Under the pieces are notes generated by a model. That model saw only the letters and a program-made list of their open reading frames with translations. It made no database searches and was not told where the DNA came from. A program made the position numbers and the translations under genes. This document shows, piece by piece, positions 1 to 64,000 of a stretch of DNA of 64,000 bases; within the stretch, counting starts at the first letter, position 1, and every line of letters begins with the position of its first letter. Origin of the DNA: a virus; IMG/VR virus record IMGVR_UViG_3300045988_061891. One strand, given 5' to 3'.

Positions 1-947
1 ATCTGACCTGTCCATTTCACAGGGTCAATCTTGCTTGCATCTGCAATTGCTATTGAGCCTGTGATGAGTTGAAGAGTAATGGACTTGACTACAGAAGCAT
101 CTATAGCAAGTTCATTTGGGTCTGTAATTCCTTCTACCCTTCTTGGAGGTTCACTCTCCATAAAATCCTCATCAAATAGGGAACCTTGCCTTGCAATCCT
201 ACTCACTTCTTTGCTGTTGCCTTGATAGACAGGAGGTGTGAAAGGCAGTCCGTCATAATAAGGAATAGTTGAGAAGGGAGCCTTTGTAGCAGCCACTTTA
301 GTTTTGTTTTTCTTGATAACTTCAAGCCTTTCATTAATCTCAAGAAAGGGTTCAGTTACCTCTCCCTCCTTAACAATGTTGAGCATATTATATACAATAG
401 CTTCCTCCTCTACCTCTACAGTTCTTGTGCCTGTCTTCTCAATGTCATCAAAGGTTCTGTATATAAAGGTAGAGCTGATTACTTTCTTCTCTGTAATCTT
501 TCTTGTGATGGCAGCAGTATAAGTGCCTGCATTGTTTACAATAAGACTTACAAAGTGATTTCTATCATTACCTTCCTCTCTTAGAGTAGCAGTATCTGTA
601 CCACTGAAGAAAGTAGCCATGTTGTTATGGCTGTGTATTAAGCCCATCTGACAGTTAAGAAGCTCTGGATGGTCAGTCATATAGGCTACCACATCAGGAG
701 ACATATCAAACTCTGTATAGGTTTGGAAACCAATATCCATAGGGAATATGTCTACACATCTTATCTCAAGAGTTCCTTCCTCAAATGAGCCACTGTATGT
801 GTAAAACAGTGTACCAGACCACTCTACCTGTGATATTTTATTGCAGAGGTATCTTATCTTATTCTCTACATCAGCAGGAATAACTAATTTATATATATCT
901 GAGTGCTTCACCAGAGAAGGTATTTTCTTCTGTACTTGATTGTCCAT
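1..947 (-). CDS. JAB/MPN (JAMM) metallopeptidase-domain protein, partial (C-terminal part runs past the window start)
   Basis: Absent from the ORF track because no stop lies in the window. Hand translation from ATG 947..945 stays open to position 1: MDNQVQKK...VENKIRYLCNKISQVEWSGTLFY...GLIHSHNNMATFFSGTD. This is a canonical E...HxH-x7-S-xx-D JAMM signature. Overlaps the upstream ORF by 59 nt. Confidence 0.6.
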   Translation of the reverse strand, partial: MDNQVQKKIPSLVKHSDIYKLVIPADVENKIRYLCNKISQVEWSGTLFYTYSGSFEEGTLEIRCVDIFPMDIGFQTYTEFDMSPDVVAYMTDHPELLNCQMGLIHSHNNMATFFSGTDTATLREEGNDRNHFVSLIVNNAGTYTAAITRKITEKKVISSTFIYRTFDDIEKTGTRTVEVEEEAIVYNMLNIVKEGEVTEPFLEINERLEVIKKNKTKVAATKAPFSTIPYYDGLPFTPPVYQGNSKEVSRIARQGSLFDEDFMESEPPRRVEGITDPNELAIDASVVKSITLQLITGSIAIADASKIDPVKWTGQ

Positions 948-1971
948 ACTTGTTATTTATTGTTCTTAATATTCTATCAACTATAACCGCAACCATAGTT
1001 CTGGAAAGGAAGATGGACGCATTGGGGTCATCATCTACAGTCTTTACTATGTTGGTTATATTGAATGTTATAGTTCTATTCTTGAATCTGAAGAGGCTCC
1101 TTCCTATGAGCCTATTATAGTTAGCTTCTGTACTATAATTGGAGTCACGGGTATAATACAGTTTATTACCTATACATTTACCTCTAAAAAGTATCTCTCC
1201 TAAAAAGAGTTCTTCTCTTGGAGTTTGCCGTTCAGCTGGGAGGGAGTTATACCACTCAATAAAGAGGTTACTCAATGTTATGAACAGGTCTCTGTCAGAC
1301 ATAGCAATACCATAACTATCATTAAAGAAGTTGAACCCAAATGGTCTCTTTTTCAATATAAAAGGAATGAAAGCTACTATGTATGGTTCGAAACTAGAAG
1401 GGTACCTAACAATATGACTTAAGGGGAACTGAATCAACTGTGTAGTCCTATTGTTTCTTACACCTATTCTTTCAAGATACATATAAGGAACCCCAACGAG
1501 GGATTCTACAGTTACATATTTGGATAATTCAAGGCAGAATAGACTCCACATCTCCTCGGAGAATTGAGTAGCCAGAGATGCAATAGTATTTCTTATAGGA
1601 CCTCTGCCAAGACAGGGGTCAGACCAGCTATTGAAGTTATCTGCACTTATAGGATGAATATGAGAGTGACTGTAACCACTTATAAACTGTTCAAGTGTAA
1701 GCTCAGACCTCATCATCTGGAAATATCCATTTATAGTTCCATCAAGTAAGAGTTCTACCTTTACCCATAAGTGAGTTATATCCACACTTCGGTCATGTTC
1801 ATTGGTTACTTTCACCTTAGGGAAATGAATCAGTATAGTCTGCCCTTGTAAATCCACATTCTCTTCTCCAAAGAACTCATTGAAGATATTATGAATTATT
1901 GATATACGGTTTTGTTCTTCCATATAAATAAAAAAAATTGGGGAAGAGAGGTTTACACTTCTCTTCCCCAT
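889..1971 (-). CDS. hypothetical protein (contains YSHSHIHPISADNFNSWSD, a JAMM-like HxH...SxxD pattern with one extra spacer residue)
   Basis: 360-aa ORF. A more likely start is MEEQNR at 1923. Lies between the beta-grasp-like ORF and the JAB ORF. Confidence 0.55.
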   Translation of the reverse strand: MGKRSVNLSSPIFFIYMEEQNRISIIHNIFNEFFGEENVDLQGQTILIHFPKVKVTNEHDRSVDITHLWVKVELLLDGTINGYFQMMRSELTLEQFISGYSHSHIHPISADNFNSWSDPCLGRGPIRNTIASLATQFSEEMWSLFCLELSKYVTVESLVGVPYMYLERIGVRNNRTTQLIQFPLSHIVRYPSSFEPYIVAFIPFILKKRPFGFNFFNDSYGIAMSDRDLFITLSNLFIEWYNSLPAERQTPREELFLGEILFRGKCIGNKLYYTRDSNYSTEANYNRLIGRSLFRFKNRTITFNITNIVKTVDDDPNASIFLSRTMVAVIVDRILRTINNKYGQSSTEENTFSGEALRYI

Positions 1972-1998
1972 AGGTTATTGACTACAGATTAGTGTCTG

Positions 1999-2658
1999 TT
2001 AGCACATGCCACTAAACATGTCATCAATCTCATTGTCATCATAGGGAGAGTCAGATTCTGACTTACAATCATCAGACACTGTAGGAGTCGCTGCGGCACT
2101 ATTGAGGATGCCGAAGATTTTCCCTCTTACTTCACCTTCAATTACATAGTCTTCATTGAGGACATCTACAAGCATAGTAAGAGCAGCCCTTGCCTGAACA
2201 TCTACACAACCTGTCTTTACTTCTTCCTGCTGTGGCAGGTTGATGGTACTCTCTATAAGAGATACAAGGTCAGAGGTCTTGCACATAGTGAAATTCCTAC
2301 CGAATCTCTTCTGACATTCAGCCTGAAGACCCTTTGCTTTGATAGCATCATAGGCCTCAGTTCTTGTCATAGCACCAGACTTGATTTTCTTGTTGGTGTT
2401 GGTAAGCATAAATACCAATTCATTGGTGTTCTTAGTCTCACCTGTAGTTCTGTTGGTATAGGGTACATCCTTGGGAAGTACAGACTCATCTGTCTTGAGT
2501 TCAGTCTTTGAGGTACCTTCATAGAAAGTCATACCCTCATAGTCAATGCCTGCTTCTCTAAAGTCTTTCTTCAGTTCGCCAAGTGTCTCAGCACCTGACA
2601 TAATTACACTCTTTTTCTGAGTTTTCGTAGAGACAACTGTAATTTTTCTCGCTTCCAT
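1999..2658 (-). CDS. hypothetical protein; the N-terminal ~95 aa have a ubiquitin-like (beta-grasp) pattern ending KKIKSG (tentative)
   Basis: 219-aa ORF. KITVVSTKTQKKSVIMSGAETLGELKKDFREAGIDYEGMTFYEG...ELVFMLTNTNKKIKSG resembles the ubiquitin secondary-structure order. Acidic C-terminus. Confidence 0.5.
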   Translation of the reverse strand: MEARKITVVSTKTQKKSVIMSGAETLGELKKDFREAGIDYEGMTFYEGTSKTELKTDESVLPKDVPYTNRTTGETKNTNELVFMLTNTNKKIKSGAMTRTEAYDAIKAKGLQAECQKRFGRNFTMCKTSDLVSLIESTINLPQQEEVKTGCVDVQARAALTMLVDVLNEDYVIEGEVRGKIFGILNSAAATPTVSDDCKSESDSPYDDNEIDDMFSGMC

Positions 2659-2682
2659 GTTTTCATTCTTTTTTATTAGTTA

Positions 2683-3675
2683 TTACTTAAATAGACCTAT
2701 CATAATCTTTTGGAATTTTTCTTTATCCTGGAGGGAAAGATAGAGGTCTGACACATCTTTCGCACCATTGATATTAGGTAGTACTATATTAGTGAATCCA
2801 GTTTTTGAGGCTAATATTTTCGCATCTTTTAACCCTGCCTCATCATTGTCAAGCAATATATAGATATTCTTGAATCTACGTTTCAATTCACTAACAGCAG
2901 TATCACTGATAGTATATCCTTCACCTTGTATTGCCAAAGCAGGAATTCCTGTGTTAGACCATAGACATAGTGCATCCTTTAGGGAAGAGCATATACATAC
3001 TCTATCTCCTGTAGGAGGTACTTTAGTCCATAGACTTATCACAGACCTATCATGTTTATTGCTCCATTTGAATCCCTGCTTGTTGTATGGCTGATAAATT
3101 TTCAAAGTAGTCTTTCCATTCTTGAACTCTGCATAAGCATAGGCATACTTATCAGCTCCAAAGACATATCTTTGACCCTTCTTGGTTATTATCTTATGGG
3201 ATATAGGATGTACATTGGCATACTTCAGCCACTCTAATGAGATACCGTAGGATTCCCAGTATTCAATGTCATGCTTCTTCCACTCTCTTACCTTACACTC
3301 CATTGTCACATCATTGTTTCCTATATTGATGCGTGGTGCTATGGGCACATGCCCTGTGGATTCTATCTTAGCTGTTCCATTGAACTTACTGAAATCCTTA
3401 TATATTCTTGCAAGAGTTTCCTTAAAATTAGTGTTCCACATCTTACCAAGCAGGTCAAATATACCTCCCCTCTCTCCAGAAGAGAAGTCTATCCATGTTA
3501 CCCTGCTGCCATTAGGAGAAAACAACCCAAAGGAAGGACTTCTGTCCAACCTTAATGGGCTATTTATCTTGCATGGAATACTTGAGATACCCAAGTAGTA
3601 GTGAGCTATTTCAGCCTCGGTGGTCACCTTATATATATCTTCCAAAGATACAGAGGATTCACCTGAGCTTATCAT
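2683..3675 (-). CDS. DNA primase (Toprim domain, DnaG-like)
   Basis: 330-aa ORF. The C-terminal CICSSLKDALCLW...ALAIQGEG...IYILLDNDEAGLKDA...GAKDVSDLY matches Toprim E / DxD motifs. Confidence 0.75.
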   Translation of the reverse strand: MISSGESSVSLEDIYKVTTEAEIAHYYLGISSIPCKINSPLRLDRSPSFGLFSPNGSRVTWIDFSSGERGGIFDLLGKMWNTNFKETLARIYKDFSKFNGTAKIESTGHVPIAPRINIGNNDVTMECKVREWKKHDIEYWESYGISLEWLKYANVHPISHKIITKKGQRYVFGADKYAYAYAEFKNGKTTLKIYQPYNKQGFKWSNKHDRSVISLWTKVPPTGDRVCICSSLKDALCLWSNTGIPALAIQGEGYTISDTAVSELKRRFKNIYILLDNDEAGLKDAKILASKTGFTNIVLPNINGAKDVSDLYLSLQDKEKFQKIMIGLFK

Positions 3676-3678
3676 ACT

Positions 3679-4605
3679 TTACTTAATGTCCCAAGGACTT
3701 GAAGGAGCTGCAAATGGGTCAGCATCTGCATTGTCAGTGATAGTGGAACTCTTTACAGAATACTCATGGAATTCTACTGTTTCAAACTCAGTAGTGGCAT
3801 AAGCACCTGCATTTTTCCTCTCTTGTACATTGGCATCCAGCTTACTGTAATCAGATATACTGTTCTTCAAGAACATCTGAGTGAAAGCAGCTTGATACTG
3901 TCTGCCCTCATTGTCAGTTCTGATACCGAACAATATCTTAACCTTGTTGGTAGGTTGGAGGGAAAGAGCTCCTCTCAACTCAGAGAAGTCACCCTTGAAA
4001 TAGTCTTCAATGTGGTCAAGTCTACACTCTGAATCCTCTGGGTGGTCAACCATATACCACTTCTTCTCAGTGTTATTGTACCTCATCACAGAAGGAATGT
4101 TGAGGTAGGCAATCAGTAAGTTGGTAAGGTCCTCTTCACCTACATAGGCAGGTCTGTAGTCCTTGTCAAGATTGGCAGGACCATTGGCATACATAGGAAT
4201 CTCATGATTCTTGCATTCCTCGATAGTCACCCATGCAGTTCTACCATACTTGTCAATGACCTGTACTTTGGTTTTGTCTTTATTATACCTGTACCTCTTC
4301 TGAAGGAAGAGAGTCATACTGATAGGTTTGAGTTCAATACCTACCTTCTCAGGGTCAGGGAGTGCAAGGAAACTAAGCCTTACATTAGGATATTTCACCT
4401 TATTATCACCTTCAGTGACCTCTACAGTACCCACATATTCAGGTTCCTTGTCAAGAGGATTACCATAAATCTTCTCAAGCTGAGCCTTGTCAGGGTTGAG
4501 GCCTTTGATGAAGCAAGGAGCTACACCAATATACCTTTTGAAATCACCTTCTGTGGATTCTTTACCTTTGGCAATTGCCATGAATAAATAACCTTTGTTG
4601 TTCAT
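3679..4605 (-). CDS. putative ssDNA-binding protein (function tentative)
   Basis: ORF trimmed to MNNKGYLF (ATG 4605; alternative ATG 4581) because the listed start overlaps the upstream gene. Sits in the replication module and has an acidic/aromatic C-terminal tail ...DADPFAAPSSPWDIK. Confidence 0.45.
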   Translation of the reverse strand: MNNKGYLFMAIAKGKESTEGDFKRYIGVAPCFIKGLNPDKAQLEKIYGNPLDKEPEYVGTVEVTEGDNKVKYPNVRLSFLALPDPEKVGIELKPISMTLFLQKRYRYNKDKTKVQVIDKYGRTAWVTIEECKNHEIPMYANGPANLDKDYRPAYVGEEDLTNLLIAYLNIPSVMRYNNTEKKWYMVDHPEDSECRLDHIEDYFKGDFSELRGALSLQPTNKVKILFGIRTDNEGRQYQAAFTQMFLKNSISDYSKLDANVQERKNAGAYATTEFETVEFHEYSVKSSTITDNADADPFAAPSSPWDIK

Positions 4606-4639
4606 TTTGTAGTCTGTTGTTAGTTTATTGTTTATATTC

Positions 4640-5068
4640 TTATTCAAGTCCATTAAGAGGGTTGAAGGCTGCATCAGTAGCTGTAGTCTCCACTTCACCT
4701 ACCTTAGCCTCAGAGTCTATATCAAAGTCAGCTCCTGCACTATCTTCAGTAGGAGGAACCTCTACAGGTGCATGGAAAGTCAGTACCTGATTCTTGACTT
4801 GATACTTGCCTTCCTTATCCATCTTGGGAGTACCATCCTCATTAAACTGAGGCTCATATGTGCAAGTGATGAGGTCAATAGACCTGAAACCACCAGTCAT
4901 AGCCATAATACCAGCTTCACCACCATCAAGGATAGCTTGCTGGATAGTTCTTTCTTCTTGAAGTTTAGCAATCTTCTGGTCAATAGACTCAATCTTCTTC
5001 ATTGCGGGAAGTGAGTTCTTGAACTGCCTTTTGACAGCAGCAATTTCTCTAGTTGTTAATTCTTTCAT
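4640..5068 (-). CDS. hypothetical protein (N-terminal coiled coil)
   Basis: 142-aa ORF, tightly packed in the minus-strand operon. Confidence 0.6.
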   Translation of the reverse strand: MKELTTREIAAVKRQFKNSLPAMKKIESIDQKIAKLQEERTIQQAILDGGEAGIMAMTGGFRSIDLITCTYEPQFNEDGTPKMDKEGKYQVKNQVLTFHAPVEVPPTEDSAGADFDIDSEAKVGEVETTATDAAFNPLNGLE

Positions 5069-5085
5069 GTTTTCTTTTCTTTTTG

Positions 5086-5766
5086 TTAGTTATAATATTC
5101 ATCCATTGCCTTTACAACAAGACCTAAGTCATTAGGGATGAAGTCTTGTTCAAACATATCAGCAGGAGATTTGGCAGGAATCTCCGCTCCACCTTCCATA
5201 CATCTATGAGTATAGAATCCATAGCTAGCCTCTCCTTTGTCATTGTACTTGACAGAAGAGAAGAGAGTCATAGGAACTACCTCGGCAGGATTATAGCTAT
5301 TGTCAATAAGCTTACCTACTGTAGAGGTCTTATATCCTACGATAGTATTGTCAGAGTAGATTTCCTCACAGTGCATAATAATGAACACATTGAGATTATC
5401 CCTCAGGTTCTCAGCAGTGCTGACAATACTTTGGAAGTGGGCTGCAATATCAACAAACTTATTAAAGCCAGATACTTTAGCAGTCTTGAAATACTCTTTT
5501 CTCATAATGTAGGTGGCATCCTCTATAATGATGTTTCTAATATGAGGGGCAGACTTATCTACACCTTGCATATAATTCATTATAGTGGCATAGTCATCTA
5601 CATTGAAAAGATTCTTATTCTCTTCATTATAGAGAGACTTACTTCCCTTAAAAGGAAGCCTCTTCTTCAATACATTGAAGATAACTGTTTCTTTGGGGTC
5701 AAGACCTTTGATACTTGAAGATTTACCAGTACCAGTCTTGCCCAGAATGAGACAAATGTTAGCCAT
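5086..5766 (-). CDS. P-loop NTPase (RecA/Sak4-like AAA ATPase)
   Basis: Walker A LILGKTGTGKSS at the N-terminus; Walker B-like NIIIEDATY. Confidence 0.7.
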   Translation of the reverse strand: MANICLILGKTGTGKSSSIKGLDPKETVIFNVLKKRLPFKGSKSLYNEENKNLFNVDDYATIMNYMQGVDKSAPHIRNIIIEDATYIMRKEYFKTAKVSGFNKFVDIAAHFQSIVSTAENLRDNLNVFIIMHCEEIYSDNTIVGYKTSTVGKLIDNSYNPAEVVPMTLFSSVKYNDKGEASYGFYTHRCMEGGAEIPAKSPADMFEQDFIPNDLGLVVKAMDEYYN

Positions 5767-6782
5767 TTTTCTTGTTAAGTAAAGATTTTATTGATTTAAT
5801 AAAGAAGGAAACACCCTTCTTCTTTGGTTGTTTTAGTGTCTGAATATAGGTATAGACTCTTTCAAGTCCTTCCTTATCATCAGCTCTTGGAAGTTCTGCA
5901 AATGTACTTGCAGCACCATCAAAGAACAGAGGGCATATGTTGTTACTTGCACCATAGTCTCTATCCTCAATAACCTCCATAAACCTGATAAAGTTACCAA
6001 ACTTTGTAATGTCATATCCCTCATATTCTCTCAGTCCATATTTATAAGGACTATAAAGACCAAGGACAAAGTTGGCATCCCTTGTTGTAGTCTTACAGTC
6101 TGCAAGACCATCAGAAGATGGCTTAATCTTATTGAGCTTCTGATTTTCTATACCTTCTTGAGCCTGTGCCTGATGTTGAATGAGAACAAAGATGTACTTG
6201 AGCTGATTTCTCAAAATTATACCATACTTGGCAAGTTTATCAATGTTCTCCATTTTCTTCATACCACTTTCAAGTGCAAGGTTTGAAGCATTGTCAACTA
6301 TAACAATCCTATATTCCTCAGGGTCATCTGGGGTATAAGGATTGTCAGAGTCAACTACTCTTCTCTTGGTAATTTTGCTATCATCAAGAGGGTCTACAAC
6401 ATCAACCTCCTTGAAGTTGAGATGTCCATGAGATAAGGCATAATCTCTGCACCTTTTATTAATACCAGTAGGATTCTTATCCTCATCAATGAACTCAACC
6501 ATCTCATTGAACTTATCAATGTATGGTTTATATCTCTCAGATTCAAGTAGTTCAAGAACCTTCTCATCAACAGGCCTCTCTTGGTCAGTGCTTCTTAAGT
6601 CAGTAGGAGATATTCTTATGTTGTCAAGCCTATATAGCAAATGACAATAGAACTCATCCCTCTTTGCAGAGGGGCTCATCTCCAATGTGAAATAAAGAAT
6701 CTTTACCTTGAGTTCGGGATGTTCCATAGAAAAGAATAAAGGTTCATAGACCAGCATATAGTCAGTGAATTTACTTTTTCCT
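5759..6782 (-). CDS. DnaB-like replicative DNA helicase, exon 2
   Basis: ORF 5759..6802 contains the DnaB-family motifs GKSKFT (second half of the P-loop), YFTLEMS, IVIVDNASNL and LIQHQAQAQ. It lacks an N-terminus and a proper start (GTG). The proposed exon boundary lies after intron-terminal G 6783. Confidence 0.75.
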
Positions 6783-7692
6783 CGTACTACTATAGTTTTC
6801 ACTACCAGATTACTCTGTTTGTAGTCTGGACTATGTCTTCACCCTTAGCTTTACCTATTAGGGTGCACCTGCATCTAGTCTCTGGGGCTGTAGCATTACC
6901 TACTATGCCTCCTCAAGTCAGTCAGTATTGTTTCCAATAAAGCCTTCGAGGATATTCAGGTGTAATAATATATTAGATTACTCTAATGCACGACATTGCA
7001 TATAATTCTTGTATTTAGTATTCTGCTTATTAGAGTTAATAGTTAAAGGAGGTAAATTTTCTAATCTGTATGAAAATCTATATCCCTTACATTGCTGATA
7101 TGTCCCATTAGTAACTCTACAAATACTAGACTCACTGATACCTAGTCTTCTAGCAGTATCTTTAAGCCCTAATGGATTCTCAAACAGCAATTTTCCCTCT
7201 AAATTATATACATATACTGTAACAGGATTAAAGTTCCATTCTAGTTTTCCTTCATTATGAAGTCTTCTTCTAGTGTCTCCTTGTTTTATCCTTGATTCTT
7301 TGGATAGAATATTTCTCTTAACTATTCTAGTTATGTTGTATTCTGCTCCAAATAAATCTATACAATATTGCTCTTTTTCTGTAAGATTGTCACAATCACA
7401 AAGTTCTAAGACAAACCATCTAAAATTACTCTCACCATACTTATCCCAAGCACTTTGCAAGTGAGGGTTCTGATGTTTATTATGCCTAAGTAAGGCAAAA
7501 TGTTTTAACAACCTTTGATATATGTTCTTTGAACTTCCTATATAGGTTTTGTGATTGATGATGTTCTCAATGCAGTATATACCAGATACTTTTAATTCCT
7601 TTGTAATCTTATTCATAATGTTTTATATTTTACTGCAAATATAAAACAAAATTTCCAAATATACAATAGAATAAATGAATTACTTAGCTTTT
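6783..7692 (-). mobile_element. group I self-splicing intron carrying a GIY-YIG homing endonuclease ORF
   Basis: Interrupts the helicase P-loop. The 3' 195 nt are GC-richer and contain R-like CAGAGACUAGAUGCAGG (6868-6886) and S-like GAAGACAUAGUCC (6828-6840) elements, giving P7 GACUA/UAGUC. The 5' exon ends in U and the intron ends in G. Confidence 0.7.
6978..7616 (-). CDS. GIY-YIG homing endonuclease (intron-encoded)
   Basis: SGIYCIENIINHKTYIGSSKNIYQRLLKH...SAWDKYGESNF...EKEQYCIDL matches the GIY-YIG, R and E/N motifs. The C-terminal region looks like an HTH DNA-binding domain. Confidence 0.8.
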   Translation of the reverse strand: MNKITKELKVSGIYCIENIINHKTYIGSSKNIYQRLLKHFALLRHNKHQNPHLQSAWDKYGESNFRWFVLELCDCDNLTEKEQYCIDLFGAEYNITRIVKRNILSKESRIKQGDTRRRLHNEGKLEWNFNPVTVYVYNLEGKLLFENPLGLKDTARRLGISESSICRVTNGTYQQCKGYRFSYRLENLPPLTINSNKQNTKYKNYMQCRALE

Positions 7693-7853
7693 ATCTTCTG
7701 ATTGGCAGTAATAACCAAGAACTTCTCCTGTTCTATTCCAGGAAACAACCTTCTAAACCTTTGGAAAGGGAATGGAATACAGTTATATTTACCATCAAGG
7801 ACCCTTTGTCTCCTAACTCGGAGCCTTTGGATGTCACTCTTTAACTTTCCCAT
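7693..7853 (-). CDS. DnaB-like replicative DNA helicase, exon 1
   Basis: Unlisted 57-codon ORF: MGKLKSDIQRLRVRRQRVLDGKYNCIPFPFQRFRRLFPGIEQEKFLVITANQKIKAK*. The ATG lies 2 nt after the upstream stop. Joining ...ANQK-AT to A-GGA-AAA-AGT gives VITANQKIGKSKFT, a perfect AxxxxGKS Walker A. Confidence 0.7.
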
Positions 7854-7855
7854 AG

Positions 7856-8446
7856 TTAGATAGTTGTTGATGTCCAGTCATCCCTCAACACTTCTTCCTG
7901 ACCTTCATTTTCAATGTATGTGAGAAGTTCCGAGGTGTTTTCTATGTTACCTTCAAGCCCTCTTGCATCTTTGAATATAAAGTATTTCAGAGTCCTCATA
8001 AACTGATAGTTACCATTGAAACTTTCTACATATTTTCGGGCTGCTGTAAGAATTTGGTCATTAGTGAAGTCTCCATATTTCTTGAAGAATAACTTGAGTC
8101 TTCTCACTATGATAGTGGCTCCGTCACTCCAATAATTATTGGTACCGTCCTTCTTTCCTTTGGGAAATACTTCTCTAAGTTCCTGGGCAAGACTTATCAG
8201 TCTTGCGTCAGTGTCTTTCGGGGTAGAATCGGCTATTATGCCAGTAATGACCTCTTTACCTTTAGTAGTAAGTCGTAGTGGCAATGATAGTAGAGTATTA
8301 CTCGGTTTCTTCACATACCCTTTGGCTCTCATTGACTTTTCAGCCTCTTCCAGGTCTAGACCACTACCTATAGCTAAGAGATACAATGCTTCACCTACTG
8401 ATACACCGAGGGCTTTACAAGCATCTTCCGTAAGTGTGATAGTCAT
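7856..8446 (-). CDS. hypothetical protein (replication-module, directly upstream of the helicase)
   Basis: ORF trimmed to MTITLTEDACK (ATG 8446) to avoid overlap with the SF2 helicase. Confidence 0.6.
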   Translation of the reverse strand: MTITLTEDACKALGVSVGEALYLLAIGSGLDLEEAEKSMRAKGYVKKPSNTLLSLPLRLTTKGKEVITGIIADSTPKDTDARLISLAQELREVFPKGKKDGTNNYWSDGATIIVRRLKLFFKKYGDFTNDQILTAARKYVESFNGNYQFMRTLKYFIFKDARGLEGNIENTSELLTYIENEGQEEVLRDDWTSTTI

Positions 8447-8468
8447 ATCTGTTTTTCTTAAAAATTTA

Positions 8469-9644
8469 TTAAATTCTGAGTTCTTCCACAGAAGATACAG
8501 TCTTGACAAGTTCTGGGTTATAGTCTTCAAGCATCTTATTTACAAGTTCCTCTTCCCTTGTTCCCTTATAATAGGGAATTATAATGATAGGGTTTGGGTG
8601 TCTCAACAATCTACCTGTTCTCTGCTTGATAATAGTATCTGAACTGTTTAGATTGGCATAGATACCAACTCTGCAATCAACAAGGTTCATTCCCTCATTG
8701 AGCATATTACAGGCAGTAATATGGTGAACTACCCCCTTGTTGAAGAGTCTAAGTACATCATTTGATTCAGCATTCTGACTGTTAATACAGTATTCACCAA
8801 GTTTCTTGGTCTGTTCTATGCTGTTACAGAAGGTCAGAGTTCTCTGATGCTCGCAATGCTGCAATATCTTCAGTACTATAGGTACTTTACAATCACTAAG
8901 GTACTTGAGCCTGTCTCCACAAAGTTTAAGCCACCTGTTCTTACATACTATGTTGCCTCTTCTGTTCTTGAACCACTCTATTTGACCATTAAGGTCATCA
9001 AGATACTGAGTCTGTGTACAGAAGATATGGACAGGATTACTCTTCTGTCTCATGTAGGACCATCTTTCAGCCCAAGAAGCATAAATAACCCTGCCTTTAG
9101 CTTTGGGGTTCTTTATAATTCTTTCATTAGGCAACTTGTTGTCAAGAGTAAGAGGAAGAAGATAGACTGTTGGGTCAGGAAGCACACCATTATCAATTGC
9201 CTCTCTGAGGGTAGCATTATAATAGTAGAGGTCATCAAATACCTCTTTAAGTTCCTCTCTCAAGTCTTTCTTCACTGTAGCTGAAAGTAGAATAGTATAC
9301 TCTACCTCAAAATCACAGAGAGCCTCTCTGCACCTTTCTGACAAATGATGAGCCTCATCAAAGATAATGAAGTCCCACTTTCCTTTATGTTTAGGAAAAG
9401 AAACATATGTTGAGAAAGTGATATTCAGCTTGCAGTCAGGCCACCATTTGGCAATCTCATCTGCCCAGTTTACTTTAAGGACATTCTTTGGCACCACAAT
9501 AAGTAGATTCTTGTATTTTTTCTTTGCCAGATGCTTCACCCTTTCTATTGCATTCTTACTCTTTCCAAACCCAGTTGGTAAGGTCAGTAAGACATTCCTG
9601 TTAGGAATTGCCTTTACTTCCTTCAAGACTTCTTCTCTTGTCAT
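8469..9644 (-). CDS. superfamily 2 DEAD/DEAH-box (SNF2/UvsW-like) helicase
   Basis: Motif I LPTGFGKS, motif II IIFDEAHH, motif III LLSATV, motif VI QRTGRLLR. Confidence 0.8.
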   Translation of the reverse strand: MTREEVLKEVKAIPNRNVLLTLPTGFGKSKNAIERVKHLAKKKYKNLLIVVPKNVLKVNWADEIAKWWPDCKLNITFSTYVSFPKHKGKWDFIIFDEAHHLSERCREALCDFEVEYTILLSATVKKDLREELKEVFDDLYYYNATLREAIDNGVLPDPTVYLLPLTLDNKLPNERIIKNPKAKGRVIYASWAERWSYMRQKSNPVHIFCTQTQYLDDLNGQIEWFKNRRGNIVCKNRWLKLCGDRLKYLSDCKVPIVLKILQHCEHQRTLTFCNSIEQTKKLGEYCINSQNAESNDVLRLFNKGVVHHITACNMLNEGMNLVDCRVGIYANLNSSDTIIKQRTGRLLRHPNPIIIIPYYKGTREEELVNKMLEDYNPELVKTVSSVEELRI

Positions 9645-10128
9645 TACTGTTTACAATCCGTTTAAGTTTATGAATATATTTAGGGTCTTCTGCATATCCT
9701 ACCCTCTGAAGAAAACTATAGTAGTCTTCAGGAGGTTTATATCTCTTTTGCACCCACTCCTTATATGCTATAACACTCTTTGTCCAGTGGTCAAATCTAT
9801 GGTACCTATTAGTCCTACTATTGTATAGACCAAACAGATTATTATGTCTCAAACATCCTACTGATGTAAAGTGTCCTGTCTCAAGCAGTGCCTGAGCATA
9901 CACTATATCAGGGTGAGTGACATCATAATATTTAAGGGCATCTGCTAAGCCCTCTTTCATAGGTTTGTCCATAAATACTGGGACAGGGGTTATAGTGTCA
10001 GGAGGTGAAGTAACATCATGATTGGGTGGTCCAGCTTTATCTTCAAATTGGTGTATGAAGATAATACCAGCTGTACATATCCCAATCATCAATGCTACTT
10101 TGATGAAGTTTTTGATTCTTTCTGTCAT
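9601..10128 (-). CDS. membrane-anchored N-acetylglucosaminidase (FlgJ/LytD-type glucosaminidase domain)
   Basis: N-terminal TM segment ALMIGICTAGIIFI, then AQALLETGHFTS...NNLFGL, characteristic of the glucosaminidase family. Confidence 0.6.
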   Translation of the reverse strand: MTERIKNFIKVALMIGICTAGIIFIHQFEDKAGPPNHDVTSPPDTITPVPVFMDKPMKEGLADALKYYDVTHPDIVYAQALLETGHFTSVGCLRHNNLFGLYNSRTNRYHRFDHWTKSVIAYKEWVQKRYKPPEDYYSFLQRVGYAEDPKYIHKLKRIVNSNDKRRSLEGSKGNS

Positions 10129-11282
10129 CTTAGTTGTTTGATGTTTGATTCAATACTATCATTGTAGTAGACATGGTCTGGTACATAGTGTAGATTATCC
10201 ACAAGAGTATCAAGAATTTTCTCTTTCCCATGGATATTGTAATGAGGGGAGCCTGAGTTGTCAAGGTAATCCCAGCTATATATGCTATACTCCTCATTAT
10301 CTATGATATGAGTCATATCCATATGTGTAACAACTAAGTTAAGAGATATATTGTACTTCTTCACATAGTTGTCTATACAGTGCCTTTCATAGGCTCTGTT
10401 AAGGAGACCCATCTCAAGGATACCTGTCTTGAAGTTTCCCTGAAACTCATTGTCTATGTTAGACTCATATTTATCAGTCAGTTTATTAGGCTCTCTGAGC
10501 CTGTGTTTAGGTTCATAGCCATTACCATGTCTGGTAGTGTAAGTCCTAGTGACAAGGTACACCTCTGCATCCTTAAGGACAGAACTTCTGAGACCATTAA
10601 GTCCCACTCTTGAAGGAGTTACATTGGGGTATAGTCCACAGTCCATGTCAAGAAGCAACCCCTGTGTTCCCTCAAATATAAGAACATTATAGTCCTTTAT
10701 TGAGGGCTTATCGGAATATACTTCTGTAAGAATCTCAAGACAGGATTTCTTAAACATATCATCATATTTAGGAATCCTCTCTATCTTGTGATAGTTTGAC
10801 GCGCACTTAAGGATATACTCAGGCTTGTCCAGACTGAAAGAGACTCTTGTCCACTGACCATGTTTATACCTCTCAAATGTAGGATATATACCCTTGCCAC
10901 AAGTTCCATCTGATATTACCTTGCTGTTGTTTCTTCCAGCAAGAACATCATAGGGTGTGATAATTCTATGTACACCACGGAATAGCTTTGGAGACACTCC
11001 TTTACACTGTAGAGTTCTGAACTCATTCATAAGACATATGGGGTCCATATATACCTCTTCTGTATACATAGTAGGTACACCAAGTAATACACCACTTCCA
11101 AAAGAGGAACAGATATGCTCTGTTCCCCCATTGAAAATAGTATGTGCTGCTTGGGGACCACCTGAGAATCTTACCACAAGTGGTTTCTTCCCTTCTTCAA
11201 TAGCCTTTTTGCAAAGCCACTGAACAGTCACCCCTTTTCCTTCATCGCCAAAGGTGTGACCCAACACTATTTTAACTTCCAT
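10125..11282 (-). CDS. adenylosuccinate synthetase family protein (PurA-like; PurZ-like cannot be excluded)
   Basis: N-terminal GHTFGDEGKGVTVQWL P-loop, GGPQAAHTI (GHT-type His) and TRHGNGY. At 385 aa it is shorter than typical bacterial PurA. Confidence 0.65.
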   Translation of the reverse strand: MEVKIVLGHTFGDEGKGVTVQWLCKKAIEEGKKPLVVRFSGGPQAAHTIFNGGTEHICSSFGSGVLLGVPTMYTEEVYMDPICLMNEFRTLQCKGVSPKLFRGVHRIITPYDVLAGRNNSKVISDGTCGKGIYPTFERYKHGQWTRVSFSLDKPEYILKCASNYHKIERIPKYDDMFKKSCLEILTEVYSDKPSIKDYNVLIFEGTQGLLLDMDCGLYPNVTPSRVGLNGLRSSVLKDAEVYLVTRTYTTRHGNGYEPKHRLREPNKLTDKYESNIDNEFQGNFKTGILEMGLLNRAYERHCIDNYVKKYNISLNLVVTHMDMTHIIDNEEYSIYSWDYLDNSGSPHYNIHGKEKILDTLVDNLHYVPDHVYYNDSIESNIKQLR

Positions 11283-11355
11283 TTATTATATCTTGAGTTC
11301 TTGAGGAGCCAAATCCCCAAGCAACTCAAGATAACACCTATAAACCAAACTATAA

Positions 11356-12144
11356 TCATTTTGTAATATTCTTAAACAGTGTAGGTACCTGACCATAGAC
11401 TGGAAGCTTACCATCCCACTTCTCAATCCACATTTTCTCAAGAATCTGAGGAGTAAGAGCCTGTTGTTTCAGTCTGTTAGCTTCTGCTTCTGCCTGTGCT
11501 GCCACAATAAGAGACTTGGCTTTTGCCTCTGCAACTTTTACTTCATTCTCAGCTGCTTGAGCCTGTTGAATCTTCTCATTTTTAGCATTTACAGCCTTTA
11601 CAATAGTCGCAGGGTATTTGAGACCAGAAGTAAGTTGTTCAAGCTGGAAGTTTTCTCTTAACAAAGCTGTAGTTAGATACTTCTCAATAGCATTCTCAAT
11701 AGAGTCCCTATTACTTACAATGTAGTCAGTAGTAAAGTTGTTGAGCTGGATTCTGAAGGCATCTTTCACATAGTTATAGAGGGTTCCATGGACTATTTCA
11801 TCCAGTTTCTTCCTGTACTTCTTGAATACAAGAGGAGACTTACCGTCTATAATCTTCAGTGATACGGTAGGGTCAACAGTGAACTCAGAACCATCTTTTG
11901 CATTAATGGTGAAGGGTTCGTAGTCAACAGTCTGCACAAAGGTAGGATACTCGTACACTGACTGGGTGAATGGGTTGTACCATACCATGCCAGTACACAT
12001 AGATACATCACCTACACCCTTGTCATCACCATAGAGATTAACAAGAATACCTTCGTGTCCTGCATCTATTTTCTCGCAAGAACTCATACCTACTATAGCC
12101 ATACAGGCTACAAACATTACAAGAATTTTTTTAATTGTTCTCAT
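11356..12144 (-). CDS. SPFH/band-7 (prohibitin/stomatin-like) lipoprotein
   Basis: Signal peptide with lipobox VGMSSC. SPFH-like core followed by an Ala/Glu-rich coiled coil AQAAENEVKVAEAKAKSLIVAAQAEAEANRLK. Confidence 0.55.
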   Translation of the reverse strand: MRTIKKILVMFVACMAIVGMSSCEKIDAGHEGILVNLYGDDKGVGDVSMCTGMVWYNPFTQSVYEYPTFVQTVDYEPFTINAKDGSEFTVDPTVSLKIIDGKSPLVFKKYRKKLDEIVHGTLYNYVKDAFRIQLNNFTTDYIVSNRDSIENAIEKYLTTALLRENFQLEQLTSGLKYPATIVKAVNAKNEKIQQAQAAENEVKVAEAKAKSLIVAAQAEAEANRLKQQALTPQILEKMWIEKWDGKLPVYGQVPTLFKNITK

Positions 12145-12334
12145 TTGATTTTTTATTAGTTAAACTTATTGATGTGAAACATTTCGTTTTGATGGACAGC
12201 AGAGAGTATAGAACCACTGCGATAATACCAACTATATTGGCGATTGTACTTGGTTTGGTCAACATACTACAAGCCCATGTAAATAGGATTATAGTGACTA
12301 TAAACCATACTGTGATAATTATTATTCTTTTCAT
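12131..12334 (-). CDS. small membrane protein
   Basis: 67 aa with two hydrophobic segments. Confidence 0.5.
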   Translation of the reverse strand: MKRIIIITVWFIVTIILFTWACSMLTKPSTIANIVGIIAVVLYSLLSIKTKCFTSISLTNKKSNENN

Positions 12335-12337
12335 AGC

Positions 12338-12520
12338 TTATATTTCAAATAAGTATTTGTATACTCTTCCTTCATAGTTTGCACCATTCCACTTGTTGTA
12401 CCATAGATACACTCTGTAGTGGTCAATAAGTACTACAACTTCTATCTCCGGTTGGTACCATCTCCACAATGGAAATACAACACAAAAGAAGAGTATAAGT
12501 ATTGAAAGTATTATATTCAT
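12338..12520 (-). CDS. small membrane protein
   Basis: 60 aa with an N-terminal TM segment. Confidence 0.45.
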   Translation of the reverse strand: MNIILSILILFFCVVFPLWRWYQPEIEVVVLIDHYRVYLWYNKWNGANYEGRVYKYLFEI

Positions 12521-12579
12521 AACTATGTATGTTAAGAAGAGGGGTTAAGCAGAAATTCTCTCACTTGACCCATCATAGC

Positions 12580-12993
12580 TTAATCATCAAGGATTTCATA
12601 GCTGTAAGATACAGCATGAAAGTCATGTGCTAATAGGTCAAAGTGCTTCTTCAACCTCTCATGTACTGACATAGTGTCCCAAACTCTCTCTATCACATCT
12701 CCATCCTTGTTTCTTTTTGTAGGCCTAGAGAGTTTGACAGAGGTAGGAGTTGAAAGCATATACTCATATGCTTCTTCACAGATGTTGAGTTTCTGAATGG
12801 CCAACTTCTGCTTTCTGGTACGGATAACCAGAGATTTCTCTCTCTCCTTCTGATGTTTACCTTTTCCTTTGGTGAATCTGATAAGCATCTTGTCCTCATT
12901 GTAGTTCTCTTTGGGTTTTTTATCACACTCCTGCGAGCTGAGCATATTTGCACCTGGTACAAAAAAGCTCAGACTTACTTTTAATTCTGTCAT
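12580..12993 (-). CDS. hypothetical basic protein
   Basis: 137-aa ORF immediately downstream of the RNA cluster. Confidence 0.55.
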   Translation of the reverse strand: MTELKVSLSFFVPGANMLSSQECDKKPKENYNEDKMLIRFTKGKGKHQKEREKSLVIRTRKQKLAIQKLNICEEAYEYMLSTPTSVKLSRPTKRNKDGDVIERVWDTMSVHERLKKHFDLLAHDFHAVSYSYEILDD

Positions 12994-13030
12994 AAAATTA
13001 ATATAAGGTGAATAAATGTTTTCTAAAAAT

Positions 13031-13139
13031 AGCTACTTAAGTGATACATTGACAGTGTATTGCATTAACCACTATGCTAATCATTCATGGCGAATAATAT
13101 AGGATTCGAACCTATGAAGTAATAGTATTGTAAGTAGCT
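13031..13139 (-). tRNA. circularly permuted tRNA-Asp(GUC)-like gene: the 3' half precedes the 5' half, bracketed by a 9-bp helix
   Basis: Minus strand reads AGCTACTTA-CAATACTATTACTTC-[ATAGG TTCGAAT CCTAT]-ATTATTC-G-CCA-T-[GAATGAT TA GCAT AGTGGTTA ATGC A ATACA CTGTCAA TGTAT]-CACT-TAAGTAGCT. The acceptor strands pair 7/7 (one G-U). The outer 9-mers are perfect complements. Confidence 0.6.
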
Positions 13140-13143
13140 GAAG

Positions 13144-13267
13144 TAAGGCAGAGAAGAATCGAACTTCTGTTATAGGGACCCATTTTATTAATATAATATA
13201 GTGTTGTAAGTATCTTTAGATACTATATATTTATTAACCTATGTCCTAACCACTAGACGACTGCCTT
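13144..13267 (-). ncRNA. tRNA-shaped RNA with the anticodon loop replaced by a 61-nt AU-rich hairpin
   Basis: Perfect acceptor AAGGCAG/CTGCCTT, D-arm GTCT AGTGGTTA GGAC, T-arm AGAAG TTCGATT CTTCT and stem ATAGG/CCTAT enclose 13177-13237. That insert contains the ACTTACAA box. Confidence 0.5.
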
Positions 13268-13287
13268 ATGAAATTGGCACTACTTTT

Positions 13288-13362
13288 TATGCACTGATGG
13301 AATTGAACCATCTCTAATTGTACCCAAATTACAATTGTCCTAACCAAGTAGACGAAACGCAG
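13288..13362 (-). tRNA. tRNA-Gln(UUG)
   Basis: Hand-folded cloverleaf: CTGCGTT TC GTCT ACTTGGTTA GGAC .. loop ATTTGGG .. GATGG TTCAATT CCATC AGTGCAT A. Confidence 0.7.
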
Positions 13363-13387
13363 AATTATTATTGTAAGTGCCAAAAAG

Positions 13388-13495
13388 TGGGGAAGGTAGG
13401 AGTCGAACCTACATTGAATAATTTAAAAGATTATTGCTTATTTATATGATATTGTAAGTACCATTAGATACTATGTCCGTTTTAGCTACTTCCCC
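13388..13495 (-). tRNA. tRNA-Lys(UUU)-like gene interrupted by a 34-nt insert between the D-arm and the anticodon arm
   Basis: GGGGAAG TA GCTA AAACGGACA TAGT A [insert 13435-13468] ATAAT CTTTTAA ATTAT TCAAT GTAGG TTCGACT CCTAC CTTCCCC A. The insert folds as ATGGTA-CTTACAA-TATCAT. Confidence 0.55.
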
Positions 13496-13512
13496 TTGTG
13501 TAGTCACTATTT

Positions 13513-13586
13513 ATGTACATGTTAGAATCGAACTAACTACCCTTGAATTACCAGTTCAATGCTCTAACCAAATGAGCTAATGTTAT
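13513..13586 (-). tRNA. tRNA-Thr(GGU), acceptor stem unpaired at 1-3:70-72
   Basis: TA GCTC ATTTGGTTA GAGC A TTGAA CTGGTAA TTCAA GGGTA GTTAG TTCGATT CTAAC. The acceptor ATAACAT/ATGTACA pairs only at positions 4-7. Confidence 0.55.
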
Positions 13587-13650
13587 TAGTATTGTAAGTG
13601 ACTTCATTCCAATTCTTCAATTGGACAATAATTTAACAAGCTTAAATTGC

Positions 13651-13774
13651 GCCTATCATAGGGATTCGAACCCACTTTTTACTGACCTCTTCATCTCATA
13701 CCTACCTAGGTCAGTATGAGATTGCACAGCTTTTGGAATTCTTAATATGTGCACTAATAAGAATTCATGATAGG
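13651..13774 (-). ncRNA. 124-nt tRNA-like RNA (acceptor-type terminal helix plus T-loop, expanded body)
   Basis: CCTATCA...TGATAGG is a perfect 7-bp terminal helix. T-loop GGGTTCGAATCCC. 9-bp hairpin GAATTCTTA/TAAGAATTC. Interleaved complements ATCTCATAC/GTATGAGAT and CTGACCT/AGGTCAG. Confidence 0.4.
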
Positions 13775-13783
13775 CCTTAGTAA

Positions 13784-13810
13784 GTATAGGAGGCATCACT
13801 CCTCCTATAC
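13784..13810 (-). other. 10-bp stem-loop (GTATAGGAGG / CCTCCTATAC) running into a TACTTACTAAGG box
   Basis: Perfect inverted repeat with a 7-nt loop and no U-tract. It lies between the vWA gene and the 124-nt RNA. Confidence 0.5.
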
Positions 13811-13816
13811 CTTTAT

Positions 13817-13876
13817 TGATACTTAATAGCATTGATATTAACTTTTAAATGAGCTATAAAAATGTTGTAAGTATCA
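13817..13876 (-). other. ACTTACAA-box unit: 9-bp bracket helix TGATACTTA / TAAGTATCA enclosing a 42-nt segment
   Basis: Same architecture as the brackets around the tRNAs, but the enclosed sequence has only an ATAGC/GCTAT hairpin. Confidence 0.4.
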
Positions 13877-13891
13877 TTGGCTTTTGAACTA

Positions 13892-15715
13892 TTAAAGCAC
13901 GTTTTCTCTTACTATATCATATCTATTACTCCTAAATAATGATTGTAAAGGAGTATAGACATCCATAATATCCATATCTTTGAAGTTAGTTAAGAACTGT
14001 TCAATCTGCGCTACATTAGCAGGGATATAAATCATGTTCTCAATACCTTCAAATCTGTCGATAGAAGCACTATTGAAACCCCAACCACCATCTACATCAA
14101 TAGCTACAATATATGGCTTAAATCCAAAGTATCTTTGACACTTCATCATAAAGGCATTCATTGAAGCCTCAGGAGACTTTAATGAGTTCCACTCACCATC
14201 GCTGATGATAGTCCATACAGGATAGTTCTTTAGAGCATCAAGTATCTGAGGATTATTCTGACATTCTTTGTGCAAATCATCAGGTATGTTACTGATGTAA
14301 GTACAACCACCTTGGAATACTGCCTTACAGAAGCTCTTGATAGATTGATAGTTCTCATAGAAACTCTTCTTAGGGTCAACAAAAGGAGTTTGCTTGGTTT
14401 TTACTGTTTCACTTCTGATGAAAGAGTTTACAGAGTTATTCTTTCTGTCTATACAAGTATGCCAGTGACTTCTACTATTGAAGAAACCAAGTAAGTTTCT
14501 ACCATCATCATCTGGATTCTTACATAGACATACAGAAGCTAAGAATGTAGCAAAGTTAAAGGGACTACCGCCCATAGAGCCCGAATCATCTATAATCACA
14601 AGACTATTATAAGGAAGATTAACCTTAGTCATGAATGTTTCAAGCTTTAATTTATCTACATTATCACAACAGATGTCATTATATAGCTCTTTGAAGTTAG
14701 TTGCTCCTACAGTAACTTTAGCCTGCTTTGCAACTTTCTTCAACTTGATTTTATCTTCCTCTGTAGCCTGTCCCTGTCTAACCTTTTCTTCTAGAACTCT
14801 TTGTTCAGCTTGCTTAGATTCCTTGTATTTCTCCCATTCAGCAAGCCAAGGCTGGAACTTAGAATATTTAGCTTCTTCAGTATCTTTAATTTTACTGTAA
14901 AGAATTCTGTTCTTAACTCTAAATCTTGCTTGTGAAGGAAGCTTGTCAAACCAATCAATAAATGATTGTTCGTCAAACTCATTGATTTTACCTGTAGAGA
15001 ACAGTACTGACTCGAGGTCACCATTATAATCCTTTCTCCATTTCCTGTAGCCTTTGAAGTTTGCATAGTTTTCGCTTACTTCATACTCCCAACCCATAAG
15101 CTCTGAGAGCATTATGAGTAACTTGACCTTATCTTCCATTACCTTTTTAGTTTCAGGAAGCATCTTTTTATGATTGCTTCTTTTACTTACTCTAGGAAGT
15201 GTCAAGAATTTAGCAACAAGAGTTTTATTGAAAGGATTATTACTGTTGATAACCTTATAGAGGTAGTTTACAATAACCTCTCTGTATTTTGCTTCAGCAA
15301 AGAGATTGTGTATTCTGGTAACTCTAGAACCCTTTGTCTGTACTCTATTTCTAAACAGTAAGTCAAAGCAAGTATATTCATTGAACAAACCTGCTTCAAG
15401 GAACTTCACAAATTGAGTTTGACGTTTCTTCCACATCCACTCAAGGACTACTTGAAAACCTTCTCTATTGGCATTACCACCACTATCCTTCTTAATACCC
15501 TTAAAGATATTATGTTGTCTAGCTGTAATATCACCAATTGAGAAAAGTAAACTAAAGAACATTTGCTTATGCTCCTTATTCCATCGAACTTCTGACCAAC
15601 AAGCATCAAGTAATGCTGTGTCAATCGTGTTGCCTACACTCTGAAAGAGTTTAAGGCAATTCTTTAACCCATAAAAAGGATTATCGTTACTTTTATTTAA
15701 CTTTACCTGTACCAT
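13892..15715 (-). CDS. DUF2828-like helical domain plus von Willebrand factor A (vWA) domain protein
   Basis: 607 aa. MIDAS motif in VIIDDSGSMGG. The N-terminal ~370 aa are helical (NPFYGL...LLDACW...FSIGDITARQ...LEWMW), resembling DUF2828-type proteins (family name recalled, not searched). Confidence 0.65.
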   Translation of the reverse strand: MVQVKLNKSNDNPFYGLKNCLKLFQSVGNTIDTALLDACWSEVRWNKEHKQMFFSLLFSIGDITARQHNIFKGIKKDSGGNANREGFQVVLEWMWKKRQTQFVKFLEAGLFNEYTCFDLLFRNRVQTKGSRVTRIHNLFAEAKYREVIVNYLYKVINSNNPFNKTLVAKFLTLPRVSKRSNHKKMLPETKKVMEDKVKLLIMLSELMGWEYEVSENYANFKGYRKWRKDYNGDLESVLFSTGKINEFDEQSFIDWFDKLPSQARFRVKNRILYSKIKDTEEAKYSKFQPWLAEWEKYKESKQAEQRVLEEKVRQGQATEEDKIKLKKVAKQAKVTVGATNFKELYNDICCDNVDKLKLETFMTKVNLPYNSLVIIDDSGSMGGSPFNFATFLASVCLCKNPDDDGRNLLGFFNSRSHWHTCIDRKNNSVNSFIRSETVKTKQTPFVDPKKSFYENYQSIKSFCKAVFQGGCTYISNIPDDLHKECQNNPQILDALKNYPVWTIISDGEWNSLKSPEASMNAFMMKCQRYFGFKPYIVAIDVDGGWGFNSASIDRFEGIENMIYIPANVAQIEQFLTNFKDMDIMDVYTPLQSLFRSNRYDIVRENVL

Positions 15716-15737
15716 TTGCTAATGTTTTATTTTATTT

Positions 15738-15745
15738 TTGTAAGT
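15738..15745 (-). promoter_or_regulatory. ACTTACAA box about 20 nt upstream of the vWA gene start (candidate promoter element)
   Basis: Minus strand reads CGTTACTTACAAAAATAAAATAAAACATTAGCAAATG. The same 8-mer occurs 6 more times in 13128-13872. Confidence 0.35.
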
Positions 15746-15800
15746 AACGTAGTTAGGATATTCTTTTTATCTTTGAACTATATATGTCTTCCTTATACTA

Positions 15801-16241
15801 CTAGAAAGTTTCAGTTTCACTCATTGCTGAAAGCTCTGCTTCAAGTTCCTTAATCTTATCCTCAGGAGTTTTCTGAGACTCTTTAAGTTCTTTAAGTTTG
15901 GCTATAAGTTCAGCTTTCTTTTGAGCGTTTTCTGCAACTTCCATTTTGTATCTCTTATAACCTATTACTAGGTTTACGAGTTCTTTATACTCTTTAGCAG
16001 TATCTAACTGCTTTGCAGTAGAGCTACTTGCAACCCACTCATCTTGACTTTCAAGTTGTTTAATCCTGTTAGACAAAGCAAGCCTGATACTATTAAGAGA
16101 GTTTATTGTAGTACCATGAAGTAACTCAACTACATTGATAGGTGTGCCAAGCTTAGTATGTACTGTATTGTTATCAAGTAACATAATAAGCAGCAATGAA
16201 CACATCTTATCAAAGTGTTCTTTTGTGAAATTAATTGTCAT
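15801..16241 (-). CDS. hypothetical protein (C-terminal coiled coil)
   Basis: 146-aa ORF. Confidence 0.6.
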   Translation of the reverse strand: MTINFTKEHFDKMCSLLLIMLLDNNTVHTKLGTPINVVELLHGTTINSLNSIRLALSNRIKQLESQDEWVASSSTAKQLDTAKEYKELVNLVIGYKRYKMEVAENAQKKAELIAKLKELKESQKTPEDKIKELEAELSAMSETETF

Positions 16242-16252
16242 AGTTCTTTAAT

Positions 16253-16879
16253 TTAATAAGTTATAATTGCAAAATCTTCTAGGTCACCATATTTAGCTTC
16301 AGTAATGAGCATACCGAAGCATCTTCCGAAGTGTTCCGCAATTTCCCTAGATGCGCAGCCTAAGAATCCAACATGGCTAGTAGCACAGCCTACTCCATCC
16401 CTAGAATCAAAGTCACCTACGCCATCAAAAATACTAAAAGAAATAGAACCACCAAAAACGTTATATAGAATTCCTTTATTCTTGATTTTACCTATTATCT
16501 CCATTCTATTTGCTTTAATCATATTACTATAATAAGTACAATCTTCAATTGCAAATTGATTGTCAGGATACCACATGGAAGAACCTTTTGTAAGATATAA
16601 ACCTTGTCCCAAATTAAGTGCTTTTCTGATGATGTTCAACTTAAACATAGCAGCAGATGCTCTACTAAATGTGGCTATATTTCTGGCGGTAATGTTTGCA
16701 GCAATATAATCGTAATTAAGAGCAACACAAGCATCTTTGAATGTTTTAATGTTCTTAAAGTTGTATACTAACTCATCTTTGTTGAAGGCTTGAAGTGCAA
16801 TCTCTTTAAGAGATTCATTTCCACTGTTATACCACTCTTTAGCCTTATCAAGAGTGACAGTTACATTTCTTTTTTCCAT
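16253..16879 (-). CDS. hypothetical protein, paralog of 20272..20943
   Basis: MEKRNVTVTLDKAKEWYNSGNESLKEIALQAF... aligns along its length with MEKRSITITIKKAREWYNSGNEALKEAALQAF... Confidence 0.7.
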   Translation of the reverse strand: MEKRNVTVTLDKAKEWYNSGNESLKEIALQAFNKDELVYNFKNIKTFKDACVALNYDYIAANITARNIATFSRASAAMFKLNIIRKALNLGQGLYLTKGSSMWYPDNQFAIEDCTYYSNMIKANRMEIIGKIKNKGILYNVFGGSISFSIFDGVGDFDSRDGVGCATSHVGFLGCASREIAEHFGRCFGMLITEAKYGDLEDFAIITY

Positions 16880-17014
16880 ATATTTCTATTTTAATTATGT
16901 AATGTATTAGTAGCTTCTCCTTTGATATAGTTACCTCTTTTTTCACAGAGTTTAGCTACACAATATTTACATTCTCTAGTACAATCAAAGTATTCCATAT
17001 ACAAGTTTCATATT

Positions 17015-17200
17015 TTATTCCCAAATATATGCTTCAAACTCGCATTTAAGTTCCATCTCAGTCTGTTTAGCCTCTTCAAGATATATACTTAAAAAGAGTG
17101 AACAATCATTGAAGTTATTAATGTCTCCATCAAACTCAATATATAACCATAGTTCACAGTACTTTACTGCGGACCGTTGCTTTTCAGTTGACTTTCTCAT
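17015..17200 (-). CDS. hypothetical small protein
   Basis: 61-aa ORF overlapping the upstream gene's stop (ATGA-type junction). Confidence 0.45.
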   Translation of the reverse strand: MRKSTEKQRSAVKYCELWLYIEFDGDINNFNDCSLFLSIYLEEAKQTEMELKCEFEAYIWE

Positions 17201-17493
17201 ATATTTAGGAATTTTTTAATTTTATACCAAATACTAACTCTCTTTTTCTCTATTATACCTTTATTTTTTCTGTTTCTAACAATGCCTTTGGGACCTACTG
17301 TTAAAAAGCTTGCACCTGCATTGTTATCAGTAGAAGTTAGTATATAATACCAGTGGTATAGACATGCCCCTATAGTTCTGTTGATTTTAGATGAGGCTTG
17401 TCTACAGGCTTCCTTGATATTAAGAGGATTAGCTTGAATAGCCTGGACTAGAATTGTTTCTTCCTCTTTAGTCCATCTTCTTCTTGTTGTCAT
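17197..17493 (-). CDS. Myb/SANT-like DNA-binding protein
   Basis: RRRWTKEEETILVQAIQANP...CLYHWYYIL fits the SANT/Myb W-x-EE...W pattern. Confidence 0.5.
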   Translation of the reverse strand: MTTRRRWTKEEETILVQAIQANPLNIKEACRQASSKINRTIGACLYHWYYILTSTDNNAGASFLTVGPKGIVRNRKNKGIIEKKRVSIWYKIKKFLNI

Positions 17494-17523
17494 TTCATTA
17501 TTATTTTTAGTTTAAATGATTAG

Positions 17524-17608
17524 TACCTCCAGTGGGATTTGAACCCACACAGCTACAATAGCCAAGGGAGTTTAAGTCCCTCATGTCTACCAATTCCATC
17601 ATAGAGGC
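17524..17608 (-). tRNA. tRNA-Leu(UAA), type II
   Basis: GCCTCTA TG ATGGAATTGGTAGACAT .. loop CTTAAAC .. long variable arm .. GTGGG TTCAAAT CCCAC TGGAGGT A. Confidence 0.75.
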
Positions 17609-17695
17609 AAATAATACTACTAAACGCAAAAAGGCTTATTATATCCTTTCATTGCTTTTACAGAATACGTCTGTACCTATATAGTAGTATTGTAG

Positions 17696-17768
17696 TGCAT
17701 CCAGTGAGATTCGAACTCACAACTTACAGTTTAGAAGACTGTTACTCTGTCCATTGAGTTATGGATGC
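17696..17768 (-). tRNA. tRNA-Arg(UCU)
   Basis: GCATCCA TA ACTC AATGGA.. ACAGT CTTCTAA ACTGT .. GTGAG TTCGAAT CTCAC TGGATGC A. Confidence 0.75.
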
Positions 17769-17794
17769 CCTTAGTTATGTATATATCTCATAAC

Positions 17795-18004
17795 TTAAAC
17801 AGATTGAAAATCTTTGGTTATATCTTCATCACTTTGTGAAATATACTCATAATAAGTTTTTTTATTAAAGAGAGGGTCGTTTAGAGCTTCTTTAAAAGAC
17901 TCCCATTCATCAACATAATGACATGCTAAAGCTGTTGCAAAAGCTCTATCTCTAAGTAGGTTAGCTAATTTTTCTTCTGATATAAGTTTCATTTTCTTAC
18001 TCAT
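17795..18004 (-). CDS. hypothetical small protein
   Basis: 69-aa ORF. Confidence 0.5.
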   Translation of the reverse strand: MSKKMKLISEEKLANLLRDRAFATALACHYVDEWESFKEALNDPLFNKKTYYEYISQSDEDITKDFQSV

Positions 18005-18010
18005 TTTAGA

Positions 18011-18601
18011 TTACAAGAAAGCCTCGTTATAAAGATTTACAAATTGCTTGCCAAATTGCTCTGCACGCTCAGGTGTCTTAAAACAAAGTCGAGAACCGAA
18101 ATTATACGCATTTGTGGGTGTGTTAAAAGTATTCATAAACACGAACCCCGCAGTATTCTTGTCATAATCGAACCAAGGAATCCATTTGTCTTGACGCCGA
18201 TTCGAGAAATCTGGAACAAAATTATCTTCCTTGTTCCACGCTTCTGCGATGGTAAACAGTTTGTTCAAGGCAATCAACGCTTCAATGTGCTTAGGGTTGA
18301 TGTCGGTCACAAGTCTTTTGACAACTCCAGACCTGGGAATGTATCCTACATTGGGTTTCATTCCAAGTGCTTCTCTTGCACTCTCAAAATCCGTAATGAC
18401 TTCATTTACATCTTTAACATCTACTTCTTCAAGAGTGAAATCAAACAACAATAAATAGTTATTATCTCCAATATGCAAAAATTCATTATGGATGCGAATA
18501 TACCACATCAAGAAGTCTCCAGCTTCTTCACGTGAATTAAACTCACCTTTAATATCAGGACACGTACTTCCATTTGCATACTTAATTATATACTTTTTCA
18601 T
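18011..18601 (-). CDS. hypothetical protein
   Basis: 196-aa ORF. Confidence 0.6.
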   Translation of the reverse strand: MKKYIIKYANGSTCPDIKGEFNSREEAGDFLMWYIRIHNEFLHIGDNNYLLLFDFTLEEVDVKDVNEVITDFESAREALGMKPNVGYIPRSGVVKRLVTDINPKHIEALIALNKLFTIAEAWNKEDNFVPDFSNRRQDKWIPWFDYDKNTAGFVFMNTFNTPTNAYNFGSRLCFKTPERAEQFGKQFVNLYNEAFL

Positions 18602-18804
18602 TACTTATCGATTTCTGATTTAATAGATTCTACATATTTAACTATTCTCGCATATTCACGGCCGCTTCTACTATTGTCAGCATAAGCTCTTCTAATAAGC
18701 TCTTCTCCAGTACCAAGAAAACAACCAACTTTCCACATATTCCAGAGTTTCCTCTGAAAACTTGTATTTCTTTTCCATATTTTACTCTGTTTATACAAAA
18801 TCAA
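18601..18804 (-). CDS. hypothetical small protein
   Basis: 67-aa ORF; its stop overlaps the next start. Confidence 0.45.
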   Translation of the reverse strand: MILYKQSKIWKRNTSFQRKLWNMWKVGCFLGTGEELIRRAYADNSRSGREYARIVKYVESIKSEIDK

Positions 18805-19381
18805 ATAAGTTAAGTTTCTCTTTCATTCTAAGCTTGTTCTTCTTATTCATCCTAAGTGCATATAAGAATGGCATTATCTTCTCATACCATCTTGCGTCTT
18901 TTGCCATAGAACTTACCCATTGGTTATTTAGATTATCTGGAACATCAGTTTTGAATGTATAGAGTTTCTTCCAGTCCCCTTTACGGTTGCCACCAATGAA
19001 TTTGAGTTTTGGATAACACATTTCAAAAGTTTTACACATTTTAGCGAATTGTCTACATTCTGATTCAGAGTTCCATTTTTCAAGTATAATTCTTACATAC
19101 ATATCATCTTTGGTAAAGTCTGTAAAATCGCGTATATTGCGAACTATTTTATGTATATCAACACATGACTTAAAATTAATCAATCCATGGGCAAATTCCC
19201 ACTGTTTTGATTTGACGTTGAAATAAATGCGCAAATCAAATACTCTTGCTCCATTCTTGAATTGCTCTTCAATATTATGGTTTTGACATCTTGCGGAAAG
19301 CAAGCCTGGAAACAACCACCAATTTTTAATCGGCAAATATGTCATTGTATTATGACTGCCATATACTATTTGTTCATTCAT
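18791..19381 (-). CDS. PI-PLC X-domain-like phosphodiesterase (tentative)
   Basis: YGSHNTMTY...ARCQNHNIEEQFKNGARVFDLRIYF...WEFAHGL resembles the catalytic His/Arg pattern of PLC-like TIM-barrel phosphodiesterases. Confidence 0.45.
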   Translation of the reverse strand: MNEQIVYGSHNTMTYLPIKNWWLFPGLLSARCQNHNIEEQFKNGARVFDLRIYFNVKSKQWEFAHGLINFKSCVDIHKIVRNIRDFTDFTKDDMYVRIILEKWNSESECRQFAKMCKTFEMCYPKLKFIGGNRKGDWKKLYTFKTDVPDNLNNQWVSSMAKDARWYEKIMPFLYALRMNKKNKLRMKEKLNLFDFV

Positions 19382-19401
19382 AATATTTATTATTGATTAA
19401 G

Positions 19402-19475
19402 TGGGCCTATAGAGATTTGAACTCTAAACCTTCACATTATGAGTGTGCTGCTCTAACCACTTGAGCTATAGGCCC
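19402..19475 (-). tRNA. tRNA-Met or Ile2 (anticodon CAU)
   Basis: GGGCCTA TA GCTC AAGTGGTTA GAGC A GCACA CTCATAA TGTGA .. TAGAG TTCAAAT CTCTA TAGGCCC A. Confidence 0.75.
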
Positions 19476-19487
19476 TAAAAGATTCTT

Positions 19488-19718
19488 TTACTTTAGTTTA
19501 TCAATTATCCACTTTGTTCCTGTAATAATAGGAAGGTCATCTGCTGTTATGTGTATTCTACATAGTGTGATTAATCCTATGTTTACAATAAATGCAACAA
19601 TAAGATACCCGAAGCCTCCCTCTACAATACTATCTATACTAGCTATTGTTAGCATAAATATCGTTGCTGTATACCAAAACAAAATGGCTTTTAATGTTAA
19701 TTTAAGTCTAGTTTTCAT
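19488..19718 (-). CDS. small membrane protein
   Basis: 76 aa with two TM segments. Confidence 0.5.
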   Translation of the reverse strand: MKTRLKLTLKAILFWYTATIFMLTIASIDSIVEGGFGYLIVAFIVNIGLITLCRIHITADDLPIITGTKWIIDKLK

Positions 19719-19748
19719 TGTTAATTGTTTTAAGTTTTAAATTGTTTG

Positions 19749-19820
19749 TACCCTCAGATGGACTCGAACCATCATTTAGAGTTTAGGAAACTCTTGTTCT
19801 ATCCCTTGAACTATGAGGGC
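19749..19820 (-). tRNA. tRNA-Arg(CCU)
   Basis: GCCCTCA TA GTTC AAGGGATA GAAC A AGAGT TTCCTAA ACTCT .. GATGG TTCGAGT CCATC TGAGGGT A. Confidence 0.75.
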
Positions 19821-19912
19821 GGTTAAAAACTTCACATTATCTTCACAGACTATGTGAAGTGTCTAAACTAAAATTAAATGCTTATAACTTTTATATTTCT
19901 TACCTTTAAAAA

Positions 19913-20275
19913 CTATAAGTCTCTTTCAGGTTTTTCTGTTGTTAAAACACCTCCAATCATATAAAAGGTTGTGCCTTTTAATGATTCCTTTCTCTGTTGT
20001 GCCTGTCTTCTTGCTTTAGCCTTATTATAAGACTTTTTGACATATTCTCTATTTGTAGTTAAGTACTCATCAAGAATAATGGCATAACTATGAATATCCA
20101 TGTCAATAAGAGTATATACTCTTTGATGCTTAACAAGGTTATTCTTAAGTGCAGTCCAAAAGTGGGCTGATTTAGGGCAGCCACATCCTTTTAGGACTAT
20201 TTCCCATTGCTTCTTTGTGAAGCTCATATTGTTGAACTGGGAAAGTCTTTCAACAACAGCTAGTTGGTTTATCAT
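19913..20275 (-). CDS. hypothetical protein
   Basis: 120-aa ORF with a basic C-terminus. Confidence 0.55.
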   Translation of the reverse strand: MINQLAVVERLSQFNNMSFTKKQWEIVLKGCGCPKSAHFWTALKNNLVKHQRVYTLIDMDIHSYAIILDEYLTTNREYVKKSYNKAKARRQAQQRKESLKGTTFYMIGGVLTTEKPERDL

Positions 20276-20943
20276 CGTTGGTTGTTAACTTTGTGTCTAT
20301 TTTGTGTATAATCTTCAATAACTTCAAAGTCTGTTATATCACCAAATTTAGCTTTGGTAATGAGCATTCCGAAATATCTTCCAAAATGCTGGGCAATTTC
20401 TTCGGATGCACAGCCAAGAAATCCGACATTAGCAGCAGTACTACATATATCAAAGTTAATGAGAAACCTACCTAAGCCCTCACCACTATTAACAGTGTTA
20501 TCTCCACCAAGAACATAATATACCTTTCCCTCGCTCTTAATTTTACCTATTATTTCCACTTTACCTAATTCAAGTTTATCCTTAAAATAGGTAGAAGTTT
20601 CACTTATAACAGGAATGTAAGGGCAACAGATGTAAGAGCCCTTTGGGTCTCTTGCGAAGTGTAAATCTTGTCCTAAATTGAGTGCCTTTCTGACAATGTT
20701 CAGTCTGAACATAGCAGCAGAGGCTTCACTAATTCTAGCTATATTGTCGGCATTAATGAGGCACAACATGTAATCAAGATTAAGAGCTTTACAAGCCTTC
20801 TTGAAGGTTGTAATGACTCTATAGTCGAAGATTAATTCCTTCTCTTCAAATGCTTGAAGTGCGGCTTCTTTGAGTGCTTCATTGCCGCTATTATACCATT
20901 CTCTTGCTTTTTTAATAGTAATTGTTATGCTTCTTTTTTCCAT
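20272..20943 (-). CDS. hypothetical protein, paralog of 16253..16879
   Basis: See 16253..16879. Shared blocks include NIARISEASAAMFRLNIVRKALNLGQ and GFLGCASEEIAQHFGRYFGMLIT. Confidence 0.7.
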   Translation of the reverse strand: MEKRSITITIKKAREWYNSGNEALKEAALQAFEEKELIFDYRVITTFKKACKALNLDYMLCLINADNIARISEASAAMFRLNIVRKALNLGQDLHFARDPKGSYICCPYIPVISETSTYFKDKLELGKVEIIGKIKSEGKVYYVLGGDNTVNSGEGLGRFLINFDICSTAANVGFLGCASEEIAQHFGRYFGMLITKAKFGDITDFEVIEDYTQNRHKVNNQR

Positions 20944-20985
20944 TTTAATAAATTTTTATATTGTTAAAGAAAAGAACTATAAGAA

Positions 20986-21015
20986 AGGGCAAGAAGACTA
21001 ATGTCTCCTCACCCT
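20986..21015 (-). terminator. stem-loop terminator candidate
   Basis: Minus strand AGGGTGAGGAGAC-ATTA-GTCTTCTTGCCCT: 13 bp including 3 G-U pairs, followed by a T-rich run. Confidence 0.45.
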
Positions 21016-21028
21016 AAGCTTTATATCA

Positions 21029-21358
21029 TTAAATATCTGATGGAATAGATGGTATTTCACACTCTTCTACTATCATTCCTTCGTACCTTAATGGAGAATA
21101 ATAGTTAACCTCTACTTGTTCTTGTGGACTACCATCCTCAACATCATAACTATATTCTATAGACCAGTTATGTTCAAATGAAGCCTTAAAAAGTCTCTTT
21201 TGTGCATACATTATACACTCATAGTGAGCACTATTATCATCTGTAGAATATCCTATTACGTCAAGTACTACAGCTTTTATAGGATGCTCTACACTAGGTA
21301 CAAACATTTCTACTATCTGTCCTTTCTCAATAGATTGTCCATATATTATCTCTTCCAT
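21029..21358 (-). CDS. hypothetical protein
   Basis: 109-aa ORF. Confidence 0.55.
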   Translation of the reverse strand: MEEIIYGQSIEKGQIVEMFVPSVEHPIKAVVLDVIGYSTDDNSAHYECIMYAQKRLFKASFEHNWSIEYSYDVEDGSPQEQVEVNYYSPLRYEGMIVEECEIPSIPSDI

Positions 21359-21442
21359 AGTTTTTTTTTATTTAGAAGTAGTGTGGGATTTTACACCACA
21401 CTACTAGTTATACCTATTTTATTTCAAACTCTAGATGTTCCA

Positions 21443-21769
21443 TTACCACTCACCTTTTAAAGTAGCAATGAGTTCTCTTCTTGCATAGGCAGGAAGTTCT
21501 ACACCATAGGCCTCGTCGGTAGACTTGCCTAATGTGAGTACAAAAGTGTTGGTTACTTCGTTAATAGTGCCTACTGTGAAGTTTACGTCATGACCATCTA
21601 CAGGGATAGCTTCTCCTTCTTTAGGTACAGCATAACCAGTAAGTTCTACCGTATCACCCTGAAAGTTAGTTGTACCATTCAATGGATTATCAAAATGTTG
21701 TACCACAAAGTCTCTCAATTCATCACAGCCATTAAGAGGCTTAAGTGTTGGAATGTTATTTTCAAACAT
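21443..21769 (-). CDS. hypothetical protein
   Basis: 108-aa ORF. Confidence 0.55.
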   Translation of the reverse strand: MFENNIPTLKPLNGCDELRDFVVQHFDNPLNGTTNFQGDTVELTGYAVPKEGEAIPVDGHDVNFTVGTINEVTNTFVLTLGKSTDEAYGVELPAYARRELIATLKGEW

Positions 21770-22193
21770 AATATTTTTGTTTTAAGTTTTTTTGCTGGTT
21801 GTTATATATTGTGTTTTACACCTAAAACTTATCAAACACCTCTGTGTATTGAATATACTGTAATCGAGAGATAACATAATAAATAGGCTCTGTTATCCTA
21901 CCACCTCCTTGCCTAAGCGGACTTCACTTCTATACAGTATTTTATAAGAAACTGGTGCCCTCAACAACTTGGGAAGTTATTAAGTTTTTTATTAGGCTGT
22001 ATTGCTGTTAGGACCTGCATTTAACTAACCTGGCTGATGGTTAGCACCTGTTAATGTTAGTTTATAGTCCAACTATAGTTGCCTCTTGCAAACTTGTATT
22101 CAGATGCAGCTTGGTAGGTTGGAAAGACTCCCATGATATAACCAAGGGAGTCTTTTACTACGTATTTCTTAGAGCGGCTCATATAAGATTGAT

Positions 22194-22355
22194 TTATAGT
22201 TCCATCCACATATTTGCTCTGAAGACAAAAGTTGTCTCTGCGTAATTAAAATAATAACCTAGTTCAGGGTCATATTTCTGACGTGTTAACACATCTTCGT
22301 GTGATAGAGTTGATATATGCCCATCTGCCCAAAGTAGTTTTTCTGAGGTTCTCAT
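22194..22355 (-). CDS. possible small ORF (53 aa), first ORF after the repeat boxes
   Basis: Hand translation: MRTSEKLLWADGHISTLSHEDVLTRQKYDPELGYYFNYAETTFVFRANMWMEL*. Below the ORF-track cutoff. Confidence 0.3.
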   Translation of the reverse strand: MRTSEKLLWADGHISTLSHEDVLTRQKYDPELGYYFNYAETTFVFRANMWMEL

Positions 22356-22360
22356 AATTC

Positions 22361-22399
22361 TAATCTTGTTTGTTTTTAATCTTGTTAAATAATCTTGTT
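22361..22399 (-). repeat. three direct repeats of AACAAGATTA (plus strand TAATCTTGTT) at 22361, 22377 and 22390
   Basis: Exact 10-mers at 16- and 13-nt spacing, ending 5 nt upstream of ATG 22355. Confidence 0.7.
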
Positions 22400-22671
22400 A
22401 AACTTATGAACCCATCTGCATTTATAGAGGCTTTGGACTCTTACACCGTAGTGTAGCTGCATTAATCCAGGAGTAGTAAAAATAGTTATATATTTATGAT
22501 GTTGTGGTAAATACCGAAGAATGAAATCTTGGGATATTGAGAGGGAGATGTTTAGAACTACATCTCAAAAACTACACTCACTCTCTCTATTCTCTTGATT
22601 TACAAGGACATAATTAATTATAAACTGTCCTTTTACTCTCATTGTAATTTCGGTTCCCACATAGAAACCTT

Positions 22672-22707
22672 AAAAACAAAAGCCCAACACCCTTTCGGGT
22701 ATTGAGC
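22672..22707 (-). terminator. rho-independent terminator
   Basis: Minus strand GCTCAATACCC-GAAA-GGGTGTTGGGC followed by TTTTGTTTTT. Confidence 0.75.
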
Positions 22708-22723
22708 TTTGTACGAGAGTGGT

Positions 22724-23011
22724 TTACCACTCGAAGTCAAGGTCTGACTTCTCGGTTGTGTCGGGCATTTGTGCCTTCCAACCAAAGTCAGGGTCATAGA
22801 CAACTTCTGCCTTTGCTAAGGCAGATTTGTCTTTCTTTGTTGCCTCAACAATATTCTTGCTGAGAGTTACGAAGTTAAAGCCTTCGACGGAATTGCTCAG
22901 TCTGGCATACTGGATGTGTTCCTCGCTATTTTCATAGCAGGAAGCTGATTTGCGAAGGTCAGGTTTACCTGTTTCCTTCGCTACTTCTGAAAACCATTGT
23001 TTGAATGTCAT
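22724..23011 (-). CDS. hypothetical protein (GC-richer cassette at the divergence point)
   Basis: 95-aa ORF. Visibly higher GC than its neighbours, a GC-rich structured leader (23041-23100) and its own strong terminator. Confidence 0.6.
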   Translation of the reverse strand: MTFKQWFSEVAKETGKPDLRKSASCYENSEEHIQYARLSNSVEGFNFVTLSKNIVEATKKDKSALAKAEVVYDPDFGWKAQMPDTTEKSDLDFEW

Positions 23012-23169
23012 AGTTTCTCGGGTTTTGAGTTTAACAATATGTGACTTTGGTCACCACAGGGGGTAACACCCCCCATGGGCCACGCCCAGGGGGAGGTATT
23101 GGCTTCCTATCCTCACCTCATACCAATATACAAAATTTTCAAAAAAAATTAAAAATTTTCCTTAGCCTC

Positions 23170-23200
23170 TTGCATATATCAAATATTTTTATTACCTTTG
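23170..23200 (+). promoter_or_regulatory. Bacteroidetes-type promoter (TTG -33 / TACCTTTG -7)
   Basis: cTTGCatatatcaaatatttttatTACCTTTGca, with 20-nt spacing. Confidence 0.55.
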
Positions 23201-23485
23201 CATCCACTAGGACATAACAAGTACTAGCAGACATAACCAACCTATTAGAGTTGAAGAGGTTAAGATAGTTGAGAAGTCTCCAAGCCAACATGGGAAAGTA
23301 AAGGATACCATAAGTAGGGCAGAGGTAATTGGAGCTCGAGATAACTAAGAGAAGAACTAATAATATATAAACGCCTTCAATGCTATCTTAATACTATACC
23401 GGAGAGCTTAATTGGTGAATTGCTCTAGGTCTCTTTATATTCTTACTTAAACAGGTTGTTATGTTAGCTAGGAATCAAGATAACT

Positions 23486-23833
23486 ATGAAGTACAAAAAC
23501 AGAACAATAAAGATATTCAATTCTTCCTATAGAATACTTTATGTCAATGACATTAAGTCAGAGAACCCTGATAGAACTACTATGGGAGAAACTAACTTCA
23601 CTAGTAGAACAATAAAGATTAGAGTATTGGATGAGAAAGGACATCCTATACCAAGACAGGAATTGGAAATATGTCTATTACATGAACTGTTTCATGCAAT
23701 ATTGACAGAGGGTCAGTACCTATCAAGTACAGATGATGAACCACTTGTAGAATGGTTGGCAAGATGTACTAAACACTTACTGGACCAAAAAGTACTTAAT
23801 ATAGAACAAGCTAAAGATACTAAGGAAAAATAA
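23486..23833 (+). CDS. small HExxH zinc-metallopeptidase-like protein
   Basis: CLLHELFHAIL motif in a 115-aa ORF. Confidence 0.5.
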   Translation: MKYKNRTIKIFNSSYRILYVNDIKSENPDRTTMGETNFTSRTIKIRVLDEKGHPIPRQELEICLLHELFHAILTEGQYLSSTDDEPLVEWLARCTKHLLDQKVLNIEQAKDTKEK

Positions 23834-23844
23834 TTCAGTAAAGA

Positions 23845-23876
23845 TTTGCATATGTCAAAAATTTTACTTACCTTTG
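23845..23876 (+). promoter_or_regulatory. Bacteroidetes-type promoter driving the tRNA array
   Basis: aTTTGcatatgtcaaaaattttactTACCTTTGca, with 20-nt spacing. Confidence 0.6.
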
Positions 23877-23896
23877 CACCATAATTCAAATATCAC

Positions 23897-23967
23897 TGCC
23901 ACTTGGTGTAATGGTAACACATCAGTTTTTGGCACTGAGTTTAGAGGTTCAACCCCTCTAGTGGCAA
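23897..23967 (+). tRNA. tRNA-Gln(UUG)
   Basis: TGCCACT TG GTGT AATGGTA ACAC A TCAGT TTTTGGC ACTGA GTTT AGAGG TTCAACC CCTCT AGTGGCA A. Confidence 0.75.
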
Positions 23968-23972
23968 CAAAT

Positions 23973-24044
23973 GCTCCCTTAGTATAAAGGATAATGCAAT
24001 AGTCTTCTAAACTATGAATAAAGGTTCGATTCCTTTAGGGAGTA
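23973..24044 (+). tRNA. tRNA-Arg(UCU)
   Basis: GCTCCCT TA GTAT AAAGGATA ATGC A ATAGT CTTCTAA ACTAT GAAT AAAGG TTCGATT CCTTT AGGGAGT A. Confidence 0.75.
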
Positions 24045-24134
24045 CAAAGTTGTTTGTAATAGACTAAATTTTGTGCAAAGATAACGAAGAATTCATTAAC
24101 CTGCCCAGCCTGAGAAGGTGCAAGTAGGGTGCAT

Positions 24135-24208
24135 GATGCCTTAGAGTAATTGGTCAACTCGTCACTCTTTCAAGGTGAAGATTATGGGTTCAAGTCCCAT
24201 AGGCATTA
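24135..24208 (+). tRNA. tRNA-Glu(UUC)
   Basis: GATGCCT TA GAGT AATTGGTCA ACTC G TCACT CTTTCAA GGTGA AGATT ATGGG TTCAAGT CCCAT AGGCATT A. Confidence 0.75.
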
Positions 24209-24215
24209 CATATAT

Positions 24216-24289
24216 AGCTCATGAAGTGTAATGGTTTTGCATATCACACTGTCAATGTGAGGGAAGGGGTTCAATTCCCCCATGGGCTG
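24216..24289 (+). tRNA. tRNA-Asp(GUC)
   Basis: Anticodon arm TCACA CTGTCAA TGTGA and T-loop GGGG TTCAATT CCCC. The acceptor register is ambiguous by 1 nt. Confidence 0.65.
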
Positions 24290-24323
24290 CTGGTTATGTG
24301 ATAAAGGCTCAGAGGAGCCGACT

Positions 24324-24415
24324 GGAAGTTTAATCAGTAGGAGCTGAAAGATTCTCTTGGAAAAGAGAGGATTGACCTATGGAAAGGTATAGGGGTTCGA
24401 GTCCCCAAACTTCCT
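24324..24415 (+). tRNA. type II tRNA-Ser(GGA)-like with an 8-nt anticodon loop
   Basis: GGAAGTT/AACTTCC acceptor, D-arm TCAG TAGGAG CTGA, stem TTCTC/GAGAG enclosing TTGGAAAA, variable arm ACCT ATGGAA AGGT, T-loop GGGG TTCGAGT CCCC. Confidence 0.5.
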
Positions 24416-24417
24416 CT

Positions 24418-24615
24418 ATGATTCAAATTTTTAGAAAAGAAGGGTGGGTACTCAACCCTAATGATAAAGTAGTCAACTCAATACTTAAGAGAGTTGAACA
24501 GAACAATGGATTATGTCCCTGTCAGAATGACTCTGAGGATAAGCACTGCCCTTGTTCTAATTACAGAGTACTAGACCACTGTTGCTGTGGTCTATATAAG
24601 AAACTTGGAGAGTAA
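24418..24615 (+). CDS. ferredoxin-thioredoxin reductase catalytic-subunit-like small protein
   Basis: ORF trimmed to MIQIFRKEGW because the upstream part is a tRNA. Cys pattern LCPCQ...HCPC...HCCCGLY resembles the FTR-beta CPC..CPC..CHC signature. Confidence 0.5.
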   Translation: MIQIFRKEGWVLNPNDKVVNSILKRVEQNNGLCPCQNDSEDKHCPCSNYRVLDHCCCGLYKKLGE

Positions 24616-24694
24616 ATCTACTAGGAGTAGGACTGTCCTGCTAAGACAAGTGGTCATGTAAAAAGTGGCTTTGGTTCGAGTCCAATACTCTCCT
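24607..24694 (+). tRNA. tRNA-Ser(GCU), type II; its 5' end overlaps the last codons of the FTR-like ORF
   Basis: GGAGAGT/ACTCTCC perfect acceptor, anticodon arm TGTC CTGCTAA GACA, long variable arm, T-loop TTGG TTCGAGT CCAA. Confidence 0.65.
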
Positions 24695-24700
24695 CTATAT

Positions 24701-24773
24701 ATAGTAGTAGCTCAATTGGCAGAGTCCTAGGTTTGGGACCTAGATGTTGAAGGTTCGAGTCCTTTCTACTATA
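24701..24773 (+). tRNA. tRNA-Pro(UGG)
   Basis: ATAGTAG TA GCTC AATTGGCA GAGT C CTAGG TTTGGGA CCTAG ATGTT GAAGG TTCGAGT CCTTT CTACTAT A. Confidence 0.75.
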
Positions 24774-24780
24774 CTAAAAT

Positions 24781-24853
24781 GGGCTCTTAGTTAAGCTGGC
24801 TATAACACCTGCCTTGCAAGCAGGAGTCCTGGGTTCAAGTCCCAGTTAGTCCA
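24781..24853 (+). tRNA. tRNA-Ala(UGC)
   Basis: G3:U70 present. CCTGC CTTGCAA GCAGG; CTGGG TTCAAGT CCCAG. Acceptor pairs 6:67 and 7:66 are mismatched. Confidence 0.65.
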
Positions 24854-24937
24854 CTTTGTTTTCTTGTTTTCATAAAATTATATGACCATTGTTAGTCCCT
24901 CTTTTTGGTAGTTAGAGGCTAAAGAAACTGCCCATTT

Positions 24938-25008
24938 TGGGATATAGCTCGAAGGTCGGGCGTGAGACTGTTAATCTCTTGGTGAGAGTTCGATTCTCTC
25001 TATCCCAG
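24938..25008 (+). tRNA. tRNA-Asn(GUU)
   Basis: TGGGATA TA GCTC GAAGGTC GGGC G TGAGA CTGTTAA TCTCT TGGT GAGAG TTCGATT CTCTC TATCCCA G. Confidence 0.75.
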
Positions 25009-25142
25009 CATATAATAAAGAGAATAGTACTAGTGTAAGACTCAACGTAACTTAAAGGCTTTGTAAAATATAATGTAAGTTTAGCCCTTTTGAATGTCGT
25101 ATTATTCATCCTAGCTACAGGGAATGGTTAAAGGTAGCATAC

Positions 25143-25217
25143 ATTGGTGTAGCTCAATGGTAGAGCAGTAGTCTCCAAAACTACAGGTTGTAGGTTCAAG
25201 TCCTGCCACCTTTGCCA
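25143..25217 (+). tRNA. tRNA-Trp(CCA) with encoded CCA; acceptor positions 2:71 and 3:70 are U-U
   Basis: ATTGGTG TA GCTC AATGGTA GAGC A GTAGT CTCCAAA ACTAC AGGTT GTAGG TTCAAGT CCTGC CACCTTT G CCA. Confidence 0.65.
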
Positions 25218-25220
25218 TAC

Positions 25221-25294
25221 TGGGATATAGCTTAGATGGTCAAAGCATCTGACTGATATTCAGAGGACCGTAGGTTCAAGTCCTACTATCCCAA
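25221..25294 (+). tRNA. tRNA-Ile(GAU)
   Basis: TGGGATA TA GCTT AGATGGTCA AAGC A TCTGA CTGATAT TCAGA GGACC GTAGG TTCAAGT CCTAC TATCCCA A. Confidence 0.75.
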
Positions 25295-25296
25295 CT

Positions 25297-25366
25297 GTGT
25301 TGTTAGCTTATAGGTAAAGTGTCTCACTGTGGATGAGAAGAAGAGGGTTCGAGTCCCCACAACACC
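25297..25366 (+). tRNA. tRNA-His(GUG); no encoded G-1, T-arm one nt short
   Basis: GTGTTGT TA GCTT ATAGGTA AAGT G TCTCA CTGTGGA TGAGA .. GGG TTCGAGT CCCC ACAACAC C. Confidence 0.6.
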
Positions 25367-25476
25367 CCTGCTCATGAGTGGCATGGTAGTTCCTGGGGTG
25401 GTTTCAAACTGCTATGTCTAATTAACCCCCTTACAAGTTCTTTGTAAGGCACAGCCTGCTTAATAGCAGGCTTTAT

Positions 25477-25548
25477 GTCTCCTTAGCCAAGTTGGTAAGG
25501 CAAGGGTCTGCAAAACCCTCATCATTGGTTCAAGTCCAATAGGAGACT
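25477..25548 (+). tRNA. tRNA-Cys(GCA)
   Basis: GTCTCCT TA GCCA AGTTGGTAA GGCA AGGGT CTGCAAA ACCCT CATC ATTGG TTCAAGT CCAAT AGGAGAC T (U73). Confidence 0.75.
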
Positions 25549-25643
25549 CTAATAGAGGAGGCGGTGTAAATCCTTTCCTAGGGTGAAGTAGTCTAACTTA
25601 GGTATGACTACTGGGAGACAACCTCTATAAAAACACCGCGCCA

Positions 25644-25715
25644 CTTCCTATAGCTTAATGGTAGAGCTCCTGACTTTTAATCAGAAGGTTCTAGGTTCGA
25701 GTCCTAGTAGGAAGA
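25644..25715 (+). tRNA. tRNA-Lys(UUU)
   Basis: CTTCCTA TA GCTT AATGGTA GAGC T CCTGA CTTTTAA TCAGA AGGTT CTAGG TTCGAGT CCTAG TAGGAAG A. Confidence 0.75.
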
Positions 25716-25898
25716 CATAACATTTTTAACTCCAAATTAATAAAGTGTTATGAGAGTACTTAGTTTTATTAAGAAAGCAGCTAAAGCTTATTTCAGAGTG
25801 GCTGCTAAGAACTATTCCATAAGGTGTACAGGAGATGTATTCATTCCTGCTCCTTAAGGATAGTTCCTCTTCTTTTACCTTATTAGATTAAATGATAT

Positions 25899-25980
25899 GG
25901 GAGCATCGCATAGTGGCAATTGCAGCTGACTGTAAATCAGCCCTCATTAGAGTTCATAGGTTCGAGTCCTCTTGCTCCCA
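25899..25980 (+). tRNA. tRNA-Tyr(GUA), type II
   Basis: GGGAGCA TC GCAT AGTGGCAA TTGC A GCTGA CTGTAAA TCAGC, variable arm CCTCATTAGAG.., T-loop AGG TTCGAGT CCT, TGCTCCC A. Confidence 0.7.
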
Positions 25981-25992
25981 CTATTAAAATAT

Positions 25993-26066
25993 GGAAACTT
26001 GGTGTAGTTGGTTTGTCACGTAAGATTGAAGCTCTTGAGGCTGAGGTTCGATTCCTTGAGTTTCCA
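25993..26066 (+). tRNA. tRNA-Phe(GAA)
   Basis: GGAAACT TG GTGT AGTTGGTTTG TCAC G TAAGA TTGAAGC TCTTG AGGC TGAGG TTCGATT CCTTG AGTTTCC A. Confidence 0.7.
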
Positions 26067-26080
26067 CTAAATTTTATGAT

Positions 26081-26680
26081 ATGACTACATTAAAATTAGG
26101 TAGTAGAGGTAATGAAGTAAAGACTCTACAGAGTAAGTTAAACCTTATAGCTGATGGCATCTTTGGTCCTATAACTGAAGAGGTAGTTAAGGATTTCCAG
26201 AAGAAGAATGGTCTTACTGCTGATGGAGTAGTTGGTCCTAGTACATGGGATAAACTAGGAGTTACTAATAGCAGGTATATCAATGAGATTATTGTACATT
26301 GTAGTGCTACTGCTGAAGGTAAAGACTTTACAGTGGCTGATATAAAGAAGTGGCACTTGGCAAGAGGATTCTCTGACATAGGTTACCATTATGTAATATA
26401 TAGAGATGGTTCCATAAATAAGGGTAGGGATGAATCAAAGATTGGTGCACATTGTACAGGTCATAACTCACACTCTATTGGAGTATGTTACATTGGAGGA
26501 TGTGCTTCTGATGGCAAGACTCCCAAAGACACAAGGACTGCTGCTCAAAAGAAAGCTCTGTTAGAGCTACTGAAAGAGCTCAAAAAGAAGTATCCAAAGG
26601 CATCTATACACTCTCACAGGGACTATGCCAATAAGGCTTGTCCATCCTTTGATGCTACAAAGGAATATTCTTCTATTTGA
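26081..26680 (+). CDS. endolysin: peptidoglycan-binding domain plus N-acetylmuramoyl-L-alanine amidase (Amidase_2/PGRP type)
   Basis: LKLGSRGNEVKTLQSKLN...DGIFGP...GLTADGVVGPSTW is a PG_binding_1 pattern. IIVHCSAT...WHLARGFSDIGYHYVIYRDG...GAHCTGHNSHSIGVCYIGG is the amidase core. Confidence 0.8.
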   Translation: MTTLKLGSRGNEVKTLQSKLNLIADGIFGPITEEVVKDFQKKNGLTADGVVGPSTWDKLGVTNSRYINEIIVHCSATAEGKDFTVADIKKWHLARGFSDIGYHYVIYRDGSINKGRDESKIGAHCTGHNSHSIGVCYIGGCASDGKTPKDTRTAAQKKALLELLKELKKKYPKASIHSHRDYANKACPSFDATKEYSSI

Positions 26681-26688
26681 AATAGAGT

Positions 26689-26771
26689 GCTTCTGTGGTG
26701 GAACTAGTATACATGACAAGCTTAAACCTTGTTGCCCATAGGGATTATGGGTTCAAGTCCCACCAGAAGTA
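26689..26771 (+). tRNA. tRNA-Leu(UAA), type II
   Basis: GCTTCTG/CAGAAGT acceptor, ACAAG CTTAAAC CTTGT, variable arm CCC ATA GGG, T-loop TGGG TTCAAGT CCCA. Confidence 0.7.
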
Positions 26772-26776
26772 CAAAT

Positions 26777-26864
26777 GCCCAAGTGATGGAACTGGTATAC
26801 ATAATAGTCTTAGAAACTATGCCGAAGTAATAGTAGGATGTGGGTTCGACTCCCACCTTGGGTA
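26777..26864 (+). tRNA. tRNA-Leu(UAG), type II
   Basis: GCCCAAG/CTTGGGT acceptor, ATAGT CTTAGAA ACTAT, long variable arm, GTGGG TTCGACT CCCAC. Confidence 0.7.
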
Positions 26865-26865
26865 C

Positions 26866-27303
26866 ATGATAAGAACAGATATATTAGAGAGAAAGGCTGA
26901 CATATTAAATTGGATAGCCAACAAGGAATCTAACACTGAAATTGCAAGAAGACTTAACTGTAAGTTAGACACTCTCAAGTCCTACTATAGGAAAATGGGT
27001 ATCACCTATGCAGGTAATCAGGGTATGAAGGGTAAGAAGTCAGACCCTAAAAGAAAGTCTGCACTGGAAATACTAGGAAGCCTAAGTTTCTCTAACTCAG
27101 CTAAGAGAATTAGGCTAATAGAAGATGGAATAAAAGAAGAGAGGTGTGAATGTTGTGGACTATTGGAATGGATGGGAAAACCTATTCCACTTGAACTCCA
27201 TCATAAAGATTTCAATCATTACAACAACTCCTTAGATAATTTACAAATATTATGTGCAAATTGTCACATGCAGGCTCATAACTATTGTAACACTATAAAG
27301 TAG
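26866..27303 (+). CDS. HNH homing endonuclease
   Basis: ORF trimmed to MIRTDILERK because the listed N-terminal 57 codons are two tRNA-Leu genes. C-terminal CECCG...ELHHKDFNHYNNSLDNLQILCANCH is a classic HNH motif. Confidence 0.75.
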   Translation: MIRTDILERKADILNWIANKESNTEIARRLNCKLDTLKSYYRKMGITYAGNQGMKGKKSDPKRKSALEILGSLSFSNSAKRIRLIEDGIKEERCECCGLLEWMGKPIPLELHHKDFNHYNNSLDNLQILCANCHMQAHNYCNTIK

Positions 27304-27324
27304 GTTCGAGTCCTACATGGGGTA
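27300..27324 (+). pseudogene. orphan tRNA 3' fragment (T-arm plus 3' acceptor strand) abutting the HNH stop codon
   Basis: GTAGG TTCGAGT CCTAC ATGGGGT A. No matching 5' acceptor strand (ACCCCAT or a wobble variant) was found upstream. Confidence 0.55.
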
Positions 27325-27402
27325 CTATGAAGAGGTATTATTAGTTATCTTTCCTTCTCTTCACTTTTATTTGCATTCATCTTAAAAATAATCATCAAAT
27401 TA

Positions 27403-27434
27403 TTTGGTAGTTTTAAATATTTTACTTAACTTTG
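27403..27434 (+). promoter_or_regulatory. Bacteroidetes-type promoter
   Basis: aTTTGgtagttttaaatattttactTAACTTTGca, with 20-nt spacing. Confidence 0.55.
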
Positions 27435-27454
27435 CATCATCAAAGCAAGACAAT

Positions 27455-27527
27455 GCTTCCTTAGTATAGATGGTCATTATACTAGACTTGTAATCTTGAG
27501 AGGTAAGTTCGACTCTTACAGGAAGCT
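27455..27527 (+). tRNA. tRNA-Thr(UGU)
   Basis: GCTTCCT/AGGAAGC acceptor, loop CTTGTAA, GTAAG TTCGACT CTTAC. The junction between the D-arm and the anticodon stem is irregular. Confidence 0.65.
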
Positions 27528-27533
27528 CAATAC

Positions 27534-27607
27534 GCAGATGTAACTCAATTGGTCAGAGTGTCAGTCTTCCAAACTGAAAGTTGAGGGTTCAAACCCCTTC
27601 ATCTGCT
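27534..27607 (+). tRNA. tRNA-Gly(UCC)
   Basis: GCAGATG TA ACTC AATTGGTCA GAGT G TCAGT CTTCCAA ACTGA AAGTT GAGGG TTCAAAC CCCTT CATCTGC T. Confidence 0.75.
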
Positions 27608-27622
27608 CTAGATTATATAAAT

Positions 27623-27692
27623 TGTGGGTAGAGACGGTTCTCCATCGGGTCTCATAAGCCTGACTCCACCAGTTCGACTCTGGTACCCGCAA
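27623..27692 (+). tRNA. tRNA-Met (anticodon CAU), short D-arm
   Basis: TGTGGGT .. CGGGT CTCATAA GCCTG ACTCC ACCAG TTCGACT CTGGT ACCCGCA A. Confidence 0.6.
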
Positions 27693-27709
27693 CTAAATTT
27701 AAAAATATA

Positions 27710-27874
27710 TGGGAGAAGTTATGGTTAATAATGGCAAGATAATGACTGCTGCTGAAGCACAGACTATCAGAGAGTTAGTCGACCTTGTTAATGACTGCAA
27801 GATACCTAGGGAGGATGTTGTCTCAATCCTTCCCTCGAAAGAAGGTTATATAATGGTTTACTACTATTGAACAA
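27710..27874 (+). CDS. possible small protein (54 aa)
   Basis: Hand translation: MGEVMVNNGKIMTAAEAQTIRELVDLVNDCKIPREDVVSILPSKEGYIMVYYY*. Below the ORF-track cutoff. Confidence 0.4.
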
Positions 27875-27875
27875 T

Positions 27876-28112
27876 ATGGGAGAGAATAAGGAAGAGAAAA
27901 TAAAAGAACTTATGCTGCTTAGATTCGAGGCAGTATCAAAGTTCAAATCAGTCAAGAGGGCTTGGAGAAGAGGTCATATCTCAAACTATGGGTTTATCTA
28001 CCCAAAGAGACCTTTCAACAATAGGACTTCAAAAAAGAATACAAGGCCCTTTAATGAACTTAGAAAGGTAATATATGGGCAACTCAGAAGTAAAAACAGA
28101 ATTGCACAATGA
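27876..28112 (+). CDS. hypothetical basic protein
   Basis: ORF trimmed to the first ATG (MGENKEEK). Confidence 0.5.
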   Translation: MGENKEEKIKELMLLRFEAVSKFKSVKRAWRRGHISNYGFIYPKRPFNNRTSKKNTRPFNELRKVIYGQLRSKNRIAQ

Positions 28113-28308
28113 CTATAATGAAGAACCAGTCTTCTACTGTAAGCATTGTCTGTCCCTCAAAATAAGGGATGCAGGTCTTCCTGACCTACTTTACTGTGAT
28201 GATTGTGGCTCAGCTGACATCTATTCAACAAGCATAGAAGAGTGGGAGAAGCTCTATATTGAGAGACATGGGTTTAGATTTTTAGATAAAAACTACAATA
28301 TAAAATAA
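28075..28308 (+). CDS. zinc-ribbon small protein
   Basis: CKHC...CDDC pair in 77 aa. Confidence 0.5.
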   Translation: MGNSEVKTELHNDYNEEPVFYCKHCLSLKIRDAGLPDLLYCDDCGSADIYSTSIEEWEKLYIERHGFRFLDKNYNIK

Positions 28309-28309
28309 A

Positions 28310-28615
28310 ATGGAAGAGGATAAAATGGAAGAGAAAAAGGACGCGGCTGAACAGCCAACGAGATTTACTTATGAACAGCTTGAACAGATTGCAGGCAATC
28401 TAAGCACTCAGGTACAGCAGTTGAGTGCTAGGCTTCAAGAAGCTAATATGTTCAACATGTTCAAGAGGCTTGACTATTGCTTTAAAGTAGTTGAAGTAGC
28501 TTCTACCCTTTCTGCTACTATGTTCAGTCCTGGCTTTGTTGAAAAATGTGCAAAGGAGATTGAGGAACTCATGACTCCTCCTGCACCTGTAGAAGAAGAG
28601 ACAAAAAAAGAGTAA
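28310..28615 (+). CDS. hypothetical protein
   Basis: 101-aa ORF. Confidence 0.55.
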   Translation: MEEDKMEEKKDAAEQPTRFTYEQLEQIAGNLSTQVQQLSARLQEANMFNMFKRLDYCFKVVEVASTLSATMFSPGFVEKCAKEIEELMTPPAPVEEETKKE

Positions 28616-28620
28616 GGGAT

Positions 28621-29004
28621 ATGATGGGGAAGATGAACAATGTGATTAGAATCCCCACTTCAATAAGCACAAGTTTCTTTAGGTTTTGGTTTGAGTTCCT
28701 TAGACCTTTTCATAACCTCACTGACAGAGAGATGCAGGTAGCCTCCTCATTACTCAAGAGGAGATATGAGCTTAGTAAAGTCATACAGGATGAAGTTATC
28801 CTCGATAAGGTTGTGATGAGTGAAGACACAAAGAAAGTGGTGAGAGAGGAATGTAATATCTCTCTCCCTCACTTTCAAGTAATAATGGGAAAACTCAGAA
28901 AGAACAAGGTCATCCTTGATGGCAGAATCAATCCAAGATTCATACCTAATCTTACAGAGGAACAGGGTTCTTTCAGATTACTTCTTAACTTTGAACTCAA
29001 CTGA
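28621..29004 (+). CDS. hypothetical protein (possible HTH: NLTDREMQVASSLLKRRY)
   Basis: 127-aa ORF. Confidence 0.55.
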   Translation: MMGKMNNVIRIPTSISTSFFRFWFEFLRPFHNLTDREMQVASSLLKRRYELSKVIQDEVILDKVVMSEDTKKVVREECNISLPHFQVIMGKLRKNKVILDGRINPRFIPNLTEEQGSFRLLLNFELN

Positions 29005-29276
29005 TGGATTATAACAGCCTTGTAACTCAAGTATCTAAAGAACTGAACTTGCCATTTAGAGTGGTGGATAAAGTGTATAAATCTTATTGGAGGTCAATAA
29101 GAAACACTATTCAGGCATTTCCTCTCAAAGATGATATATCAGAAGAGGAGTTCCAGAAACTAAGAACAAATTTCAATATACCTTCTCTTGGCAAGCTATC
29201 ATGTACTTATGATAGAGTTAAAAGGGTAAAGGAAAGATATAGATACATAAAAAATTTAAGGGAGAAACGTGATTAA
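29004..29276 (+). CDS. hypothetical protein (weak HU/IHF-like N-terminal pattern)
   Basis: 90-aa ORF with an ATGA-type overlap with the upstream gene. Confidence 0.5.
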   Translation: MDYNSLVTQVSKELNLPFRVVDKVYKSYWRSIRNTIQAFPLKDDISEEEFQKLRTNFNIPSLGKLSCTYDRVKRVKERYRYIKNLREKRD

Positions 29277-29688
29277 AGTAAAGAAAATAAAGCCAATGTT
29301 CACCGCCCTTATAACTACCATGGACCTCTATGAGGTGGATGGTGTTACCAAAGGAGGTTTGATTGATTCAACAAAGCAGAAAGGCACTGTAAAGGAATAT
29401 CAGAAGGTAGTTGCAGTAGGAGATTCAGTTAGAGGCATCAAGGTAGGTGACTTGGTATGTATAGATGCAACAAGATTTGCAGTAAGAAAACATAAGGACA
29501 ATTCAATAAAGACTGACATTGAGGGGGGCAACCCAATCCTTGAATACAGGTTTGACATTGTAGAGATGGATGGTAAGAACTATATGCTTCTTCAGGATAG
29601 GGACATTCAATTTATCATAGAGGAATATGAGGAAGTTGAGGGACCCAAGCAATCCAGTCTTGTACAACCTCCTTCAATCATTGTTTAA
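29269..29688 (+). CDS. putative GroES/gp31-like co-chaperonin
   Basis: IKPMFTALITTM...TKGGLIDST..KGTVKEYQKVVAVGDSV.GIKVGDLVCID...MLLQDRDIQFII follows the GroES beta-barrel pattern. Confidence 0.4.
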   Translation: MIKVKKIKPMFTALITTMDLYEVDGVTKGGLIDSTKQKGTVKEYQKVVAVGDSVRGIKVGDLVCIDATRFAVRKHKDNSIKTDIEGGNPILEYRFDIVEMDGKNYMLLQDRDIQFIIEEYEEVEGPKQSSLVQPPSIIV

Positions 29689-29695
29689 TAATATA

Positions 29696-29733
29696 AGCCT
29701 GTATGGATTAAGTTTCATACAGGCTATTTTTTT
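29696..29733 (+). terminator. rho-independent terminator
   Basis: AGCCTGTATG-10 nt loop-CATACAGGCT followed by ATTTTTTT. Confidence 0.75.
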
Positions 29734-29750
29734 ATCGAAACTATTTAGAT

Positions 29751-30293
29751 ATGAAACTATTCAGATACGAAGGATATAAAATAACTATTTCTGAGGAAGC
29801 ACTGGTACTTGCTCCTTTCAAGAAGATATGGACTAGAGATAAGAGTACCAGCAAGAACAGAGCTATATCAGAGTTAGGCTTCATCTACTTTATGGCTGAC
29901 CCAAGAAGTGACTACCAGTACATTATAGATGAGGAAAGTAGAAAGACTTCCATTAAGGAAGGAGAGGGTCTCCCTAATGACTGGGAACCTGATAATCTTG
30001 TACTTGAAGCAATGGAGTTTTATAAAACCTTCAAGCCTGCATCTGCACTACTTCTTGAGGATACAAGAGTAGCAGTAGATAAACTTAGGACTCTATTAAG
30101 AGAGATTGACCTTGGTGCAGTTGATGACAAGGGTAAACCTATATATACCCTCAATACCATCACAGCTACTATCAAGCAGATTCCCTCTCTTGTAAAAGAC
30201 CTTAATGAGGCTGAGGCAGCTATTGCCAAAGAGATTGCACAAAGCAACAAGGTAAGAGGTACACAGGAAAAGGCAATGTATGAAGACTTGTAA
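29751..30293 (+). CDS. hypothetical protein
   Basis: 180-aa ORF. Confidence 0.6.
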   Translation: MKLFRYEGYKITISEEALVLAPFKKIWTRDKSTSKNRAISELGFIYFMADPRSDYQYIIDEESRKTSIKEGEGLPNDWEPDNLVLEAMEFYKTFKPASALLLEDTRVAVDKLRTLLREIDLGAVDDKGKPIYTLNTITATIKQIPSLVKDLNEAEAAIAKEIAQSNKVRGTQEKAMYEDL

Positions 30294-30672
30294 TATGATA
30301 CTTGAAGACGTAATTGAATCATTAAATAAGTATGTGGAGAGCAGAAGATATAATGATGAGAAGTGTGCAAAGGCTATAGAACACTTTGTGCTTCATAAAT
30401 CTATAACTCCTGCCCCTACATTCAAGACATATAAGGTACTTGAATATACTCTGTGGGTAGTAAAGGGAAGCAACAAGTACAGATTTTTTACTAAGAAACT
30501 CACAGTTAAGATTCCTACTGACTGTGAAGAACTTGTCATAAAGGACTTTGAGATGGGCTTCCTTACAGACTTATTTAAGGCACTCTTTGATACTAAGTCC
30601 TTGAATAACAAAGATAGAATAATTCTTGAAGATGTAATCTATGGAGAATACCTCAGCTATTGTAATGAATGA
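30280..30672 (+). CDS. hypothetical protein
   Basis: 130-aa ORF. Confidence 0.55.
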   Translation: MKTCNMILEDVIESLNKYVESRRYNDEKCAKAIEHFVLHKSITPAPTFKTYKVLEYTLWVVKGSNKYRFFTKKLTVKIPTDCEELVIKDFEMGFLTDLFKALFDTKSLNNKDRIILEDVIYGEYLSYCNE

Positions 30673-32887
30673 GTACCAGACCCCCTTGACTGATGAACTC
30701 CTTGGGTCTTTACCTGAGGAGGTCAAGGAGGAGTTATTGGAAACTATAAATAGTGTACCCCTGATAAAGAAGCTCATATCTCCAAACAGACCTTATGCAA
30801 GAGACCTCCCTAAAGATAGCCAAGGGAAAATTATAGTAGATATAACTAACCCTCATATAATAGAGGATGCTGATTATTTTAGACAACCTGCATTGCACTT
30901 TATGAAGCATGGCTGTTATACATTTCTTAAACCAAACTCAAACCCTAATAGTGAATATAGGAAGTACTGGGATAAAGAACTGGACAGGTGTCTCAATGGC
31001 TATGTTAGAGAGAGTGATGGAGAGTGGGTGACAGGGTTGTTATATTGGTTTCTTAATTATAGCCCTATGATGGTTAATCTTATTAAAGAGGGTAGTAAGA
31101 AAGCTATAAGAACAGAGTCTTTCCCTTTCTTCTTTGAGGGTATTTATTGGAGATTCCACTATCTTGAAAAAGCCAGAAATAATGGACATCATGCTATAGA
31201 ATTAGCTAAAAGAGGGGCTGGAAAGAGTTACTCTTTAGCAGCTATAATGAGTAGGAATCTCATATTAGGAGAATCAGAAGAATCAAGAAAGAGGGTTATT
31301 ACTGTACTTACTGCATATCAAAAAGAGTATCTTAGTGATAGTAAAGACGGTACTTTATCTAAATTTAAACCTTGTATTAATTTCAGTTTTTCTCATACCC
31401 CATTTCCGAGATTAATGCTCAAGAACTCTCCTAATGAAATGGCATGGCAGATGGGATATAAGGATGAGTATGGAGTTGAGAGAGGGTCTTTAAATCAAGT
31501 ACTGGCAGTTTCTGCTAAGGATGACCCAGAAAAGCTTAGAGGTAAGAGAGGTTGGATATTATTTGAGGAAATGGGGTCCTTTAAGGGTCTTCTTCCTCTA
31601 TATGATATTACAAGAAAGTCTGTTGAAGATGGTGACTACACATTTGCTCTGATGTATTTAATAGGCACAGCTGCCGAAGATGAGTCTGACTTTAGTTCAG
31701 CAAAAACCTTACTTTATAACCCTGAGGGATATAATATACAGTCAGTTGAAAATGTATATGACAAACCTAAGCAGGGTAAACCTACATTTGGGTTCTTCTT
31801 TCCTTCATATATAAATAGAGCAGGATGTTATAATAAAGACGGAGTGTCTGATGTTATAAAGGCTCTTATAGAGATTCTTACTTTTAGGTATAAGGCTAAA
31901 TATTCTGCCGACCCTAAGTCAGTACTAAGACTTATAGCAGAAGACCCTATTACTCCAGCAGAGGCTATTATAAAAGTAAAAGCTGCATACTTTCCTACAG
32001 TTGCACTTACTGAAAGACTTGCACAACTTGATTCTGACCCTCATGCTTTTGATGATGTCTACATTGGAAACCTCACTTTGGCAAGTGGTAATAAGGTTGA
32101 ATTCAGGATAAGTAATGATATACCTATTAGAAAGTATGGGGTTGACAACTCTACAGTAGGTGCTCTTGAGATATTCGAGATGCCAGAGAAACAAGCTAAT
32201 GGAGAGGACTTTAATTTAAGGTATATCATGGGTCATGACCCTGTTGATAATGACCAGGCTGAGTCCTCCTCACTCTCTTCAACCTTTGTACTTGACCTGT
32301 TCACTGACAGAATTGTGGCAGAGTACACTGGCAGACAGGCATTTGCAGAAGATAACTATGAGATAGTGAGACTTCTTTGTCTGTTCTATAATGCAAAGTG
32401 TATGTATGAATCAAATAAAAAGGGCATTTATGCCTACTTTAGTAGGATGCAATGTACACACCTATTAGCAGATACTCCTGAATATCTTAGAGACAAGCAG
32501 ATGATTAAGTACTCTGCTTTTGGCTCAAATGCAAAGGGTATCAATGCAAGTGCAGCAATCAACAACTATGCCAATAATCTTATAAGAGACTGGTTACTTC
32601 AGCCAGTTCCAACTGTAATAAAGGAGGGTGGAGAAGAGAAGGAGACCAACATACCAAGGCTCTATTCTTTAAGGAATAGGGCACTTATCGAGGAGTTAAT
32701 CTCTTATACTCCCGAACTTAATGTGGATAGAATCAGAGCATTGGGTATGGTTATGCTATATAGACAGGAGAAGATTATTCTTTATAGAGACAATCTTAAT
32801 GCTAAGTCACAAGAAGAAGCCAGCAGCTCATACTTAGGCAATGACTCCTTCTTTCAAAGGAACTATACACAAGGTAATATACAGTAA
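30641..32887 (+). CDS. terminase large subunit
   Basis: Walker A LAKRGAGKSYS and Walker B GWILFEEMG, with a C-terminal nuclease-like acidic block GHDPVDND. An alternative start is MNEYQ at 30665. Confidence 0.8.
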   Translation: MENTSAIVMNEYQTPLTDELLGSLPEEVKEELLETINSVPLIKKLISPNRPYARDLPKDSQGKIIVDITNPHIIEDADYFRQPALHFMKHGCYTFLKPNSNPNSEYRKYWDKELDRCLNGYVRESDGEWVTGLLYWFLNYSPMMVNLIKEGSKKAIRTESFPFFFEGIYWRFHYLEKARNNGHHAIELAKRGAGKSYSLAAIMSRNLILGESEESRKRVITVLTAYQKEYLSDSKDGTLSKFKPCINFSFSHTPFPRLMLKNSPNEMAWQMGYKDEYGVERGSLNQVLAVSAKDDPEKLRGKRGWILFEEMGSFKGLLPLYDITRKSVEDGDYTFALMYLIGTAAEDESDFSSAKTLLYNPEGYNIQSVENVYDKPKQGKPTFGFFFPSYINRAGCYNKDGVSDVIKALIEILTFRYKAKYSADPKSVLRLIAEDPITPAEAIIKVKAAYFPTVALTERLAQLDSDPHAFDDVYIGNLTLASGNKVEFRISNDIPIRKYGVDNSTVGALEIFEMPEKQANGEDFNLRYIMGHDPVDNDQAESSSLSSTFVLDLFTDRIVAEYTGRQAFAEDNYEIVRLLCLFYNAKCMYESNKKGIYAYFSRMQCTHLLADTPEYLRDKQMIKYSAFGSNAKGINASAAINNYANNLIRDWLLQPVPTVIKEGGEEKETNIPRLYSLRNRALIEELISYTPELNVDRIRALGMVMLYRQEKIILYRDNLNAKSQEEASSSYLGNDSFFQRNYTQGNIQ

Positions 32888-32932
32888 ATTTAGCAAAATA
32901 GAGTATCAAGACTTAATATTTTACTTATGAAC

Positions 32933-32963
32933 TTGCACAAGTTAAATGTTTTATATATCTTTG
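32933..32963 (+). promoter_or_regulatory. Bacteroidetes-type promoter upstream of the portal gene
   Basis: cTTGCacaagttaaatgttttataTATCTTTGta, with 20-nt spacing. Confidence 0.5.
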
Positions 32964-32987
32964 TACCACATTTAAGTTGAAGAATAT

Positions 32988-35390
32988 ATGAGTGATTTCA
33001 CAAATTTACCCCCACAACAACTACCTTTCTCCAGGAAGAATAAGGCCTGGAGAAAGAAGCACCTCGACTGGGCTGACTCTAAGACATTTTTCAACTATTC
33101 TTTGGTAAGGAAAAGTGTGATACATAAGAAAATTAACTACGATTTGCTTAATGGTAAATTACACATGAGCGACCTTGCAATGATATTGAATCCTGATAAT
33201 ATAAAGGCAGGTTATGTACCTGAAAGGATTCAACATTACCCTATAATGAATAGTAAGCTGAATGTTCTTGGAGGAGAGGAGCTCAAGAGAGTATTTGACT
33301 ACAAGGTAGTTGTAACTAATCCTAATGCTATCTCCGAGATTGAGAACAACAAGAAGCAGGAACTTCTTACAAGAGTTCAGCAACTGCTGTCTGAAGAGAC
33401 TCAGACAGAGGAAGAGTTCAATGCAGAGCTGGAGAAACTTAATGACTTCTTTACATTTGAGTGGCAGGATATGAGAGAGGTTCGGGCTAATGCCCTCCTT
33501 AATCACTACTCCAAAGAGCTTAATTTCCCTATTCTCTTTAATAAGGGTTTTAATGATGCAATGGCAGTAGGTGAAGAGATTTACCAATGTGATATTGTAG
33601 GTGGAGAACCAATTATAGAGAGACTTAACCCTCTTAAGGTGAGAATTTTCAAGTCAGGTTACAGCAACAAGATTGAGGATGCTGATATGATTGTACTTGA
33701 GGATTACTGGAGTCCTGGAAAAATTATAGATACCTATTATGATGTCCTTACAAAGAAGGACATGGAATATATAGAGAAGATGCCTAACTATACAGACCAG
33801 GTTACTGACTCTATGGATAACATAGATGACAGAATGGGCTTTGTAAATGGGCATATGGTAGGAGAGGAATTTACCTCACAGGAAGGTTTCTTCTGGGACC
33901 CTATAGGGATGACAGATGGTGTGGGCACCTCGCTTCTTCCTTTTGATGTAGCAGGAAACATTAGGGTACTGAGAGTGTACTGGAAGTCAAGAAGAAGAAT
34001 TAAGAAGGTAAAGTCCTATGACCCACAAACAGGCGAGGAAGTATTCAACCTCTATCCTGAGACCTATGTCATAGATAAAGATAAAGGTGAAGAGGAAAAA
34101 ATACTTTACGTCAATGAGGCGTGGGAAGGAACTAAGATAGGAAATGATATTTATGTCAATATGAGACCAAGAGTTGTCCAATATAACAGACTATCTAACC
34201 CTTCAAGATGTCACTTCGGTATTATAGGTTCAATCTATAATCTCAATGATGACAAGCCTTTTTCTCTTGTTGACATGATGAAACCTTATAACTATCTCTA
34301 TGACACAATCCATGACAGGCTCAATAAGCTTATTTCAAGGAACTGGGGTATGCTTATTAATCTTGACCTTGCCAAGGTTCCTAAAGGATGGGAGATAGAC
34401 AAGTGGATGTACTTTGCCAAAACTAATGGTATTGTGGTTACAGACTCATTCAAGGAAGGTAACTTTGGTGCAGCTACAGGTAAACTTGCAGGTGCCCTCA
34501 ACAATGCAAGTTCAGGAGTTGTCAATGCTGAACTTGGCAATACCATACAACAATACACTAATCTTCTTGAGTTTATCAAGATGGAGATGTCCGATGTGTC
34601 AGGTATCTCAAAGCAGAGAGAGGGTCAGATAAGTAACAGAGAAACTGTTGGAGGTGTTGAAAGAGCCACACTACAATCCTCCTATATCACAGAATGGCTG
34701 TTTTTAACTCATGATGATGTCAAGAGGAGGGCTCTTGAGGCATTCCTTGAGACAGCAAAGATAGCTCTTAAGGGTAGAAGCAAGAAGTTTCAGTATATAC
34801 TTTCTGACAACTCAAGCAAAGTCATGATTATTGATGGGGATGAATTCTCTGAGAATGACTATGGTCTTGTAGTTGATAACAGTAATGGAACACAGGAACT
34901 TAAGCAGAAGCTAGATGGGCTTGCTCAGGCAGCATTGCAGAACCAGACCCTTACCTTCTCTACTATAATGAAACTTTACAATAGTTCTTCTCTTGCAGAG
35001 AAACAGAGAATGGTTGAGAAGAATGAGCAAGACTTGATTCAGAGACAACAGGAAGCTCAACAACAGCAGACACAGTTACAGCAACAGCAAATGCAAGCTG
35101 AAGCTCAAGCCAAGGAAGCTGACATGCAGCTTAAGGACCAGATGAACCAGAGAGATAATGAGACTAAAATTATTGTTGCTACAATATCTGCTCAGTCATC
35201 TAAGACTGATGATGGTATTCAGGAACCTGAGTTCTCTGAAGAAGCAAAGGCTAAACTTATGGAAAATATGAGACAATTTGATGCTAAAATGAAATTGGAA
35301 AGAGATAAATTGGCAGAGGAGAAGATTAAGAGGGAAGAGGAAATGAGTATTAAGAGACAAAGTTTACAACATAAAAATAAACAACAATGA
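32988..35390 (+). CDS. portal protein (candidate)
   Basis: 800-aa ORF directly after the large terminase. Q-rich coiled-coil C-terminus. Assigned by position and size only. Confidence 0.55.
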   Translation: MSDFTNLPPQQLPFSRKNKAWRKKHLDWADSKTFFNYSLVRKSVIHKKINYDLLNGKLHMSDLAMILNPDNIKAGYVPERIQHYPIMNSKLNVLGGEELKRVFDYKVVVTNPNAISEIENNKKQELLTRVQQLLSEETQTEEEFNAELEKLNDFFTFEWQDMREVRANALLNHYSKELNFPILFNKGFNDAMAVGEEIYQCDIVGGEPIIERLNPLKVRIFKSGYSNKIEDADMIVLEDYWSPGKIIDTYYDVLTKKDMEYIEKMPNYTDQVTDSMDNIDDRMGFVNGHMVGEEFTSQEGFFWDPIGMTDGVGTSLLPFDVAGNIRVLRVYWKSRRRIKKVKSYDPQTGEEVFNLYPETYVIDKDKGEEEKILYVNEAWEGTKIGNDIYVNMRPRVVQYNRLSNPSRCHFGIIGSIYNLNDDKPFSLVDMMKPYNYLYDTIHDRLNKLISRNWGMLINLDLAKVPKGWEIDKWMYFAKTNGIVVTDSFKEGNFGAATGKLAGALNNASSGVVNAELGNTIQQYTNLLEFIKMEMSDVSGISKQREGQISNRETVGGVERATLQSSYITEWLFLTHDDVKRRALEAFLETAKIALKGRSKKFQYILSDNSSKVMIIDGDEFSENDYGLVVDNSNGTQELKQKLDGLAQAALQNQTLTFSTIMKLYNSSSLAEKQRMVEKNEQDLIQRQQEAQQQQTQLQQQQMQAEAQAKEADMQLKDQMNQRDNETKIIVATISAQSSKTDDGIQEPEFSEEAKAKLMENMRQFDAKMKLERDKLAEEKIKREEEMSIKRQSLQHKNKQQ

Positions 35391-36922
35391 TAAAATATTC
35401 AGGTATTTATGAATCTTCCACTCCCCCTCCAAGTACTAAAGCATTGTGGGTAGATGGAGGTGTTCTTAAGATTTATAAAAATGGAAGTTGGAGACCAGTA
35501 GACGACCCTAAGTCTAAGCTTAATATAGATTCTATTTTAAAAGCAAGTTCAACAAACCCAGTAGAAAACAGAGCTATACATAGTAGATTTATTGGCGTTG
35601 ACAAAAATATTGAAGTAAATAAAAACAATATAGGTGTTCTTACAGGTAGAGTAAACGAAGTTGATGGAATAGCTAAAGGTGCTGAAGCATTAGCTAAAGT
35701 TAATGAGAAACGTATTAACTCTGTTGAAGCATTGGCTAATGCCAATGAAGCCAAGTCTCAGGATAATGCGTCTAAAATCTATACTTTAAGTTATGGTTTA
35801 GCAAATGTCAAAAATACAGCTGATGGTAATAAACATGATATAGAGTCTCTTACAAATAGGACAATCAAACCTATAGAATCAAAAGTCTCACAGCTTCAAG
35901 AACTTAATGTAGTATATCCTAATAATATAAGAAATCTTACAACAGAATCTGATTACACAGAAGTCTATACGGCTTTTATTCCTAAAATTGGAGGTACTGA
36001 GGGTATAGCAAATACTCCCCATGTAGGCTATTTAATTAAAGGAAATAAAAATGGTGACGACCAGGATGACCCAGATTCTACTATCATAAGTGTAGAAATT
36101 GTTAAAATTGATGATAAAGACTGTCATAAGTTTATGTATATAGACAATAATAGAGATTTAGTAACTATGACAGTTTATTTAACTACAGGTACGGTTATTG
36201 AACGTTCTGTTGTATCTAATATTGATACTATAATTGATAAAATTAGTATATTCGATAAGAAGTTGAGTAGTGGCACACTTCGTGACCTGTACATCTCTGC
36301 GGGTGCGGTGTACAACGAGACGACAGGCTTCTACGAACTGAACGGGCTGACGGACATCACCGAGGAGGAAATGAGGGCGATATACAAATACGCTGGGACG
36401 CCACAAGCTAAAGCTGCATTCGCTTACTCTAAGGCAAGGACAAATCTTCCGATGCCAGGGATGTACAATGGCTCTTTATATGATGCGATGTTTTATGCAA
36501 GCAAAATCGAGGTAGTTAATCTTGGCTATCGACAGGCCAATCAGCCGAATCTTTTAGAGCCTTTTGTTGAACTTGAAGGTCAAAACGTATTTTATATGTG
36601 CAAAAATTTGCGGATAATCTACGGACGAATAGAGGAGTATTACACAATAAAAGATTGGGGTTTGACTTTTGGCGAATGTGGCAAATTGGAAGAAGTGCGA
36701 ATCTATAAATTAGGAACCAGCATTAAGTTTAGCTGGTCGCCCAATCTAAGCAAGGAATCAGTGCTATATATGATAACTAACGCCAACCCACCGAGCGGAG
36801 CGGCAGCAGGCAGCATAGCAATCACACTCCATCCCACCGCCTATGCCCGTCTGAAAGACGATGCGGACATAGTGGCGGCGTTGGAGGCAAAAGGGGGAAT
36901 TGTAGTATTAATATCAGCATAA
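35387..36922 (+). CDS. fibre-like protein with a coiled-coil shaft and a GC-rich, LRR-like C-terminal domain
   Basis: N-terminal LW..GVLKIYKNGSWRPV module, repetitive coiled coil, and a C-terminal ~210 aa encoded by visibly GC-richer DNA (from about 36270). Confidence 0.55.
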   Translation: MIKYSGIYESSTPPPSTKALWVDGGVLKIYKNGSWRPVDDPKSKLNIDSILKASSTNPVENRAIHSRFIGVDKNIEVNKNNIGVLTGRVNEVDGIAKGAEALAKVNEKRINSVEALANANEAKSQDNASKIYTLSYGLANVKNTADGNKHDIESLTNRTIKPIESKVSQLQELNVVYPNNIRNLTTESDYTEVYTAFIPKIGGTEGIANTPHVGYLIKGNKNGDDQDDPDSTIISVEIVKIDDKDCHKFMYIDNNRDLVTMTVYLTTGTVIERSVVSNIDTIIDKISIFDKKLSSGTLRDLYISAGAVYNETTGFYELNGLTDITEEEMRAIYKYAGTPQAKAAFAYSKARTNLPMPGMYNGSLYDAMFYASKIEVVNLGYRQANQPNLLEPFVELEGQNVFYMCKNLRIIYGRIEEYYTIKDWGLTFGECGKLEEVRIYKLGTSIKFSWSPNLSKESVLYMITNANPPSGAAAGSIAITLHPTAYARLKDDADIVAALEAKGGIVVLISA

Positions 36923-36934
36923 AAAACAAGAATC

Positions 36935-37267
36935 ATGGTAACAAAACAGAACAACGAGATTTTCAGCACGGAAGAGAAGTACGTGCATATCATAGGTACA
37001 GACAACTATTTCAAACGTGGACTTGCTATTGGTCTGTCAGTAGAGCAGTGCGAGGAAGTGGAGACCATACCTAATATTATCAATGATACAGAGTATGGAA
37101 ACCAGGTTAATGAATTAATTAGAGCTAAGTACTCTCTAAGTGAAGAACTAAGTCTTTTAAGACAGAGGGACTCAAAACAGGAAGAGTATCAAAAATATAA
37201 TGCCTATTGTGAAGAATGTAAAAAAACTGTTAAAGATAAAATAAGCGAAGGAGAGCCCTCCAATTAG
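36935..37267 (+). CDS. hypothetical protein (possible fibre assembly factor)
   Basis: 110-aa ORF whose 5' half lies in the GC-richer island. Confidence 0.5.
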   Translation: MVTKQNNEIFSTEEKYVHIIGTDNYFKRGLAIGLSVEQCEEVETIPNIINDTEYGNQVNELIRAKYSLSEELSLLRQRDSKQEEYQKYNAYCEECKKTVKDKISEGEPSN

Positions 37268-37323
37268 ATTATAGGAGGGTTCTAACTTAGTAGATTTAAA
37301 TGAACAAGTAAGTACTATAAGAA

Positions 37324-38376
37324 ATGAGAAGATTTAGAGCAATAGTACAGACTAATAAAGAGCCCGAAGATATTAATATACTATGGTATAGTAAGGGAGT
37401 ACTTAAATACTTTGATGCAGGAGAGTGGAAACCACTTAATGTAGTACATCCAGAGGATATTAGTATTACAATTGAGGCTCTACCTAATATAAAAAATCTG
37501 AAAGAGGCTCTTGATTATCTGTTTGAAAAGACTAATAACTATAGAATAGTAGGTACATATAAAGAATTAGAATCCTTAAAAAATGGAAAAATAAACAATG
37601 GTACACATTGCTATGTTACTGATATAAAGAGAAGTTATATATACTCTACAGAACTTAATGAGTGGGTATTAGAGGATGTACCTCAACAATTCTACTTATT
37701 TACAGACCATTCCATTGTTACTGATTTTAATTCTAAAACAGGCTATATAGAATTTAAAGACACTATTCATGCTGATACTGTTGCATATATAGCTTTTGGA
37801 GATGCAGCTACTGTATCTGACTTAAGCATATGTAGACTGGAAAAAGAAGGAGAAGATTGGTATTTAAAAGATACTAATAAGAATACTCCCAAGAAAGGGG
37901 ATTTTATCTATATAGTAGCTATTGACAGAGAAAGTAAGGAGGTACTTGTATTAGAAATAGATTTTGATGGGGAAGTGTCTCAGTCCAAGGTGCTGTGTTA
38001 TAATAACACTATAGACTCAATATTTAAGGACTCTTTAAACATAATAGAGGCTATTGTTGTCAACGCTGATAATATAAACACTCTCTTCACTTGGAAAAGA
38101 ATAATTGACAGTGACCAATTAGTACAAGACACCAAAATAGAGGAAAATAAGAACTATGCTCGGGAGCTTAATGAGAAAATAGATGCCAAAGTAATAGAGG
38201 CAGGGGGTGTAGCATTTGACTTAGAGCCTACTAAAGATAGTAAAAACGCAGTATTCAGTGGTGGTGTGCATAAATACATAGAAGATAAGTTCGTTGTATT
38301 AACTCCCGAGGAGTATGAAAGTTTAGTTATTAAAAACTCAAATACTTTTTATTTTATACTTGATGATACGAATTAA
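37324..38376 (+). CDS. fibre/receptor-binding-like protein sharing the N-terminal LW..GVLKY..G.WKP module
   Basis: 350-aa ORF: MRRFRAIVQTNKEPEDINILWYSKGVLKYFDAGEWKPLN. Confidence 0.5.
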   Translation: MRRFRAIVQTNKEPEDINILWYSKGVLKYFDAGEWKPLNVVHPEDISITIEALPNIKNLKEALDYLFEKTNNYRIVGTYKELESLKNGKINNGTHCYVTDIKRSYIYSTELNEWVLEDVPQQFYLFTDHSIVTDFNSKTGYIEFKDTIHADTVAYIAFGDAATVSDLSICRLEKEGEDWYLKDTNKNTPKKGDFIYIVAIDRESKEVLVLEIDFDGEVSQSKVLCYNNTIDSIFKDSLNIIEAIVVNADNINTLFTWKRIIDSDQLVQDTKIEENKNYARELNEKIDAKVIEAGGVAFDLEPTKDSKNAVFSGGVHKYIEDKFVVLTPEEYESLVIKNSNTFYFILDDTN

Positions 38377-38539
38377 TTCCAAAATTATAGAAACTATATA
38401 TCAAGGCAAACTTCCTATACAAGAGATAAGAAAAGGAGCTCAATTAATATGGGAGGCTATCAAAGGATGCTTTGGTAATGGTTTCTGGAAGAATGGAAGA
38501 GGTTGGATAAACACTGAAGGGTGGAGAAATACTAAATAA
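38363..38539 (+). CDS. possible small W/G-rich protein (58 aa)
   Basis: Hand translation: MIRINSKIIETIYQGKLPIQEIRKGAQLIWEAIKGCFGNGFWKNGRGWINTEGWRNTK*. Fills the gap before the giant ORF. Confidence 0.4.
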   Translation: MIRINSKIIETIYQGKLPIQEIRKGAQLIWEAIKGCFGNGFWKNGRGWINTEGWRNTK

Positions 38540-38544
38540 ATACT

Positions 38545-41500
38545 ATGGCGAATAAAGTTTATGATAAAGAAATAAATAAGCACTCTGACTGGGGTGGTGA
38601 TGCTAGTACAGAAAATCTGCCTGTCAGTGGGTCTAGGGTTCAAGAGTTTATAAAAAAGACTCTTGACGGTAAAATGGGGGTGTTCTATTATGACACAACC
38701 AATAATAGGTATCTTGTATTTGCTGATATTGAAAATAGGGATTTATATCTAGAGGACCCAACCAAGAATGAGTTGGTGCTAGGAACTTTTGATGCTCCAT
38801 TTAATTATGAGGCAGAGATAAATCTAATATCAGGCTCGTATAAAGCTGTTCAATTAGGTTCTACAGGAAATTATGTAGAATTCATCTTTGACACAAAGAA
38901 TAAACAAGGGGCTTCAGTAGGTGGTCTTGCTACTGTTACTTACACAATAATAAGAAACTCTACAAAGAAAGTTATTACTGAAACTCGTAATAGCAGAAGT
39001 ACTGTAAAATTCAATTTAGATAAGTACTTAGGTGAGGGTACAAATACTATTATCATAGGTATAACAGATAAAAACACCCTTGCAGCTACCACAGTTTCTG
39101 TCACATATCAAGTAGTTAATCTTACCATTAAAGATGAGCTCAATATATCAAAGGTTTATGACCTTTCTTCTGCCACTTCCCTTAATATGGAAGTACTATT
39201 TAATATTTCTGGATATGGTACGAAGACAGTAGAATGGTATATAGATGGTGAACAACTTGAGTTTGTTAAAGAGGAAGATGAAGTAGTAGATGTAGAGGCG
39301 TCTAGAACTAAGTATATCACTCTGTCTAATTTACAACAAGGTAGGCACTCATTACAACTTAGAGCACACTCTATAGTGAATGGTGAGAAGTTCTATACAA
39401 ATACCTTGTATAGGGATTTTATAGTATATACTGGTGCATCTACAGATACTATACTTGGTATTGCTATTGAGGTACCTTCAGAGCATGGTATAATAGGCCC
39501 CTCAGATAATGTATCAATATATAATATGGAGCAATATGTTCCATATAGTTTGAGGTTTGCTTCTTATTCTCCTACTAATGAACAAAACATAGAGGTAGGT
39601 ATCTATCTTAATGATGAGTTAAATGGAGCTATAACCTCGAGTAATGATACTGAAAATAACTATACGTTAGTATCTTCTAAGTCTGGAAATAAAGTGTTGA
39701 AGCTTGTGTCTGGGAAAGTAGAATATACAATCCCTGTTGTAGTGACTCCTACATCTATGAATATAAGTGACATCACTAATAATCTTGAACTGGATTTCAC
39801 AGCTGTAGGAAAAAGTAATTCTTCTCCCAATAGAGATATATGGTCCTATAACGGATATACAGGAACATTCTACGGTTTTAAGTGGAATGATGTTTCAGGT
39901 TGGGTTAATAATAGATTGTTAATGCCATCAGGAACTTCATTCTCTATAGATTATGCTCCGTTGGATAATAACCCTACAGGAACAGGAAAGACTATTGAAT
40001 TAGAGTTCTCTACATTAAATGTGAGAGAGGATGATGCTATTATATGTGACCTAAGGAATGCTAGTGGTACTGGATTACTTATAACTGCAACTAAAGTATC
40101 ATTGACTTCTGAGAATGGTGTTACTGTAGAAACTGAATTTAGGAGTGGTGAGAATGTAAGAATAGCGTTTGTTATAAATAAGAGTAGTGGTACTCTTAAT
40201 AAGTGTCTTTCTTTTATTTATACTAATGGTATTATATCTAGAGGAGAGGCATGGTCAGCTACTGATAAATATGATTCTCCTAAAACCATTAAATTCACTG
40301 CATCTGATAAAGTAGAAGTATCTCTTAAGGCTATAAGAATATATAACACTGCATTAACTTCTGACCAAATTCTCAATAACTATATTCTCTATAGAGATAG
40401 TATAGAAGAGATGACCTCTGTATATGAGAAGAATGATGTGTACACAGAAGGAACTACATCTTTTGACCCTAATAAGATGATGAGTAGAGTACCAGTGATG
40501 ATAGTAACTGGTGACATCCCAGTACTTGAAAATATCTCGGATAAGAATACTCAGATAATAGTAGATATAGACTACTACAACATGCAGGACCCTACTAGGA
40601 ACTTTAGTATGGTTAGTGCAGCTATGAGACCACAGGGTACATCTTCCATGGGTTATCCTAAAAAGAATTTTAGAATTTATACACAGAAGGTTGATGATAC
40701 AATATTATACGATTCTAATGGAAAGGTTGTTCAAGACAAACTATACTCTTTTAGGGAGGGTTCACAACCTGTTAATTGTTGGTGTCTTAAAGCTGATTAC
40801 GCAGAGTCTTCTGGTACTCATAATACTGGTATTGCTAAATTATGGAACAAAGCTCTATACAATGTTCAAATAGGCGGAGAATATGTATGTAGAACTAATG
40901 CTCAAAAAGCAGCTATTGTTGCAGATTATGAGTATGATGTAAGAACTGCTATTGATGGATTTCCTATACTTTTATTCTATAGAAAGACTAAGAATGATGA
41001 CCTTATATTTATAGGTAAGTATAACTTTAATAATGATAAATCCACAGAGAGTGTATTTGGTTTTAAAGGAATTCCTGGTTTTGATAATTCCAGAATGCAA
41101 TGCTGGGAGGTACTCAACAATGGTAATTCTTTAGCTCTATTTACTACCTCCGAGAACTTTGACACTAAATGGGAAGATGCTTTTGAAAGTAGATACCCTG
41201 ATACAAGCAATCCAGACATATCAGACTTAAAGACCTTTGCAGAGTGGATGAGCACTGTTTCTCAAGAAAACTTTGCTACAGAGAAATGGGAACATATGGA
41301 CATCTATAAACTGGCTGCATATTATGTATATATTCTAAGACATGCGGCAGTTGACCAAACTGTAAAGAACGCAATGTTTACTTCAGAAGATGGGTCCCAC
41401 TTCTACTATATTCACTATGATAATGATACTGTTCATGGTCTTATAAATACTGGTAGACTAAGAGTAAAACCAACAGATGACAGACAGTCTACTGATGATT

Positions 41501-44500
41501 CTGGTGCTTACTTATTTGCAGGTCATGACTCTAGACTTTGGAATATGCTTGAAAAGGATAAAGAATTCATGGGCATAGTTCAAAAGATGGATAATGCTTT
41601 ATATTCTGCGGGTATATCATATATCAATATAATTGATATGCTTGATGGAGAGCAGGCAGATAAATGGGTAGAAAGGGTTTATAATCAAGATGCTCAATAC
41701 AAGTACATTGGACCATATGCAGAGAAAGGAATTGATAACCTATTCATGTTACAAGGTAAAAGAGACTTACATAGAAAATGGTGGTTAGCAAAGAGGTTCT
41801 CTATATATGATGCTAAGTTTATTACAGGTCCTTATAAATCGCAGTCTATTGAGTTTAAATGTATCAATGGTACTCCTGCTGGTCAACAGTTTACTATTGT
41901 GTCAGGCTACCCAATAAACTTTGGATATGGCATTAATGATGAACCAAGAGAAACAGGTATTTATCTCGACAAAGACGGCGAGCATACATTTACTACTACT
42001 GAAGTACTTAATGTTGGTGACCCTATTAGAATATATGGTGCTCCTAATATTAAGGTTTTAGATACTAGGAAGATGGCTGATAAGCTAGCTACTATATCAA
42101 TAGCAGCTGTTTATGATGATAACTTAGGTACTTGTCTTACTCACCTTCGGCTTGGTAGCTCTTCATTAATTAATAATGAGGTTACTGCAATATCGGGATT
42201 AAAGCAGGCTAAAAGGTTAGAGTTTATAGATATAAGAAGTTTCAAAAAGTTGACTTCATTAGACCTATCAGAACATCAATATATTAAATCAGTATGGGCC
42301 TCAAATTCAGGCATAGCTTCCCTACTACTAGCTAAAGGAAGCCCTGTTCAAGTTCTTAAGCTCCCTGCTACTATAACTAATTTAACATTAGAGCAGCTCT
42401 CACTCTTAGCTTATAGTGCCATAACCTTTGATGATATTAAAACTCTGAAGAATATAAGTATCAAAGATTGTCCTCTTGTAAGCAATAACTTTGGTTTTAT
42501 CTATAATTGGTTCAATACTAAAGCAACAGATTCAAGTGAGTGTTCACTAGTAATGGATAATATAAATTGGACTAATGTAGATACTGCACAGTTACTTAGT
42601 TTAAAGGCTCTTGGTACTCTTAAATTAAAGGGTAGGATTAAACTAGTTGAAGTGAGTGAATCTCAGTTATCTGAGCTTCAGGCAGTGTTTGGAAATAATA
42701 TATTTAATTCATCATCTGAGTTATATATTATAGCTCCTCCTGCTGTATACTTAGTTGGTCCTGAGTCTTTAACTGAAGGTGGTACTGGTAAATATTCATG
42801 TGTTGTATCTGGTGCTGAATTACAATCAGCCTCTTTCTCTATAACATCAGGTAGCAGCTCAGCAATAACTCTAGATTCTACTACTGGTGTATTAACTACT
42901 ACAGAAGGTGCAGGTGGTAGAGTAATTACTGTGCAATTAATAGCTAAAATACGAAAGGAGGGAGAGACTAAAGTCACAACCACAACAAAGACAATGACTA
43001 CTAGGATTCTTCCAAAGACATACCCCTCAAGTGAGGACACAACACTTGAAGGAGATAGTCAGTTAGGAGTAGAGACTACTTATACAATAAAACATTCCAA
43101 TACTTATACAGGAGATTTTAATGTAACTTGGTCTTTAACTGGTCTTGATGGTTATGCAGAAATTACAGAGTCTAATAAAACTTCTTGTACTATAAAAAGG
43201 CTTCAAGTCATTAATACTGTTATAAGTGGTACTCTAACAGCAAAGTTCACTAAAGTTTATAATGGTTCTGCATTATTTACTTTATCAAAGTCTGTTCAGT
43301 TAGTTAATGACGACATTGCTGTTGCTGATGCTAAAATAGCAAAAGTATTCTATGATGCTAAATTATGTGCCAATAGTACCTATGTTACCAAAGAAGAGGC
43401 TGCTTCAATTACTACGGCTGATATACAGCCTGGTATTAATTATTCTACCTCTATATTTAGGTCATTAGACTCAGATTATTCTGGTGATTTTAGCGGATTC
43501 AAGTATTTTACATCAGTCACCGCTTTAAAAGATTATATGTTTGCTAGTAGACACTTTGAGCATTTATGCCTCCCCAACACTATAACTCTTATAGAGAGAG
43601 GCTCGGGATTGCGGTATGTGAAGCGTTTAGAGATAAATGAGGGACTTTCAGAGATGCATCTACTCTTTGAAGGGCAATACCTTAGTCTTCCAAATATTAC
43701 TTCTCCATCGAAGGGGGACATAGCCCTCTACGTAAATAATTCTGGTATGACCGTCACAGGGGGTAATAGTATGCCCAATACACTTCGTTATTTTCTTACT
43801 TTTTATACTACTAAAAAAGAAGGGTTATCAATAGAGAGCACAAATATCAGAGCACTAGTTAGTAATCAACTCTTCCAAATAACTAAGCTTGTAGTAGGAG
43901 GAGATGCTGGATTACCTACTACTGTTACAGCACCCTCAGGAGGGTACTTCGAAGATATGAATACCACGCAAAAGATTATTCTTGAGAAGATTAATACTAA
44001 TGTATATAAGATAGCCAATGAGATATATTATGCCACAGTAGTTATAGACACCAATATGTCTGAGCAAAACCCTGACTTCTTTGTTACTTATACCAACCAT
44101 GATGGCGAAGAAGTTCAAACTACAGTTAAGGCAGGTACTCATGTACTACCTATAAAGTATGGTACTACAGTTAAAGTAGTAGGCTCAGAGATAGAAAATC
44201 TTATGGTTTCTGATGGTAGTTGGTCATTTAGTGGTACAAGGTGTAAGGGTAGTATTTCTATGAATTATGTTGAAGCCGCTGATGTATATATTCAACATAT
44301 AGATGGCACTCTTTATACTAAAGATGATTGGAAGTCAAAAGGCTTTGCTAACGAGAAGGCAAATGGTGTTGCAGTAGTTAGACCAATTAGTGGCAGTTTT
44401 GTTATTGCTAAAGAGCAGGGTCCCAGTTTGGCATGGGGAGGTTATGATACCACTATTACAGGTATAGTTACAAGCACTTCACTTTCTACAGCAGTTTTAG

Positions 44501-44859
44501 ATAATGATGGAGCTGGTAATACACCTAAAATTATTGAGCAACTAGATGGAGTTACTGATAGTAAAGGGATAACAGGAGCTCCTGCGGCAGAATATTGTAC
44601 AGGATATACATTTCCTGATGGAAAGACAGGCTATCTTTGTGCCTTAGGAGAGTGGAAAGGTGTTATAGATAACTTCGATAAAATTCAGATGATTCTTGAT
44701 AATTATATTGGCGGTGATACTATAATTTTCGGTAGTTATTGGACTAGCACTCAGGGGAGTGTTACCAATAGTTGGGGGGCATCCCTTGACAGGCCTCACC
44801 CTATTTCTTCAGGGAAGACTGCTCAGTACCTGGTTCGGGCTTTTTGCCCACTCTCTTAA
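38545..44859 (+). CDS. giant multidomain tail/host-interaction protein (2104 aa)
   Basis: LamG-type signature KAIRIYNTALTSDQI; CotH-like block RPQGTSSMGYPKKNFRIYT...CWCLKADYAESSG; LRR-like repeats (LTSLDLSEH...NLTLEQL); Ig-like (Big_2-type) segment GPESLTEGGTGKYSCVV...; DUF1566-like C-terminus AAEYCTGYTF.DGKTGYLCALGEW. Confidence 0.6.
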   Translation: MANKVYDKEINKHSDWGGDASTENLPVSGSRVQEFIKKTLDGKMGVFYYDTTNNRYLVFADIENRDLYLEDPTKNELVLGTFDAPFNYEAEINLISGSYKAVQLGSTGNYVEFIFDTKNKQGASVGGLATVTYTIIRNSTKKVITETRNSRSTVKFNLDKYLGEGTNTIIIGITDKNTLAATTVSVTYQVVNLTIKDELNISKVYDLSSATSLNMEVLFNISGYGTKTVEWYIDGEQLEFVKEEDEVVDVEASRTKYITLSNLQQGRHSLQLRAHSIVNGEKFYTNTLYRDFIVYTGASTDTILGIAIEVPSEHGIIGPSDNVSIYNMEQYVPYSLRFASYSPTNEQNIEVGIYLNDELNGAITSSNDTENNYTLVSSKSGNKVLKLVSGKVEYTIPVVVTPTSMNISDITNNLELDFTAVGKSNSSPNRDIWSYNGYTGTFYGFKWNDVSGWVNNRLLMPSGTSFSIDYAPLDNNPTGTGKTIELEFSTLNVREDDAIICDLRNASGTGLLITATKVSLTSENGVTVETEFRSGENVRIAFVINKSSGTLNKCLSFIYTNGIISRGEAWSATDKYDSPKTIKFTASDKVEVSLKAIRIYNTALTSDQILNNYILYRDSIEEMTSVYEKNDVYTEGTTSFDPNKMMSRVPVMIVTGDIPVLENISDKNTQIIVDIDYYNMQDPTRNFSMVSAAMRPQGTSSMGYPKKNFRIYTQKVDDTILYDSNGKVVQDKLYSFREGSQPVNCWCLKADYAESSGTHNTGIAKLWNKALYNVQIGGEYVCRTNAQKAAIVADYEYDVRTAIDGFPILLFYRKTKNDDLIFIGKYNFNNDKSTESVFGFKGIPGFDNSRMQCWEVLNNGNSLALFTTSENFDTKWEDAFESRYPDTSNPDISDLKTFAEWMSTVSQENFATEKWEHMDIYKLAAYYVYILRHAAVDQTVKNAMFTSEDGSHFYYIHYDNDTVHGLINTGRLRVKPTDDRQSTDDSGAYLFAGHDSRLWNMLEKDKEFMGIVQKMDNALYSAGISYINIIDMLDGEQADKWVERVYNQDAQYKYIGPYAEKGIDNLFMLQGKRDLHRKWWLAKRFSIYDAKFITGPYKSQSIEFKCINGTPAGQQFTIVSGYPINFGYGINDEPRETGIYLDKDGEHTFTTTEVLNVGDPIRIYGAPNIKVLDTRKMADKLATISIAAVYDDNLGTCLTHLRLGSSSLINNEVTAISGLKQAKRLEFIDIRSFKKLTSLDLSEHQYIKSVWASNSGIASLLLAKGSPVQVLKLPATITNLTLEQLSLLAYSAITFDDIKTLKNISIKDCPLVSNNFGFIYNWFNTKATDSSECSLVMDNINWTNVDTAQLLSLKALGTLKLKGRIKLVEVSESQLSELQAVFGNNIFNSSSELYIIAPPAVYLVGPESLTEGGTGKYSCVVSGAELQSASFSITSGSSSAITLDSTTGVLTTTEGAGGRVITVQLIAKIRKEGETKVTTTTKTMTTRILPKTYPSSEDTTLEGDSQLGVETTYTIKHSNTYTGDFNVTWSLTGLDGYAEITESNKTSCTIKRLQVINTVISGTLTAKFTKVYNGSALFTLSKSVQLVNDDIAVADAKIAKVFYDAKLCANSTYVTKEEAASITTADIQPGINYSTSIFRSLDSDYSGDFSGFKYFTSVTALKDYMFASRHFEHLCLPNTITLIERGSGLRYVKRLEINEGLSEMHLLFEGQYLSLPNITSPSKGDIALYVNNSGMTVTGGNSMPNTLRYFLTFYTTKKEGLSIESTNIRALVSNQLFQITKLVVGGDAGLPTTVTAPSGGYFEDMNTTQKIILEKINTNVYKIANEIYYATVVIDTNMSEQNPDFFVTYTNHDGEEVQTTVKAGTHVLPIKYGTTVKVVGSEIENLMVSDGSWSFSGTRCKGSISMNYVEAADVYIQHIDGTLYTKDDWKSKGFANEKANGVAVVRPISGSFVIAKEQGPSLAWGGYDTTITGIVTSTSLSTAVLDNDGAGNTPKIIEQLDGVTDSKGITGAPAAEYCTGYTFPDGKTGYLCALGEWKGVIDNFDKIQMILDNYIGGDTIIFGSYWTSTQGSVTNSWGASLDRPHPISSGKTAQYLVRAFCPLS

Positions 44860-44939
44860 TTATAGTACAACTTTTCCCAAGGTATTTAAATATACCTTGG
44901 GTCAAAAGTTGCAAGAAGTAGCTTTAAAAATTAACCACA

Positions 44940-45452
44940 ATGATAAGAGTAACTAATTTAAAAGACTATTACACACCAATATCAGTTAGCGGTAATATAG
45001 TTAAAATAGCTTTTGATTATAAACCTTTTTATGACACTGATGAAGATGGTAATAAAGTAGAATCCAATGTAGGAACATGGGCTGAACATGTATTCAGGAA
45101 TAAGCCCTCTTTAAGTCAAATAAAAGATTTTATTCTTACAGAGATAAATAAAAGAACTGATGAACTTATATTGTCAGGCTTTGTATGGAAGGACATTCCT
45201 GTATGGCTCTCTATGGAGAATCAACTCAATTATAAGACAGCCTATGACTTAGCTGTACAAACAAATGGTCAGGTACTTCCTACCTTCAAGTTTGGCACTA
45301 CAGAGTCTCCTGTATATTATAAGTTTGAAAGTCTGGAGGATTTAAAGGATTTCTATATCAGTGCTATGTCCTATGTTACTGATACTTTAGCCACTGGGTG
45401 GCAGGAGAAAGACAAAATTGATTGGACGGTATATGAAGACTTGTTAAAGTAA
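44940..45452 (+). CDS. hypothetical protein
   Basis: 170-aa ORF. Confidence 0.6.
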   Translation: MIRVTNLKDYYTPISVSGNIVKIAFDYKPFYDTDEDGNKVESNVGTWAEHVFRNKPSLSQIKDFILTEINKRTDELILSGFVWKDIPVWLSMENQLNYKTAYDLAVQTNGQVLPTFKFGTTESPVYYKFESLEDLKDFYISAMSYVTDTLATGWQEKDKIDWTVYEDLLK

Positions 45453-45458
45453 AAAGTT

Positions 45459-45863
45459 ATGAGGAGTTTATTGATAGCAATCTTAATCTTCATAGTGGTC
45501 TCTTGTACTACCACAAAGTACGTAGATAGACCAGTTCTAGTGGAGACTGTAAGAACTGAGTATGTGAATCAGCTGTATAAAGACAGTATCTTTGTTCATG
45601 ACAGCATTGACAGATTTATAAGTGGAGACACAGTACATCAGTATAAGTACAAGTACATTTACAAATACTTTAACAGGACTGACACTGTTGTCAAAACAGA
45701 TAGTATTGAAGTACCAGTTGAGATTAAGACCACTGAAGTAAAAGAAGTCAACAGAATTAAAGGCTATCAATCATTCCTTATGTACTTTGGGTTTGTATTT
45801 ATTCTTATCCTGGTTTATAAGGTTATTAAGTTTATAAAAACCATCCTTAACAAGGGTACCTAA
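45459..45863 (+). CDS. lipoprotein with a C-terminal TM segment (unimolecular spanin candidate)
   Basis: Lipobox FIVVSCTT at the N-terminus; C-terminal TM FLMYFGFVFILILVY. Confidence 0.4.
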   Translation: MRSLLIAILIFIVVSCTTTKYVDRPVLVETVRTEYVNQLYKDSIFVHDSIDRFISGDTVHQYKYKYIYKYFNRTDTVVKTDSIEVPVEIKTTEVKEVNRIKGYQSFLMYFGFVFILILVYKVIKFIKTILNKGT

Positions 45864-45901
45864 CAAGTAAGATTGCTTGAAATAACAGAACTCAAATTAA
45901 A

Positions 45902-46255
45902 ATGATTGAAATGGAAACACTCCTTACTGGAGGTATAGGGTTACTTACTACTGTGGTTAGTGCTTGGGCTTCTTGGATATTTGCCAGAAAGAAGTATAAC
46001 AGCGAAGTAGACAATAATCTGATACAAAACATGCAAGAATCTCTTGACTTTTACAAGAAGTTGTCTGATGATAATAGGACAAGGCTGGAAGAGGTTCTAA
46101 AGAGAAATGAAGATTTGGAAGAGGAAGTTAGAGAATTAAGAACTCAACTGTTTAGTCTTATGAATTCTATTTGTACTGACCTCTCTTGCCAAATTAGGAG
46201 AAGAGAATTTACTAACTTAACTACATTCAAAAATGAAGAAAGTAAACCTGAATAA
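45902..46255 (+). CDS. N-terminal TM plus coiled-coil protein (holin or i-spanin-like candidate)
   Basis: GGIGLLTTVVSAWASWIFA TM segment followed by a coiled coil. Confidence 0.4.
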   Translation: MIEMETLLTGGIGLLTTVVSAWASWIFARKKYNSEVDNNLIQNMQESLDFYKKLSDDNRTRLEEVLKRNEDLEEEVRELRTQLFSLMNSICTDLSCQIRRREFTNLTTFKNEESKPE

Positions 46256-46430
46256 CCTGTATGAGTCTCCCTATCCCCCAACAGATATTAATGTTCTATG
46301 GGTGGACAAAGATGAATCAACTGGAGACATTAGAGCAATTCACAGATATGACCGTGCTGCTAAGGCATGGACTCCTTATCTAGTAGCAGTTGACTACTTA
46401 AAGCCTGATGAAGAAGGGCAAGAAGCTTAA
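46233..46430 (+). CDS. small protein carrying the shared N-terminal LWVD...W.P module
   Basis: MKKVNLNNLYESPYPPTDINVLWVDKDESTGDIRAIHRYDRAAKAWTPYL. Confidence 0.5.
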   Translation: MKKVNLNNLYESPYPPTDINVLWVDKDESTGDIRAIHRYDRAAKAWTPYLVAVDYLKPDEEGQEA

Positions 46431-46468
46431 TGACTCAATTATTAAATAACAATTAAAATCTAAAAATT

Positions 46469-46561
46469 ATGGGAAGAGCAAAACCTATGGTTGCTAAAGC
46501 AGGAGTGGCCAAACAAAGAGAGAGAAGATATGACTGTGAAGGTAAATTATTTAAAAGTTGA
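46469..46561 (+). CDS. small basic peptide (30 aa), paralog 1
   Basis: Hand translation: MGRAKPMVAKAGVAKQRERRYDCEGKLFKS*. Confidence 0.35.
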   Translation: MGRAKPMVAKAGVAKQRERRYDCEGKLFKS

Positions 46562-46566
46562 TTGTT

Positions 46567-46665
46567 ATGGCAAGGAGAGTAAAAAGACCCAGACCTATGA
46601 GTCCTAAAGCTGGTGTAAAGGCAGGCAAAAGATACGGCTGTGGAGGGAAACTTACTAAAAAATAA
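46567..46665 (+). CDS. small basic peptide (32 aa), paralog 2
   Basis: Hand translation: MARRVKRPRPMSPKAGVKAGKRYGCGGKLTKK*. Confidence 0.35.
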   Translation: MARRVKRPRPMSPKAGVKAGKRYGCGGKLTKK

Positions 46666-47095
46666 GTGGTGTGTTTATAGACACACCTCACCCTCTGGAA
46701 AGGTATATAAAAGTAAATCTTTATATAAAGTATTCTTGATTGCCTTAAAGTACATTCCAATACTAGTTACACTGTCATATATAGTCAATACTACACTATG
46801 TTGGTTTGGTATAGATGCACCAGTCTTAAGTAATGTATCAGGAATGTCACTATTAACTTGGCTATTCATGTATATAGCAACTTATGTATTTAAATTTTGT
46901 AACTATCATAGGCTGCTTCTGTACTTTATATTAATAGATGACAGCATTAACATATATGATTACTATTTCACTATACCATTGGAAGACTATATAATGCTTG
47001 AATTGCATACTGCAATAATTGGTATATTAGTGATAACACTATTGATAAATCATGTTAAAAGTCATAAGAAACCTACTGGTGAAAATAGTGAATGA
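46640..47095 (+). CDS. multi-pass membrane protein (start uncertain); its 5' end carries a GIY-YIG N-terminal remnant
   Basis: KWCVYRHTSPSGKVY resembles the first GIY-YIG strand pair and is followed by 3-4 hydrophobic helices. Confidence 0.45.
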   Translation: MEGNLLKNKWCVYRHTSPSGKVYKSKSLYKVFLIALKYIPILVTLSYIVNTTLCWFGIDAPVLSNVSGMSLLTWLFMYIATYVFKFCNYHRLLLYFILIDDSINIYDYYFTIPLEDYIMLELHTAIIGILVITLLINHVKSHKKPTGENSE

Positions 47096-47315
47096 TATTG
47101 ATGTAGGTAACAGCAATATCACGGAGAAGGAGGCAATGGAGCTAACCAAGGTTCTACAATCCTATACAGACAAGACTGTAAAGATGAGCCTCAAAATCAA
47201 CACTTTGGGGGTGCTATTTTTGTTTAATAGCATTATTAGGATTGCTAGATTGTTTAGTTTAACTTTAGGCCATGTAAGCTTACAACACAACAAGTTAATT
47301 AATCAAACAATCTAA
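47052..47315 (+). CDS. hypothetical protein (weak)
   Basis: 87-aa ORF overlapping the previous gene by 44 nt. Confidence 0.35.
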   Translation: MLKVIRNLLVKIVNDIDVGNSNITEKEAMELTKVLQSYTDKTVKMSLKINTLGVLFLFNSIIRIARLFSLTLGHVSLQHNKLINQTI

Positions 47316-47320
47316 CAATC

Positions 47321-48238
47321 ATGGAAAAAACTTATGTTTTTGACACTGCCGACAGAGGTGGGTTTGATTCTACTGCACTCATTGCAAGTCTAATGGGTAA
47401 CAGAGGTGTAGACCCTAACCTTATGGCTCTTATACAGAATGCCTCAAAGAACCAGGATGCCTGGGGTGGAGGTGGAATGTGGTGGATTTGGGTAATCATC
47501 ATGTTCTGGCTATGGGGTGGAAATGGTAATATGTTTGGTAGAAATGGTATGGCTGATGGTATCCCTAATCAGCTTAACAATGACTTTGGTAGAGAAGTTC
47601 TGCTTCAAGCTATCAATGGTAATGGTACTGCTCTATCACAACTTGCTACCACTCTTAACTGTGATGTAAATGCTCTCCAGACTGCTATTGGTCAGGTACA
47701 GTCTTCTATACAGTCTATAGCTAACCAAGTAGGTATGACAGGTCAGCAAATCATCAACTCCATTCAGCAAGGTAACTGTCAGCTTGGTAATCAACTAGCT
47801 CAATGCTGCTGCAACATCCAAGACTCTATTACAAGAACTAATTATGAGAACCAAATCTCCAATCTGAACCAGACCAATACTCTTCAGAACTCTATCAACT
47901 TTGTAAATAGCTCTGTTGAAAGAGGGTTTGCTGCTACAGCATATGCAACTGCAAATCAAACTTGTGAACTGAAGAATGCAATTGCTGCTCAGACTCAAGT
48001 AATCAATGACAAGTTCTGTGCTCTTGAAATGAGAGAGATGGCAAGAGAGAACAGAGACCTAAGAGACCAAGTTCAGGCTTATCAACTATCTGCTTCACAA
48101 CAAGCTCAGACAGCCAACATTGTTAATCAGATTAGGCCTTGCCCAACTCCTGCCTATGTTGTTCCCAATCCTTATGGATGTGGATGCAACAACTATGGTT
48201 ACCCATTCAGCAATAGCTGTGGATGTGGGAGTTGCTAA
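47321..48238 (+). CDS. hypothetical structural protein with a W/G-rich hydrophobic segment, Q/N-rich middle and Cys-rich tail
   Basis: GGGGMWWIWVIIMFWLWGGNGNMFG; C-terminus PYGCGCNNYGYPFSNSCGCGSC. Confidence 0.6.
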   Translation: MEKTYVFDTADRGGFDSTALIASLMGNRGVDPNLMALIQNASKNQDAWGGGGMWWIWVIIMFWLWGGNGNMFGRNGMADGIPNQLNNDFGREVLLQAINGNGTALSQLATTLNCDVNALQTAIGQVQSSIQSIANQVGMTGQQIINSIQQGNCQLGNQLAQCCCNIQDSITRTNYENQISNLNQTNTLQNSINFVNSSVERGFAATAYATANQTCELKNAIAAQTQVINDKFCALEMREMARENRDLRDQVQAYQLSASQQAQTANIVNQIRPCPTPAYVVPNPYGCGCNNYGYPFSNSCGCGSC

Positions 48239-48257
48239 CCATTAAATCTAAAGAACT

Positions 48258-48677
48258 ATGGCAGTAACAATTTCACCAGTAGGATTAGCTGCTGCTCCAG
48301 TAGCTAATACATTAGCCTTCATGGCTACTTACAAGGAAAAGCTATGCCGCCCGTTCTGTGTAGATTCAACTATACAACCTCAGGTATCTGTAGTTTATAC
48401 TACAGGTACCCCAAGGTTGGTTGAGACAACTGTCTTTATCCCTGTTAAGGCAGTGATAACAGTTGTAACTCAGAATAGTCAGTGTGGATGTAATGCTCAT
48501 ACTCAATTGTTTACTGAAAACTTTGTAGTTGCATTCCAAGGTCAGACTGCTCTACCTACAGCAGTAACACTTACCAATGTGGGAAGAGACCAGTTCGGGT
48601 CTAATATAAATTGTGGATGTGCTTTCTCATACACAATAAATGACTCTCTGACTCTTGCTATAACACCAGCGGCATAA
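48258..48677 (+). CDS. hypothetical protein with CGC motifs
   Basis: QCGCNAH and NCGCAF in 139 aa. Confidence 0.55.
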   Translation: MAVTISPVGLAAAPVANTLAFMATYKEKLCRPFCVDSTIQPQVSVVYTTGTPRLVETTVFIPVKAVITVVTQNSQCGCNAHTQLFTENFVVAFQGQTALPTAVTLTNVGRDQFGSNINCGCAFSYTINDSLTLAITPAA

Positions 48678-48702
48678 ATTAACCAACTAAACTATTAACA
48701 AT

Positions 48703-49215
48703 ATGTTTTCCAACTTAAGAACTAACAGTCAATTATACATACTTCACAAAGAATCTACCCCATATATTGAAGTGGGTCAGGTACTGAGTGTCTCTCAGCC
48801 TCAACCTAGATTCCCAGTAGCTAACTTTATGAATCCTCAGGAACTCGTAGTAGATGTTGTAGTGAGGATAAATGGCAATGATATTACATTGCAGAAACTC
48901 CCTGCAAACCTTGATATTGCAGACCAAGGAACTGCCAATGGTGCTTTGGTCATAACTACATCAAGAGAAGCTATGAACTCAGAGGTGGATTCCCTCAGAC
49001 AGAAGAGTCTTGGCATTCTTAATAGCGTTGATTACCATAAGAAAATAGTTCAAGATTGCGAAGTATTACTACAAAGACTAAACCCAGAGTTTGCTGAACA
49101 AAAGCAACAGAAGCAAGAGATAGATATGCTCAAGTCTCAGATGTCAGAGATGATGAGTGGTATGAAGGAACTGATGGCTCAATTTAAGTCTAAGGAAGAC
49201 ACAACTAAATCATAG
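48703..49215 (+). CDS. hypothetical protein
   Basis: 170-aa ORF with a C-terminal coiled coil. Confidence 0.6.
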   Translation: MFSNLRTNSQLYILHKESTPYIEVGQVLSVSQPQPRFPVANFMNPQELVVDVVVRINGNDITLQKLPANLDIADQGTANGALVITTSREAMNSEVDSLRQKSLGILNSVDYHKKIVQDCEVLLQRLNPEFAEQKQQKQEIDMLKSQMSEMMSGMKELMAQFKSKEDTTKS

Positions 49216-49218
49216 GAT

Positions 49219-49443
49219 ATGGGAAAGATTTTTCAAATAACTGAAGACTACGAAGAAAGAGGTAGAGGTATGAGAAGGGAAGATGAGGACTATATGCTTG
49301 AAAAGGCTTTCAAAGAAGGTTGCGAACATGGCTATAGAAAGGCTATGAGAGAAGCAGGCTTCGATGAAAGAGGCGGCTATAGAAAAAACTATAGGGAAGG
49401 CTTTGAGGAAAAGATTGAAAAACTCAAAGAAAAGTATAGATAA
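49219..49443 (+). CDS. hypothetical charged small protein
   Basis: 74-aa ORF rich in E/R/K. Confidence 0.5.
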   Translation: MGKIFQITEDYEERGRGMRREDEDYMLEKAFKEGCEHGYRKAMREAGFDERGGYRKNYREGFEEKIEKLKEKYR

Positions 49444-49445
49444 CT

Positions 49446-49847
49446 ATGGGTCTCAGGCAGCAGTTCAAGATAAGGAAGTATGACTGGGATGTGGTTATAT
49501 ACTACACTGTAGATGAGAAACAGAAGACTGAGATAGTTACTGAACTTAAAGAGCTTCAGCCTGACAAAGAAACCTTTGAGAAATTGGAAAGGAACTTGAT
49601 GAACTCAGAACTGGATACAGGTTTCATTTACTCAAGCTTCTACAAGAAGTTCTCACTTATAGTCATACACAAGGCTTCGAGTATAGGAGAATTTGTTAAC
49701 ACCTTTGAGCATGAAAAGAACCATCTTGAAATGCACATATGTGAGGCTCTTGACATCAATCCTTACTCTGAGGAAGCTGCAATACTTAGTGGTGAGACAG
49801 CTATGCAAATACTCAATGAGGCATTGTACAACATAGCTGAGCTATAA
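49446..49847 (+). CDS. hypothetical protein with an HExxH motif (FEHEKNHLEMH)
   Basis: 133-aa ORF. Confidence 0.5.
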   Translation: MGLRQQFKIRKYDWDVVIYYTVDEKQKTEIVTELKELQPDKETFEKLERNLMNSELDTGFIYSSFYKKFSLIVIHKASSIGEFVNTFEHEKNHLEMHICEALDINPYSEEAAILSGETAMQILNEALYNIAEL

Positions 49848-49851
49848 ACAT

Positions 49852-49882
49852 AAAGGGAGACATAATGTCTCCCTTTATTTTT
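49852..49882 (+). terminator. rho-independent terminator
   Basis: AAAGGGAGAC-ATAAT-GTCTCCCTTT followed by ATTTTT. Confidence 0.8.
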
Positions 49883-49922
49883 ACATTTTTATTTACATTC
49901 TATTAATATTTCATTTAGTCTG

Positions 49923-49953
49923 TTGTGCAGTATTAAAACTTTTTCTACCTTTG
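49923..49953 (+). promoter_or_regulatory. Bacteroidetes-type promoter
   Basis: gTTGtgcagtattaaaactttttcTACCTTTGca, with 20-nt spacing. Confidence 0.55.
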
Positions 49954-49968
49954 CAGTGAAGTTTAATA

Positions 49969-51129
49969 ATGAGAAGTTATATGGAAGAACTATCACTAGA
50001 CAACATCCTCACAGGTTCTGAAATAGAGAACTTGTTTGTAGATGAGGAAACACAGGAACCTGTGCCTGAAGATACAGGTAAAGAAAAAGAAGATAAGCCC
50101 GAAGAGGGCAAAGAAAAGAAAGAAAAAGAAACTACTGAGGTTAATGTAAACTCTTTATTTACAGAACCAGAGAGCGTAGGTAGTGAAGATGTAGAGGAAA
50201 AGGAAGATACTAGCCCTGACAAAGACAGTACTTCTCCCAAATTTTACTCTTCCATTGCCAAAGCCTTTGCAGAGGAGGGTATCTTCCCAGACCTTGATGA
50301 AGACACTATTTCCAAAGTAGAAACCCCTGAAGACCTTAGAAAACTAGTAGATGAGCAGATTAAGGCTAGTCTTGATGAGAAGCAGAAGAGAGTTGATGAG
50401 GCCCTCAATGCAGGAGTGGAACCTGATACTATAAGACAGTATGAAGGTGCCCTCAACTATCTTGACAGTCTTACTGATGATACTATTACAGCTGAGACTG
50501 AGGAGGGAGAGAAGCTGAGGAAACAACTTATATATCAAGACTTCATCAACAGAGGTTACAGTAAAGAAAGAGCCTCAAGAGAAGTTCAGAAATCTCTTAA
50601 TGGAGGCACTGATGTAGACGATGCAAAAGAGGCTTTGAAAAGCAATAAGGAATACTTTAAGTCCAAGTATGATGAAGTAGTTGAAGATGCCAAGAAAGAA
50701 GAAGAAGCAGAAGTAGCAAAGAGGAAGGAGCTGGCTACTCAGCTCAAGAACTCAATCCTCACTGACAAGAAAGTCTTTGGTGAGATAGAGGTTGACAAGG
50801 CAACAAGGCAAAGAATCTATGACAACATTGCCAAGCCTGTCTATAAAGACCCTGATACTGGGGAAATGCTCACTGCTATTCAGAGGTATGAGATTGAACA
50901 TAGGACAGAGTTTCTCAAGAACCTTGGTCTTATATTCACACTCACAGATGGCTTCAAAACACTTGATGGCCTTGTAAAAGGTAAAGTAAGAAAAGAAGTA
51001 AAAAAAGGGTTCAGAGAACTGGAAAATACTCTAAATAACACTGCTAGAACCTCAGATGGTAATCTCAACTATGCAAGTGGAGTTGATTCAGAATCCTTTA
51101 TAGGTAAGGGCTGGACCATTGATGCTTAA
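49969..51129 (+). CDS. acidic protein upstream of the capsid gene (scaffold-like candidate)
   Basis: 386 aa with a highly acidic, E/K-rich N-terminal half. Assigned by position only. Confidence 0.45.
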   Translation: MRSYMEELSLDNILTGSEIENLFVDEETQEPVPEDTGKEKEDKPEEGKEKKEKETTEVNVNSLFTEPESVGSEDVEEKEDTSPDKDSTSPKFYSSIAKAFAEEGIFPDLDEDTISKVETPEDLRKLVDEQIKASLDEKQKRVDEALNAGVEPDTIRQYEGALNYLDSLTDDTITAETEEGEKLRKQLIYQDFINRGYSKERASREVQKSLNGGTDVDDAKEALKSNKEYFKSKYDEVVEDAKKEEEAEVAKRKELATQLKNSILTDKKVFGEIEVDKATRQRIYDNIAKPVYKDPDTGEMLTAIQRYEIEHRTEFLKNLGLIFTLTDGFKTLDGLVKGKVRKEVKKGFRELENTLNNTARTSDGNLNYASGVDSESFIGKGWTIDA

Positions 51130-51158
51130 CAAAATATAACCAATAATCAATTCTATTT

Positions 51159-52673
51159 ATGGCTGGAAAACTGAATAAGTTCCAAATGATTAGCTTTTCT
51201 CACTGGAAAGGTCTGACTAAGGACAACCACCTTGGTCAAATCTTCCAGCTTGCTCCACAGAAGGCTACTAACCTAATGGTACAGCTGCTAGCTTGGTACA
51301 GAGGTAAAACTCTTGATACCTTCCTAAGTCAGTTCCCTACAAAAGAGTTTGAAGATGACTCAGAATATTACTGGGATGTGATTGGCTCTACTAGAAGGAA
51401 TATTCCTCTGCTTGAGGCAAGAGATGAGAATGGCAATGTAGTAACCGCAGCAACTACTGCCAATGTAGGTGTTGGCACAGCTGTGTTTGAACTTGTCTTC
51501 CCTGAAGACTGGTTTGCTGATGGCGAAGTTATTGTAGGTAATCTGAATGAGGTATATCCTATGAGGATTCTTGGTAATCCAAGAATGGAAGGTACTAATG
51601 CAGTTTACAAGGTAGAACTCATGGGTGGTATCACTCAGGGTATTCCTGCTGAAAGACTGCTTCCAGGAGAGAGATTCAGTTATGAATATGCTCCTGTTGA
51701 AAAGGCACTTTCGAGGAAAGTTGGTGATGTTAGATTCACTTCTCCTGTATCAATGAGAAATGAGTGGTCTACTATCAGAATTCAACACAAGGTACCTGGT
51801 AATATGCTTAATAAGAAGCTTGCCTGTGGTATCCCTGTAGCGAAGGAAACTCCTACAGGCTATACTAAATCTGTAGTTAACATGTGGATGCACTATGTTG
51901 ACTGGGAAGTTGAGCAGACATTCTCTGAATACAAGAACAACATCCTTGCTTTTGGTAGAAGCAACAGAAACAACAATGGTGAATACATGAACTTCGGTAA
52001 GTCAGGCGAAGTTATCAAGATGGGTGCTGGTCTGTTTGAACAGATGGAAGTAGCAAATACTCAGTACTACAATAGATTCAGTCTGAAACTTCTTGAAGAT
52101 GCTCTGTATGAACTATCTGCATCCAAGCTTGATTTTGGTGACAGATACTTTGTCATCAAGACAGGTGAAAGAGGTGCTATCCAGTTCCACAAGGCTGTAC
52201 TTCAGACTGTAAGTGGATGGACTCAATTCACACTGAATGGTGATGCACTTAACATTGTTGAAAAGACTCAGAGCAATCTGCACACTAATGCTCTTGCAGC
52301 TGGCTTCCAGTTTGTAGAGTATAGAGCACCGAATGGTGTAAGAGTAAAACTTGATGTTGACCCATATTATGATGACCCAATAAGAAACAAGGTACAGCAC
52401 CCTGATGGTGGTCCTGCCTTCTCTTATAGGTATGACATCATGTACATTGGTACTATGGACCAACCCAATATCTTCAAGTGTAAGATTAAGGGACAAGATG
52501 AGTTCAGAGGCTATCAATGGGGATTGAGGAATCCATTCACAGGTCAGCTTGGTAATCAATTCATGTCATATGATGAAGATTCAGCTACCTTCCATAGAAT
52601 GGCTACTCTTGGTGTCTGTGTTCTTGACCCAACTAGAACAATGTCACTTATCCCTGCTATTCTACAGGGCTAA
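51159..52673 (+). CDS. major capsid protein (candidate)
   Basis: 504-aa ORF following its own promoter and a scaffold-like gene, and followed by a strong terminator. Size and position fit crAss-like major capsid proteins. No fold evidence is available here. Confidence 0.55.
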   Translation: MAGKLNKFQMISFSHWKGLTKDNHLGQIFQLAPQKATNLMVQLLAWYRGKTLDTFLSQFPTKEFEDDSEYYWDVIGSTRRNIPLLEARDENGNVVTAATTANVGVGTAVFELVFPEDWFADGEVIVGNLNEVYPMRILGNPRMEGTNAVYKVELMGGITQGIPAERLLPGERFSYEYAPVEKALSRKVGDVRFTSPVSMRNEWSTIRIQHKVPGNMLNKKLACGIPVAKETPTGYTKSVVNMWMHYVDWEVEQTFSEYKNNILAFGRSNRNNNGEYMNFGKSGEVIKMGAGLFEQMEVANTQYYNRFSLKLLEDALYELSASKLDFGDRYFVIKTGERGAIQFHKAVLQTVSGWTQFTLNGDALNIVEKTQSNLHTNALAAGFQFVEYRAPNGVRVKLDVDPYYDDPIRNKVQHPDGGPAFSYRYDIMYIGTMDQPNIFKCKIKGQDEFRGYQWGLRNPFTGQLGNQFMSYDEDSATFHRMATLGVCVLDPTRTMSLIPAILQG

Positions 52674-52683
52674 AAATCAAAAT

Positions 52684-52719
52684 AAGGGGGAGAGGGCAAT
52701 TCTCTCTTCCCCTTTCTTT
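52684..52719 (+). terminator. rho-independent terminator
   Basis: AAGGGGGAGAG..CTCTCTTCCCCTT stem followed by TCTTTAACTTTTT. Confidence 0.65.
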
Positions 52720-52738
52720 AACTTTTTAAGGAGAAGAT

Positions 52739-53731
52739 ATGGCAAAGAAAAATAGGGAAGAAATAAACGTAGCTCAGATTGATTTATCTGATGAACTACC
52801 TCTAAAGGAGGTGCCTACGGCTGCACCTGTAGTTGAGGAACAGCCTATGAGAAAGGCACCAAGACAGTTGATTAACTGTCTTAGAAATGAGAGAATAATT
52901 GTAAGGCATATACCCAAGCTTGGTGGTATGATTACTAATCCTAAGCATATCCTCTATGGAGGTATGGCTGAAAATGCTACCAAGATATTTACAGTACCTA
53001 GACTAAGCTCAGGTATGTATGTAAATGTACTGACAGATGATGAGAAGGCTTTCCTTGAGCACATCATGAGACTTGAGGTAAATGCTCTTTCTATCTACAG
53101 AAAAACAGATAACTTCTGGGATGATACAAATGATAAAGGTATTTCAAGGGTAAGACTTACCAAACAGGATAACTACCTCAATCTATCAGACCCTGAAGAT
53201 TATATAAGATATAAGATTCTTCTAGCCAACAAGAACTATATTGCCCCATCACTTGAAGCATTGCAGGATGCTCCTAAGGCAAGTTATCAGTTTGTAATCA
53301 TTTCTGAGGGAGATGAAACAAAGAGTGCCAAGGTTAATATGAGTACCACGATGAAGTGCTACAAGGAGTTTGGCAAGATAGAGGAGGATGCAGACACTTT
53401 AAGAGTAGTTATTGAAACTATTGACGGAAGACCTCTTGCATCTACATCTAAACTTGAGTTCTTACAGACTAGGGCTAATGACCTCATTCAGGCAGATAGT
53501 AAAATCTTCCTTAGAGTTATCAGTGACCCAATGCTTCCTACAAAGGTTCTTATCAAGAAGTCCATTGAAGCAGGTCTTATCTCTAATAGAGGAAACTATC
53601 TATATCTGAGAAGTGATAATACTCCACTATGTGAAGCTAATGAAGAACCTACACTCAACATAGCAGCTAAGTATCTTAACAACCCTAAACATCAGGAAGT
53701 AAAGTTCAGCTTGGAGGCTAAATTAAAATAA
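52739..53731 (+). CDS. hypothetical virion-module protein
   Basis: 330-aa ORF. Confidence 0.6.
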   Translation: MAKKNREEINVAQIDLSDELPLKEVPTAAPVVEEQPMRKAPRQLINCLRNERIIVRHIPKLGGMITNPKHILYGGMAENATKIFTVPRLSSGMYVNVLTDDEKAFLEHIMRLEVNALSIYRKTDNFWDDTNDKGISRVRLTKQDNYLNLSDPEDYIRYKILLANKNYIAPSLEALQDAPKASYQFVIISEGDETKSAKVNMSTTMKCYKEFGKIEEDADTLRVVIETIDGRPLASTSKLEFLQTRANDLIQADSKIFLRVISDPMLPTKVLIKKSIEAGLISNRGNYLYLRSDNTPLCEANEEPTLNIAAKYLNNPKHQEVKFSLEAKLK

Positions 53732-53765
53732 CCTGCTCTATACTTATAGAGTAAAAAAGAACATT

Positions 53766-54581
53766 ATGACTAATTTAGAGTTTAGTAATGAGTTTGATGT
53801 GCTCTATAATAATATCACAAGTAATCAGGCTCCAGGTCTTGATGAGTATGAAAAGTCTGTGTTTTTAACAAAGGCTCAAGATGAAATCATCAAAGCTTAC
53901 TTCAATCCAAGGACAAATAAAACGCAGGAGGGCTTTGATGGTAATGAGAAGAGACAGATTGACTTCTCTATGATTATGAGGAGTCATATCTATACTTACT
54001 CCAAAGGAGCACCAGACCCATTTACTACTTCTTTCTTTGACCTTAGGGACAACACTAAAGCAGTTGCTCTTAACCCTGACATTTTAATGTTTGTCAATGA
54101 ATATGTTGAAGTTACAAGAAATGATAAAACTGTCAGGCTTACAGTAGTTCCAATAAACTATATGGAATACTCAAGGCTTATGAGTAAGCCATTCAAGAGA
54201 CCCATCAAGAACCAAGCATGGAGACTACTTGATAATAGTGATGGAATCAAGAAAGCAGAGCTTATTGTAGGACCTATAGATACTATAACAAAGTATGTAA
54301 CAAGGTATGTAAAAAGACCTAGAGCTATCATCCTTGATGTTTTATCTGATGGCACATCTCTTGATGGTTATGTAGGAGCTGATAAGGAGGGTAATCCAAC
54401 AACTGATGTAAGTAAAGCTACACAAGGAATTACTTGTGAGCTTGACCCAATTCTCCACCCTGAAATTCTACAGAGGGCGGTTGAACTTGCAAAAGCAGCA
54501 TATACTGGTGACCTTGCTTCACAGCTTGCTCTTGGTCAGAATTCACAAACCAATATGGGTATTGTAACTCAAAGTAAATAA
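53766..54581 (+). CDS. hypothetical virion-module protein, tandem paralog A
   Basis: MTNLEFSNEFDVLYNN...LDEYEKSVFLTKAQDEII parallels the next ORF. Confidence 0.65.
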   Translation: MTNLEFSNEFDVLYNNITSNQAPGLDEYEKSVFLTKAQDEIIKAYFNPRTNKTQEGFDGNEKRQIDFSMIMRSHIYTYSKGAPDPFTTSFFDLRDNTKAVALNPDILMFVNEYVEVTRNDKTVRLTVVPINYMEYSRLMSKPFKRPIKNQAWRLLDNSDGIKKAELIVGPIDTITKYVTRYVKRPRAIILDVLSDGTSLDGYVGADKEGNPTTDVSKATQGITCELDPILHPEILQRAVELAKAAYTGDLASQLALGQNSQTNMGIVTQSK

Positions 54582-54583
54582 TT

Positions 54584-55270
54584 ATGACAAATGAAGAGTT
54601 CTCAAATGAATTTGATACTTTAGTTAATAGTAATTCTACTTTTAGTTCCACTCTCACTCCATTGGAGTTTGATGAATATGAGAAGTCTGTATTTCTTACA
54701 AAAGCACAAGAGAGTGTAGTAATAGCTCTCTATAAGGGAACTCTTACAGGAGATTCATTTGAAAAGACAGAAGAACTGAGAAGATATTTGGATAGTCTTG
54801 TGAAGACCTACTCTACTAGTGAACAAGTAGTAGGAAAGGTACTTACAAGTAATTCATATCTCTTTAACCTTCCTAAAGACACTTGGTTTATAACCTATGA
54901 GGCTGTTGAATCAAAAGATAAAAGGCTGGGCTGTACCAAAGGTTCTATTATGGAAGTAGTTCCTGTTACTCAGGATGAACTTCACAAAACCCTTAGGAAT
55001 CCATTTAGAATGCCCAACGAGAGGAGGGTACTAAGGCTCGATACAGAAGGAAATACTGTTGAACTTATCTCAGTCTACAGCATAGATAAGTATTGGATTA
55101 GATACCTTTCTAAGCCTGACCCTATCATCCTAATTGATTTACCCGAGGGTATTACTATTAATGAGGAGAGAGTAGCAACTAAATGTAAATTAAATCCTGC
55201 AATACATAGAGTGATACTAGAAATGGCAGTTAGCCTTGCCTTGAAGAGTAGAGCCAATGCAGGTAAGTAA
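54584..55270 (+). CDS. hypothetical virion-module protein, tandem paralog B
   Basis: MTNEEFSNEFDTLVNS...FDEYEKSVFLTKAQESVV. Confidence 0.65.
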   Translation: MTNEEFSNEFDTLVNSNSTFSSTLTPLEFDEYEKSVFLTKAQESVVIALYKGTLTGDSFEKTEELRRYLDSLVKTYSTSEQVVGKVLTSNSYLFNLPKDTWFITYEAVESKDKRLGCTKGSIMEVVPVTQDELHKTLRNPFRMPNERRVLRLDTEGNTVELISVYSIDKYWIRYLSKPDPIILIDLPEGITINEERVATKCKLNPAIHRVILEMAVSLALKSRANAGK

Positions 55271-55290
55271 AAACTTAATAAAATAAATTT

Positions 55291-56331
55291 ATGGTATTTT
55301 CAACTAACCAAGTAAGACAACTTTATGTAGTCACAGCAGTACAAGGTACTGCACAAAAGACAGATGGTAAAGTGAGTGAGTCAGATGCTGCTGGTACCAT
55401 TGCTCTCAAGGCTGATGCTGAAAGTAAGAACCTGTATTTCCAGTACAAGGGAGCTGACAACCTTATGAGGAGTGACCTTATCAATAAAGATAATATCCTC
55501 TACGTAAAGGCTGTAAGTGCAGAAGCTGATGCTCAGAAACATGCACTTAAGAAAGCTGTGGTTAAACTTGATTCGAATGTAAATGGAGGTGAGCCTATTG
55601 GAGGACAGGATTACATTCTTAGAATCTGTATCAACCCTTATGTAGGAATGTCAGATGAAGAACCATACTTCAAGTATGGTGCTGTTCATGCTATGAAGGG
55701 TATGAAGCCTTCTGAGTTTTATACTAAACTTGCAGCTTCTCTCTATAAGAACTTCAGCAGAGAGCTAGGCAAAATGCTTGAGTTTACTATTGCTGACAAG
55801 GTTGTAGGAAGAGTCAAAACTACTGCTGATGGCACTGAATCTCTCATAGATACTACTGGTGCAGCTATCACTGTTCCTGAAGAGTATGTCGATGGTATAA
55901 CTATCACTGAAGTAGAGCAGGAATGGACTCTTGGTATCAAGGAACAGACTAATGTTAACTTCACAGTTACTCCTACTACTGTCATCTCTGATGGAGATGA
56001 AGTTAAGTGGGGCACTGTCACTTATGATAAGAGTGATACTGTAAGGAATAATGGTAGAAAGATAGCAGACCTTGAGTATTTCTGCATGGGTGAAAGAGGT
56101 GACCAGTACAGAAATGTTGGATGGCCTAACAGCATTCCAACCAAATATCTTGTTGACCCTAGCACTGCATACAATGTTCTTGAAATCCATTATGCTTATG
56201 TAGGTGCTAATGAAGGACCACAAAGGTCAGAGAAGGACATCACTATTGTATGTGATAACAAGACAAATCTAAACAAGCTCATTGGTCAGTTTGCAGCTGC
56301 CTCTGGGGTAGATATTGCAGAACTAGCCTAA
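55291..56331 (+). CDS. abundant structural protein candidate (function unknown)
   Basis: 346-aa ORF followed by a strong terminator. Confidence 0.55.
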   Translation: MVFSTNQVRQLYVVTAVQGTAQKTDGKVSESDAAGTIALKADAESKNLYFQYKGADNLMRSDLINKDNILYVKAVSAEADAQKHALKKAVVKLDSNVNGGEPIGGQDYILRICINPYVGMSDEEPYFKYGAVHAMKGMKPSEFYTKLAASLYKNFSRELGKMLEFTIADKVVGRVKTTADGTESLIDTTGAAITVPEEYVDGITITEVEQEWTLGIKEQTNVNFTVTPTTVISDGDEVKWGTVTYDKSDTVRNNGRKIADLEYFCMGERGDQYRNVGWPNSIPTKYLVDPSTAYNVLEIHYAYVGANEGPQRSEKDITIVCDNKTNLNKLIGQFAAASGVDIAELA

Positions 56332-56335
56332 TCAT

Positions 56336-56362
56336 AAGGGAGGTCACAAGCCTCCCTTTTTT
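56336..56362 (+). terminator. rho-independent terminator
   Basis: AAGGGAGG-TCACAAG-CCTCCCTT followed by TTTT. Confidence 0.8.
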
Positions 56363-56373
56363 ATTATACTCCC

Positions 56374-56898
56374 ATGATAAAGTACAATACACTAAAGATA
56401 GAAGGCAGCAATCTTATAATAGACATTGAGGTTGAGGACAAGTCATACTATAGCAATATCAGTATAGAAGGTGTGAGGGTTGATACTCCTCTTACCTATG
56501 GAACTGATACTCCATATTATCCTAATTTTACCCAAAATGAAGATAATGTAACAAGATACAAGGCTGAAATCCCTATTTCTGATGTCAAGAAGGAGCTTCT
56601 TATTATTACTCCACAGGTGCATGTTGAACTTCCCCCTGATACTCCTTGTGGAGCTGATGTAATTGATATGGCTGCTGTCTATGACAGAAATGTTCTGCTT
56701 GATAAAGGACTTGGATACCTTAAGGAACTGGGGGATACCTGTGAAATACCAAAAGGCTTTGTAGATTTCATACTTAAGAGATATGCTCTTGACATGGTTA
56801 TAGATACCTGTAACTATAGTATGGCTATCAAGTATTGGAAGATGCTTACAAGGATAAAGGGGACTACTATAAAAGGATGTGGATGCAATGGAAAATAA
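56374..56898 (+). CDS. hypothetical virion-module protein
   Basis: 174-aa ORF. Confidence 0.6.
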   Translation: MIKYNTLKIEGSNLIIDIEVEDKSYYSNISIEGVRVDTPLTYGTDTPYYPNFTQNEDNVTRYKAEIPISDVKKELLIITPQVHVELPPDTPCGADVIDMAAVYDRNVLLDKGLGYLKELGDTCEIPKGFVDFILKRYALDMVIDTCNYSMAIKYWKMLTRIKGTTIKGCGCNGK

Positions 56899-57124
56899 TA
56901 GACTTTATGACACTCTTAACAGGTACTTTAAGAGACTGTCTCAAGTAGGTTATATTCCTGACAATGACACATTCTCTGTTCTAGTACTGGCTTATATTAC
57001 AGAGCTGAAGGAAAAGACCTCTCTTACATCTGAACAGAACTTTATTATAGAGAAGGCTCTCTCATGTTTACAAGGAAGCTGTCTTATCCCTTATAACTCT
57101 TGTAAAGGAACTTGTTTACAGTAA
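56879..57124 (+). CDS. hypothetical small protein
   Basis: 81-aa ORF overlapping the previous gene by 20 nt. Confidence 0.5.
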   Translation: MDAMENNRLYDTLNRYFKRLSQVGYIPDNDTFSVLVLAYITELKEKTSLTSEQNFIIEKALSCLQGSCLIPYNSCKGTCLQ

Positions 57125-57144
57125 AAAATAAAAATTATTATGCT

Positions 57145-57175
57145 GTTGTGAAAGTCAAGAATTATTCTTACCTTT
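57145..57175 (+). promoter_or_regulatory. Bacteroidetes-type promoter
   Basis: gTTGtgaaagtcaagaattattctTACCTTTGca, with 20-nt spacing. Confidence 0.55.
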
Positions 57176-57202
57176 GCAACAGCATTTTAATTTTATAAGG
57201 AT

Positions 57203-57931
57203 ATGACATATAGAGAGATTACATATATGTGCCTTGATTCTCTTAAGGTAGCATCAGATGATTCATACATGACTTTGGAACATGTTCTCTTTCTTATATC
57301 AAAGATAAGAGCTTTAGTACTTAAGCAAAGATATTCTGATGTAAGAAAGGAGATACCTCAAAGTAACTATCAGACATTATGCTTAGACCTTATACAGGTA
57401 CCAGCTATTGCAGGGGAACCTTGTGAAGGAGGAACTTATCTAAGAAGTGAACAGAAAATTCCTTCAACTATGTCTATAGGAACCAATACTGTTTATCCTG
57501 TAGACTTCTACCAAGGAACTCATATTACTTATGTTAGTAGAGAAAGGATGAGATATGTAGGTGAGAACAGATGGCTTAAGAACATTATCTATGCGTCAAA
57601 AGGGCCTGATGACTACCTATACTTCAAGTCAAGTAATCCTCAGTTCCTTTATCTTGAAAAGGTAAGAATGACAGGCATCTTTGAAGACCCTGAAAAAGCA
57701 GCAGAGTTGGAGTGTGATTCCGATACTAAACCATGTGATGTACTGGACAGGGATTTCCCTCTTGAAGAAGGACTTGCATCTACAGTAATTGAACTCACAG
57801 TCAAGTATCTCTCAGGTGCAGTTTATAGACCTAAAGACCAAGATAACAATGCTAATGATGACCTATCTGACCTTGTTGCCTTTATGAGGAAAAACATGAA
57901 GTCAAACTTTCAAAAGCAGATTGAAGACTAA
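57203..57931 (+). CDS. hypothetical virion-module protein
   Basis: 242-aa ORF. Confidence 0.6.
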   Translation: MTYREITYMCLDSLKVASDDSYMTLEHVLFLISKIRALVLKQRYSDVRKEIPQSNYQTLCLDLIQVPAIAGEPCEGGTYLRSEQKIPSTMSIGTNTVYPVDFYQGTHITYVSRERMRYVGENRWLKNIIYASKGPDDYLYFKSSNPQFLYLEKVRMTGIFEDPEKAAELECDSDTKPCDVLDRDFPLEEGLASTVIELTVKYLSGAVYRPKDQDNNANDDLSDLVAFMRKNMKSNFQKQIED

Positions 57932-58467
57932 TGGATGAGTTCAGAAAACAAGTACTCAAGATTAATGGACCAAGAGTCCATAAGGTAAACAATTCATATG
58001 GAGTATATGATATATACAAGTATATCAGAAAGAACAAATGGTTTGATATAGGACAGCCTGTCACAGAACATCAGTTCTACTCCATAATAAGAAGAATGAA
58101 TAACCTTCTTGCTGATGCACTCATACATGGTCATGATATAGAGTTACCATGTAGGATGGGTGCCATAGAGGTGAGGAAATATGATGCAAGAATCTCAATT
58201 GAGAATGGTAAGATAAAGACTAACCTACCTGTAGATTGGGACAGAACACTTAAATTATGGTCAGAAGATGAGGAAGCCTATAAGGAAAGAACACTCATTA
58301 AAATGGAGGAGAAAGAGATATTTTCTATCTTTTATAACAGGACAGCGGCTAACTACAAGAATAAATCGTTCTATGAGTTTAGGCCCAATAGACAATTAAA
58401 GCTAATGATTAAAAGAAGAATCAAAGCTGGAAAATTAGATGCTTTTATGTTATGTGGAACGACTTAA
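57931..58467 (+). CDS. hypothetical virion-module protein
   Basis: 178-aa ORF with start/stop overlap. Confidence 0.6.
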   Translation: MDEFRKQVLKINGPRVHKVNNSYGVYDIYKYIRKNKWFDIGQPVTEHQFYSIIRRMNNLLADALIHGHDIELPCRMGAIEVRKYDARISIENGKIKTNLPVDWDRTLKLWSEDEEAYKERTLIKMEEKEIFSIFYNRTAANYKNKSFYEFRPNRQLKLMIKRRIKAGKLDAFMLCGTT

Positions 58468-59159
58468 GTATGAAAGAAAGAGCAGCTCTTATTAAGTTAG
58501 GTGTTGAGAGCGGAGTATATGATATAGATGAAATAAAAGATAGTTATAATCAATATAAAAATGGAGGTTATAAACCATCATATTCAATAAAAAAGAGAAT
58601 ATCTGATTGGGAAGGAAGTTCAATGAAAACTAATAGAGGTTTTGAGGATGAGGCTAGAAGTTTTAATATGGTGCTTCCTCAAGATGCAATATCAAGACTT
58701 ACTCAAGAACAACTTGATGGTTTATACAGTTATAGCTATAACGTAGGTGCTGGAACTTTTAAGAAGAGAGTTGCTCCTGTACTTGCAAACTATATAGCAG
58801 GAAGAGCCACTGCACAAGATGTGCAGAGTGCTATGTGGGCTAGTAAAGATAAGAAACTTAGAGGACTGGCAAAAAGAAGAAATGTTGAAAGAGCTATGTT
58901 TGGAAGTTACAATCCTACTTATGATGCTCCAAAAATTGATATTCCTACATTAGATGTTAATCCTATTTTTACAGAGAATGTTGTTGAACCCCCTCAATTA
59001 GAATTAGATGATACGCCTAATTTAGAAATACCAACTATTGATGACCCTGTACCCAGTTCTACAGAAGAAACAGATTATAATAGCTTTAATCCATTCAATA
59101 ATATTCTTAGTATATTAGGAACAATGGAAAGTCCAAGAAAAATAAATATCCATATATAA
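58452..59159 (+). CDS. lysozyme-like (GH24-type muramidase) protein in the virion module
   Basis: ISDWEGSS...QLDGLYSYSYNVGAGTFKKR...LRGLAKRRNVERAMF matches the phage-lysozyme E...YN.G.G...RR..E pattern. Confidence 0.55.
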   Translation: MWNDLSMKERAALIKLGVESGVYDIDEIKDSYNQYKNGGYKPSYSIKKRISDWEGSSMKTNRGFEDEARSFNMVLPQDAISRLTQEQLDGLYSYSYNVGAGTFKKRVAPVLANYIAGRATAQDVQSAMWASKDKKLRGLAKRRNVERAMFGSYNPTYDAPKIDIPTLDVNPIFTENVVEPPQLELDDTPNLEIPTIDDPVPSSTEETDYNSFNPFNNILSILGTMESPRKINIHI

Positions 59160-59857
59160 TGGAAAGGTACGTTTCAATTAAAGAAATTTTAGACAACCTA
59201 CTTGATAATCCTTTACTTCAAGATTTAACACTTGAAAGGGTAGTCAATTATGCTGTCAGATTCATACAGAAGGTAGGTATGCCATCAATCTTTCTTGAGA
59301 AGACAGAGGAGATTGAGATAGAGAACTATAGAGGCAAACTGCCTTGTGACTTCTATGAGATGATACAGGTGAGAGCAGTAGGACACAACTGTGATGGAGT
59401 GTTCCATGAGGTGTTCAGGTACTCCACTGACTCATTCCATATGAGTCCTAATAAGACAAAGGATAATGACCTTACATATAAACTACAAGGTAGTTGCATT
59501 TTTACTTCTATGAAAGAGGGAACTATCGAAATAGCATATAGGGCATTCAATACTGACGAGGAGGGCTTTCCCCTTATACCTGAGAATGGCTCTTTTGAAG
59601 AAGCTCTTGAACTCTTCATAAAGGTAAAGCATTTCACTGTACAGTTTGAACTTGGCAAGATTGCACCACAGGTTCTACAACATGCAGAACAGCAATATGC
59701 TTGGGCAGTAGGACAGGCTCAGTCAGACCTTGTAAGACCTTCTATTGACCAGTTACAATCTTTCACCAACTCTTGGAATACCTTGATACAAAGAACTACT
59801 GAGCATAGTCAGGGATTTAAGAACAATGGTACCCAAGAGAAAATAAAGCTTCAATAA
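59159..59857 (+). CDS. hypothetical virion-module protein
   Basis: 232-aa ORF. Confidence 0.6.
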   Translation: MERYVSIKEILDNLLDNPLLQDLTLERVVNYAVRFIQKVGMPSIFLEKTEEIEIENYRGKLPCDFYEMIQVRAVGHNCDGVFHEVFRYSTDSFHMSPNKTKDNDLTYKLQGSCIFTSMKEGTIEIAYRAFNTDEEGFPLIPENGSFEEALELFIKVKHFTVQFELGKIAPQVLQHAEQQYAWAVGQAQSDLVRPSIDQLQSFTNSWNTLIQRTTEHSQGFKNNGTQEKIKLQ

Positions 59858-59859
59858 TT

Positions 59860-62800
59860 ATGCAGCAAGATAACCATATATTTCAAGGGCTAAGAAGAGA
59901 TAATCATCCAATAAGACAGGATGCTAAATTTCTTTGGGATGCCCATAATATAAGATTTACAGCCAGGGATGATAATACTTTATTATCAATGACTAATGAA
60001 AGAGGTACAGAACCTATTGATACTGTTGATATTAAAGGTTTATATGTTGGACATTGTATTATAGGGGAATATATAATTGTTTTCACTGAATATAAAAGAG
60101 TAGTTAAAACTAATTATATTTATAGAATTTCTAAAGTAAATGACACTTGGAAAAGTGTACAAATATATGAGGGAGATTTAAAAATGAATTGCAAGAATCC
60201 CCTTCAAACTTTAGGAATATATGAAGGTGATTTAGTACAAAAAGTTTATTGGGTAGATGGCATTAATCAACCAAGAGTTATTAATGTAGTAGCTGATAAA
60301 CTAATATATGATAAAGATATTTCTGAATTAACAAGTACTGAAAAGTCTAAATTATATCCACAAGGATGCTTTGACTTTGTACAAGAGCTGGGTCTTAATG
60401 AAGAGATAACAGTTACTAGAGAAGAAGGTGGTGGAGCATTTCCACCAGGTACTATACAATACGCATTCTCTTATTATAATAAATATGGACAAGAAACTAA
60501 TTTGTTCTATACTACTGAATTATTTAGTACTTCTTTTATAACTAGAGGAGGTAGTCCAGAAGATGTAGTTAATAATACTTTTCATATTTCTATTGAAAAC
60601 CCAGAAACTAGATTTCAATATCTTAGAATCTATTCTATACATAGAACATCTATTGATGCTACACCTACTGTTAAGATAGTTACTGATGTAGAAATTACTA
60701 ATGATTCTACTAAAATAGTATATATTGATACGGGACTAACAGGTAGTAATATAGACCCAACAAAAATGCTTTATATTGGAGGAGAGTCTATTATAGCTGG
60801 AACTATTGCTGAAAAAGATAATACTTTATTTCTAGGTAATATAGAACTTGAAAGACAATCTATTTCAGATGAGATTAAGGATAATCTTAAATTTAAGAAA
60901 GAGAATAATAAAATTACAATAAGTGCATCTTCTAGAGACATAACATTAAATAGTATTAATAATTCAAACTCAGTATACGAATATAATAATCAATTGTCTA
61001 TAGGTAATACATCTACATTTAAAATAGGTGATGTTTATAGATTAGGTGTTCAGTTTCAACATAAGAGTGGAAAGTGGTCAGAACCTTGTTTTATAAAAGA
61101 TTATGTTATTCCTAGAACAAAAAAACCAGAAATAGAAAATGATGTATTAACAGTACCCAGTATTAAAGTAACTATTGATAATGAAACTATAAAATCATTA
61201 GAGGGTCTTGGTTACAAAAAAGCTAGACCTTTAGTAGTTCTTCCTACTGTCTATGATAGAATGGTTATTGCTCAAGGCATATTATGTCCTACTGTATTCA
61301 GTGTAAAAGATAGAGTGTCCAATACTCCATTTGCTCAGTCTTCTTGGTTCTTTAGACCAATGTCTGAAACAAATGATAATTCTATAGATATAGGAAAAGG
61401 AGCAACAGTCTCTTTTGCTCATCTAGAGTCTTTAAAAACAGGAAGTGATAGAGGAGCAGAAATACAGAACATGACTTATATTCCATTTGCGACAGTTAAT
61501 GATGCTGCTAAAAAAGATAGAAGTATAAATAATAGTGCATTCTTTATAGACCAATCTATTGTAACTATGCACTCACCAGATATAGAGTTTGATGATAGTA
61601 CCAAACAAGCTCTGGAGAATGGTGAATTTGAACTTAATATTGTAGGTCTAACAAATTTTAAATCCAATGCTAGTGATATAAGTATTCAGACTTCTTCAAG
61701 TGTTCCATCTCCCAATGATATTGGTTTTTTTCATAAAACATTTCTTACTACAGATTATGAAAATAAAGGTATGGTAGCAGGTATGTTTTATAAAAGTCAT
61801 TTAATTGATGATTCTAAAAATGCCGAGTCATTTGGTGGTTATAACGAAACTGAAAAGAATTGGGAATTAAATTGGCTTGTATATCCTTGGCATAGGTCTG
61901 GGTCATTAAATAATGATATAGTTAGACCAAGTGATAAAGGTACTAGAACTTCTGTATTAAAAAGAAAAGTAATATCTAATATTAGATTTTCTCCTGACAA
62001 TATTTGGTTAAACGATGTGTGGAGTTCTAAGAAGAAAGATAATACTACTGGTATTACACCAATATCTATTTTTAGCAGTAACGAAGTATCTCTTATTAAA
62101 ATTCCAATACCTAAAAACTCAGGTATAAAGGTTCTTAATTATTATGGTAATGTAGACACTTTAATTACAACAGATGATGAATATACATTTTATGTATCTC
62201 CAAACACAGGGGTTGATTTAAATGATTCTGGTGTTGTAGCTAATTCATTTACTAAATACCCGTTACAGAATATAAAAGTAAATTATACATTTTCTGGAGA
62301 TTACCATAAACAATTGCAAACTACTACAGACCCAGTAAGAATGAAATATAAATCTACTGACCATGCTGTATTTGCTTTTGATTATTTAGATAATGCTTCT
62401 CCAGTAATACTACCCAGTATAGAGTTTCTTAATTCTGGTACAGATACATTTATAAATAAGTATACAAATATTAATACTGTCCCATTTTGGTCAAATAAAA
62501 AGGACGATACTCCTTCATTTGTAGTTACAGGAAGAGCACAATATGAAGATATACAAGATATGTCTGGAGTAGCCAATATTGAAGCCCGTATATTAGCTGA
62601 ACTGAACATCACATACAATGATGCTACTACTGATACATATGCTATATGTACTTGTTCTAGTAGACCAGGTGACCCTAACTTCGCTGATTTATATCAAGGA
62701 ACTGGAAACACTACTTCTCCTTGGAAAAAAGTAGAATTAACAAGTGGTGATGTAGATAAAGTATATGAAAGTATGAGTACAGCAACCTATTGGCAAGTAA

Positions 62801-64000
62801 AAAATAATGGAAGTACATTTGTTCTTACCAGACTTAAGACTGAATTAGTGTATTCCGTAAAGCAAGATACTATAAAGGCTCCTGATGATAAACTTTATGC
62901 TTGTCTCTTTTTAGCAGAGTTAAGAAGAAAAGCTGAACCTGCTAACATATTTGGAGGAGACTCTGATGAAGCTTTAAGAAATAATTTGTGGATTCCAGCA
63001 GGAAAACCTGTTAGTTTGAATAAACCTATAGATTTTATATATGGAGATACTTATTATCAAAGATATGATTGTTTAAAGACTTATTCTTTTACAACAGAAG
63101 ATGAGAACAGTGTAGTTGAGATAGCTTCTTTTATGTGTGAATCTAGAGTTAATTTAGATGGTAGATATGATAGAAATAGAGGTCAAATAAGTAACTTAAA
63201 CATGTCTCCACAAAACTTCAATCTTATTAATTCAATATATTCACAGAGAGATAATTTCTTTAATTATAGAATATTAGATAAGAAATATTATAGAAATGTC
63301 AAATATCCTACACAAATATTATGGTCTATGGAAAAATCATATTTAGATGACATAGATATATGGTCTAATATCACCTTAGCCAATTCACTAGACCTTAGTG
63401 GAAGTGCAGGAGCTGTTACTTCTATTGAAGTTTTTAATGATTTGTTAATTGCATTTCAAGAAAAGTCTGTAAACCAAATTTTATTTAATAGTAGAGTACA
63501 AATTCCTACATCAGATGGGGTTCCTGTAGAAATTAGCAATAGTTATAAAGTTGATGGAGCTAGACCAATAAGTACAAATATAGGATGTCAAAGTAAATGG
63601 TCTATAGCTAAATCACCGATAGGTCTTTATTTTATTGACAATACTACAGATACTTTATATTTGTATAATAGTCAACTACAAGATATTAGTACACAATTAG
63701 GTGTAAAATATTGGTTAAGAGAAAACCATCCTACTGATGATTCTTTTATAAGATTAAGTTATGATACTAAGAACAGAGACTTATACTTAAGTCCAAAAAA
63801 CAATGAGTCTCTATGTTATTCAGAACAGCTTGGTCAATTTACATCTTTAATGAGCTATGTAGATGTAATTATGTTTCCAATGGATAATGATTTCTTATCA
63901 TTTAAATGTGATGAAGCATTAAATAAAGTTAGTTTATGGGAGAATTTTAAAGGTCCATATAATAGTTTCTATAATGAAATAAAGTTACCGAGTTTTACAT
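59860..64000 (+). CDS. very large tail/virion structural protein, partial (continues past the window end)
   Basis: Absent from the ORF track because no stop lies in the window. ATG 59860 opens MQQDNHIFQGLRRDNHPIRQDAKFLWDAHNIRF..., and no plus-strand stop-bounded ORF is reported after it. The three minus-strand ORFs inside it look antisense-spurious. Confidence 0.6.
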   Translation, partial: MQQDNHIFQGLRRDNHPIRQDAKFLWDAHNIRFTARDDNTLLSMTNERGTEPIDTVDIKGLYVGHCIIGEYIIVFTEYKRVVKTNYIYRISKVNDTWKSVQIYEGDLKMNCKNPLQTLGIYEGDLVQKVYWVDGINQPRVINVVADKLIYDKDISELTSTEKSKLYPQGCFDFVQELGLNEEITVTREEGGGAFPPGTIQYAFSYYNKYGQETNLFYTTELFSTSFITRGGSPEDVVNNTFHISIENPETRFQYLRIYSIHRTSIDATPTVKIVTDVEITNDSTKIVYIDTGLTGSNIDPTKMLYIGGESIIAGTIAEKDNTLFLGNIELERQSISDEIKDNLKFKKENNKITISASSRDITLNSINNSNSVYEYNNQLSIGNTSTFKIGDVYRLGVQFQHKSGKWSEPCFIKDYVIPRTKKPEIENDVLTVPSIKVTIDNETIKSLEGLGYKKARPLVVLPTVYDRMVIAQGILCPTVFSVKDRVSNTPFAQSSWFFRPMSETNDNSIDIGKGATVSFAHLESLKTGSDRGAEIQNMTYIPFATVNDAAKKDRSINNSAFFIDQSIVTMHSPDIEFDDSTKQALENGEFELNIVGLTNFKSNASDISIQTSSSVPSPNDIGFFHKTFLTTDYENKGMVAGMFYKSHLIDDSKNAESFGGYNETEKNWELNWLVYPWHRSGSLNNDIVRPSDKGTRTSVLKRKVISNIRFSPDNIWLNDVWSSKKKDNTTGITPISIFSSNEVSLIKIPIPKNSGIKVLNYYGNVDTLITTDDEYTFYVSPNTGVDLNDSGVVANSFTKYPLQNIKVNYTFSGDYHKQLQTTTDPVRMKYKSTDHAVFAFDYLDNASPVILPSIEFLNSGTDTFINKYTNINTVPFWSNKKDDTPSFVVTGRAQYEDIQDMSGVANIEARILAELNITYNDATTDTYAICTCSSRPGDPNFADLYQGTGNTTSPWKKVELTSGDVDKVYESMSTATYWQVKNNGSTFVLTRLKTELVYSVKQDTIKAPDDKLYACLFLAELRRKAEPANIFGGDSDEALRNNLWIPAGKPVSLNKPIDFIYGDTYYQRYDCLKTYSFTTEDENSVVEIASFMCESRVNLDGRYDRNRGQISNLNMSPQNFNLINSIYSQRDNFFNYRILDKKYYRNVKYPTQILWSMEKSYLDDIDIWSNITLANSLDLSGSAGAVTSIEVFNDLLIAFQEKSVNQILFNSRVQIPTSDGVPVEISNSYKVDGARPISTNIGCQSKWSIAKSPIGLYFIDNTTDTLYLYNSQLQDISTQLGVKYWLRENHPTDDSFIRLSYDTKNRDLYLSPKNNESLCYSEQLGQFTSLMSYVDVIMFPMDNDFLSFKCDEALNKVSLWENFKGPYNSFYNEIKLPSFT

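What the first reader, a model, noticed from the sequence alone, without database searches (positions are those of the whole stretch)
13388..13495. tRNA-Lys(UUU) body interrupted by a 34-nt insert that folds into a Val(UAC)-like anticodon stem-loop
A perfect acceptor (GGGGAAG/CUUCCCC), D-arm, Lys anticodon arm (AUAAU CUUUUAA AUUAU), variable loop and T-arm are all present. However, 34 nt (13435-13468) sit between position 26 and the anticodon stem. The insert forms a 6-bp hairpin AUGGUA-CUUACAA-UAUCAU whose 7-nt loop reads as a UAC (Val) anticodon loop. Valine is the only amino acid for which I found no conventional tRNA in this window. The RNA could be an intron-containing tRNA at a non-canonical site. 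It could also be a two-anticodon-arm chimera, a tRNA-Val with the Lys-like hairpin as a long variable arm, or a disrupted pseudogene.
Basis: seen in the sequence. Interest (0 to 1): 0.7.

Follow-up and report, generated by a model that had tools for sequence, protein, structure and literature searches.

The report
tRNA mimic carrying a shared module
The "interrupted tRNA" is one of a row of tRNA-shaped RNAs in a crAss-like gut phage that all carry the same short hairpin-plus-ACUUACAA module and lie directly behind a gene for a distant Ro60-like protein, so it is most likely a phage Y-RNA-type tRNA mimic, not a split tRNA-Lys/Val.

Summary
The sequence features are real. On the minus strand, 13495-13388 has a perfect 7-bp acceptor stem, a T-arm and a Lys(UUU) anticodon arm, interrupted by about 33 nt. 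The interpretation changes. The "Val anticodon loop" CUUACAA is one copy of a motif (GnY-ACUUACAA-UAyUA) that occurs seven times on this strand within 0.9 kb, and once across the start codon of the upstream 607-aa gene. In 27 related crAss-like phage loci the motif always follows a 6-9-bp helix. The Val-like hairpin is not conserved (57.7% paired, no compensatory change). The acceptor stem across the insert is conserved (5 of 7 pairs compensatory). D-stem covariation places the module inside the D-loop, not at 26/27. Neighbouring units carry the same module in the anticodon loop, outside the acceptor ends, or joining a circularly permuted tRNA-like body, which is the known YrlA (bacterial Y RNA) topology. 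The upstream protein has no Pfam hit. However, it has an invariant MIDAS vWA domain that aligns to the Ro60 vWA domain (hhalign 83%), and its best full-length structural match in the PDB is D. radiodurans Rsr (E=3.7e-5, low TM-score). Best reading (about 0.55): Y-RNA-like tRNA mimics bound by a divergent Ro60-like protein. Main rival (about 0.2): the module is an excised intron or processing signal.

The parts
13388..13495 (-). Unit c, the finding: a 108-nt tRNA-shaped RNA with the module in its D-loop
   Evidence: Sequence. The MFE fold shows acceptor + module hairpin + anticodon arm + T-arm, z=-2.7. There are 12 close and several distant orthologs.
13489..13495 (-). Acceptor 5' strand GGGGAAG, pairing with 13389-13395 (CUUCCCC); discriminator A at 13388
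   Evidence: 7/7 pairs here. Across 13 relatives, 5 of 7 pairs show changes on both sides and 97.8% of cells are paired.
13483..13486 (-). D-stem 5' strand GCUA; its partner is AAGC at 13436-13439, downstream of the module
Evidence: GCUA/AAGC, GUUA/UAAC, GAAA/UUUC and UUUA/UAAA in different relatives. The linker length was fitted.
13457..13472 (-). Module hairpin AGUAUC-UAAU-GGUACU
   Evidence: Predicted in the MFE fold. 98.7% paired in relatives, with U-A changed to U-G here and one double change. Helix positions are partly sequence-conserved: G at -3 in 89% of instances and Y at -1.
13452..13459 (-). Core motif ACUUACAA.
   Evidence: 12 copies in the window against 4.8 expected. Consensus GnYACUUACAAUAyUA from 111 distinct instances.
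13440..13456 (-). Single-stranded A/U-rich tail of the module (UACAAUAUCAUAUAAAU)
   Evidence: The tail is 13-20 nt in all units. The first ~10 nt are conserved and the rest is variable.
13418..13434 (-). Anticodon arm AUAAU-CUUUUAA-AUUAU (UUU here)
   Evidence: The stem co-varies at 5 of 5 pairs. The anticodon differs among orthologs: UUU, CAU, GUC, UGG.
13396..13412 (-). T-arm GUAGG-UUCGACU-CCUAC
   Evidence: 100% paired with 3 of 5 pairs compensatory. GGUUCGA and G18/G19 are invariant.
13892..15715 (-). 607-aa gene directly upstream on the same strand: a helical N-domain plus a MIDAS vWA domain, read as a divergent Ro60/Rsr-like protein
   Evidence: No Pfam or PHROG hit. D376/S378/S380/T472/D506 are invariant. 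hhalign to the Ro60 vWA domain: 83%, E=9e-6. 4 of the top 5 PDB profile hits are TROVE/Ro60 proteins. The Foldseek top hit is 2nvo (Rsr), E=3.7e-5, the only full-length alignment, TM 0.30/0.34.
15685..15749 (-). Module copy in the gene's own leader: CGUUACUU (15749-15742) + ACAA..., pairing with AAGUAACG (15692-15685, codons 8-11). The helix encloses the start codon.
   Evidence: Present in 20 of 27 loci. L005 has the compensatory UGUUACUU/AAGUAACA. In L014 and L016 the partner has moved to +51. Fold.
13817..13876 (-). Unit a1: module helix UGAUACUUA/UAAGUAUCA enclosing 42 nt of non-tRNA sequence
   Evidence: The helix is kept in relatives while the enclosed body diverges.
13651..13811 (-). 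Unit a2: an 11-bp hairpin + ACUUACUA, followed by a ~125-nt structured RNA with an 8-bp terminal helix GCCUAUCA/UGAUAGGC and a degenerate T-arm
   Evidence: Present only in the window and L001.
13502..13603 (-). Unit b: module strand AGUCACU + tail, a tRNA-like body (GGU anticodon) with only a 4-bp acceptor, then partner AGUGACU
   Evidence: The Rfam tRNA match covers model positions 4-67 only. ACAU/AUGU, GCAU/AUGC and GUAU/AUAC co-vary. The helix co-varies as AGUUACUUA/UAAGUAACU in L005.
13274..13383 (-). Unit d: module strand UUGGCACU + tail, a tRNA-Gln-like body (13363-13287), then partner AGUGCCAA
   Evidence: UUGGUACU/AGUACCAA in L007-L009. The helix is kept where the body is replaced by non-tRNA sequence in L003, L005 and L007.
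13144..13267 (-). Unit e: tRNA-shaped RNA with a complete D-arm and the module (hairpin AGUAUCU/AGAUACU, 13224-13209) capping the anticodon stem
   Evidence: Rfam tRNA at 44.5 bits with a 61-nt insertion. ARAGORN intron mode calls Ile(aat) with a 54-nt insert at position 37. The stem co-varies: AUAGG/CCUAU against ACAGG/CCUGU. Fold.
13031..13139 (-). Unit f/g: a circularly permuted tRNA-like RNA in the YrlA topology. The order is module strand AGCUACUUA + tail, T-arm (13115-13099), 3' acceptor + GCCA (13098-13088), 5' acceptor (13086-13080), D-arm, anticodon arm, then partner UAAGUAGCU (13039-13031).
   Evidence: The MFE fold shows the 9-bp terminal helix, the T-arm and a closed 7-bp acceptor stem-loop. 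The permuted acceptor co-varies: GAAUGAU/AUUAUUC, AGAUGAU/AUUAUCU, GGAUGAU/AUUAUUC. The anticodon arm is absent in L002.

Best explanation
WHAT IT IS:
- The element is a conserved tRNA-shaped non-coding RNA.
- Its 'insert' is a roughly 33-nt recognition module. The module is a 6-9-bp helix whose 3' strand ends in G-n-Y-A-C-U, followed by a single-stranded UACAAUAyUA... tail.
- In this RNA the module sits in the D-loop.

WHERE ELSE THE MODULE OCCURS (shown):
- It punctuates the whole 0.9-kb array downstream of a 607-aa gene.
- It also spans that gene's own start codon.
- Other array members carry it in the anticodon loop, outside the acceptor ends, or as the end-to-end stem of a circularly permuted tRNA-like RNA. 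That last arrangement is exactly the architecture of bacterial YrlA Y RNAs.

THE PROTEIN (partly shown):
- The 607-aa protein is a very divergent Ro60/Rsr-like protein, with a helical N-domain and a MIDAS vWA domain.

PROPOSED MECHANISM (inferred):
- The array is co-transcribed with the gene.
- The protein binds the module on each RNA, and on its own mRNA leader, which would give autoregulation.
- The module is retained, not spliced out.
- It is always placed at sites that leave the L-shaped tRNA core intact: the D-loop pocket, the anticodon loop, the variable region, or the termini.
- The tRNA-like body would then serve as a nuclease-resistant scaffold or tether. It would present the protein to tRNA-binding or RNA-decay factors of the host, as Y RNAs tether Ro60 to PNPase.
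For: - Module repetition and strand bias. On the gene's strand there are 107 copies in the 1.3 kb after the ORF (3.5 per kb) and 24 in the 100 nt before its start (8.9 per kb). Inside the ORFs the density is 0.04 per kb, and on the opposite strand 0.05 per kb, over 27 loci.
- Helix covariation between orthologs. Examples: AGUCACU/AGUGACU to AGUUACU/AGUAACU; UUGGCACU/AGUGCCAA to UUGGUACU/AGUACCAA; and the leader CGUUACUU/AAGUAACG to UGUUACUU/AAGUAACA.
- The helices persist where the enclosed body has degenerated to non-tRNA sequence.
- The acceptor, T, anticodon and distal D stems of the finding's family are maintained by compensatory change across the module.
- G18/G19 and the T-loop are invariant.
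- Interrupted units with 7/7 acceptor stems, and permuted units, occur with many different sequences across the loci.
- The permuted unit folds into the YrlA topology. This matches the description in Chen et al. 2014, PMC4201824, including a 7-bp acceptor like that of M. smegmatis YrlA.
- Protein evidence: invariant MIDAS residues; Pfam VWA above threshold in a distant member; hhalign 83% to the whole Ro60 vWA domain; TROVE/Ro60 proteins take 4 of the top 5 PDB profile hits; a pLDDT 88.6 model has D. radiodurans Rsr as its top and only full-length PDB match.
- Phage Ro60 homologs with adjacent Y-like RNAs are documented (PMC12135203).
- No RNA ligase, RtcB or PNK was found among the 20 larger ORFs scanned.
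Against: - The N-terminal domain shows no detectable sequence similarity to TROVE: Pfam gives no hit at E<=10, and hhalign aligns only the vWA domain.
- The Foldseek match to Rsr has low TM-scores (0.30/0.34). A first, poorer model did not find Ro60 at all.
- The known Ro-binding motif GNCGAA is absent, and no Rfam Y RNA family matches.
- Binding of the module by this protein is inferred only from position and from the leader copy.
- No known Y RNA carries its protein-binding module in a D-loop or anticodon loop while keeping a complete anticodon arm.
- The anchored-complement statistic for single helices is only modestly above background.
- The alignment used for the D-stem test was fitted.
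Confidence: 0.55

Rival explanations
1. The module is an intron or processing signal. An endonuclease, from the phage (perhaps the 607-aa protein itself) or from the host, recognises the helix + ACUUACAA. It cuts on both sides and a ligase joins the ends. Interrupted (c, e) and permuted (f/g) genes would then yield ordinary tRNAs, here tRNA-Lys(UUU). Flanked tRNAs (b, d) would be released from the polycistronic transcript. This is analogous in logic to archaeal and algal BHB processing of intron-containing, split and permuted tRNAs.
For: - The same element occurs inside tRNA bodies, at the junction of a permuted body and around whole bodies. That is the pattern BHB motifs show in archaea.
- Deleting the module in silico gives a sequence that ARAGORN calls tRNA-Lys.
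- Several units keep canonical 7-nt anticodon loops with U33 and a purine at 37.
- Unit e's insert lies at the canonical 37/38 position.
Against: - There is no BHB geometry: the hairpin is continuous and is followed by a 13-20-nt single strand.
- The 33-nt insert is too small for a group I intron, and no ribozyme or intron family matches in Rfam.
- No RNA ligase, RtcB or PNK was found in the scanned ORFs.
- Modules also enclose non-tRNA sequence and an mRNA start codon.
- Anticodon identity is not conserved between close orthologs, and some loops have 8-10 nt or are deleted.
- Unit b would still have only a 4-bp acceptor after release.
- A conventional tRNA-Lys(UUU) already exists.
Confidence: 0.2
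2. The motif is a DNA-level signal, either a phage promoter (TACAAT resembles a -10 box) or a recombination and cassette boundary. Its presence inside tRNA bodies would reflect insertion or recombination, not RNA function.
For: - The motif lies 8-13 nt upstream of tRNA-like bodies and about 25-30 nt upstream of the ORF start.
- Array content between motif copies differs among close relatives, with units gained, lost or replaced. This suggests recombination at the repeats.
Against: - The motif is absent from the other 60 kb of the window, including the 21-gene tRNA cluster at 23.9-27.7 kb, so it is not a general promoter.
- The strand upstream of the motif co-varies with a partner 35-125 nt downstream, including one inside a coding region. 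A promoter would not require that.
- Acceptor stems spanning the motif are maintained by compensatory change. The sequences on both sides must therefore sit in one functional RNA.
Confidence: 0.08
3. These are decaying tRNA pseudogenes invaded by a small repeated (MITE-like) element and have no function of their own.
For: - Several units are non-canonical. Examples are a 4-bp acceptor, 8-10-nt anticodon loops, degenerate bodies, and anticodons that switch between relatives.
Against: - Compensatory changes maintain the acceptor, D, anticodon and T stems and the module helices across phages whose flanking protein is only 50-65% identical.
- The T-loop and G18/G19 are invariant.
- The module is strictly strand-specific and tied to one gene.
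Confidence: 0.07
4. One reading: a dual-anticodon chimera, or a tRNA-Val(UAC) whose Lys-like hairpin is a long variable arm, supplying the Val tRNA missing from the window.
For: - The 6/6 hairpin with a canonical CUUACAA loop exists in this sequence.
- ARAGORN calls tRNA-Val if the Lys arm is removed.
- No tRNA-Val was found in the window.
Against: - The hairpin is absent in all but the 98%-identical relative. It is 57.7% paired with no compensatory change.
- It is not in the MFE fold.
- CUUACAA is an invariant linear motif that also occurs in unpaired contexts and in an mRNA leader.
- The Lys-type arm, not the Val-type hairpin, is the helix that co-varies.
Confidence: 0.03

Closest known systems
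Bacterial and phage YrlA-type Y RNAs with Ro60/Rsr (Chen et al. 2014, PMC4201824; Thermus phage phiLo phiRo60 with Yrl1/2, PMC12135203)
   Same: - Several small RNAs are encoded within 1 kb of, and on the same strand as, a protein with a helical domain plus a MIDAS vWA domain.
- At least one RNA (unit f/g) has its 5' and 3' ends paired in a stem. That stem carries a conserved 5'-strand motif and encloses a variable region, a T-arm, a closed 7-bp acceptor-like stem and a D-arm.
- The tRNA elbow nucleotides are conserved.
- The array contains multiple different RNAs.
- The system is phage-encoded.
   Different: - The protein has no detectable TROVE sequence signature.
- The conserved RNA motif is GnYACUUACAAUAyUA, not GNCGAA(N)G.
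- No Rfam Y RNA model matches.
- Most units, including the finding, keep the tRNA gene order and a full anticodon arm. They carry the module as a closed hairpin in the D-loop or anticodon loop, or outside the acceptor ends.
- A module copy spans the protein's own start codon.
- The lineage is Crassvirales.
BHB-dependent intron-containing, split and permuted tRNA genes (Archaea; Cyanidioschyzon merolae and other algae)
   Same: One shared structural element appears at non-canonical positions inside tRNA bodies, at the junction of a permuted tRNA-like gene (3' half upstream of 5' half), and flanking whole units.
   Different: - There is no bulge-helix-bulge geometry.
- The element is sequence-conserved and has a long single-stranded tail.
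- The setting is a bacterial virus with no splicing endonuclease or RNA ligase identified.
- Many bodies are not canonical tRNAs.
tRNA-scaffold and tRNA-like modules in other RNAs (tmRNA tRNA-like domain; viral tRNA-like structures)
   Same: The acceptor and T-arm core is kept while a foreign functional domain is inserted elsewhere. Rfam gives the finding a weak, sub-threshold tmRNA-type match of 13.2 bits.
   Different: There is no tag reading frame and no pseudoknots. The size is about 108 nt. The element is part of an array that shares one short module.

Membership tests
YrlA / bacterial Y RNA | Encoded within about 4 kb of a Ro60 (TROVE) gene and on the same strand | tested here: inconclusive
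   The array starts 20 nt after the stop codon of the 607-aa gene on the same strand, in 27 of 27 loci. The protein's Ro60 identity is only partly supported.
YrlA / bacterial Y RNA | 5' and 3' ends pair into a stem; tRNA-like domain with T-arm, closed acceptor-like stem and D-arm | tested here: met
   Met for unit f/g (13031-13139): see the fold and the covarying permuted acceptor. The finding's own unit c has the same parts in tRNA order, with the stem closed by a loop.
YrlA / bacterial Y RNA | Conserved Ro-binding motif GNCGAA(N0-1)G near the 5' end | tested here: not met
   The conserved motif is GnYACUUACAAUAyUA. CGAA occurs only in the T-loops.
YrlA / bacterial Y RNA | Match to a curated Y RNA covariance model | tested here: not met
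   cmscan against Rfam 15 at E<=10 over 12950-13920 and 11500-20500 returns only tRNA, plus sub-threshold tmRNA and chance hits.
YrlA / bacterial Y RNA | Bound by the Ro60 ortholog in vivo | not testable with these tools
   This needs RIP, CLIP or EMSA.
Ro60 / Rsr (TROVE + vWA) proteins | TROVE (HEAT-repeat ring) domain recognisable by sequence | tested here: not met
   No Pfam TROVE hit at E<=10 in the window protein, in 16 relatives, or in 10 distant members. hhalign aligns no N-terminal columns.
Ro60 / Rsr (TROVE + vWA) proteins | C-terminal vWA domain with a MIDAS motif | tested here: met
   D376, S378, S380, T472 and D506 are invariant in 47 diverse members. Pfam VWA scores 24.1 bits (cut-off 23.8) in P0363. 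hhalign to the Ro60-family vWA domain: 83%, E=9e-6, with our 369-575 aligned to human Ro60 369-534.
Ro60 / Rsr (TROVE + vWA) proteins | Overall fold: helical ring followed by vWA | tested here: inconclusive
   The model has pLDDT 88.6 and pTM 0.84. The Foldseek top PDB hit is 2nvo (D. radiodurans Rsr), E=3.7e-5, with 651 aligned columns. It is the only full-length hit, but TM is 0.30/0.34 and rmsd 14.9.
Canonical elongator tRNA (tRNA-Lys) | Uninterrupted cloverleaf recognised by tRNA finders | tested here: not met
   ARAGORN does not call it. Rfam tRNA gives only a partial 20.7-bit match, below the threshold of 29. It is called only after in-silico deletion.
Canonical elongator tRNA (tRNA-Lys) | Anticodon identity conserved among orthologs | tested here: not met
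   UUU in the window, L001 and L007. CAU in L002-L006 and L009-L011. GUC in L018. UGG in L021 and L019.
Intron-containing tRNA (BHB type or group I) | Bulge-helix-bulge at the exon-intron junctions, or a self-splicing group I core | tested here: not met
   The predicted and conserved structure is a plain 6-7-bp hairpin plus a single-stranded tail. The insert is 33 nt, and there is no Rfam intron hit.
Circularly permuted tRNA genes (C. merolae type) | 3' half upstream of 5' half, with leader and trailer pairing | tested here: met
   Met for unit f/g only. This does not apply to the finding's unit c, which is in normal order.
Circularly permuted tRNA genes (C. merolae type) | Circular intermediate and a ligated mature tRNA | not testable with these tools
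   This needs RNA-level data.

The most novel reading that the evidence does not exclude
The helix + ACUUACAA module may define a previously unknown, BHB-independent, protein-guided RNA cut-and-join system in a bacterial virus. Such a system would assemble functional tRNAs from interrupted genes (D-loop and anticodon-loop inserts) and from circularly permuted genes. The Ro60-like vWA protein would act as the recognition or chaperone subunit. This would be the first case of non-self-splicing tRNA introns and permuted tRNA genes outside Archaea and Eukarya.
Probability: 0.12. Interest if true: 0.9.

Novelty: new variant of a known kind. Interest (0 to 1): 0.62.

Why it matters
- crAss-like phages are among the most abundant viruses of the human gut, and much of their gene content is unannotated.
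- If this reading is right, a whole clade of them encodes a Ro60-like protein that current domain libraries miss. The family has 183 clusters at 50% identity.
- That protein would come with an array of five to seven tRNA-mimicking partner RNAs that use a new recognition motif.
- This would extend the Ro60-Y RNA system to Crassvirales.
- It would also show that a Y-RNA-type protein-binding module can be grafted onto different loops of a tRNA scaffold, in both permuted and unpermuted form.
- It would give a concrete handle on how these phages manipulate host RNA or tRNA metabolism: a 16-nt motif and one protein.
- On the practical side, such elements are mis-called or missed by tRNA finders and should not be counted as decoding tRNAs or suppressor tRNAs.

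Tried and rejected
1. **Val anticodon arm.** Rejected on conservation and folding.
2. **D-stem GCUA/UAGU with the insert at 26/27.** Rejected in favour of a D-loop insertion. The proximal partner shows no compensatory change and fails in the GAAA-type relatives.
3. **General phage promoter.** Rejected because the motif is confined to this locus, and because its upstream strand co-varies with a distant downstream partner.
4. **BHB or group I intron.** No such geometry, size or Rfam match.
5. **Ro60 homology by simple means.** These all failed:
   - Pfam and PHROGs.
   - phmmer and a shallow profile against the PDB.
   - The first AF2 model with Foldseek.
   - hhalign with shallow profiles.

   Only a 47-sequence diverse profile and the second model gave signals.
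6. **Single-helix complement statistic.** Random ACT anchors often find 7-bp partners in this A/T-rich DNA, so helix length alone is weak evidence. I rely on ortholog covariation and positional consistency instead.
7. **L019 tRNA-Ile(AAU).** I tested whether this uninterrupted tRNA is the intron-less ortholog of unit e. It is an ortholog of unit b instead.
8. **Literature searches.** I searched for permuted or interrupted tRNAs, Ro60 and Y RNAs in crAss-like phages and found nothing.
   - One fold call used the wrong coordinates.
   - One paper was not held.
Full report
**1. The observation**

The feature is on the minus strand. Reading 13495 down to 13388 gives:

`GGGGAAG UA GCUA AAACGGACAU AGUAUC UAAU GGUACU UACAAUAUCAUAUAAAU AAGC A AUAAU CUUUUAA AUUAU UCAAU GUAGG UUCGACU CCUAC CUUCCCC A`

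- ARAGORN finds 26 tRNA genes in the window covering 19 amino acids, with Val missing. It does not call this element.
- Rfam's tRNA model gives it only a partial 20.7-bit match.
Deleting the Lys arm instead gives tRNA-Val(tac).

**2. The 'Val loop' is a copy of a repeated motif**

- ACUUACAA occurs 12 times in the window against 4.8 expected.
- Counting one ACUUACUA variant, seven copies lie on the minus strand between 13128 and 13872. An eighth lies at 15745, 30 nt upstream of the start codon of the 607-aa ORF 13892-15715.
- The large tRNA cluster on the plus strand (23.9-27.7 kb) has none.
- The only similar deposited phage record is IAS virus, so the window is from a crAss-like phage.

**3. 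Relatives**

- The 607-aa protein retrieved 27 related loci from IMG/VR, at 98% down to 50% identity.
- In essentially all of them the motif is repeated at roughly tRNA-sized spacing immediately downstream of the ORF.
- The table gives same-strand densities over the 27 loci. The opposite strand carries 0.05 copies per kb.

| Region | Copies | Density per kb |
|---|---|---|
| 1.3 kb after the ORF | 107 | 3.5 |
| 100 nt before the ORF start | 24 | 8.9 |
| Inside the ORFs | 2 | 0.04 |

- From 111 distinct instances the consensus is G-n-Y-A-C-U-U-A-C-A-A-U-A-y-U-A, followed by an A/U-rich stretch.

**4. The module is a helix plus a single-stranded tail**

- The bases just 5' of the motif, together with its first three bases (X-ACU), are always complementary to a segment AGU-X'.
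- That partner lies either immediately upstream, forming a closed hairpin, or 35-125 nt downstream, beyond a tRNA-like body.
- Helix length alone is weak evidence in this A/T-rich DNA. Random ACT anchors give a median best helix of 7 bp.
- Orthologous units, however, show clean double substitutions:

| Unit | Common form | Variant |
|---|---|---|
| b | AGUCACU/AGUGACU | AGUUACUUA/UAAGUAACU (L005) |
| d | UUGGCACU/AGUGCCAA | UUGGUACU/AGUACCAA (L007-L009) |
| mRNA leader | CGUUACUU/AAGUAACG | UGUUACUU/AAGUAACA (L005) |

- In the leader the partner lies in codons 8-11 of the ORF. In L014 and L016 it has been replaced by a new partner at +51.
- The helices persist even where the enclosed body has degenerated to non-tRNA sequence.
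- Strand specificity, covariation, and a partner inside a coding region all indicate an RNA-level element.

**5. Anatomy of the finding's RNA**

- RNAfold on the window sequence predicts the acceptor stem, the hairpin AGUAUC-UAAU-GGUACU, a 6-bp Lys anticodon stem and the T-arm (-22.2 kcal/mol, z=-2.7). It does not predict the Val-like hairpin.
- I built a 13-sequence segment-wise alignment of orthologs and more distant family members and counted pairs on it:

| Helix | Pairs changed on both sides | Cells paired |
|---|---|---|
| Acceptor stem | 5 of 7 | 97.8% |
| T stem | 3 of 5 | 100% |
| Anticodon stem | 5 of 5 | 90.8% |
| Module hairpin | 1 of 6, largely invariant | 98.7% |
| Distal D-stem partner | 3 of 4 | 82.7% |

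- The proximal UAGU partner fails in the relatives whose 5' strand is GAAA.
- The strand just upstream of the anticodon stem co-varies with the D-stem 5' strand: GCUA/AAGC, GUUA/UAAC, GAAA/UUUC and UUUA/UAAA.
- Caveat: the 1-4-nt linker was chosen to maximise this pairing, so the alignment leans towards the distal model.
- The module (13472-13440) therefore sits inside the D-loop, 3' of the invariant G18-G19, and not at 26/27.
- The anticodon is not conserved: UUU, CAU, GUC and UGG occur. Some orthologs have 8-10-nt loops. A conventional tRNA-Lys(UUU) exists at 25644-25716.

**6. The rest of the array**

- **Unit b (13603-13502):** module strand, a 13-nt tail, a tRNA-like body with only a 4-bp covarying acceptor, then the partner strand. 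L019's 'tRNA-Ile(aat)' is its ortholog.
- **Unit d (13383-13274):** the same arrangement around a tRNA-Gln-like body.
- **Unit e (13267-13144):** a complete D-arm and a covarying anticodon stem capped by a ~54-61-nt insert that contains the module.
- **Unit f/g (13139-13031):** the order is module strand, tail, T-arm, 3' acceptor strand, GCCA, U, 5' acceptor strand, D-arm, anticodon arm, partner strand.
  - This is a circular permutation whose 7-bp acceptor co-varies between loci.
  - Its MFE fold shows the 9-bp terminal helix, the T-arm and the closed acceptor stem-loop.
  - In L002 the anticodon arm is absent.
- A census across the loci finds interrupted units with 7/7 acceptor stems of many different sequences, and permuted units in most loci.
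- The module always sits at sites that leave the tRNA L-shape intact: the D-loop, the anticodon loop, the variable region or the termini.

**7. Comparison with Y RNAs**

- The f/g topology is the one Chen et al. (2014, PMC4201824) describe for bacterial and phage YrlA Y RNAs.
  - A conserved motif near the 5' end lies in a stem formed with the 3' end.
  - This is followed by a variable region, a T-arm, a closed acceptor-like stem and a D-arm.
  - The RNA is encoded within 4 kb of Ro60/Rsr on the same strand.
- M. smegmatis YrlA even has a 7-bp acceptor that RNase P cuts and that receives CCA.
- Phage Ro60 homologs with adjacent Y-like RNAs are documented. A 2025 study of Thermus phage phiLo solved phiRo60 (PDB 9KOP and 9L5Y).

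**8. Is the 607-aa protein Ro60-like?**

*Negative results*
- Pfam and PHROGs give nothing. One database name is 'cobalamin biosynthesis protein'.
- A shallow profile and a first AF2 model (pLDDT 72) found only generic HEAT/ARM and vWA similarities.
- hhalign to Ro60 was negligible with shallow profiles. I had verified my human Ro60 sequence against the PDB.

*Positive results with a diverse profile*
- The family comprises 183 clusters at 50% identity.
- With a 47-sequence alignment, D376, S378, S380, T472 and D506 are invariant.
- A distant member passes Pfam's VWA threshold.
- hhalign aligns residues 369-575 to the entire vWA domain of a TROVE/Ro60 family profile at 83% probability, E=9e-6. 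The domain starts at the same residue number as in human Ro60.
- In an HMM search of the PDB, four of the top five hits are TROVE/Ro60 proteins, including the phage phiRo60. Their E-values are individually marginal, 0.015-0.45.
- The second AF2 model has pLDDT 88.6 and pTM 0.84. Its best PDB match is D. radiodurans Rsr (2nvo), E=3.7e-5.
- That is the only hit aligned over the full length. All other hits cover just the vWA domain.
- The TM-scores are low, at 0.30/0.34.

*Verdict.* The vWA domain is Ro60-like. The N-domain is helical and its best structural match is Ro, but TROVE homology is not demonstrated.

**9. Best explanation and rivals**

*Preferred reading (confidence about 0.55).* The array encodes Y-RNA-like tRNA mimics. 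Each carries a binding module for the upstream Ro60-like protein, and a further copy on the protein's own leader would allow autoregulation.
- Shown: the module, its helices, its distribution, the maintained tRNA-like bodies, the YrlA-like permuted member and the Ro60-like vWA domain.
- Inferred: binding by this protein, retention of the module in the mature RNA, and the downstream function as a scaffold or tether to host tRNA or RNA-decay factors.

*Main rival (about 0.2).* The module marks excision and ligation sites, giving real tRNAs from interrupted and permuted genes.
- For it: the parallel with BHB logic, and ARAGORN's tRNA-Lys call after deletion.
- Against it:
  - No BHB geometry.
  - No ligase or endonuclease among the ORFs scanned.
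  - Modules occur around non-tRNA sequence and around a start codon.
  - Anticodons are unstable between orthologs.
  - Unit b has only a 4-bp acceptor.

*Minor rivals.* Promoter or recombination-site, pseudogene and Val/dual-anticodon readings are each below 0.1, for the reasons given under the rival explanations.

**10. Novelty**

- Ro60-Y RNA systems, including phage ones, are known.
- I found nothing on them, or on interrupted or permuted tRNA-like genes, in crAss-like phages in the searchable literature.
- The system differs from described Y RNAs in four respects:
  - the protein's undetectable TROVE signature;
  - the recognition motif;
  - the placement of the module in D- or anticodon loops of tRNA-order molecules;
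  - the leader copy.
- I class it as a new variant of a known kind, pending RNA-level and binding data.

Noticed in passing
window 24324-24416 (+): ARAGORN reports a 93-nt 'tRNA-???' with a 4-base anticodon (ggaa). It has acceptor GGAAGUU/AACUUCC, an 8-nt anticodon loop UUGGAAAA and a long variable arm. Rfam's tRNA model does not report it, nor the ARAGORN Ser(gct) at 24607-24695 or the Met at 27623-27693.
   Followed up: partly
window 13287-13363 (-) and orthologs in L002, L006, L011: The tRNA-Gln-like body of unit d has a 6-bp anticodon stem or 9-nt loop here. It has an 8-nt loop that ARAGORN calls 'tttg' in L002 and L011, and a normal 7-nt UUG loop in L006. Anticodon-loop length is therefore unstable between close relatives.
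   Followed up: partly
unit f/g orthologs: window 13044-13060; L003, L005, L011, L002: The same permuted tRNA-like body carries anticodon GUC here, GUU in L003, GAU in L005 and UCA (opal-suppressor-like) in L011. It has lost the whole anticodon arm in L002.
   Followed up: partly
window 13651-13811 (-): This is a ~125-nt structured RNA preceded by an 11-bp hairpin and an ACUUACUA variant. It has an 8-bp terminal helix, a GAAUUC/GAAUUC hairpin and a degenerate T-arm. It is present only in the window and L001. Other relatives have a short 'AGACACU...AGUGUCU' unit at this place, which in L011 encloses a tRNA-Lys(ttt).
   Followed up: partly
L022, L025, L026 (ORF homolog matches end at residue ~506-515): In these loci the protein match stops about 100 residues early, and the motif array begins about 1.5 kb further downstream. 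This suggests an insertion, perhaps an intron, intein or extra gene, near the 3' end of the gene.
   Followed up: no
L019 ds 526-661 (unit GGGGAGG/CCUCCCC): This D-loop-module unit has an additional 8-bp hairpin (GCAGUAUU-CAUU-AAUACUGU) in the D-loop, upstream of the module. The D-loop evidently tolerates further insertions.
   Followed up: no
L018 ds 875-983: In this ortholog the module's 3' strand and loop (UCUGUUUAGUUACUU) can alternatively pair over 15 bp (4 G-U) with the 5' acceptor/D-arm region (GAGUAGUUAAACGGA). This could be a conformational switch or could be chance.
   Followed up: no
window 6978-7616 (-): This ORF has GIY-YIG and NUMOD-like domains, so it is probably a homing endonuclease. 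It lies among replication genes: Toprim primase, AAA_24 and an SNF2-type helicase.
   Followed up: no
window 10125-12144 (-): Adenylosuccinate-synthetase-like and SPFH/Band 7 (prohibitin-like) genes lie just downstream of the array. The SPFH gene is the only stretch with nucleotide similarity to a deposited phage, IAS virus at 73%.
   Followed up: no
window tRNA genes, opposite strand (for example 19401-19475 +): Rfam 'Plastid-ycf2 5UTR' matches appear antisense to many tRNA genes, all below the family's threshold. They look like an artefact of that model resembling an antisense tRNA.
   Followed up: no
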